Positions 1 to 18,551 of a DNA stretch of 18,551 nucleotides are shown in pieces. Numbering within the stretch: position 1 is the stretch's first letter; the number at the start of each line of letters is the position of its first letter. The translations under genes were made by a program, and so were the position numbers. The notes beneath the pieces were generated by a model, which saw only the letters and a program-made list of their open reading frames with translations, ran no database searches and had not been told where the DNA came from. This DNA is from an archaeon. GTDB taxonomy: Archaea; Nanobdellota; Nanobdellia; Woesearchaeales; UBA9642. Location: positions 1 through 18,551 of the forward strand of contig JAZDHK010000012.1 of the NCBI GenBank assembly GCA_043806035.1, in the 5' to 3' direction.

Positions 1-2
1 AC

Positions 3-962
3 AGCACCCTCTCCATAGAATGGACATGGTACAACAACTCAGTACAGTACAGCACCGGCATCACAACAGGCGTCAGCAACAACACCAACACCCTCATCAC
101 CACCATGGACGGACAGAACACAACCGCAGGAGAAACCTGGACCTGCGACGTCCGCGCATACGACTCCCAAACATACAGCGCACACAAGAACGCCTCAGTA
201 ACCATCAACACACCCCCCACGACCATCACCCTCCTCAACCCCACAAACGACAACACCACCGTCCGAGATCTCCAACCCGTCTTCAACTGGACGGCAGCAA
301 CGGACGATGATGGGGATGACATCAATTACACGATCAATGTCACGTACAGTTACGGCTGTGACAACCTGCCCATCCTCACTAATAGCACCGTCAACAACTA
401 CACGTCCGCTTTTGAGTTTTGTACGTATTCGGGAGGAACGGCGAGCGAAAGATACTACAACTGGACCGTGCAGGCCTGCGACTATCTCGAATGCGGCGCA
501 TGGGCGACTGCCTTTAACTTCAGCATCCAGCCCTGGGTGAGCATCAACATCACCACGAACAGCATTGATTTCGGCGTCATGGCACCCAATCAGGAAAAGG
601 ACACCACTGCCGATAATCCGCAACCCTTCGTTCTCGTCAATGACGGCAACGTGCAAGCAGACTTAGTGAACATCAGCGGCAATGTCAGCCTGTTCCTCAT
701 GAGCGGTCTAGGCAATGATTCCGTTCAGATCAAAGCGGACAACACCACAGAACTAGACAGTTTCAACTGGACGAGCAGCACCACAGACTGGACAAATCTC
801 ACGGCAAGCAACCAGAGCATCATCAAAGAGCTTGATTACAACAACAGCAAGGACAGTGCAGAGATAGATGTCAAAGTCAAAGTGCCCGGCGACGAGCCTG
901 AAGGCCCAAAACAAACCTGGTTCATCTTCACCTGGCAGGAAACGTGGGAGGGAGCACCATGA
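3..962 (+). CDS. 5'-truncated secreted Ig-domain surface protein with a C-terminal pilin-like domain (candidate tip adhesin)
   Basis: The frame of ORF 105..962 is open back to base 3 (STLSIEWTWYNNSVQY...), so the start lies outside the window. It has an Ig-like GETWTC module, an NTPP/FNWT Ig or FN3-like module, many N-x-S/T sequons, and a C-terminal domain with IDFG...NDGNV...DSAEIDV. There is no C-terminal TM. The stop overlaps the next ATG (ATGA). Confidence 0.8.
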   Translation, partial: STLSIEWTWYNNSVQYSTGITTGVSNNTNTLITTMDGQNTTAGETWTCDVRAYDSQTYSAHKNASVTINTPPTTITLLNPTNDNTTVRDLQPVFNWTAATDDDGDDINYTINVTYSYGCDNLPILTNSTVNNYTSAFEFCTYSGGTASERYYNWTVQACDYLECGAWATAFNFSIQPWVSINITTNSIDFGVMAPNQEKDTTADNPQPFVLVNDGNVQADLVNISGNVSLFLMSGLGNDSVQIKADNTTELDSFNWTSSTTDWTNLTASNQSIIKELDYNNSKDSAEIDVKVKVPGDEPEGPKQTWFIFTWQETWEGAP

Positions 963-2197
963 AAGGCTGGCTCTTCTTCCTGATAGGCCTGCTTCTCATA
1001 GGACAGGCATTTGCCCTCGGCATCGCCCCCTCGCGAGACGTCATGGACTACACATCAAATGAGCAAGTACGACAATTAACTATCATCAACACCAACCACA
1101 AGGACATGAAGCTCGTGCTCTACGCGCAGGGAGAATCCCCTGAAGCAATCACCCTCCCCCAACAGACCGTCTCATTCACTGCTGACGAGAGCGAAAAAAC
1201 GATAGCATACAAGGTGAAACTCCCGAACAACTTCACGCCGGGCAAGCACGAAATCGACATCGTCGTGCTCGAGCTGCCGCAAACGTTCATTGACTCTGAC
1301 CAGAATACCATCGTCACTGATGAGCAGGCGATCGTCTTCAAAAACAAGGAAACGGGTGGCATGATTGGTGCATCAACTGCGCTCATCCAGCAGCTCATCA
1401 TCAACGTCCCCTACCCAGGCATGTACGCGGAAGGCAACCTCTTCATCACCGCCAATGATGTCGACCAGCCCGTGACGTTCACCGTTGGCATTAGCAACAA
1501 AGGAAGCCAAGACCTCACCATCACAGGAAGAGTGAAAATATTGGGGCCGACAAACGAAGAAGTCGGCGTCGTCAGCGCAGACCCTGCACACGTGACTGCA
1601 GGAGAAGAGACAAAGCTCACCATGACCTGGCAGGCAGCCGTGAATCCTGGCGTGTACGCCGCAGAAGCCAACGTGCAATACGGTGAGAAGTACTTCATCA
1701 TCCGTCGGACGTTCGTCATCGGCAAGAATCAAGTGAGCATTCGAGACATGAATGTGGAAAAATTCACCCTCGGCCAAATAGCAAAGCTTGATGTAACTGT
1801 TGAGAATGAGTGGAACCAGAAGGCAGAGAACGTCTACGCCCTCGTCAAAATTTTAGATAGTGGGGGCAGCATGCTCACGTCTTTCTCGACAAGCACCATC
1901 AGCATGAATCCGCAAAGCACAGCAATCCTCAACGGCTACTGGGAGACGCAAGGCATGAGCGTGGGCACGTACACCATCGCTGTCGTCCTCAACTTCGGGG
2001 GCAAGCAAGTGGAACGGTTTTTCGAGACCGTCGTGGGCATTGACAGCCTCAACATCAAGGACTTTAGCAAGATAGGCGGACAGGTCGTCGTAGGGGAGAG
2101 CAAGCAAAACAGCAATACACTCCTGGTTATAGCGATCATCGTCCTGATTGTCGTGAATATCGGCTGGTTCGTCTATCTGCGGAGAAAAAAACAATGA
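959..2197 (+). CDS. Membrane-anchored multi-Ig protein, DUF916/DUF3324 (WxL-interacting)- or PapD-like; paralog 1
   Basis: ATG at 959 follows GGGAGGGAG and overlaps the upstream stop. Signal peptide MKGWLFFLIGLLLIGQAFA-LGIAPSR, about three beta-sandwich domains (TPG, PGVY, GTY motifs), then a C-terminal TM and RRKKQ. Family assignment is by eye. Confidence 0.75.
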   Translation: MKGWLFFLIGLLLIGQAFALGIAPSRDVMDYTSNEQVRQLTIINTNHKDMKLVLYAQGESPEAITLPQQTVSFTADESEKTIAYKVKLPNNFTPGKHEIDIVVLELPQTFIDSDQNTIVTDEQAIVFKNKETGGMIGASTALIQQLIINVPYPGMYAEGNLFITANDVDQPVTFTVGISNKGSQDLTITGRVKILGPTNEEVGVVSADPAHVTAGEETKLTMTWQAAVNPGVYAAEANVQYGEKYFIIRRTFVIGKNQVSIRDMNVEKFTLGQIAKLDVTVENEWNQKAENVYALVKILDSGGSMLTSFSTSTISMNPQSTAILNGYWETQGMSVGTYTIAVVLNFGGKQVERFFETVVGIDSLNIKDFSKIGGQVVVGESKQNSNTLLVIAIIVLIVVNIGWFVYLRRKKQ

Positions 2198-2250
2198 AAA
2201 TAGAAAACTATAAAAACCACGATGTCGGGAATACTCACTGGGTAGGTAGT

Positions 2251-2454
2251 ATGGAGAGAAGCAAAAAGAAATGGATGGTCTTTCTGGTCATCCTGGTTGT
2301 CGTGCTGAGCGTTCTCGGCACGTGGACATTCTTGAGCACCACACACAAAGTGAAAGTAAACAACGAACCCATAGCGGGAGCGGAAATCAAACTCACCATA
2401 CTTGATTCTAAGGAATCGCCATCAGGATTGGCGACAGCAGAGGTGGATGAATAA
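2251..2454 (+). CDS. Small membrane peptide: N-terminal TM plus one amphipathic beta-strand
   Basis: MERSKKKW, TM ending SVLGT, then GAEIKLTILD. An in-frame upstream start at 2194 (ATGA overlap) is also possible. The stop overlaps the next ATG (TAATG). Confidence 0.7.
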   Translation: MERSKKKWMVFLVILVVVLSVLGTWTFLSTTHKVKVNNEPIAGAEIKLTILDSKESPSGLATAEVDE

Positions 2455-3089
2455 TGGACGTTTCGAACAAGACACTGGCAATATTTCTGGTTGCGGCAAT
2501 CGTAGTCAGCATCGCAGGCACATTCGTCAGCCTGAACAGGCTCGGCAAGATGGGTGGGATGACAGGATATGCATTAGACGATACTGGACTCGCCAACCTC
2601 AGCATCAGCACATCAGCATCAATCAGATTCGAGGACGGCTTCAACACCACTGATTTCGGCACAGGATCCATCCCGAACGCTTCATCCGTGTGCTTCCTCT
2701 CCACCACTGCTGGACCGACAGCGGAGTGCTCTGGCTTCGCACAAGGAGGTCCGCTCATCATTGAGAACGACGGCAACGTCAACCTCACCAATGTATCGTT
2801 GAACTCGACAAATAGTGCAGCCGCTTTCATCGGCTCTTGCGGCTCGTTCACGCCAGAATTCCTCTGGAACTTCACACAGAACGAAAGCACCAGTTGCAAC
2901 GCGGGCTACTGGGCTGCTGGTGATTACATGGCCGTCAACACAACGCTGATGAGTATCTGTGAGGGAGCTAACGCATATAATTATGTAGAAGACCATGACA
3001 GTATCCGCATTGACTTCCTGCTGAACATCAGTAGTGATTGCACACCAGGCGCAAAAACTAACATCATCAATCTCGTGGGGACGCAATAA
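2454..3089 (+). CDS. Secreted pilin-like protein (candidate major filament subunit), 211 aa
   Basis: Strong SD GAGGTG upstream. N-terminal TM ending SIAGT, MTGYA motif, beta-strand TGLANLSIS, then DFG...ENDGNV...DSIRIDF...PGAKTNII. Six Cys and many sequons. Confidence 0.75.
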   Translation: MDVSNKTLAIFLVAAIVVSIAGTFVSLNRLGKMGGMTGYALDDTGLANLSISTSASIRFEDGFNTTDFGTGSIPNASSVCFLSTTAGPTAECSGFAQGGPLIIENDGNVNLTNVSLNSTNSAAAFIGSCGSFTPEFLWNFTQNESTSCNAGYWAAGDYMAVNTTLMSICEGANAYNYVEDHDSIRIDFLLNISSDCTPGAKTNIINLVGTQ

Positions 3090-3319
3090 TGGATCAACAA
3101 GAAGTGCAAGAGAGCGACTTTTCCAAACGGACCATCATGGTCCTAGTTGTGCTGACGGTCATCATCAGCCTTGCTGGCACGGCGCTCGTGTCGTACGAGG
3201 TTGTGCATGTCAAGGTTGCCGAACGGCCAGCAATGGATCAGGCAAAGGTGACCCTCACCATCAACCCACTGCCGCCAAAAGCTACAGGAGAAGTGACTTT
3301 AGAGATATTGGCACCATGA
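3089..3319 (+). CDS. Small membrane peptide: N-terminal TM plus two tandem amphipathic beta-strands, 76 aa
   Basis: TAATG and ATGA overlaps at the two ends. TM SKRTIMVLVVLTVIISLAGT resembles that of 2454..3089. Strands QAKVTLTI and TGEVTLEI are separated by NPLPPKA. Confidence 0.75.
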   Translation: MDQQEVQESDFSKRTIMVLVVLTVIISLAGTALVSYEVVHVKVAERPAMDQAKVTLTINPLPPKATGEVTLEILAP

Positions 3320-4473
3320 GAGGTTATTTTTTTCTTATTATTGTTTTATTGTCCACTTCAGGAGTCTCTGCCATTTCCATCTCGCACAATTATTCGAACA
3401 TGGATACACGCACACTCTTCTTCAAACCAGGCATAGATCTCTCCTACAAATTTTACATCCATGGCAGCAATGCCATGGAGTCGTACATCGAAACGAACCT
3501 CCCCCACTATGTCAAGTTAGAAGATCCGCAGCAAGGCACAGGAGAGCGATTCATAACGATGACTATTCACACACCTCCTGACGCGCCAGAACTTACACCT
3601 GGCAATTACGGCATACTCGTCGGCACCAGAGAACTCCCTCCAAGCGAAGGAGGCACGATTGGGACGAGAGCAGCCATCCAGATATTCTTCTTGATTATCG
3701 CGCTCAGTGAAGAAAAAAACGTTCAGTTCAGCCTGTCGGCACCTAACGCCAACCAGAATGAGGTCGTCAACTTCAGCGTGAAGGCGAGCAGCCAGACCAA
3801 ACAGGACATCGAGGATGTCTTCGCACGGCTAGCCGTCTTCGATCCCCAAGGCAAATATCTTGCCACCATAGATACGAACCACAAACGGCTTACTTCGACA
3901 GAAAAAACAACACTACAAGGAAGGTTCTCAACAACAGGGCTAACGCCAGGCATCTATACCATAAAAGGCAATGGCTCCTATGATGGAATGCTCTCATCGC
4001 TGCAGACAACAACGTTCAGGATTGGAGAACTAGACATCAAGCTCGTTGATTACACAAAAGAAGTTGGCATGGGGGGCATAACAAAAATAGAACTCACGGT
4101 TGAGAGCAACTGGAATGGCGTCATCGATGACGTGTACGGCACAGTGCATATTGGTGGCGTCGATAGTCAGCCTGAGCGAACGAGCAATGTCAAACTAGAA
4201 CGGTTCGGTAGAGCAGTCCTGAAAAGCTATTGGGACACGACAAACATCCCTGCAGGAACATATGCGGGAACATTGAGCTTGCATTATGCCCAACAGGAGA
4301 AAAGCATCCCCTTGACCATTTCTGTCGTCACTGACCAGCAACCGACTGGCAAGGAAGAACAGCCGAAAAGCATCACGTTCTCGCCACTGCTCCTCTACGG
4401 CATCGTTGCTGCTCTCATCATCGCCATAGCGGTCATAACGCTCATCTTCGGGAGAAAACGTGAACAAACTTAG
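3316..4473 (+). CDS. Membrane-anchored multi-Ig protein, DUF916/PapD-like; paralog 2
   Basis: The likely start is ATG 3316 (ATGA overlap; signal peptide MRGYFFLIIVLLSTSGVSA). It is colinear with 959..2197: TPG..ELP..IG, PG(I/V)Y, TF(R/V)IG, TVE(S/N)xWN, YW(D/E)T..GTY, and a C-terminal TM with basic tail. Confidence 0.75.
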   Translation: MRGYFFLIIVLLSTSGVSAISISHNYSNMDTRTLFFKPGIDLSYKFYIHGSNAMESYIETNLPHYVKLEDPQQGTGERFITMTIHTPPDAPELTPGNYGILVGTRELPPSEGGTIGTRAAIQIFFLIIALSEEKNVQFSLSAPNANQNEVVNFSVKASSQTKQDIEDVFARLAVFDPQGKYLATIDTNHKRLTSTEKTTLQGRFSTTGLTPGIYTIKGNGSYDGMLSSLQTTTFRIGELDIKLVDYTKEVGMGGITKIELTVESNWNGVIDDVYGTVHIGGVDSQPERTSNVKLERFGRAVLKSYWDTTNIPAGTYAGTLSLHYAQQEKSIPLTISVVTDQQPTGKEEQPKSITFSPLLLYGIVAALIIAIAVITLIFGRKREQT

Positions 4474-4867
4474 CATACTCATTTTTGCCTGTTGTGTGTT
4501 GACAATAGCCGCCACCGCAATAGTGTTCAGCACAATCAACGTCATGGACGTAAAGACAACAGGGCTGACGTTGCAAGTCAAGGAAAAATATGCCTGGAAT
4601 CTCGATGCTGACGCAATCCATTTTGGCGGCGGGCCTCCCGGAACGGTCCAGGAGCGGAAGTTCAACCTGACCACCACCAATCCTACATACGTCAGCATTC
4701 ACGTCAACGGAGATATCAGCAAGTACGTTACTGTTTTGGAAAACGATTTTTTGCTCATGCCTGGAGAACTCAAAAGAGTAAGCATTAAGGCGAAAGTGCC
4801 TGAAAAGCCGACGCAGGAATGGTACAACGGCACGCTCATCGTCTACTTTAAAAGGTGGAACATCTAG
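4460..4867 (+). CDS. Small secreted or membrane pilin-like Ig protein (candidate minor subunit A), 135 aa
   Basis: GTG start after GGGAG, overlapping the upstream gene. N-terminal TM, then IHFG..PPG, VSI..G.IS....V.ENDF.L, and terminal strand YNGTLIVYFKR. Confidence 0.75.
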   Translation: MNKLSILIFACCVLTIAATAIVFSTINVMDVKTTGLTLQVKEKYAWNLDADAIHFGGGPPGTVQERKFNLTTTNPTYVSIHVNGDISKYVTVLENDFLLMPGELKRVSIKAKVPEKPTQEWYNGTLIVYFKRWNI

Positions 4868-5256
4868 CGAAGAACATGCGCACATGGTTATTGCTTTGCA
4901 GCATCATCCTCATCTGCATAGGAGCGACACTGATGCTGTATTCTTTCTTTGTCATCGACCACGTGGAAAGACAGGAATTGAGCATTATTGCGGGTAATGA
5001 GGGCTCTGCCTTCTTCGGCAACGTCACTCCTCCAGGAATAGCGAGCAAGAATATCTCTATCGCAACGAGAGAAGACAGATATGTGAGCATCAAAGCAACA
5101 GGCAGCATCAGCGAATTCATACGCGTTTCCGAAAATGATTTCTTTTTGCCTGCAGGCCAGAGCAAGACCATCAGCCTCACGGTCGACCTACCGTATGATG
5201 CACGAGGCAGGTATGAGGGAACGCTGGTTATGTACTTCAAGCGGTTCAATCTTTGA
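4855..5256 (+). CDS. Small secreted or membrane pilin-like Ig protein (candidate minor subunit B), tandem paralog of 4460..4867
   Basis: N-terminal TM, then FFG..PPG, YVSI..G.IS....V.ENDF.L, and YEGTLVMYFKR. The start is either GTG 4855 or ATG 4876. Confidence 0.75.
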   Translation: MEHLAKNMRTWLLLCSIILICIGATLMLYSFFVIDHVERQELSIIAGNEGSAFFGNVTPPGIASKNISIATREDRYVSIKATGSISEFIRVSENDFFLPAGQSKTISLTVDLPYDARGRYEGTLVMYFKRFNL

Positions 5257-5300
5257 AGCAACGCGCTCTCTCAATCCTTGTCTTTAGACAATGCCTATTT

Positions 5301-5368
5301 GAGAAAGATTTAAAAGGAGGTTCTTCCATAAAAACAGTGTGTAGCAAATAATAGCAAATGCTACACAC
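5301..5368 (+). promoter_or_regulatory. BRE/TATA promoter with downstream inverted-repeat operator
   Basis: GAGAAAGA-TTTAAAAG (TATA 5309-5316). A perfect 10-bp inverted repeat GTGTGTAGCA (5337-5346) / TGCTACACAC (5359-5368) covers the expected start site and includes the direct repeat TAGCAAAT x2. Confidence 0.65.
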
Positions 5369-5373
5369 ATAGT

Positions 5374-5520
5374 ATGGCCAAGACACGACAAGTCAACCTC
5401 AGACTCTCTGAAGACCTCATCAAAGAGCTAGACTGGATAGCAGACGATTTGCACATAAGCAAAGCGGACTGGATCAAAGTAAAACTTGCAGAAGCAGTAA
5501 AGAAAGAGGGCAAACGATGA
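5374..5520 (+). CDS. Ribbon-helix-helix (CopG/MetJ/Arc-like) DNA-binding protein, 48 aa
   Basis: Translated by hand: MAKTRQVNLRLSEDLIKELDWIADDLHISKADWIKVKLAEAVKKEGKR*. Canonical RHH pattern (alternating strand, helix, SK-x-D helix). ATGA overlap with 5517. Too short for the ORF track. Confidence 0.85.
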   Translation: MAKTRQVNLRLSEDLIKELDWIADDLHISKADWIKVKLAEAVKKEGKR

Positions 5521-7382
5521 AAAAAACACTCCTCACCCTGCTGCTCATCCTGCTCGTCATCAATCTGACACAGACCATGCTCATCACACTCCTCACGCCA
5601 GAACCAGCACCAACAGCAAGGCTGGCAACGAGCCTGGTCAAGCTTTGCATCAATCACCCTCCTGAAATCAACAACACCTGCAATGCCACCATGGAGGAGC
5701 ACGAACTGTACACGTGCACCGTCCTTGCCATCGATGACGAGCCTGTGACGTTCTCCTCTGTCTGGATGACAAACATCAGCCAGTTCTTCAACCTCACCTC
5801 TACGGGACTCATCAACACCACGCCAGGAATAACGGATGCAGGCAATCACACCATCCGCATCTACGCAATGGACAATCTGAGCTGCACGAACAGCGTCACA
5901 TTCGAGGACTTCACGTTCGAGGTTGTTAGTATCAACGATCCACCATACCTACTCAGACCGTTACCGAACGTCAGCCTCAATGTCAACACGAGCATTGTCG
6001 CCTTCCTGCTCAATGACTACTTCGCAGATCCTGAAGATGATGCGCTCACGTACACATACACAGGAGGGTCTGGATTCAGCATCAGCATCGACGACGAGAG
6101 TGGTGTTCTTATTAGCACGAACGCATGCGATGCAGGCAGCGTTATCTTCACTGCAATAGAAGTGAACACCTCAGACAGCTACACGGCAAACAGCAACAGT
6201 GTTACGCTCAGCGTCAACTGCCCTGCATCGTCCTCATCCGCAGCAGGAGCGGGCACGGGCGGAGGAACGGGAGGAGGTGGCGCATCAGAGTCCTGCACGC
6301 CAGATTGGAAGTGCAGGCCGTGGAGTGCGTGCTTCGAGAACAGTACGCATTACAAGGAATGCTATGATGCCAACGCGTGCGATGAAAACCACTATGAGCA
6401 CACGGTCTGGGCGAACTGCACCTACATTGCAGGCTACACGTGCCTGGAGAACTGGACATGCACACCCTGGACGAACTGCACACCCAACAACATACACACT
6501 CGGGCGTGCACAGACAACAATACGTGTGGCACAGACCTCCTCAGACCTAATGAGACAGAACCGTGCACGTACATACCCACCTGTTTCGATGGCATCCAAA
6601 ATCAAGGAGAACTCGGAAAGGATTGCGGCGGACCGTGCAGCCGTGTCTGCCCAAAAGATGAACTGCCCACGTTCATCAAGGAAAAGAGCCCATTGACACT
6701 CGTGCTCTCGCTATTCATCTTCATCATCATCGCTCTGTTGCTCGTCTTCAAATTCTTCAGGAAACAAATCTATGATGCAGGAACGTTACTGGTGTGGGCT
6801 GCCACCGAGAAAGTGCTCCTGCCGCCGAAGCTGCCAAGAGAACTGGCAGTATCCTGGCTGGCAGAACTCGACACCATCGAGCAACAGCTGGGCAAGAAAG
6901 ACATTCCCTTGCGTATCCCCAACGTATTCAGACGTGTTCTCGTAAAATTAGTAGGAATCACGCCTGAAGCAACCGTGCAGGACCTGCAACTGCTGCTTAA
7001 AAAACAGAAACTGCCCGAGCTTTTTGCAGACTATCTCAAGACCACGTTCATCAGCATCACCGCACTTGAGTTCGCAAAAGAGAAACCGACGACAGAAACG
7101 CTCGTCCTTGCCATCGAGGAGGCACGGCAATGCATAACCTTCCTCAGCGATGTACCCCGCCAAGCCGTTCCTGAGGAGCGCCAGCACACGTTCGTGGGCA
7201 ATCTTACGTATGCATTCGCCCTGCTCCGCATCAAGAACGTGGCAGGTGCGAAAGAGCGCTATCGACGCCTGCTCCAACAGTATGATCTTCTGCCCTTAAG
7301 CCGAAAAGAAGCGCTCTATCCAGAACTAAACAGGCTTTTCCTTGCCGTGAGTCTTGCAATCAAAGGCGTGCGAAAACAATAA
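5517..7382 (+). CDS. Membrane-spanning surface protein: cadherin-like/Ig domains, Ser/Gly linker, Cys-rich repeats, TM and ~200-aa cytoplasmic helical tail, 621 aa
   Basis: N-terminal hydrophobic segment; INHPP and INDPP domain starts; FADPEDDALTY; two CxxxWxCxPWxxC repeats; CFDGIQNQGELGKDCGGPC; TM LTLVLSLFIFIIIALLLVF followed by KFFRK. Confidence 0.8.
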   Translation: MKKTLLTLLLILLVINLTQTMLITLLTPEPAPTARLATSLVKLCINHPPEINNTCNATMEEHELYTCTVLAIDDEPVTFSSVWMTNISQFFNLTSTGLINTTPGITDAGNHTIRIYAMDNLSCTNSVTFEDFTFEVVSINDPPYLLRPLPNVSLNVNTSIVAFLLNDYFADPEDDALTYTYTGGSGFSISIDDESGVLISTNACDAGSVIFTAIEVNTSDSYTANSNSVTLSVNCPASSSSAAGAGTGGGTGGGGASESCTPDWKCRPWSACFENSTHYKECYDANACDENHYEHTVWANCTYIAGYTCLENWTCTPWTNCTPNNIHTRACTDNNTCGTDLLRPNETEPCTYIPTCFDGIQNQGELGKDCGGPCSRVCPKDELPTFIKEKSPLTLVLSLFIFIIIALLLVFKFFRKQIYDAGTLLVWAATEKVLLPPKLPRELAVSWLAELDTIEQQLGKKDIPLRIPNVFRRVLVKLVGITPEATVQDLQLLLKKQKLPELFADYLKTTFISITALEFAKEKPTTETLVLAIEEARQCITFLSDVPRQAVPEERQHTFVGNLTYAFALLRIKNVAGAKERYRRLLQQYDLLPLSRKEALYPELNRLFLAVSLAIKGVRKQ

Positions 7383-7384
7383 CG

Positions 7385-7434
7385 TATTTAAATAAGTGAA
7401 CGTAGATAAGTTATGTTACTAAGTGTACGTATTT
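7385..7434 (+). promoter_or_regulatory. TATA box and direct-repeat candidate operator
   Basis: TTTAAATA at 7387-7394. Direct repeat TAAGTGAACGTA (7393-7404) / TAAGTGTACGTA (7420-7431), 11 of 12 identical. Confidence 0.5.
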
Positions 7435-7437
7435 CCC

Positions 7438-7569
7438 ATGGCGAACATCAACATCAGTATTCCGGACGATGTGCACAAACGGCTCAAATACGCCGCGCTC
7501 TTGCAGGATAAGCACATCAAGGAACTCATCATAGACCTTCTGGAGAGGAAAATCAATGGGAAACATTAA
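7438..7569 (+). CDS. Ribbon-helix-helix protein, 43 aa
   Basis: Translated by hand: MANINISIPDDVHKRLKYAALLQDKHIKELIIDLLERKINGKH*. ParG/Arc-like pattern I-x-I-P-D-x-x-H-K-x-L-K. Confidence 0.8.
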   Translation: MANINISIPDDVHKRLKYAALLQDKHIKELIIDLLERKINGKH

Positions 7570-7690
7570 CATCATCATACCCGATGAACTCCACAAAGAG
7601 CTCAAGCTCCAGGCATTCAAAGAAAACAAAAGCCTCAAAGAGCTCATCATCGAACAGCTCGACAAGGAAACTCGGAAGGTGCGGCTATGA
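7556..7690 (+). CDS. Ribbon-helix-helix protein, 44 aa, tandem paralog of 7438..7569
   Basis: Translated by hand: MGNINIIIPDELHKELKLQAFKENKSLKELIIEQLDKETRKVRL*. SD GGAGAGG upstream; ATGA overlap with 7687. Confidence 0.85.
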   Translation: MGNINIIIPDELHKELKLQAFKENKSLKELIIEQLDKETRKVRL

Positions 7691-10600
7691 GAAAACTCAT
7701 TCTGCTCGGCATCATCTTCCTCATGACAATCGTGCTCATGCACGGCCTCACCCTGACCGGTCCAAGCTGGACTCCCTCTGCTGCAAGAACCAACGACACA
7801 CTCAACTGTTCCTGGACGTACAGCATAGACACGATTGCCCAGAACATAACCCTGCTAAACGACAGTATCGTCTACACGAGCGTCTACGAGAATGCGAGCG
7901 AAATGACATTGAACACGTGGACCAGCATTGCTGCAGGAACGGCAAAGAAAGGAGAACAGTGGACGTGCCAAATAACACTATTCAACGAAACGAACAATCT
8001 CACCCAGCAAACAAACATCACCATCCTCAACAGTGTGCCATCCATCAGCGAAGCGCCTGCAGGCATTTTCTGGAATGGGTCTGACATCGGCTACACGTTC
8101 ACCGTTCTCGAGGACACGAACTACAGCATTGATGTAAACGCAACGGACCTGGATGGGGACACGCTCACGTATCTCAGCACTGATCCTTTCTGCTACCGCA
8201 TCAGCAGCACGCTCGGTACATACTGGTGCTTGCCGACCAACGACTATCTTGACACACCCACCCTCTCGACCAAGGTCAACATCAGTTTCACTGTTCACGA
8301 TGGCAGTGATGGTGTCGTACGTATCGTCTCCTTTAATATCACCCCTATCAACGACTATCCCTCATTCAGCCTGAGCGATCAAAGCATGTACCAGAACGAG
8401 ACGTTGAACGTCACCGTTATCGTTGTTGATGAGGAATCCGACAATTTCACGTTCAACGTCATGGCAAACAGCTCACTGAACTACAGCACGGAGCGGCTTG
8501 ACGGCTCAAGCTTCATTATCACGTTCACTCCCACCATTTTCCAGACAGGAAATTTCATCATCACCGTCAACGTCACTGACCTGCCGAACTGGACGAGCAC
8601 GAACAGGACAACAGTCGACAGCTTCAACCTCGTCGTGCTCAGCGTCAATCACGCACCGAACATCACCAACATCAGCAACACGGCAGGAACGCAGAACCAG
8701 GCATACACGGTCGTCGTGAATGCCACCGACCTCGACAATCAGACGTTGCTCTTTTCCATTGCCGCCCCGAATTGCCCCTACGCCAATCTCTGGAACATTA
8801 CCAGCAGCTCAGCGTACAACGAAACGACACATCTTACCTCAGGGAATGGGACGATCAGTGCCGTGCTGAACAACAGCCACGTGGTTTGCAGGAACGTCAC
8901 CATCCAGGTGAATGACGGCTTTGACGGGGAGGATGAGGAAGTCGTGCTTCTGAACATTACTAATGTCAACGATGCTCCACAGCTCTTCAACTACAGCAAC
9001 CGCTCGGACAACACCTACCCCACAGTTAATGTCTATACTGCAAACCTTACCGCATACGCGTATGCACCATTCATCTATCACTTGAACTATACGGACATCG
9101 ACAATCTCACGTACGAGGGAGAGATATTAAGCTTCAGCGACAACACCAGCCTCTTTACTATTACCTCTCAGGGCGTCATCAATTTCACGCCCAACCAGGA
9201 CAATGTGAGCGCAACCCCGTACTCAATCACTATCAACGTCACTGATGATGGAGGGCTCTCTGATGGTCACATCGCATATCTCACCATCGTCGGCAACAGC
9301 CCTCCTTATTTCGATGCCGAATTCCAAAACCACACCTGTTATGAGTATGACAGCCAAAACTATCCCTATACCTGCCTCGTGAACGTCAGCAATTTCACGC
9401 ACGACACCGACCTGAACGATTACGTTGCCTCATTTGCGAGCAATGATTCCACCTTCTCGCTCAATGCAACAACAGGCATGCTCAACGTCAGCATAACGCA
9501 GAGCATGATCGGCAACCACTCCCTCAACATTTCCGTTGAAGATACGTATGGTGCCGAGAACTGGACACTGTTCAGGTTGGAGATTCTGAACACGAACAAC
9601 CCCCCTAATCTACAAAGCTTCACCCTTCCGCGATTGGTGGAAGAGCACACCATAACGCAATTAGTCGTCGCCACAGACAGTGACCTGGACATAGCTGCAG
9701 ACGAGCTCACGTTCAGCATTGATACCAATGCCAGCTTTGCCGCACTTGCACAGTTGAGCAATACCAGCGCACGCTGGACTATAGCCCCGCTCGAAGGCAG
9801 TGCAGGCACGTACTATGCCAACATCACCGTGACGGACCAGTCAGGCAACACCTCGCTGCTCAACTTCACGCTACTCGTCTACAATCAGACCCTCCCCCCG
9901 TCCATCAACAACATTACGCCGTACGGTACACCGCTCGCGGCGAGCACGACTTTTTCTTGGGTTGAGAACAACCTGACGAATTTCCCCTATCGACGCACGG
10001 GCATTAATTTGACAGAGAACATAACCATAACCCTCAACCATTCCACGACGCTCGATAATCCGCTCGCGAACAATGCGACCTACACCTGGTATAGGAATGC
10101 ATCAGTCCTGAGCACGGGCCTGCGAGAGAGCAACCACACGCTGAACGTCAGCCTTGACTTCTTCAGTGCAGGCAGTTACAACTACACCCTTTTTATCGTG
10201 GATGACTACTACCAGAACAGCAGTTTCTCCTGGATTGCCACCGTTGAAAATGTCAACAGGCCACCCATTCTCAACAGTTCCTTGAGTAACAAGACCGTGA
10301 ATGGCACCACCACTTTCAGCAGCTACCTGTCGAGCACCAACACTACGCCGCAACGCGGTTTTTTCGACCCTGATGATGATCTGAACAGCAACTCGTACAT
10401 TGAGGGAAACGAGAGCAATCATTTATCCTACACGGCAAGCGTGTGCAGCATTGCAACACTCACCATGTCGGGAAACGACCTCACCGTCATCCCGAATGAG
10501 ACAGGTGTGTGTACCGTCATTTTCACCGCAGACGATGGCAGTGCTACGGTCAACAGCAATCTCGTCACTATCAACATCACCGGCCTGCTGAACACCACAA

Positions 10601-11346
10601 CGACGACAACGACGACAAGCTCAGGAGGGGGGACATCCACGCGGACCATTTCCATCCCTCTGCCTGAAGAAGTGGACCGTCCGGTACCGCTCAAGATTGT
10701 CACGCCGCGACTCGTCGTCATCTTCAAGAACCAGACCTTGCAAATTCCTCTTGACGTGCACAGCACCTGGAACGACACACTCTACGACATCAACCTAAGT
10801 GTCGACGTGAACGTGAGCAACATCACTGCAACGTTCGACCAGAGCCACATTCCTTCCTTGTCAAAGAATGAGACGAAAGCAATCATGCTCACGCTGAGCA
10901 ACTACCGCTCCAACGGCACGTACGAGCTACAAGTGGTCGCAAAAGTCGCCTCTCCCGAATATGAGGATCGGGCAACGATCTTCGTCAACAGTCTCGAGAA
11001 GAGCAGCAGCGGCGATGAAGTGAACACCAAAGTGACGTTCGCTCGAGACTTGCTGGGTTCGAATCCTGAATGCCAGGAACTGAACGAGCTGCTCACGCGC
11101 GCAGAAGATGCCATCCTTGCAGGGAATACAACCCAGGGCGTAGAACTCATCAATGCGGTCATTGAAGGCTGCAAGTATCTCGTGAATAAGGTCAGGCTCA
11201 ACCAGGAGCAGCCGCAACGTCAAGATCCCTTGCGCAACATCAGGGATATCGTGGAGAACAATAAGACGCTCCTGCTCTTCGGTGTAGGACTGCTGGCATT
11301 GCTTGTGGGCATACTCATTACGGGAAGGGCGCTCAAGAAATCGTGA
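7687..11346 (+). CDS. Large membrane-anchored surface protein/adhesin with tandem cadherin-like/Ig repeats, 1219 aa
   Basis: Signal peptide; GEQWTC Ig module; repeat boundaries NSVP, NDYP, NHAP, NDAP, NSPP, NNPP and NRPP with DxD acidic motifs; Thr8-SSGGG linker; a further Ig domain; a helical bundle with a Cys pair; C-terminal TM. Very dense N-x-S/T sequons. Confidence 0.85.
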   Translation: MRKLILLGIIFLMTIVLMHGLTLTGPSWTPSAARTNDTLNCSWTYSIDTIAQNITLLNDSIVYTSVYENASEMTLNTWTSIAAGTAKKGEQWTCQITLFNETNNLTQQTNITILNSVPSISEAPAGIFWNGSDIGYTFTVLEDTNYSIDVNATDLDGDTLTYLSTDPFCYRISSTLGTYWCLPTNDYLDTPTLSTKVNISFTVHDGSDGVVRIVSFNITPINDYPSFSLSDQSMYQNETLNVTVIVVDEESDNFTFNVMANSSLNYSTERLDGSSFIITFTPTIFQTGNFIITVNVTDLPNWTSTNRTTVDSFNLVVLSVNHAPNITNISNTAGTQNQAYTVVVNATDLDNQTLLFSIAAPNCPYANLWNITSSSAYNETTHLTSGNGTISAVLNNSHVVCRNVTIQVNDGFDGEDEEVVLLNITNVNDAPQLFNYSNRSDNTYPTVNVYTANLTAYAYAPFIYHLNYTDIDNLTYEGEILSFSDNTSLFTITSQGVINFTPNQDNVSATPYSITINVTDDGGLSDGHIAYLTIVGNSPPYFDAEFQNHTCYEYDSQNYPYTCLVNVSNFTHDTDLNDYVASFASNDSTFSLNATTGMLNVSITQSMIGNHSLNISVEDTYGAENWTLFRLEILNTNNPPNLQSFTLPRLVEEHTITQLVVATDSDLDIAADELTFSIDTNASFAALAQLSNTSARWTIAPLEGSAGTYYANITVTDQSGNTSLLNFTLLVYNQTLPPSINNITPYGTPLAASTTFSWVENNLTNFPYRRTGINLTENITITLNHSTTLDNPLANNATYTWYRNASVLSTGLRESNHTLNVSLDFFSAGSYNYTLFIVDDYYQNSSFSWIATVENVNRPPILNSSLSNKTVNGTTTFSSYLSSTNTTPQRGFFDPDDDLNSNSYIEGNESNHLSYTASVCSIATLTMSGNDLTVIPNETGVCTVIFTADDGSATVNSNLVTINITGLLNTTTTTTTTSSGGGTSTRTISIPLPEEVDRPVPLKIVTPRLVVIFKNQTLQIPLDVHSTWNDTLYDINLSVDVNVSNITATFDQSHIPSLSKNETKAIMLTLSNYRSNGTYELQVVAKVASPEYEDRATIFVNSLEKSSSGDEVNTKVTFARDLLGSNPECQELNELLTRAEDAILAGNTTQGVELINAVIEGCKYLVNKVRLNQEQPQRQDPLRNIRDIVENNKTLLLFGVGLLALLVGILITGRALKKS

Positions 11347-12043
11347 GTTGCTTATAGATCTGCTCGATGGACAGATAGCATTGGCTTTGCTCTTCAGGAC
11401 TCAAGGCATCATATACGTTAAGTAGCCGCACATAGTTCTTTTTCGCGTCCCGTTTTCTCTTCTTGTTCAGCAAAGCGTATGTCTTCTCAAGCAATATCCT
11501 GACACGCTCTACGCCGCCAGTTTCCTCTAAGGCAAGGGGCACGTTCAGTGTTATCTGCTCATTCTGCTCACTTTCTGACGCCATTTGTTCCTTCTGTCCT
11601 CGCTCCAGGGAAATGATCTTGTCTGCCAGTGCAGCAATGAACGCAGCATCTATTTTTGTCTGTGCTTTCGGCACTTTGCGTTTTTGGCCATACATTTCAG
11701 GCACGAGCAAATCGAGGATGCTGCCAAACCTGTGGAGGAATTGACGCAGCTGGCCTTCCGTCAGCTTCTGTTCATCGCTGAACCGCACAAACGTGAACTC
11801 TTCCAAAAATAACGATATCTCCTGTTTCGCCATCTGGGTAAGGTAGAGCTTGTCCAATTCCTTCTTGAGCTCATGATGCGTGAAGGCATACTTCAAGCCC
11901 AGATAGTCCCTGAAGAAGTCCTGAAAGAGCTGATTCGTCTCTTCCTCAACCACCAATCTTCTCGCAAGCAAATAATCCAATTTCTTCTGGTATGCCTGGC
12001 AGAGCTGTGCCTGTTTTTCCTCAGGAGAAGATTGCTTCTGCAT
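11333..12043 (-). CDS. Cytoplasmic helical protein homologous to the cytoplasmic tail of 5517..7382, 236 aa
   Basis: FQDFFRDYLGLKYAFTHHEL matches FRRVLVKLVGITPEATVQDL, and AKKNYVRLLNVYDAL..E....Y matches AKERYRRLLQQYDLL....EALY. A TATA box lies about 24 nt upstream. The 3' end overlaps the 7687 gene by 14 nt. Confidence 0.75.
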   Translation of the reverse strand: MQKQSSPEEKQAQLCQAYQKKLDYLLARRLVVEEETNQLFQDFFRDYLGLKYAFTHHELKKELDKLYLTQMAKQEISLFLEEFTFVRFSDEQKLTEGQLRQFLHRFGSILDLLVPEMYGQKRKVPKAQTKIDAAFIAALADKIISLERGQKEQMASESEQNEQITLNVPLALEETGGVERVRILLEKTYALLNKKRKRDAKKNYVRLLNVYDALSPEEQSQCYLSIEQIYKQLTIS

Positions 12044-12066
12044 ACCCCTTGTTTGGCGAGGGAGAC

Positions 12067-12113
12067 TATTTAAAAGTTGTTCACTCTACCAAAGTGAAAT
12101 AAGTATTTATAAT
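12067..12113. promoter_or_regulatory. Divergent back-to-back TATA promoters (probably leaderless transcripts)
   Basis: Minus-strand TTTTAAATA (12075-12067) is about 24 nt from ATG 12043. Plus-strand TTTATAAT (12106-12113) is about 22 nt from ATG 12135. A 6-bp inverted repeat TTCACT/AGTGAA lies between them. Confidence 0.6.
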
Positions 12114-12134
12114 AGAAGTTCTGGCAAAGCACTG

Positions 12135-13214
12135 ATGACAAAAGCGGGAAATTTCCGTTGGGACCAGTTCGTGGAACAGCCCAAGGAAAAGAAGAATGTC
12201 GAGGCAATCACGAAAGTAGAGGTGCACGAAGACAAAAAAGAATTCGAGAAGCTCGTACAGAACTACCAGACTGACGTGCAGAGCATCAAGGACGAAATGC
12301 AGAAAGTGGTCGTCGGCCAGGAAAAACTGGTCGAGGGACTCATCGAAGCATTGCTCTGCAACGGCCACGTCCTCGTCGAGGGCATTCCGGGCATTGCAAA
12401 AACACTCACCATCCGCGCAGTGAGCGTCATCACCGGAGGCGTCTTCTCAAGAATACAGTTCACGCCAGACCTCCTCCCCACAGATATTGTCGGCATAACG
12501 ACCTATGAGGAAGGCAAGGGATTCTATACCGTTAAGGGACCAATCTTTGCCAATTTTGTGCTCGCAGATGAAATCAACAGAAGCCCTCCTAAAGTGCAGT
12601 CTGCACTCCTGGAAGCTATGCAAGAACGACAGGTGACGATAGGCAAGGAGAGCTTCACCCTTCCCAGTCCTTTCTTCGTGATGGCCACCCAGAATCCCGT
12701 CGAGAACCTGGGAACGTACAAGCTGCCCGAGGCGCAGATAGACCGGTTCATCTTCAAGCTGCTCGTCACCTATCCCAGCATGGACCATGAACTGCAGATC
12801 CTGCAAAAGAACATCACCCTGCACAATTTTGAAGAATTCAACCTCAAGCCCATACTGACTCCTACAAAGATACTCTCCGCACAGGCAGAAGTCAAAAAAG
12901 TATACATCGACGAACGCATCTCCAAATACGTCGTCACCATCGTCGAGGCGACACGGCACCCGGACAAGTACAAGATCGAGCACGGCAAGTACATAGAATT
13001 CGGGGGCAGCCCCCGTGCAAGCATCGCCCTCTTCATCGCCGCAAAAGCACACGCCTTCATCAACGGGAGGACATATGTCACACCCCAAGACATCAAAGAC
13101 GTCTGCCATCAAGTGCTACGACACAGAATCCTCCTCAACTATGAAGGACAAGCCGAGGAGATAAACACGGACGCGATCATTACCGAAATTCTGAACACCA
13201 TCCCCGTGCCCTGA
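12135..13214 (+). CDS. moxR: MoxR-family AAA+ ATPase
   Basis: Walker A GIPGIAKT, RIQFTPDLLPTD, Walker B LADEINR, ATQNPVE..GTYKLPEAQIDRF, SPRA, LRHRI. Confidence 0.96.
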   Translation: MTKAGNFRWDQFVEQPKEKKNVEAITKVEVHEDKKEFEKLVQNYQTDVQSIKDEMQKVVVGQEKLVEGLIEALLCNGHVLVEGIPGIAKTLTIRAVSVITGGVFSRIQFTPDLLPTDIVGITTYEEGKGFYTVKGPIFANFVLADEINRSPPKVQSALLEAMQERQVTIGKESFTLPSPFFVMATQNPVENLGTYKLPEAQIDRFIFKLLVTYPSMDHELQILQKNITLHNFEEFNLKPILTPTKILSAQAEVKKVYIDERISKYVVTIVEATRHPDKYKIEHGKYIEFGGSPRASIALFIAAKAHAFINGRTYVTPQDIKDVCHQVLRHRILLNYEGQAEEINTDAIITEILNTIPVP

Positions 13215-13217
13215 ACC

Positions 13218-14111
13218 ATGGCCATCAACGAACTCAAAGTGGAAAACATTCCGGGCCTCAAGAAATTGGAGGTGCACACACGGCAGAACGTGCTGAACAA
13301 GGCCCTCGAGGGAAACTGGATGGCGTCCTTCAAAGGAAGAGGCATGGAATTCGCAGGCTACAGAAAATACACGTTCGGCGATGATGCGAGCGCTATTGAC
13401 TGGAAGGCAAGCCTCAAGAGCAAGCAAACGCTCGTCAAAGAATATGAAGAGGAAAGGACGCTGAACGTGCTCCTTCTGGTCGATGTGAGCAACAGCATGC
13501 TGTTCAGCAGCACGGGCAAGCTCAAGGCAGAATACGCGGCGGAGCTCGTCGCCAGCTTAAGCTTTGCCATCCTTTCCTGCGGCGACGCCGTCGGCATGAG
13601 CATGTTCACGGACAGGCTCGTGACGAAAAGCCAGCCAAACATAGGCAAGACGGTATATTACATGCTCATTAGGGACATCCTGAACACGAAAAATTATGGA
13701 GGCATGTTCTCCTTCAAAGTCCCCGTTAGCCATCTTCTTGCCATCCTGGACAGGAAGAGCATCATCATCATCATCTCCGACTTCATCGGCATGGAGAAGA
13801 ACTGGGCGCACATCCTCGCCACGGCGGCAGGCCAGCACGAAATTATCGCCATCATGATCCGCGACCCGAGAGACAGGGAACTGCCCAAGGACATCGCCCA
13901 GTACATCGTCGAAGACCCCTACACAGGAGAGAAGCTCTACATCGACACAAAAAAATTCGGCAAGAAGTACGCAGAATACGCACGCAAGGACGAAGAAGCC
14001 ATCGAGCACGAATTCAAAAAAAGAAAGTGCGACTTCCTCAAACTCTACACCGACCAGGATTATTTCAACCCCATCATCGCCTTCTTCCGCAAGAGGTCAG
14101 TATCACAATGA
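13218..14111 (+). CDS. DUF58 domain (vWA-like) protein
   Basis: GRGMEFAGYRKYTFGDD...IDWKAS, KEYEEER, MIDAS-like DVSNSM and ISDF. Sits in the usual position after moxR. Confidence 0.93.
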   Translation: MAINELKVENIPGLKKLEVHTRQNVLNKALEGNWMASFKGRGMEFAGYRKYTFGDDASAIDWKASLKSKQTLVKEYEEERTLNVLLLVDVSNSMLFSSTGKLKAEYAAELVASLSFAILSCGDAVGMSMFTDRLVTKSQPNIGKTVYYMLIRDILNTKNYGGMFSFKVPVSHLLAILDRKSIIIIISDFIGMEKNWAHILATAAGQHEIIAIMIRDPRDRELPKDIAQYIVEDPYTGEKLYIDTKKFGKKYAEYARKDEEAIEHEFKKRKCDFLKLYTDQDYFNPIIAFFRKRSVSQ

Positions 14112-15064
14112 ACCTGAGCTTCGGCAATCCCGCCTATTTGTGGTACTTGCTAAGTGTTCCTTTGCTCATCATCACGCACTTTGTGCTGCTCAAACACACG
14201 AAAAGCAAGGCGATGAAATTCGCAAATTTTGAAGCGTTGCGCAGGGTCAGCAGCGAAGGCATCCTCACCAAGAATTACACGCTGCTCATCACCAGGGTTC
14301 TCATGCTGACACTGCTCATCTTCGCCATTGCGGACGCCACGCTCTGGTATGAGGGCAAGGCAAGCCTCAACACGTACATCATCGCCATCGACGTCAGTGC
14401 CAGCATGGCAGCGCAAGACCTCCAGCCCACGCGTTTAGAAACGGCAAAGGAATATGCGCGCATGTTCGTTACCGATTCAAAAGCGCAGGCTACCTTCGGC
14501 GTGATAAGCTTCTCTGGCATTCCGTTCATCGCACAAACGCCGACGACAGACAAGCAACCCGTCCTAAACGCCATCAACCAGTTAGAAGTCGTGAATGCCG
14601 GCGGCACGGATCTTGCAGGAGCGATCATCACGGCAACGAACCTCCTGGCGACAAGCAGCGGAGGCAAGGCAATCATCCTTTTAACTGATGGGAGCACCAC
14701 TGCAGGCTATCTCGATGACGATCCCGTCCTCGTCAGCACGCGGTATGCCGTGCAGAATAACGTGCGCGTCCACACTATCGGCGTAGGAGAATTAGGAGGT
14801 CCCATCGGTTACCTGCCTGAGTTCTACAACATCACCTCTGCGTACCAGGAAGACGATCTCAAATACATCGCAAACAAGACTGGTGGCATGTACTATCACG
14901 CAAAGACTGCCGAAGACATCAGGCACGCCTATGAGGAACTAGACACGGAATCGAAACTCACTATGCTGAATGTTAAGTTAGGACCCCTCCTCCTGCTCGC
15001 AGGACTCCTCCTGCTCTTCCTCGAATGGGGACTCGTAAATACGAGATTCAAGAGGGTGCCGTGA
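14108..15064 (+). CDS. BatA-like membrane vWA-domain protein
   Basis: Start ATG 14108 (ATGA overlap). BatA-type N-terminus F.NP.YLW.LL.VP, TM, MIDAS DVSASM, GGTDL, LLTDG, HTIGVG, and C-terminal TM ending LLFLEW. Confidence 0.9.
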   Translation: MNLSFGNPAYLWYLLSVPLLIITHFVLLKHTKSKAMKFANFEALRRVSSEGILTKNYTLLITRVLMLTLLIFAIADATLWYEGKASLNTYIIAIDVSASMAAQDLQPTRLETAKEYARMFVTDSKAQATFGVISFSGIPFIAQTPTTDKQPVLNAINQLEVVNAGGTDLAGAIITATNLLATSSGGKAIILLTDGSTTAGYLDDDPVLVSTRYAVQNNVRVHTIGVGELGGPIGYLPEFYNITSAYQEDDLKYIANKTGGMYYHAKTAEDIRHAYEELDTESKLTMLNVKLGPLLLLAGLLLLFLEWGLVNTRFKRVP

Positions 15065-15492
15065 TGGACATCATCGACAAAGAAATAGTACTTGATCTGA
15101 AAGAAGAGTTCACCTCAGTCAAGACAACAATCCAGAACCTCATTACCGAGCACAAGATCAACGATGCAAACATCGTCTGTTGGGTTTCGCATGAAGTAGG
15201 AACGCTCGTCCAGCTAGGTTGGGAAGATGGACTCATAGATGATGCAAAGCAATTCCTCACAGATATCGCTCCTGAAGGGAAATATCTCCATCATGATGAA
15301 CCGGGAACGCCATTCAGATACAATTTCCATCAGCACATCAGGACAAAACTCATAGGACATCCGAACATGACGCTCATAGTCAAGAATGGCGAACTCTTCA
15401 TCGGACAGTATCAAGACATCTACTTCTATAGCCCCGTCTATCGGGAAAAACCAAATCAGAGGATATTCTGCAGGATCGTGCAATTCACGTGA
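15064..15492 (+). CDS. yjbQ: YjbQ/UPF0047-family protein, divergent
   Basis: TGATG overlap. Pattern H...D...L..IAP...Y.H...N...HIR..LIG...VKNG.L.IG.YQ.I matches UPF0047. Confidence 0.75.
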   Translation: MDIIDKEIVLDLKEEFTSVKTTIQNLITEHKINDANIVCWVSHEVGTLVQLGWEDGLIDDAKQFLTDIAPEGKYLHHDEPGTPFRYNFHQHIRTKLIGHPNMTLIVKNGELFIGQYQDIYFYSPVYREKPNQRIFCRIVQFT

Positions 15493-15564
15493 GACGCAGC
15501 CAACGTTTGATTGAAGAAAGCATATTGCGTATGAAGAATTTCCTGATGCTGTTAACGAGACAGC

Positions 15565-15587
15565 AAAAAAAGAATAAAAGAAAATAA
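15565..15587 (-). terminator. T-rich archaeal terminator for dnaG
   Basis: The plus strand AAAAAAAGAATAAAAGAAAATAA reads as oligo-T tracts directly after the dnaG stop on the minus strand. Confidence 0.5.
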
Positions 15588-15588
15588 T

Positions 15589-16896
15589 TTATAATTTATC
15601 CGCAGTCAGCACTTGCATGCCGCCGGTCGGTTGCTCGACGGTGTCCATGGCGCAAAGATAGGATACGCCTGCGCGCTCTGCTGCTTGCATGAGCTCCTTG
15701 TCGATGATGCCGTCGAAGATGACTGCGAAGATGCCTGACTTCAGGCTCTTGATCGTGCCACCAAGTTCAGTGACGGGAACCTTGCCAAGAATGGTCAGGC
15801 TGTTGTCGAGGATGTACGCTCCTCTCGTCCCTATCAAGGATTCGAGCAGTTCAGAGAAGCTTGCCCGTTCTTCATCAGTGAGTTTGCGTGGTTCTTTGCG
15901 GGGCATCTGCCTATCCTGGCGTTCAGGACGGTCTTGCCTTTCTGACCTGGAGTCCTGTCGGGATTCTCTCTCCTGGCGAGGGTCTGGCCGTTGCTGGCGC
16001 TGCTCTCGCTTGCGTTCTTCCTGCTGCGTCATGATGCTGTTGTGGTACTGGGAGCCTTCCTTGCCCGTAATCTCCAGTTTCACCTGCTCGGCTGCAATCC
16101 TGCTGCGCAAGGCCTTGTGGATTTCCTTCTTTGCGAGCTCTTCCACTTCCTTGCCGTCAGGTGCCTTGGTGATGTAGTCAATATCAGTCACGTCGAGCAA
16201 CTCCTGGATGATGAGGTTGCCGCCTCTGTCGCCATCGACAAAGACCGTGACCACCTTCTTCCTGCACAAGTCGATGACCGTCTCAGGAACTGAGGAACCG
16301 TTGATGGCTATGCAGTTCTTGAAGCCGTGCTTGAGCATATTAAGGACGTCTGCCCTGCCTTCTACGACGATGATTTCTTCAGACTCGTCGATCATGGGGC
16401 CTGCAGGGACGCGATCCTTGCCGTACTCCTTGATTTCAGAGACTCTGACGGAGCTGGACACTTCATCAGCAAGATCTCTTGAGTCGGGCATCATGTCTTC
16501 TGTCAGCGTCTTGAGGAGTTCCTTTGCACGTTCGATGACGAACTGCCTCTTCGAGATTCTGACGTCTTCTATCTTATCGACCAGGATTTTTGCGTTGCAC
16601 GGACCTATTCGTTGAATAATCTCCAATGCTGCCGCGACGATTGCCGTCTCTGACTTGTCCAGAGAACTGGGCAGGATGATCTCTCCCTTTGTCTTTCCGT
16701 TCCTAATTTCGAGGTTGACCTCTATTCGTCCTATCTTTCCTGAGCGCTGTAATTCTCTCAATTCAAGGTCTGCTCCAAGAAGTCCTTCTGTCTGGCCAAA
16801 AACTGCTCCTATGACGTCTGGCCTGTCCACGACACCATCTATCTGGATGGCACTGTGTACTATGTATTTTGCCGCTACCGGGCTTATCTTTCCCAT
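15589..16896 (-). CDS. dnaG: Archaeal DnaG (bacterial-type primase homolog, exosome-associated)
   Basis: N-terminal GVVDRPDVIGAVFGQTEGLLG..L.LRELQRSGKIGRI; TOPRIM motifs VEGRADV and DGDRGG; APDGKEVEEL. SD AGGTGA upstream (plus strand TCACCT, 16901-16906). Confidence 0.96.
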   Translation of the reverse strand: MGKISPVAAKYIVHSAIQIDGVVDRPDVIGAVFGQTEGLLGADLELRELQRSGKIGRIEVNLEIRNGKTKGEIILPSSLDKSETAIVAAALEIIQRIGPCNAKILVDKIEDVRISKRQFVIERAKELLKTLTEDMMPDSRDLADEVSSSVRVSEIKEYGKDRVPAGPMIDESEEIIVVEGRADVLNMLKHGFKNCIAINGSSVPETVIDLCRKKVVTVFVDGDRGGNLIIQELLDVTDIDYITKAPDGKEVEELAKKEIHKALRSRIAAEQVKLEITGKEGSQYHNSIMTQQEERKREQRQQRPDPRQERESRQDSRSERQDRPERQDRQMPRKEPRKLTDEERASFSELLESLIGTRGAYILDNSLTILGKVPVTELGGTIKSLKSGIFAVIFDGIIDKELMQAAERAGVSYLCAMDTVEQPTGGMQVLTADKL

Positions 16897-17043
16897 AATT
16901 TCACCTGTGGTGAGAAAAAGCTCTGCTTAAGACGATGCTATTTGCACAATGTGTCTTCGTGAATTGATGAGCATGCTTTTCCTCTTGAGAACTGCACTTA
17001 TCCCTAGACGCTGTTGCGCGTGAGTGAATGTGAAGTTCATGTG

Positions 17044-17113
17044 TCAGAAATCGCCTGCGATTTCTGATCACGATCAAGAACCACGCGTCACATACGTTAC
17101 TGGTGGTTCTTGA
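17044..17113. repeat. Twin perfect inverted repeats (REP/MITE-like palindromic element)
   Basis: TCAGAAATCGC-ct-GCGATTTCTGA (17044-17067) and TCAAGAACCAC-18 nt-GTGGTTCTTGA (17074-17113). Both have 11-bp arms and are bounded TCA...TGA. Confidence 0.7.
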
Positions 17114-17118
17114 CGATC

Positions 17119-17294
17119 GCCATAACCCAAAAAAGGGTTGTTGCCCGCAACACTAACTCTCAAGGTCATCACCAGACTCAGTCTTGAGTTCCCCCGAGTA
17201 ACTCTCGTGGCGGGCTGTAATGTGCAAGAGTGTCTCCAAGTCCCAGCTCAGCCTTAGGCAGAGCTCCTAAGAGGACCCATTTGCACACAATGGC
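17119..17294 (-). ncRNA. Candidate ~176-nt structured RNA (multi-branch, K-loop) upstream of dnaG
   Basis: Closing helix GCCAU/AUGGC; inner helices UGUGCAA/UUGCACA, GCCCGC/GCGGGC, CUCAAG/CUUGAG and AACCC/GGGUU; a CUGA-5nt-GUGAUGA motif at a hairpin apex. A TATA box lies 24 nt upstream of the first G. Confidence 0.6.
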
Positions 17295-17317
17295 TATAAA
17301 AAGGAAAGCAAATAGGC

Positions 17318-17352
17318 TATTTAAACTTTGTGGTTTGCATAAGATTTATATA
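17318..17352. promoter_or_regulatory. Divergent TATA promoters for the ncRNA/dnaG transcript (-) and pan (+)
   Basis: Minus-strand CAAAG-TTTAAATA (TATA 17325-17318). Plus-strand TTTATATA (17345-17352) lies 24 nt before pan ATG 17376, implying a leaderless transcript. Confidence 0.7.
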
Positions 17353-17375
17353 TTCTTCAAGGAATACTACCCGCC

Positions 17376-18551
17376 ATGAAAACTGCTACTGACCAAAATC
17401 AATCAAAGAGTTCTTCAATCGACAAAAAAATCCCGGAAAAAATTGAGTTTGGGTATACTGCGCCGATGAATGAGTTAGAAGAGGAAAATAGGTTATTAAA
17501 AGAGACAATTAATCAATTACGGGAAGAAATTGCCAGATTTCGGGCTCCTGCTCTCATGGTTGCCGAAATTTCGGAAGTGCAGGGAGAAAATGCCATCATC
17601 CGCATCCCTAACGGCAATAAGTTCTTCGTCAACGTCTCCAAGCACATCAAGAACCTCCAGGCAGGAGAAACCGTGCTCGTAGAGCAAAAAAACCTCACCG
17701 TCATAGACAAGACGAGCACAACAAAGAATTTTGACGTAGACAAGTATATCATCATCGAAAAACCCACCATAACCTGGAAGGAAGTTGGCGGATTAGGCAG
17801 ACAGGCAGAGGACGTCAGAGAAGTCATAGAACTGCCCTTGCAGCATCCCGAGCTCTTCGAGCAAGTGGGCATAACCCCCCCGAAAGGCATCCTGCTCCAC
17901 GGCCCTCCGGGCACGGGCAAGACACTCCTTGCGAAAGCAGTGGCGAATGCGACAAATGCCACGTTCATTGAGATTGTGGCGTCTGAACTAGTGCAGAAGT
18001 TCATCGGTGAGGGCGCAAAGCTCGTCAAGGAGATCTTCGAGCTTGCCAAGGAAAGAGCGCCAAGCATCATCTTTATCGACGAGCTCGATGCGCTTGCCGC
18101 CAAGCGTATAGACTTGGGAACGTCAGGAGAACGGGAAGTGCAGAGGACATTCATGCAATTGCTTGCGGAAATCGATGGTTTCAAACCTCTATCTAATGTC
18201 AAGGTCATCGGATGCACGAACCGCAAGGACATCCTCGATCCCGCAATCCTCAGACCGGGTAGGCTGGACAGGCTCATCGAAGTGCCCACTCCTGATGCTG
18301 CAGGCATGCGGGAAATCTTCAAGATCCACACGAGAAGGATGCATCTTGAGAAGGTGAACATCGACAAGCTTGTAGGAAAGATGAAAGACTTCTCCGGAGC
18401 GGAAATAAAGGCAGTCTGCACCGAAGCGGGCTACTTTGCCATTAGAAACAAGCGCAGGATTGTGACCCAGAAAGACCTCCTCGACGCCATCATTAAAGTG
18501 AAGAACATGGAAGAGCTCGAGGGTGATGAGTACTTGGGCATGTTCGGCTAA
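17376..18551 (+). CDS. pan: Proteasome-activating nucleotidase (PAN, AAA+)
   Basis: N-terminal coiled coil and OB region, Walker A GPPGTGKT, pore loop KFIGEGA, Walker B IIFIDELD, SRH TNRKDILDPAILRPGRLDR, and C-terminal HbYX-like MFG. Confidence 0.96.
   Translation: MKTATDQNQSKSSSIDKKIPEKIEFGYTAPMNELEEENRLLKETINQLREEIARFRAPALMVAEISEVQGENAIIRIPNGNKFFVNVSKHIKNLQAGETVLVEQKNLTVIDKTSTTKNFDVDKYIIIEKPTITWKEVGGLGRQAEDVREVIELPLQHPELFEQVGITPPKGILLHGPPGTGKTLLAKAVANATNATFIEIVASELVQKFIGEGAKLVKEIFELAKERAPSIIFIDELDALAAKRIDLGTSGEREVQRTFMQLLAEIDGFKPLSNVKVIGCTNRKDILDPAILRPGRLDRLIEVPTPDAAGMREIFKIHTRRMHLEKVNIDKLVGKMKDFSGAEIKAVCTEAGYFAIRNKRRIVTQKDLLDAIIKVKNMEELEGDEYLGMFG

Follow-up and report, generated by a model that had tools for sequence, protein, structure and literature searches.

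How DPANN archaea attach to other cells is largely unknown, and the eight-gene cluster analysed here raises the question of whether its products could build a surface fibre for attachment. The cluster lies at the beginning of 18,551 nucleotides of DNA from an archaeon of the order Woesearchaeales; this whole stretch, referred to as the window, is the entire contig, and the first gene is therefore cut by the contig end. In the ORF listing of the window, the eight open reading frames (g1 to g8) are all encoded on the + strand, run in the same direction and overlap by 4, 4, 1, 1, 4, 14 and 13 nt, from g1 to g8. Overlaps of 1-14 nt between neighbours indicate that the genes are largely translationally coupled, which confirms a preliminary description of this DNA. 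The topologies proposed in that description were also borne out: anchored proteins with several beta domains (starting at 959 and 3316), small transmembrane (TM) peptides (2194 and 3089) and a helix followed by a beta sandwich (2454). The strongest Shine-Dalgarno-like sequence (GAGGTGG) is located upstream of g4, and there is also a good one before g2. N-glycosylation sequons amount to 5-7 per 100 amino acids in g1 and g4, compared to 0-0.8 in g2, g3, g5 and g6. A second contig (3.8 kb) encodes a paralogous adhesin end and an anchored protein, and its end repeats the start of the window.

The product of g4 (2454-3089; 211 amino acids), which we propose as the major pilin, is composed of a conserved N-terminal TM helix (residues 3-32), a T-G-[FY]-A motif (37-40) that is likewise conserved, a donor-strand-like segment with a conserved motif (44-51; T-[GA]-x-[VI]-x-[LF]-x-[IV]) and an acceptor domain (57-211) that is a beta sandwich with conserved Cys (AF2 model, pLDDT 92.4). 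The g4 family comprises 2600 representatives at E<=1e-3 (452 at E<=1e-30) and corresponds to no Pfam family; none of 149 members matched WxL (PF13731, E<=0.1) or Peptidase_M73/TasA (PF12389). When the g4 fold was compared against all PDB representatives, 33 of 48,161 chains reached Z>=5, and the seven best were all donor-strand filament subunits: TLP-1b (6.9), FimA (6.3), the Hyper2 tube (6.2), CanA (6.0), CS17 (6.0), PapH (5.8) and PapA (5.8); all the g4 matches have Z<8, values which, according to the tool, may reflect merely a common arrangement. TasA/ABP-type chains were matched at similarly modest values (8aur, Z 5.5; 7ueg, Z 5.1). The best Foldseek rows point to the same kind of proteins (Csu, FimA, TasA fibre, CS20, PapA, CanA, CupE, Caf1 and ABP), all of them at E>1e-3. 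Donor-strand filament subunits are the best matches of g4 in both searches, at modest Z (5-7) in the first. The structural neighbours in the ESM Atlas included DUF4402, WxL and TasA/Peptidase_M73 clusters (TM 0.46-0.59); the value for the WxL cluster (TM 0.51/0.59) is under the bar of the tool and constitutes a structural lead only. A solved WxL chain was not among the VIA matches listed for g4.

Donor-strand exchange predicts that the fold of one subunit is completed by the N-terminal strand of its neighbour, and this is the arrangement predicted for g4. The complex prediction with three copies of residues 31-211 gave the verdict "supports binding" (median score of 0.45, against 0.00 for the best of 3 controls; the individual runs scored 0.00, 0.60 and 0.45, one of the three being 0.00). 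In the calibration, the setup of which differed from the three copies and custom alignment used for g4, 20 of 30 solved pairs and 1 of 23 single chains attained the mark; runs agree in at least 10% of the contacts, and partner pLDDT is at least 74. A pass in this kind of prediction can also reflect resemblance to solved donor-strand pili. In the predicted complex, residues 39-54 of one copy contact residues 54-59, 64-74 and 194-211 of the next, and are placed between the first and last strands of its sandwich, antiparallel to the last strand (pairs 45-207, 47-205 and 42-208) and along the first (pairs 43-58, 49-68 and 52-72). The interface positions are more conserved than the others (2.0-2.1 bits versus 1.47 elsewhere; none of 10,000 permutations reached the difference), but part of this is to be expected, since loops vary more than core strands. 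The donor-strand interface predicted for the g4 trimer, together with the donor-strand pilins found as best fold matches, supports in silico that g4 is the polymerising pilin subunit, as suggested in the preliminary description.

The most conserved part of the g4 family is the N-terminal helix (mean 2.96 bits), and a plain signal peptide does not account for such extreme conservation. In type IV pilins the N-terminal helix is likewise the most conserved part, and the cluster might accordingly be read as an unusual type IV-like filament, in which the conserved helix of g4, g3 and g5 would pack into a core, a peptidase would act on a non-canonical site and the machinery would be encoded elsewhere. 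The helix and sandwich of the AF2 model are in line with this, and type IV ATPases, a prepilin peptidase and KGQ-type pilins are encoded on other contigs of the same genome. Nevertheless, this reading is very improbable: g4 lacks a [KR][GA] site (N-K-T precedes its helix), whereas the pilins of the same genome start K-G-Q; the helix has only about 30 residues and is followed by a coil of 24 residues before the domain (AF2 model); there is no archaeal pilin or archaellin among the 50 best fold matches of g4; and remoter members of the family retain the T-G-[FY]-A and strand motifs without the helix sequence. Moreover, no homologs of a type IV ATPase, platform or prepilin peptidase were found in 50 loci (the ATPases and prepilin peptidase of the same genome serving as queries), and the families of type IV pilus ATPases, prepilin peptidases and sortases had no match among the proteins of the window. 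The absence of class III signal peptides, PilB/PilC-type genes and sortase from the window, on which the idea of a non-type-IV filament was based, is in agreement with these data, and the idea itself is supported in silico.

The truncated first gene, g1 (3-962; 5' end open), encodes the C-terminal 319 amino acids of a giant glycosylated adhesin, with 21 N-glycosylation sequons. Residues 170-310 are homologous to the g4 family (hhalign 97.5%, E 8e-12); the last 140 amino acids or so form a g4-like acceptor domain, without TM. The g1 homologs found elsewhere are LamG/beta-helix proteins of 590-1900 amino acids that end in a g4-like domain; judged by the best domain, 8 of 9 g1-like ORFs have it at their very C-terminal end. 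We propose from these sequence comparisons that g1 is a tip adhesin, the role it had been given before, because it ends in the same acceptor domain as g4.

The small TM peptides flanking g4, g3 (2194-2454; g5 family) and g5 (3089-3319; 76 amino acids), share the other end of the pilin: family-level profiles align the g3/g5 family with the N-terminus of the g4 family (hhalign 97.6%, E 3e-12), and g3 is found by the g5 profile (hmmsearch 3.8e-19). The g5 peptide has a g4-type TM and two donor-strand-motif repeats, without T-G-[FY]-A or domain; in g3 the g4-type N-terminal TM precedes a clear donor-strand-like segment and a further, degenerate one, again without T-G-[FY]-A or a globular domain. 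According to column counts, the repeats carry the same motif as residues 44-51 of g4. Both peptides, which the preliminary description had left unexplained, look like anchor or terminator subunits that only donate strands.

The genes are conserved together in other genomes: the order g5, g4 (1-3 copies), g6, g7 was found in 18 of 20 loci (16 kb each), and g6 directly after g4, g7 after g6 and a g5-family gene before g4 were each observed in 18 of the 20. A g1-like gene followed by a g2-like gene was present in 12. Of 201 genomes sampled from the order Woesearchaeales, 105 (about half) carry the g4 family, a tally that takes in three unpublished ones (G121, G132 and G183); a phylum-wide sample gave 160 of 301 genomes, all the hits listed belonging to the same order or class. 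These data bear on the possibility that g4 self-assembles, chaperone-free, into a matrix or sheath similar to TasA, ABP or the cannulae, the anchored Ig proteins being unrelated adhesins or TapA/AbpB-like anchors. TasA fibre, ABP, CanA and TLP-1 are indeed among the fold matches of g4 (Z 5.1-6.9), TasA/Peptidase_M73 clusters are among its ESM Atlas neighbours, and in two of 30 additional loci the gene immediately after g7 encodes a signal peptidase I of archaeal/SipW type (54.4 bits in L063, which passes the cut-off, and 44.4 bits in L067, which does not); in addition, the ABP operon is described as carrying, after the pilin gene, a gene for a 410-amino-acid three-domain protein with a signal peptide (PMC9245690). 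We nonetheless judge this possibility to be quite improbable, as Peptidase_M73 was matched by 0 of 149 members, and a tipped pilus with assisted assembly agrees better with the strict g6/g7 linkage and with giant adhesins whose last domain is the acceptor domain.

The components that could provide such assistance are the two anchored proteins. The product of g6 (3316-4473; 385 amino acids) contains a signal peptide, three beta domains (D1, 21-130, PapD-like/ASH type; D2, 136-237, CARDB-like; D3, 241-338) and a C-terminal TM helix (357-383; AF2 model, pLDDT 90.8). Its paralog g2 (959-2197; start ATG, alternative GTG at 944; phmmer 2e-16) is built in the same way, with three beta domains between its signal peptide and its C-terminal TM, and ends in a basic tail. 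In Pfam, g2 matched WxLIP_HBD below the cut-off (2.6e-5; 24.6 bits, cut-off 28.9) and g6 had no DUF3324/WxLIP_HBD match; this family was matched by 10 of 53 members of the g2/g6 family (weak matches, best 3.6e-9) and DUF916 by none of the 53. No match to PapD or usher families was obtained for any window protein or for the 53 members. In the fold comparison (VIA), residues 18-237 of the g6 model matched the WxLIP chain 9i1y_A with Z 10.9 (rmsd 10.1 A, 207 of 267 residues aligned), a Z tied with those of generic tandem Ig proteins; among the 50 best g6 matches, this chain was the only one covered over most of its length across two domains, and no classical PapD-type chaperone appeared. The C-terminal TM, the weak DUF3324 hits, the WxLIP fold match and the PapD-like/ASH first domain make it plausible that g2 and g6 are membrane-anchored chaperones. 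We propose that g2 is a chaperone or dock for the acceptor domain of g1, and g6 a tethered chaperone of g4.

The last two genes, g7 (4460-4867; start GTG) and g8 (4855-5256; start GTG, ATG at 4876 possible instead), are paralogs (phmmer 7e-15), as already recognised; their classification as pilin-like minor subunits did not hold. Each g7-type protein is an N-terminal TM anchor plus one PapD-like/ASH beta domain (we call ASH PapD-like after the name of PDB entry 6fvi). The g7-family profile matched the ASH domains of FAP65 (1.2e-11) and HYDIN (4e-10) in the PDB, and g7 is homologous to D1 of g6/g2 (hhalign 96.6%, E 7e-10). A role as minor pilins is consequently not supported, and we propose that g7 and g8 are accessory assembly factors.

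The parallel pairs g1/g2 and g4/g6, paralogous or sharing domains, could be understood in another way: as a membrane-bound docking complex without a fibre, in which the g4-like domain would be a docking module, g2 would hold g1, g6 would hold g4, and g4, g3, g5, g7 and g8 would be kept anchored by uncleaved N-terminal helices, forming a surface patch. Each component has a TM helix or adjoins one that has, the cleavage of g4 is a proposal only, and WxLIP was first described as binding and stabilising WxL proteins on the surface (PMC10599100). We consider this arrangement unlikely. It leaves unexplained the donor-strand-only peptides with two repeats and the predicted head-to-tail strand insertion of g4, it does not account for polymerising pilins being the best fold matches, and the tandem copies of g4 in other genomes (up to three) also argue against it.

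[quoted passage not shown] In the proposed mechanism, g4 would be inserted into the membrane through its family-specific N-terminal signal-anchor and probably released by signal peptidase I, either at T-G-[FY]-A or at A-G-T within the helix. The signal peptidase I gene found next to g7 in two of the additional loci is in favour of such processing. The T-G-[FY]-A motif, however, is located about 10-14 residues past the helix, a long distance for signal peptidase I, and with the helix retained every subunit would stay tethered, so that a long fibre would be hard to build. The new N-terminal segment (44-51) would then enter the sandwich of the next subunit between its first and last strands, generating a linear polymer. 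The distal tip would be capped by g1, because it has the same acceptor domain at its end and no donor segment of its own kind. Before the exchange, g2 and g6 may keep the g1 and g4 acceptor domains in place at the membrane, in the manner of ElrE and PamC/D, while g7 and g8 may assist assembly through PapD-like/ASH domains carried on an N-terminal anchor. Finally, g3 and g5 would fill the groove of the last subunit and tether the fibre to the membrane, and the fibre would present the giant adhesins for attachment to other cells. If the fibre is built, it would be a likely host-attachment organelle of these archaea.

The presence of the cassette in around half of the sampled genomes of the order and its linkage to giant glycosylated adhesins make it a concrete, testable candidate for an attachment organelle. 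If our reading is true, the pathway that has just come to light in Bacillota and CPR bacteria would extend to a third major group of small cells with thin walls or none, raising the question of common descent versus convergence; names and annotations could be given to the g4, g5, g6 and g7 families. A broader and more tentative proposal, with the odds somewhat against it, is that the cluster represents the first pilus of Archaea made by chaperone-guided donor-strand exchange, and the principal means of displaying giant adhesins in Woesearchaeales and related Nanoarchaeia; that it is a distant homolog of WxL/Elr (DUF3324-like chaperone, donor motif), so that the pathway would span both prokaryotic domains; and that the helix common to the pilin and the double-donor "headless" peptide would be an intramembrane assembly/anchoring platform replacing usher or sortase.

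Among the known systems, chaperone-usher pili (Fim, Pap, Csu, CFA/I) share with the cluster a match in pilin fold (Z 5.5-6.3 with g4), the two-part adhesins with a C-terminal pilin domain and the concept of a chaperone on a PapD-like fold. They differ in that here there is no usher and no periplasm, and the chaperone candidates are membrane-anchored; PapD_N and PapD_C had no sequence match among the window proteins and the 53 g2/g6 members. The AbpA bundling pili (PMC9245690), threads and CanA cannulae are, like the fibre proposed here, archaeal, glycosylated and non-type-IV, with a Sec signal peptide and an N-terminal donor strand; the fold search with g4 retrieved both CanA (Z 6.0) and ABP (Z 5.1). 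In contrast, their published accounts describe them as chaperone-free homopolymers lacking tip adhesins, or name no chaperone, and place them in Thermoproteota; no sequence similarity was found between the cluster and these filaments.

The Pam pilus of Ca. Mycosynbacter amalyticus, reported as exclusive to CPR bacteria (PMC13278184), resembles the proposed fibre in several points of its preprint description: an ultrasmall host of episymbiont type, Ig-fold donor-strand pili with paired cysteines in the pilins, PapD-like chaperones (PamC/D) with a C-terminal TM, an accept-only tip subunit, a membrane-anchored terminator (PamR) that donates a strand, and no trans-envelope machinery. However, as described there, Pam pilins consist of two domains and donate the strand that links them, in contrast to the single domain and N-terminal strand of g4; PamR is RbmA-like, with two domains and a TM at its C-terminus (PMC13278184).

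[quoted passage not shown] There are also differences: the g4 family lacks the WxL Pfam signature and g2/g6 gave no DUF916 match; the anchored protein has three domains here and two in Elr/WxL; g3/g5 are anchored by an N-terminal TM and carry two donor repeats, whereas Elr uses LPxTG and sortase (no sortase or LPxTG protein was found among the proteins of the window); g4 has a long, highly conserved signal-anchor; the single-domain PapD-like/ASH proteins g7 and g8 are additional; and the host is an archaeon without peptidoglycan. The cluster was initially presented as undescribed, which stands for archaea, no archaeal description having been found in the literature searched, and does not stand for the architecture as such, since 2026 preprints report the same one from Bacillota, as the Elr/WxL pilus, and from CPR bacteria, as the Pam pilus.

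The region at window positions 3-5256 carries eight ORFs on the + strand (g1 to g8), with successive overlaps of 4, 4, 1, 1, 4, 14 and 13 nt, confirming the eight-gene cluster of the preliminary description: the end of an adhesin (g1), two anchored three-domain proteins (g2 and g6), two small TM peptides (g3 and g5), a 211-aa proposed pilin (g4) and two small proteins (g7 and g8). None of the eight proteins matched Pfam or NCBIfam above the curated cut-offs. The genome (1.5 Mb, 42 contigs, 93.7% complete) is represented here by one entire 18,551-bp contig, and g1 is cut by the contig end for this reason. Another contig of the same genome (C11 1-3782; 3.8 kb) encodes a paralogous g1 C-terminus and a g2-like gene, and its end duplicates the first ~45 codons of the window, indicating that the assembly broke within repeated adhesin sequence; the second copy could represent one of two paralogous loci or a strain variant. 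More distant g2/g6-like anchored proteins are encoded on two further contigs (C20:6764-7939, E 4e-15; C30:4353-5618, E 1e-8).

Downstream of the cluster, a 48-aa ribbon-helix-helix (CopG-like) ORF (5374-5520, +) has a stop codon that overlaps the start of its downstream neighbour (at 5517); it scored below the cut-off against Pfam RHH_1 (E 6e-4; 20.0 bits, cut-off 20.5) and may be a regulator of the surface genes downstream. The following gene (5517-7382, +) encodes a 621-aa protein with a signal peptide, an Ig-like region, a Cys-rich region (23 Cys), a TM segment and a cytoplasmic, helical tail of ~200 aa. Its homologs lie beside the cassette in 9 of the 20 loci analysed, and a paralog shares contig C20 with the distant g2/g6-like protein; this protein may be part of the proposed pilus system. 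Other genes of the window include: a 1219-aa surface protein (7687-11346, +) with repeats of the tandem-95/cadherin type, 83 N-glycosylation sequons and a TM at the C-terminus, whose homolog adjoins the gene for a 621-aa-type protein at one other locus (L036); an operon (12135-15064, +) encoding a MoxR-type AAA ATPase, a DUF58 protein and a BatA-like VWA membrane protein, which seems to be an ordinary Bat/MoxR module unrelated to the cluster; an archaeal DnaG primase (15589-16896, -; NF003108 2e-147) which contains, near residue 290, a low-complexity insert of ~50 residues rich in Arg, Glu and Gln; and a proteasome-activating nucleotidase, which together with the DnaG primase marks the organism as an archaeon.

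The g4 family is large: a profile search collected 2600 representatives at E<=1e-3, of which 452 also passed E<=1e-30. None of its 149 aligned members matched an informative Pfam family. Two database sources name g4 homologs 'Candidatus Woesearchaeota archaeon', and these names, with the ESM Atlas labels, are the basis of the taxon names. Of 201 genomes sampled from the order, 105 carried the gene; this tally takes in three unpublished genomes (G121, G132, G183), which no other result here draws on. In a phylum-wide sample of 301 genomes it was present in 160, and all the matches listed belonged to the same order or class. The 16-kb stretches around 20 g4 matches were searched with the window proteins as single-sequence queries, and the same neighbours were recovered. 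The preliminary description had taken a lack of co-conservation in other genomes as refuting its proposal; this is not the case, since the cassette order recurs across genomes, profile searches giving g5-like, g4 (one to three copies), g6-like and g7-like in 18 of the 20 loci. That count is not independent of the single-sequence result, these loci having contributed to the profiles. In 12 of the 20, the same 16-kb stretch also holds a giant g1-like gene with a g2-like gene after it, and g4, g6 and g7 recur in thirty additional loci that represent other families of the class. Several loci (L027, L029, L030, L035 and others) carry g4 in tandem, up to three copies, each often with its own g5-like peptide gene upstream; the window has one g4 and two peptides.

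The AF2 model of g4 (149-row alignment; pLDDT 92.4) comprises a helix (3-32), a stretch without regular structure (33-56) and a beta sandwich (57-211). Against PDB, the g4 profile matched nothing beyond a chance-level lectin (E 0.11) and the model had no Foldseek match at E<=1e-3; the top Foldseek rows were nevertheless almost all donor-strand filament subunits (Csu, FimA, the TasA fibre, CS20, PapA, CanA, CupE, Caf1 and ABP). In a search independent of Foldseek, 33 of the 48,161 representative chains reached Z>=5, all of them below Z 8, headed by TLP-1b (6.9), FimA (6.3), the Hyper2 tube (6.2), CanA (6.0), CS17 (6.0), PapH (5.8) and PapA (5.8); TLP-1 forms environmental fibrils described as assembling via an N-terminal donor strand (PMC11494351). 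This fold evidence is suggestive, not decisive, because the tool warns that Z values under 8 may reflect nothing more than a common arrangement. The ESM Atlas contains the exact g4, and its named structural neighbours belong to DUF4402, WxL and TasA/Peptidase_M73 clusters (TM 0.46-0.59, all below the bar of the tool).

Three copies of g4 residues 31-211 were then modelled as a complex with ESMFold2 and the family alignment. The outcome agreed with the polymerisation proposed in the preliminary description: the prediction was classed as 'supports binding', with a median of 0.45 (runs 0.00, 0.60 and 0.45) against 0.00 for the best of three controls. In the tool's calibration, 20 of 30 solved pairs passed the mark, as did 1 of 23 single chains; this job departs from the calibration in its three copies and in its use of its own alignment, and the pass could also mirror likeness to solved pili. 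The runs shared at least 10% of contacts, with partner pLDDT of at least 74. In the predicted interface, residues 39-54 are in contact with 54-59, 64-74 and 194-211 of the neighbouring copy, pairing antiparallel to the last strand (45-207, 47-205, 42-208) and along the first strand (43-58, 49-68, 52-72), and Gly45, Val47, Leu49 and Ile51 also contact 101, 125, 136, 188 and 192 elsewhere in the sandwich. As modelled, this is the donor-strand exchange geometry that the Elr preprint (bioRxiv 10.64898/2026.10.17.759780) gives for ElrD and for chaperone-usher pili. The interface positions are more conserved than the others (2.0-2.1 vs 1.47 bits; difference reached in 0 of 10,000 permutations), as would be expected of core strands regardless. 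A docking complex that builds no filament appears an unlikely alternative function for the cluster.

Comparisons among the eight proteins showed that several are built from shared modules. The C-terminal ~140 residues of g1 share homology with the g4 globular domain (hhalign 97.5%, E 8e-12), and full-length g1 homologs (590-1900 aa, sequon-rich, with LamG and beta-helix-like parts) terminate exactly in the g4-like domain, without a TM. The peptides g3 and g5 correspond to the g4 N-terminal helix followed by a short tail and lack the domain (hhalign 97.6%, E 3e-12); by column counts, the motif T-[GA]-x-[VI]-x-[LF]-x-[IV] is repeated twice in the tails of the g5 family and also stands at g4 residues 44-51, and g4 has an additional, nearly invariant T-G-[FY]-A (37-40) which is absent from the peptides. 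The anchored proteins g2 and g6 are paralogous, as are g7 and g8. The latter pair, previously described as small pilin-like paralogs, are not pilins, because homology links them to the first g2/g6 domain (hhalign 96.6%) and their profile matched the ASH domains of ciliary proteins in PDB (FAP65 1.2e-11, HYDIN 4e-10), a domain type labelled 'ASH / PapD-like' in PDB entry 6fvi. Sequon density sets the putatively exposed parts (6.6 per 100 aa in g1, 5.2 in g4) apart from g2, g3, g5 and g6 (0-0.8).

The conserved N-terminal helix of g4 prompted its consideration as a type IV pilin, and speaks for an odd type IV filament. This was rejected as the main reading and is highly improbable: the residues before the g4 helix are N-K-T, not [KR][GA], whereas the genome's own pilins, which adjoin a type IV ATPase, start K-G-Q; and no homologs of the genome's ATPases or prepilin peptidase were found in 50 loci. 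Distant members of the g4 family have lost the helix sequence and kept T-G-[FY]-A and the strand. In two genomes from another family, the g7-like gene is immediately followed by a gene for an archaeal/SipW-type signal peptidase I (L063:3109-3579, +, TIGR02228 54.4 bits, above the cut-off; L067:447-917, -, 44.4 bits, below it). If g4 were left uncut, the fibre model would have a problem.

The g6 alignment was drawn from genome loci. The AF2 model of g6 (pLDDT 90.8) runs from a signal helix through three beta domains (21-130, 136-237, 241-338) to a TM helix (357-383), and its whole-model Foldseek matches were tandem ASH or Ig proteins. Among the best 50 targets of the wide VIA search, WxLIP of Enterococcus faecium was the only one of which the model spanned the greater part, and this across two domains (9i1y_A: Z 10.9, rmsd 10.1 A, 207 of 267 residues aligned, model residues 18-237; WxL-bound form 9i25_C: Z 9.6), with scores tied with generic Ig tandems. 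Pfam WxLIP_HBD (DUF3324) matched 10 of 53 g2/g6 members (best 3.6e-9) and DUF916 none of the 53; the window's own g2 scored 24.6 bits against WxLIP_HBD, below the 28.9 cut-off. No CU or classical PapD-type chaperone appeared among the best 50 Foldseek or VIA rows for the three-domain g6 model searched whole, and its Atlas neighbours are generic CARDB/NEW3/DUF11 proteins. The chaperone role of g2 and g6 is therefore putative, proposed from topology, gene order and weak similarity. A chaperone-free matrix fibre of the TasA type, to which the fold matches of g4 would also lend themselves, is very unlikely. The S-layer reading was discarded, no S-layer family being matched; its sole trace was an automatic cluster name ('COG1361 S-layer family protein', TM 0.39 for g6).

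Of the donor-strand pilus proposed in the preliminary description, the predicted g4 polymer and the co-conserved gene set stand, but not the assignment of g7 and g8 as minor pilins. We consider an archaeal chaperone-assisted donor-strand pilus, with all parts as assigned here, to be reasonably probable: g4 would be the subunit of the fibre, with g1 as the adhesin at its tip; g2 and g6 would act as anchored chaperones, g3 and g5 as donor-only anchors, and g7 and g8 as accessory PapD-like factors.

Full-text literature searches combining donor strand with Woesearchaeota or DPANN brought up no report of a system of this kind from these archaea. As far as the available text of the ABP report goes, no chaperone or usher candidate is given (PMC9245690); the polymerisation of cannulae is called chaperone-free in the title of the paper, and the abstract of the preprint on archaeal threads names no chaperone. 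The closest parallels are bacterial and come from two 2026 preprints. As outlined there, the Elr/WxL pilus has a DUF916/DUF3324 chaperone with a C-terminal TM (ElrE), a tip adhesin ending in a pilin-type domain (ElrA) and a donor-only terminator (ElrB), and is described as confined to Bacillota (bioRxiv 10.64898/2026.10.17.759780); the Pam pilus, described as exclusive to CPR bacteria, combines donor-strand pilins of the Ig fold with PapD-like chaperones that a TM anchors, a tip that only accepts a strand, and a donor terminator likewise anchored by a TM (PMC13278184). On its WxL and sortase features the cluster falls outside the WxL family, and its chaperone candidates speak neither for nor against membership. 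In their outlines both systems share the architecture of the g1-g8 cluster, known here from genes and predictions, and by analogy the cluster would be an archaeal variant working like Elr and Pam.

Follow-up and report, generated by a model that had tools for sequence, protein, structure and literature searches.

Archaeal box H/ACA guide RNAs carry an ANA box at a distance of 14 to 15 nt from the pocket and a K-turn 5 to 6 bp above the pocket (PMC2377435). The H/ACA sRNAs of Pyrococcus contain one to three such motifs per RNA, motif 2 of Pab40 acting at position 1932 of the 23S rRNA, and eight domain-V pseudouridines lie in helical segments (helices 89, 90, and 93 are named), none being stated to fall in the A loop in the available text (PMC2377435). 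The sR-h45 RNA of Haloferax volcanii shows distances of 15 and 17 nt, with its second stem-loop, SL2, functional at 17 nt, and experiments in this organism have demonstrated that the SL2 geometry yields two pseudouridines (PMC7075261). A CCA variant of the box is on record for Pyrobaculum (PMC4652768). In N. equitans, one H/ACA sRNA of 159 nt has been described, which is abundant and free and has its own box A and its own T-stretch or terminator (PMC3491384).

Here, we analyzed an 18,551-nt stretch of DNA (the window) from a Woesearchaeota-type (DPANN) archaeon, and we conclude with good confidence that its minus strand carries, from about 17294 to 17139, the gene for a box H/ACA guide sRNA of two hairpins with its own TATA box. 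The original prediction had placed a candidate novel structured RNA at this locus, and all of the letters that it quoted were found in place, including the TATA box TTTAAATA (17325-17318, 24 nt ahead of G17294) and an ACA after each of two arms (17218-17216 and 17141-17139). The features of the gene are given below from 5' to 3', and in naming the rRNA loops, we take the predicted target loop of hairpin 2 to be helix 69 and that of hairpin 1, the A loop, to be helix 92.

17318-17325, minus strand: TATA box TTTAAATA of the sRNA gene (from TTTAWA motif positions in relatives)
17139-17294, minus strand: the H/ACA sRNA itself, which begins at G17294, ends with the second ACA, and measures about 156 nt (from alignments and the RNA contig)
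17281-17287, minus strand: hairpin 1 lower stem P1, 5' strand UGUGCAA, pairing with 17221-17227
17274-17280, minus strand: hairpin 1 pocket, 5' guide AUGGGUC, able to pair with ACCCAU(U) on the 3' side of the A-loop target
17267-17273, minus strand: hairpin 1 upper stem P2, 5' strand CUCUUAG, pairing with 17234-17240 (CUUGGAG)
17241-17266, minus strand: hairpin 1 K-turn (5' GA 17266-17265; 3' UGG-GA 17245-17241) and distal stem-loop 17264-17246
17228-17233, minus strand: hairpin 1 pocket, 3' guide ACACUC, able to pair with GGGUGU on the 5' side of the A-loop target
17221-17227, minus strand: hairpin 1 lower stem P1, 3' strand UUGCACA, pairing with 17281-17287
17216-17218, minus strand: first ACA box (hinge), 15 nt past the upper stem
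17207-17215, minus strand: hairpin 2 lower stem, 5' strand GCCCGC plus CAC, pairing with 17143-17148 and 17151-17153
17199-17206, minus strand: hairpin 2 pocket, 5' guide GAGAGUUA, pairing with (UA)ACUCUC of helix 69
17193-17198, minus strand: hairpin 2 upper stem P2, 5' strand CUCGGG, pairing with CUUGAG 17159-17164
17165-17192, minus strand: hairpin 2 K-turn (5' GGA 17192-17190; 3' GAU-GA-C 17170-17165) and distal stem-loop 17189-17171
17154-17158, minus strand: hairpin 2 pocket, 3' guide A-GUUA, its GUUA pairing with UAAC of helix 69
17139-17141, minus strand: second ACA box, 17 nt past the upper stem
17129-17134, minus strand: T6 run, a likely transcription stop and the loop of the originally predicted third arm

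In geometry, the RNA resembles sR-h45: both RNAs have two H/ACA hairpins with a K-turn in each, a 5' hairpin that is a typical guide with a distance of 15 nt, and a 3' hairpin that pairs with the helix-69 loop, leaving UNUN unpaired and 17 nt between target and ACA (PMC7075261). They differ in the predicted target of the 5' hairpin, which is the A loop (helix 92) here and the Psi2605 site for sR-h45, and in the linker between the hairpins, which is 2 nt plus the ACA here and 56 nt in sR-h45 (PMC7075261). Measured against the published rules, the pocket-to-ACA distance of hairpin 1 (15 nt) falls within the range of 14 to 15 nt and that of hairpin 2 (17 nt) outside it, while the pocket-to-G.A spacing is 6 to 7 bp versus 5 to 6 bp (PMC2377435). 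The N. equitans sRNA belongs to the same archaeal class and likewise has two extended K-turn-bulge hairpins split by an ACA alone, but it is not adjacent to dnaG, being flanked by a gene for tyrosyl-tRNA synthetase and a hypothetical gene, and its targets, which may already include helix 69, are predictions only (PMC3491384). A small, single-contig genome of the class (G199) contained one match to hairpin 2 with a second hairpin just upstream. Seven Pyrococcus sRNAs (Pab21, Pab35, Pab40, Pab91, Pab105, Pab160, and Pab19) are built to the same plan, a hairpin with a pocket, an ANA box, and either a K-turn or a K-loop (PMC2377435), but their sequences differ from those found here, and the Rfam families built from such RNAs gave no match. 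Searching the whole window against Rfam at gathering scores yielded no match, the sole match between 17420 and 16850 at an E value of up to 10 was an irrelevant one to ST7-OT3_1 on the plus strand (15.5 bits, E = 7.3), and ARAGORN found no tRNA in the window.

Both hairpins follow the H/ACA design, in which covarying stems surround invariant loop strands. Among 21 sequences aligned for hairpin 1, two-sided changes occurred in all seven pairs of the lower stem UGUGCAA/UUGCACA, an outer stem already proposed in the original prediction, and in six of seven pairs of the upper stem CUCUUAG/CUUGGAG, which supersedes the GUCC/GGAC pairing that had been proposed within this arm. In contrast to the stems, GGGUCC of the 5' guide, GACAC of the 3' guide, and the 3' GA of the K-turn were invariant or nearly so, GA also being the commonest dinucleotide on the 5' side of the K-turn. 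Over the whole structure, 84% of the cells were paired and 15 pairs showed two-sided changes; none of 500 shuffles reached this percentage or the covariation score, and one reached the count of two-sided pairs. The box of hairpin 1 read ACA in 11 of the 21 relatives, NCA in 9, and UUA in 1. Guide-type hairpin 1 was present in only 14 to 17 of 70 dnaG loci. The 5' module was seen to vary: it was a complete guide hairpin in some cases, a plain hairpin whose loop is conserved in others, and was absent in the rest.

Hairpin 2 was more uniform. In 20 sequences, its lower stem was paired in 100% of the cells; four of five P1 pairs never varied and one changed on both sides, and one relative (G035) carried the fully compensatory stem CUCGC/GCGAG, so that the outer stem GCCCGC/GCGGGC (17215-17210/17148-17143) of the original prediction, like that of hairpin 1, is backed by covariation in relatives. 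Two-sided changes were found in five of six pairs of the upper stem CUCGGG/CUUGAG, whereas GAGAG of the 5' guide, the GA and UGA of the K-turn, and GUU and the following GUG on the 3' side were invariant, and the A between these last two nearly so. The box was ACA in 19 of the 20 sequences and CCA in the other, with AUA, AAA, and GCA occurring in other orders. The whole structure had 93% of its cells paired and nine pairs with two-sided changes, and none of 500 shuffles matched it in percentage paired, two-sided pair count, or covariation score.

Several elements originally drawn around these hairpins did not hold across the family. A closing stem GCCAU/AUGGC was no longer than those formed by shuffled flanks (155 of 200 reached its length), and none of 10 relatives stood out in this respect. 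The CGAG/CUCG and CUCAAG/CUUGAG helices of the second arm were paired in 79% and 64% of the cells, no better than shuffles (93 of 500), and the third arm, AACCC-U6-GGGUU, lies past the ACA box and occurs in only some relatives, its T6 looking like a terminator. The proposed L7Ae-type K-loop was right in that GUGAUGA lies within a K-turn, but the partner of this strand is the 5' GGA at 17192-17190 and not CUGA, and the distal stem makes the motif a K-turn.

The CUGA...RUGAUGA letters bear on another reading, in which the RNA is a C/D-box sRNA or a reduced housekeeping RNA, namely, RNase P or SRP RNA, and K-turns are indeed also found in RNase P RNA and C/D sRNAs. We give this reading almost no credence: CUGA was not conserved in the 20-sequence alignment, whereas the 5' GGA partner in the K-turn was, a terminal pair of C and D boxes is absent, nothing in the window matched Rfam, and the RNase P RNA (124 bits) and SRP RNA (109.1 bits) of this genome were found above cut-offs on other contigs. 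The C/D-box and RNase P/SRP identities were thus rejected, and with them the suggestion of a reduced housekeeping RNA. What had been called an atypical H/ACA-like RNA is H/ACA indeed, but with its pocket, K-turn, ACA, and rRNA complementarity, it stands nearer to the standard archaeal double-hairpin sRNA. The RNA is real and conserved, and it is of a known type, so that its claimed novelty of kind is not upheld; no Rfam model matches it, but a two-hairpin H/ACA sRNA (PMC3491384) and a helix-69 guide of the same geometry (PMC7075261) have been published. A limited search of the literature on H/ACA RNAs in DPANN archaea and Woesearchaeota returned only irrelevant papers and no description of this Woesearchaeota RNA.

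The genome encodes partner proteins for such an RNA, as genes were identified for Cbf5 (an intact equivalog match at 427.7 bits, versus a cut-off of 242), Nop10 (60.3 bits), and L7Ae (106.8 bits). The Pfam model for Gar1 had no match in this genome, which is 93.7% complete, and the same model matched only three of four archaeal controls. We infer that the sRNA binds proteins of this set and that pseudouridine is formed. In each hairpin, L7Ae would bind the K-turn, and Cbf5-Nop10 would bind the lower stem and the ACA box; the two strands of the internal loop would base-pair with the 23S rRNA sequences that flank a uridine, and Cbf5 would convert this uridine to pseudouridine.

The most probable role of the sRNA is to guide pseudouridylation of two functional loops in the large ribosomal RNA. 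The original prediction had called for complementarity of the internal loops to be sought, and in the genome's own rRNA, the best bipartite matches were at LSU 2829 for hairpin 1 and LSU 1933/1935 for hairpin 2, which the Rfam archaeal LSU model places in a UGUUC hairpin loop and a GUAACUAUNAC hairpin loop, respectively. At LSU 2829, the complementarity amounts to 6+6 (or 6+7) bp: ACACUC-GGGUGU and AUGGGU-ACCCAU would form around the UC of the A loop, and the second U of UGUUC, presumably E. coli 2555, or the preceding U, would be modified. For hairpin 2, the complementarity is 4+8 bp at LSU 1933, or 4+6 bp leaving UAUA unpaired; GUUA-UAAC and GAGAGU(UA)-(UA)ACUCUC would form in the helix-69 loop with the UAUA between them left unpaired, and its target uridines would be those that we take to correspond to E. 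coli 1915 and perhaps 1917.

Complementarity to rRNA is by itself not rare when the pocket register is left free, and the scores were modestly above those of shuffles: among 200 shuffled rRNAs, 12 reached the hairpin 1 score, 20 the hairpin 2 score for UN, and 42 that for UNUN. A first scan of the rRNAs in a fixed register, with the pocket top 1 nt off in both hairpins, had given only two weak 16S matches of 8 to 9 pairs, and a whole-genome target scan gave chance-level matches with many G-U pairs, none of them in a known RNA gene. Guide-target covariation was seen for hairpin 2, as guide GAGAG goes with ACUCUC in helix 69 in G199 and in 17 genomes belonging to the order, and guide GAGAA with AUUCUC in 10 genomes of other orders; the position was Watson-Crick in 28 of 28 genomes across orders, a pattern that represents one or two evolutionary events and not many. 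The prediction for hairpin 1 at the A loop is the weaker one. No compensatory guide-target change was seen for this hairpin in the genomes compared: the guide AUAGGUC of G168 faces an unchanged target with one mismatch, four genomes with variant A-loop stems (G022, G020, G027, and G035) have no guide-type hairpin 1, and of five further genomes that were checked, two yielded a 23S sequence, both unchanged.

Complementarity of this kind could also serve an H/ACA-type RNP RNA that does not pseudouridylate but acts through the same base pairing as a chaperone of rRNA folding or processing, in the manner of snR30/U17, the H/ACA chaperone of eukaryotes. The degenerate hairpin 1 box in half of the relatives, distances slightly off the canonical rules, and the missing Gar1 match in a 93.7% complete genome would all suit such a role. 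We consider it very improbable, as the genome has an intact equivalog match for Cbf5, canonical bipartite flanks surround the targeted loop uridines, and hairpin 2 has the geometry that makes two pseudouridines in H. volcanii (PMC7075261).

We then turn to the sRNA as a gene. It is single-copy in its genome. Of 151 genomes of the order, 133 contained a single match to a model of hairpin 2 (R1), and in a phylum sample of the same size, 141 did so, among them 27 of the 34 genomes from other orders. The TATA box is kept among relatives, with TTTAWA motifs clustering upstream of hairpin 2 at a distance of about 110 nt where the locus has two hairpins and of 30 to 50 nt where it has one; a T run of at least 4 within 25 nt of the ACA was found in 24 of 79 loci. 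In a metatranscriptome run (X2), a 161-nt contig spanned 17141-17292 with no differences, although contigs of such RNA runs give neither strand nor ends, and DNA may occur in an RNA library. Contigs of the same run were absent from the flanks of 17141-17292 (the dnaG leader and the neighboring ATPase gene), which is uninformative on transcription there. Three further RNA runs, with shares of 0.04 (X3) and 0.00 (X4 and X5), were left out as uninformative. This neighboring gene, from 17376 onward, resembles by eye an AAA+ ATPase of the proteasome-activating type. Folding energy, a check named in the original prediction, favored the minus-strand RNA over shuffles (-67 kcal/mol, z = -2.88, 0 of 200 as good), but the opposite strand folds about equally (z = -3.28), and energy thus cannot choose the strand.

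Covarying homologs were to be sought upstream of dnaG in related archaea, and they were found there, with the hairpin upstream of dnaG and on the same strand in 79 of 80 dnaG loci. Conversely, of 52 loci located by way of the RNA, 51 had dnaG just downstream, as did two genomes of other orders (G240 and G181), the dnaG call resting on Toprim Pfam matches and the record titles of relatives. The spacer between sRNA and dnaG has a median of 195 nt and holds a conserved helix, AGAACAAG...CUUGUUCU, with covarying flanks; in the window, this leader helix is formed by 17113-17103 and 17084-17074. A generic test for the longest complement was not significant in these AT-rich spacers (9 of 78 loci exceeded all 30 shuffles); the case for the leader helix comes instead from the way in which the motif pair recurs, with variants. 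TTTAWA was rare before the dnaG ATG (17 in 79 loci, with no peak).

The near-universal linkage, the rarity of both TTTAWA before dnaG and T runs after the ACA, and a spacer with a conserved helix are what one would expect if the structured RNA were mainly a cis-acting 5' leader that controls or stabilizes dnaG, its H/ACA likeness being secondary. We regard this as unlikely. It leaves unexplained the invariant loops complementary to rRNA, the helix-69 covariation, the K-turns, and the ACA boxes; the G199 homologue has no dnaG within 2.4 kb downstream, a T6 run directly follows the ACA in the source genome, and in N. equitans, the RNA is free, abundant, and equipped with a terminator of its own (PMC3491384). 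The originally suggested cis-regulation of dnaG is thus unsupported as the main function of the H/ACA guide RNA, but the strict linkage and the conserved leader helix leave room for co-transcription. We tentatively raise the possibility, which we rate as doubtful, that sRNA, structured leader, and dnaG form a conserved transcription unit across the class Nanoarchaeia, in which the sRNA is cut from, or read through into, the DnaG mRNA, and the leader helix, between the ACA and the dnaG ribosome-binding site, serves as a processing or control signal. DnaG is a subunit of the archaeal exosome. If such a unit exists, it would couple the output of an RNP that modifies ribosomes to a factor acting in RNA decay or as a primase.

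If the hairpin 1 prediction is true, this archaeon would have a pseudouridine in the A loop, a site that is not listed in the available text of the Pyrococcus paper (PMC2377435). More broadly, these results provide a confidently placed H/ACA guide RNA, invisible to Rfam, for Woesearchaeota-type DPANN archaea, which are known from metagenomes alone, and the hairpin 2 model can be used to annotate its gene in hundreds of genomes. The helix-69 guide is retained in nearly every genome of this strongly reduced class, which argues that helix-69 pseudouridines matter there.

The RNA gene occupies an intergenic gap of 479 nt between a Toprim gene (dnaG) and an ATPase gene, in an assembly of 1.5 Mb (42 contigs, 93.7% complete). 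The features of this region are:

15589-16896, minus strand: gene for a Toprim protein (Pfam Toprim matches), named dnaG in the original prediction
17044-17073, minus strand: second perfect hairpin, CAGAAAUCGC-AG-GCGAUUUCUG, after the first leader hairpin
17113-17103 / 17084-17074, minus strand: spacer motif pair as a local hairpin
about 17294-17139, minus strand: the sRNA (hairpin 1, 5'; hairpin 2, 3')
from 17376, plus strand: ATPase gene, the neighbor on the other side of the gap

The dnaG product shares 58-67% identity with relatives recorded as Woesearchaeota, Nanoarchaeota or Nanoarchaeia, and the window is accordingly assigned to a DPANN archaeon of this kind. The sRNA stretch is present as one copy in the genome, and BLASTN with it matched 18 of 40 relatives, from many families of the order, at E values up to 2e-4. 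A MAFFT alignment revealed that the TATA box is kept and the 3' hairpin strongly conserved, while the 5' part is variable. Rfam gave no match at gathering scores over the whole window, the single match on the sRNA region at E values up to 10 was irrelevant, and a tRNA search of the whole window yielded no tRNA gene. The feature is real and conserved.

All strings from which the original prediction had built a three-arm fold were located where it had placed them, and the minus strand folded at -67 kcal/mol (z -2.88), a value that 0 of 200 shuffles equaled. The structure was then defined by covariation, using 20 sequences for hairpin 2 and 21 for hairpin 1. In hairpin 2, the supported lower stem was GCCCG(N)CAC / GUG(NN)CGGGC, followed by loop strands GAGAGU(U)A and AGUUA below a 6-bp stem, above which GGA faces NNUGA before a distal stem-loop. 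Overall, 93% of cells were paired and 9 pairs were changed on both sides, and none of 500 shuffles equaled the observed percentage paired, the count of pairs changed on both sides or the covariation score. The 6-bp stem covaried at 5 of 6 pairs and is CUCGGG/CUUGAG in the window, replacing the CUCAAG/CUUGAG stem drawn originally; the two inner stems proposed for the same arm had 79% and 64% of cells paired, no better than shuffles. Hairpin 1 covaried at 7/7 pairs of its lower stem and at 6/7 of its 7-bp upper stem, with GGGUCC and GACAC of the loop invariant or nearly so. Both hairpins carry tandem GA motifs in a K-turn arrangement, with a 3-nt bulge on the 3' strand and a canonical distal stem. 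The stem said to join the 5' and 3' ends was at chance level (155 of 200 shuffles reached the value of the source genome, and ten relatives behaved likewise), and the third arm lies beyond the ACA box and occurs in some relatives only; the T6 run forming the loop of this arm resembles an archaeal stop signal.

Each hairpin thus defined consists of a lower stem, a pocket, an upper stem and a K-turn, with an ACA box immediately 3' of the lower stem and 15 nt (hairpin 1) or 17 nt (hairpin 2) from the upper stem to ACA. Rules described for archaeal box H/ACA RNAs comprise an ANA box, 14-15 nt and a K-turn separated by 5-6 bp from the pocket below it (PMC2377435), and lower stems of 9 or 8 bp with bulges tolerated and occasionally a CCA box are also described (PMC4652768). 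The sRNA shares the design of these guides. Genes for Cbf5 (equivalog match, 427.7 bits; DKCLD, TruB and PUA domains), Nop10 and L7Ae are present in the genome, and Gar1 was not found in this 93.7% complete assembly. Another option raised at the outset, a reduced housekeeping RNA, was removed, since RNase P RNA and SRP RNA both sit on other contigs of the assembly. The initial reading as an H/ACA-like RNA was right in substance, even if its fold was partly wrong.

To identify targets, the 23S and 16S rRNA genes of the genome were located and scanned for complementarity in two parts flanking a uridine. With the register fixed, the scan returned two weak 16S matches and no more, and allowing the pocket top to move led to two 23S sites. 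Hairpin 1 matched at LSU 2829 (ACACUC and (A)AUGGGU with GGGUGU-[UC]-ACCCAU(U)), and hairpin 2 at LSU 1933 (GUUA and GAGAGUUA with UAAC-[UA]-UAACUCUC), with an alternative register at LSU 1935. The match scores were modestly unusual by themselves, being reached by 12, 20 and 42 of 200 shuffles. On the Rfam archaeal LSU model, the hairpin 1 site aligned with UGUUC, a five-base loop capping a short hairpin, and the hairpin 2 site with the loop of the GGGGGUAACUAUGACCCUC hairpin. We take the former to be the A loop (helix 92), with the uridine at E. coli 2555 (or 2554), and the latter to be helix 69, with the uridines at E. coli 1915/1917.

In most relatives, the 5' guide of hairpin 2 is GAGAGU-A, which pairs from ACUCUC on and leaves UAUA unpaired. 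This pairing with helix 69 follows an atypical arrangement, UNUN, and ACA lies 17 nt away. Experiments have demonstrated the same arrangement in H. volcanii, where stem-loop 2 of sR-h45 makes both pseudouridines of helix 69 (PMC7075261). ACUCUC is lineage specific, the Rfam archaeal consensus at helix 69 being ACCCUC, and it was invariant in all 24 of the relatives' 23S loci (24 of 27) where helix 69 was found by pattern. A GAGAG guide is combined with ACUCUC in 17 genomes of the order and in G199, and a GAGAAU hairpin with AUUCUC in 10 genomes from other orders of the class, so that the guide-target position is Watson-Crick in 28/28 genomes. The change is compensatory between guide and target, although it involves one or two events only. 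Because of the UNUN geometry, the lineage-specific ACUCUC and the compensatory change, helix 69 was accepted as a target above chance. A double-hairpin H/ACA pseudouridylation guide with helix 69 as a target is very probably the best explanation of the feature.

The assignment of the A loop as the predicted target of hairpin 1 is weaker than that of helix 69, and we give it roughly even chances. The A-loop sequence is almost constant, its 3' half being identical in 17 of 24 loci. Checkable genomes with variant A-loop stems have no guide-type hairpin 1, a single genome has a mismatched hairpin 1 guide and an unchanged target, and the box 3' of hairpin 1 is ACA in just 11 of 21 sequences. The pair closing the A loop is G.A in this lineage (near 2829 in the 23S gene of the source genome; about 1831 at locus L039) versus C-G in the archaeal consensus; it is marked non-canonical in the Rfam alignment, and most relatives have the same sequence.

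Folding energy did not decide the strand, since the plus strand folded about as well (z -3.28 against its own shuffles). The minus strand was assigned on the basis of the TATA box, the ACA boxes, the K-turn orientation and the fact that the minus-strand RNA alone is antisense to rRNA. A metatranscriptomic run (X2) contained a 161-nt contig corresponding to 17141-17292 with 0 differences, spanning both hairpins and extending from close to the predicted start as far as the second ACA. This is supporting evidence rather than proof, because contigs show no strand, ends or level and DNA may contaminate RNA libraries.

Of 151 genomes of the order, 133 (one, G149, unpublished) had a single match to a covariance model built on hairpin 2 (R1). 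In a phylum sample, the model matched 141 of 151 genomes, including 27 of 34 from other orders. The 5' module was more diverse. Guide-type hairpin 1 was seen at 14-17 of 70 dnaG loci; elsewhere it is replaced by a plain hairpin whose loop is conserved (UAAUCA in one genus), or any 5' hairpin is missing and the TATA box is shifted beside hairpin 2. In genus g3 (L010, L012, L013, L016, L017, L019), a plain covarying hairpin of 7-9 bp replaces the 5' guide hairpin, with the conserved loop (N)UAAUCA(A) followed by UCA, not ACA. Loci L089 (upstream of 1157) and L057 (upstream of 81) have a K-turn hairpin 1 with differing pocket strands, AAAGUU / CAAA and UAAGUC / AUACCC among them, suggesting that these hairpins may have targets other than the A loop.

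The sRNA lies upstream of dnaG on the same strand in 79 of 80 dnaG loci, and dnaG is just downstream, again on the same strand, in 51 of 52 loci reached through the sRNA (L151-L212 set). The order recurs in two genomes of other orders (L247, L248) and is absent in G199. The median spacer length is 195 nt, TATA motifs before the dnaG ATG are rare, and a T run 3' of ACA is found in only 24 of 79 loci. A complementary pair, AGAACAAG near the ACA box on its 3' side and CUUGUUCU just upstream of the dnaG ribosome-binding site, is conserved (window 16897-17138, minus strand; spacers of L041-L120), with matched variants in different genomes (AAGAACCA/UGGUUCUU, AGAAUUC/GAAUUCU and GAGAAG/CUUCUC). For the hairpin at 17044-17073, conservation was not seen in the spacer alignment. 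Taken together, the linkage to dnaG, the scarce TATA motifs and T runs and the conserved pair suggest, short of proof, that transcription into dnaG often passes through the sRNA gene, a possible case of co-transcription, and that the spacer helix acts in processing or control.

Among known RNAs, H. volcanii sR-h45, as described, is the closest functional match: it also has two hairpins, and its 3' hairpin guides helix 69 with the same geometry (PMC7075261). The closest published relative comes from N. equitans, whose single H/ACA sRNA (159 nt) is reported to have two K-turn hairpins with ACA alone between them, plus a box A and a T-stretch of its own (PMC3491384); R1 matched a two-hairpin locus in G199 resembling that layout. 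A search of one literature library found no published description of the sRNA in Woesearchaeota or other DPANN. The sRNA, whose family is without an Rfam model, is a new and well-supported member of the archaeal H/ACA guides.
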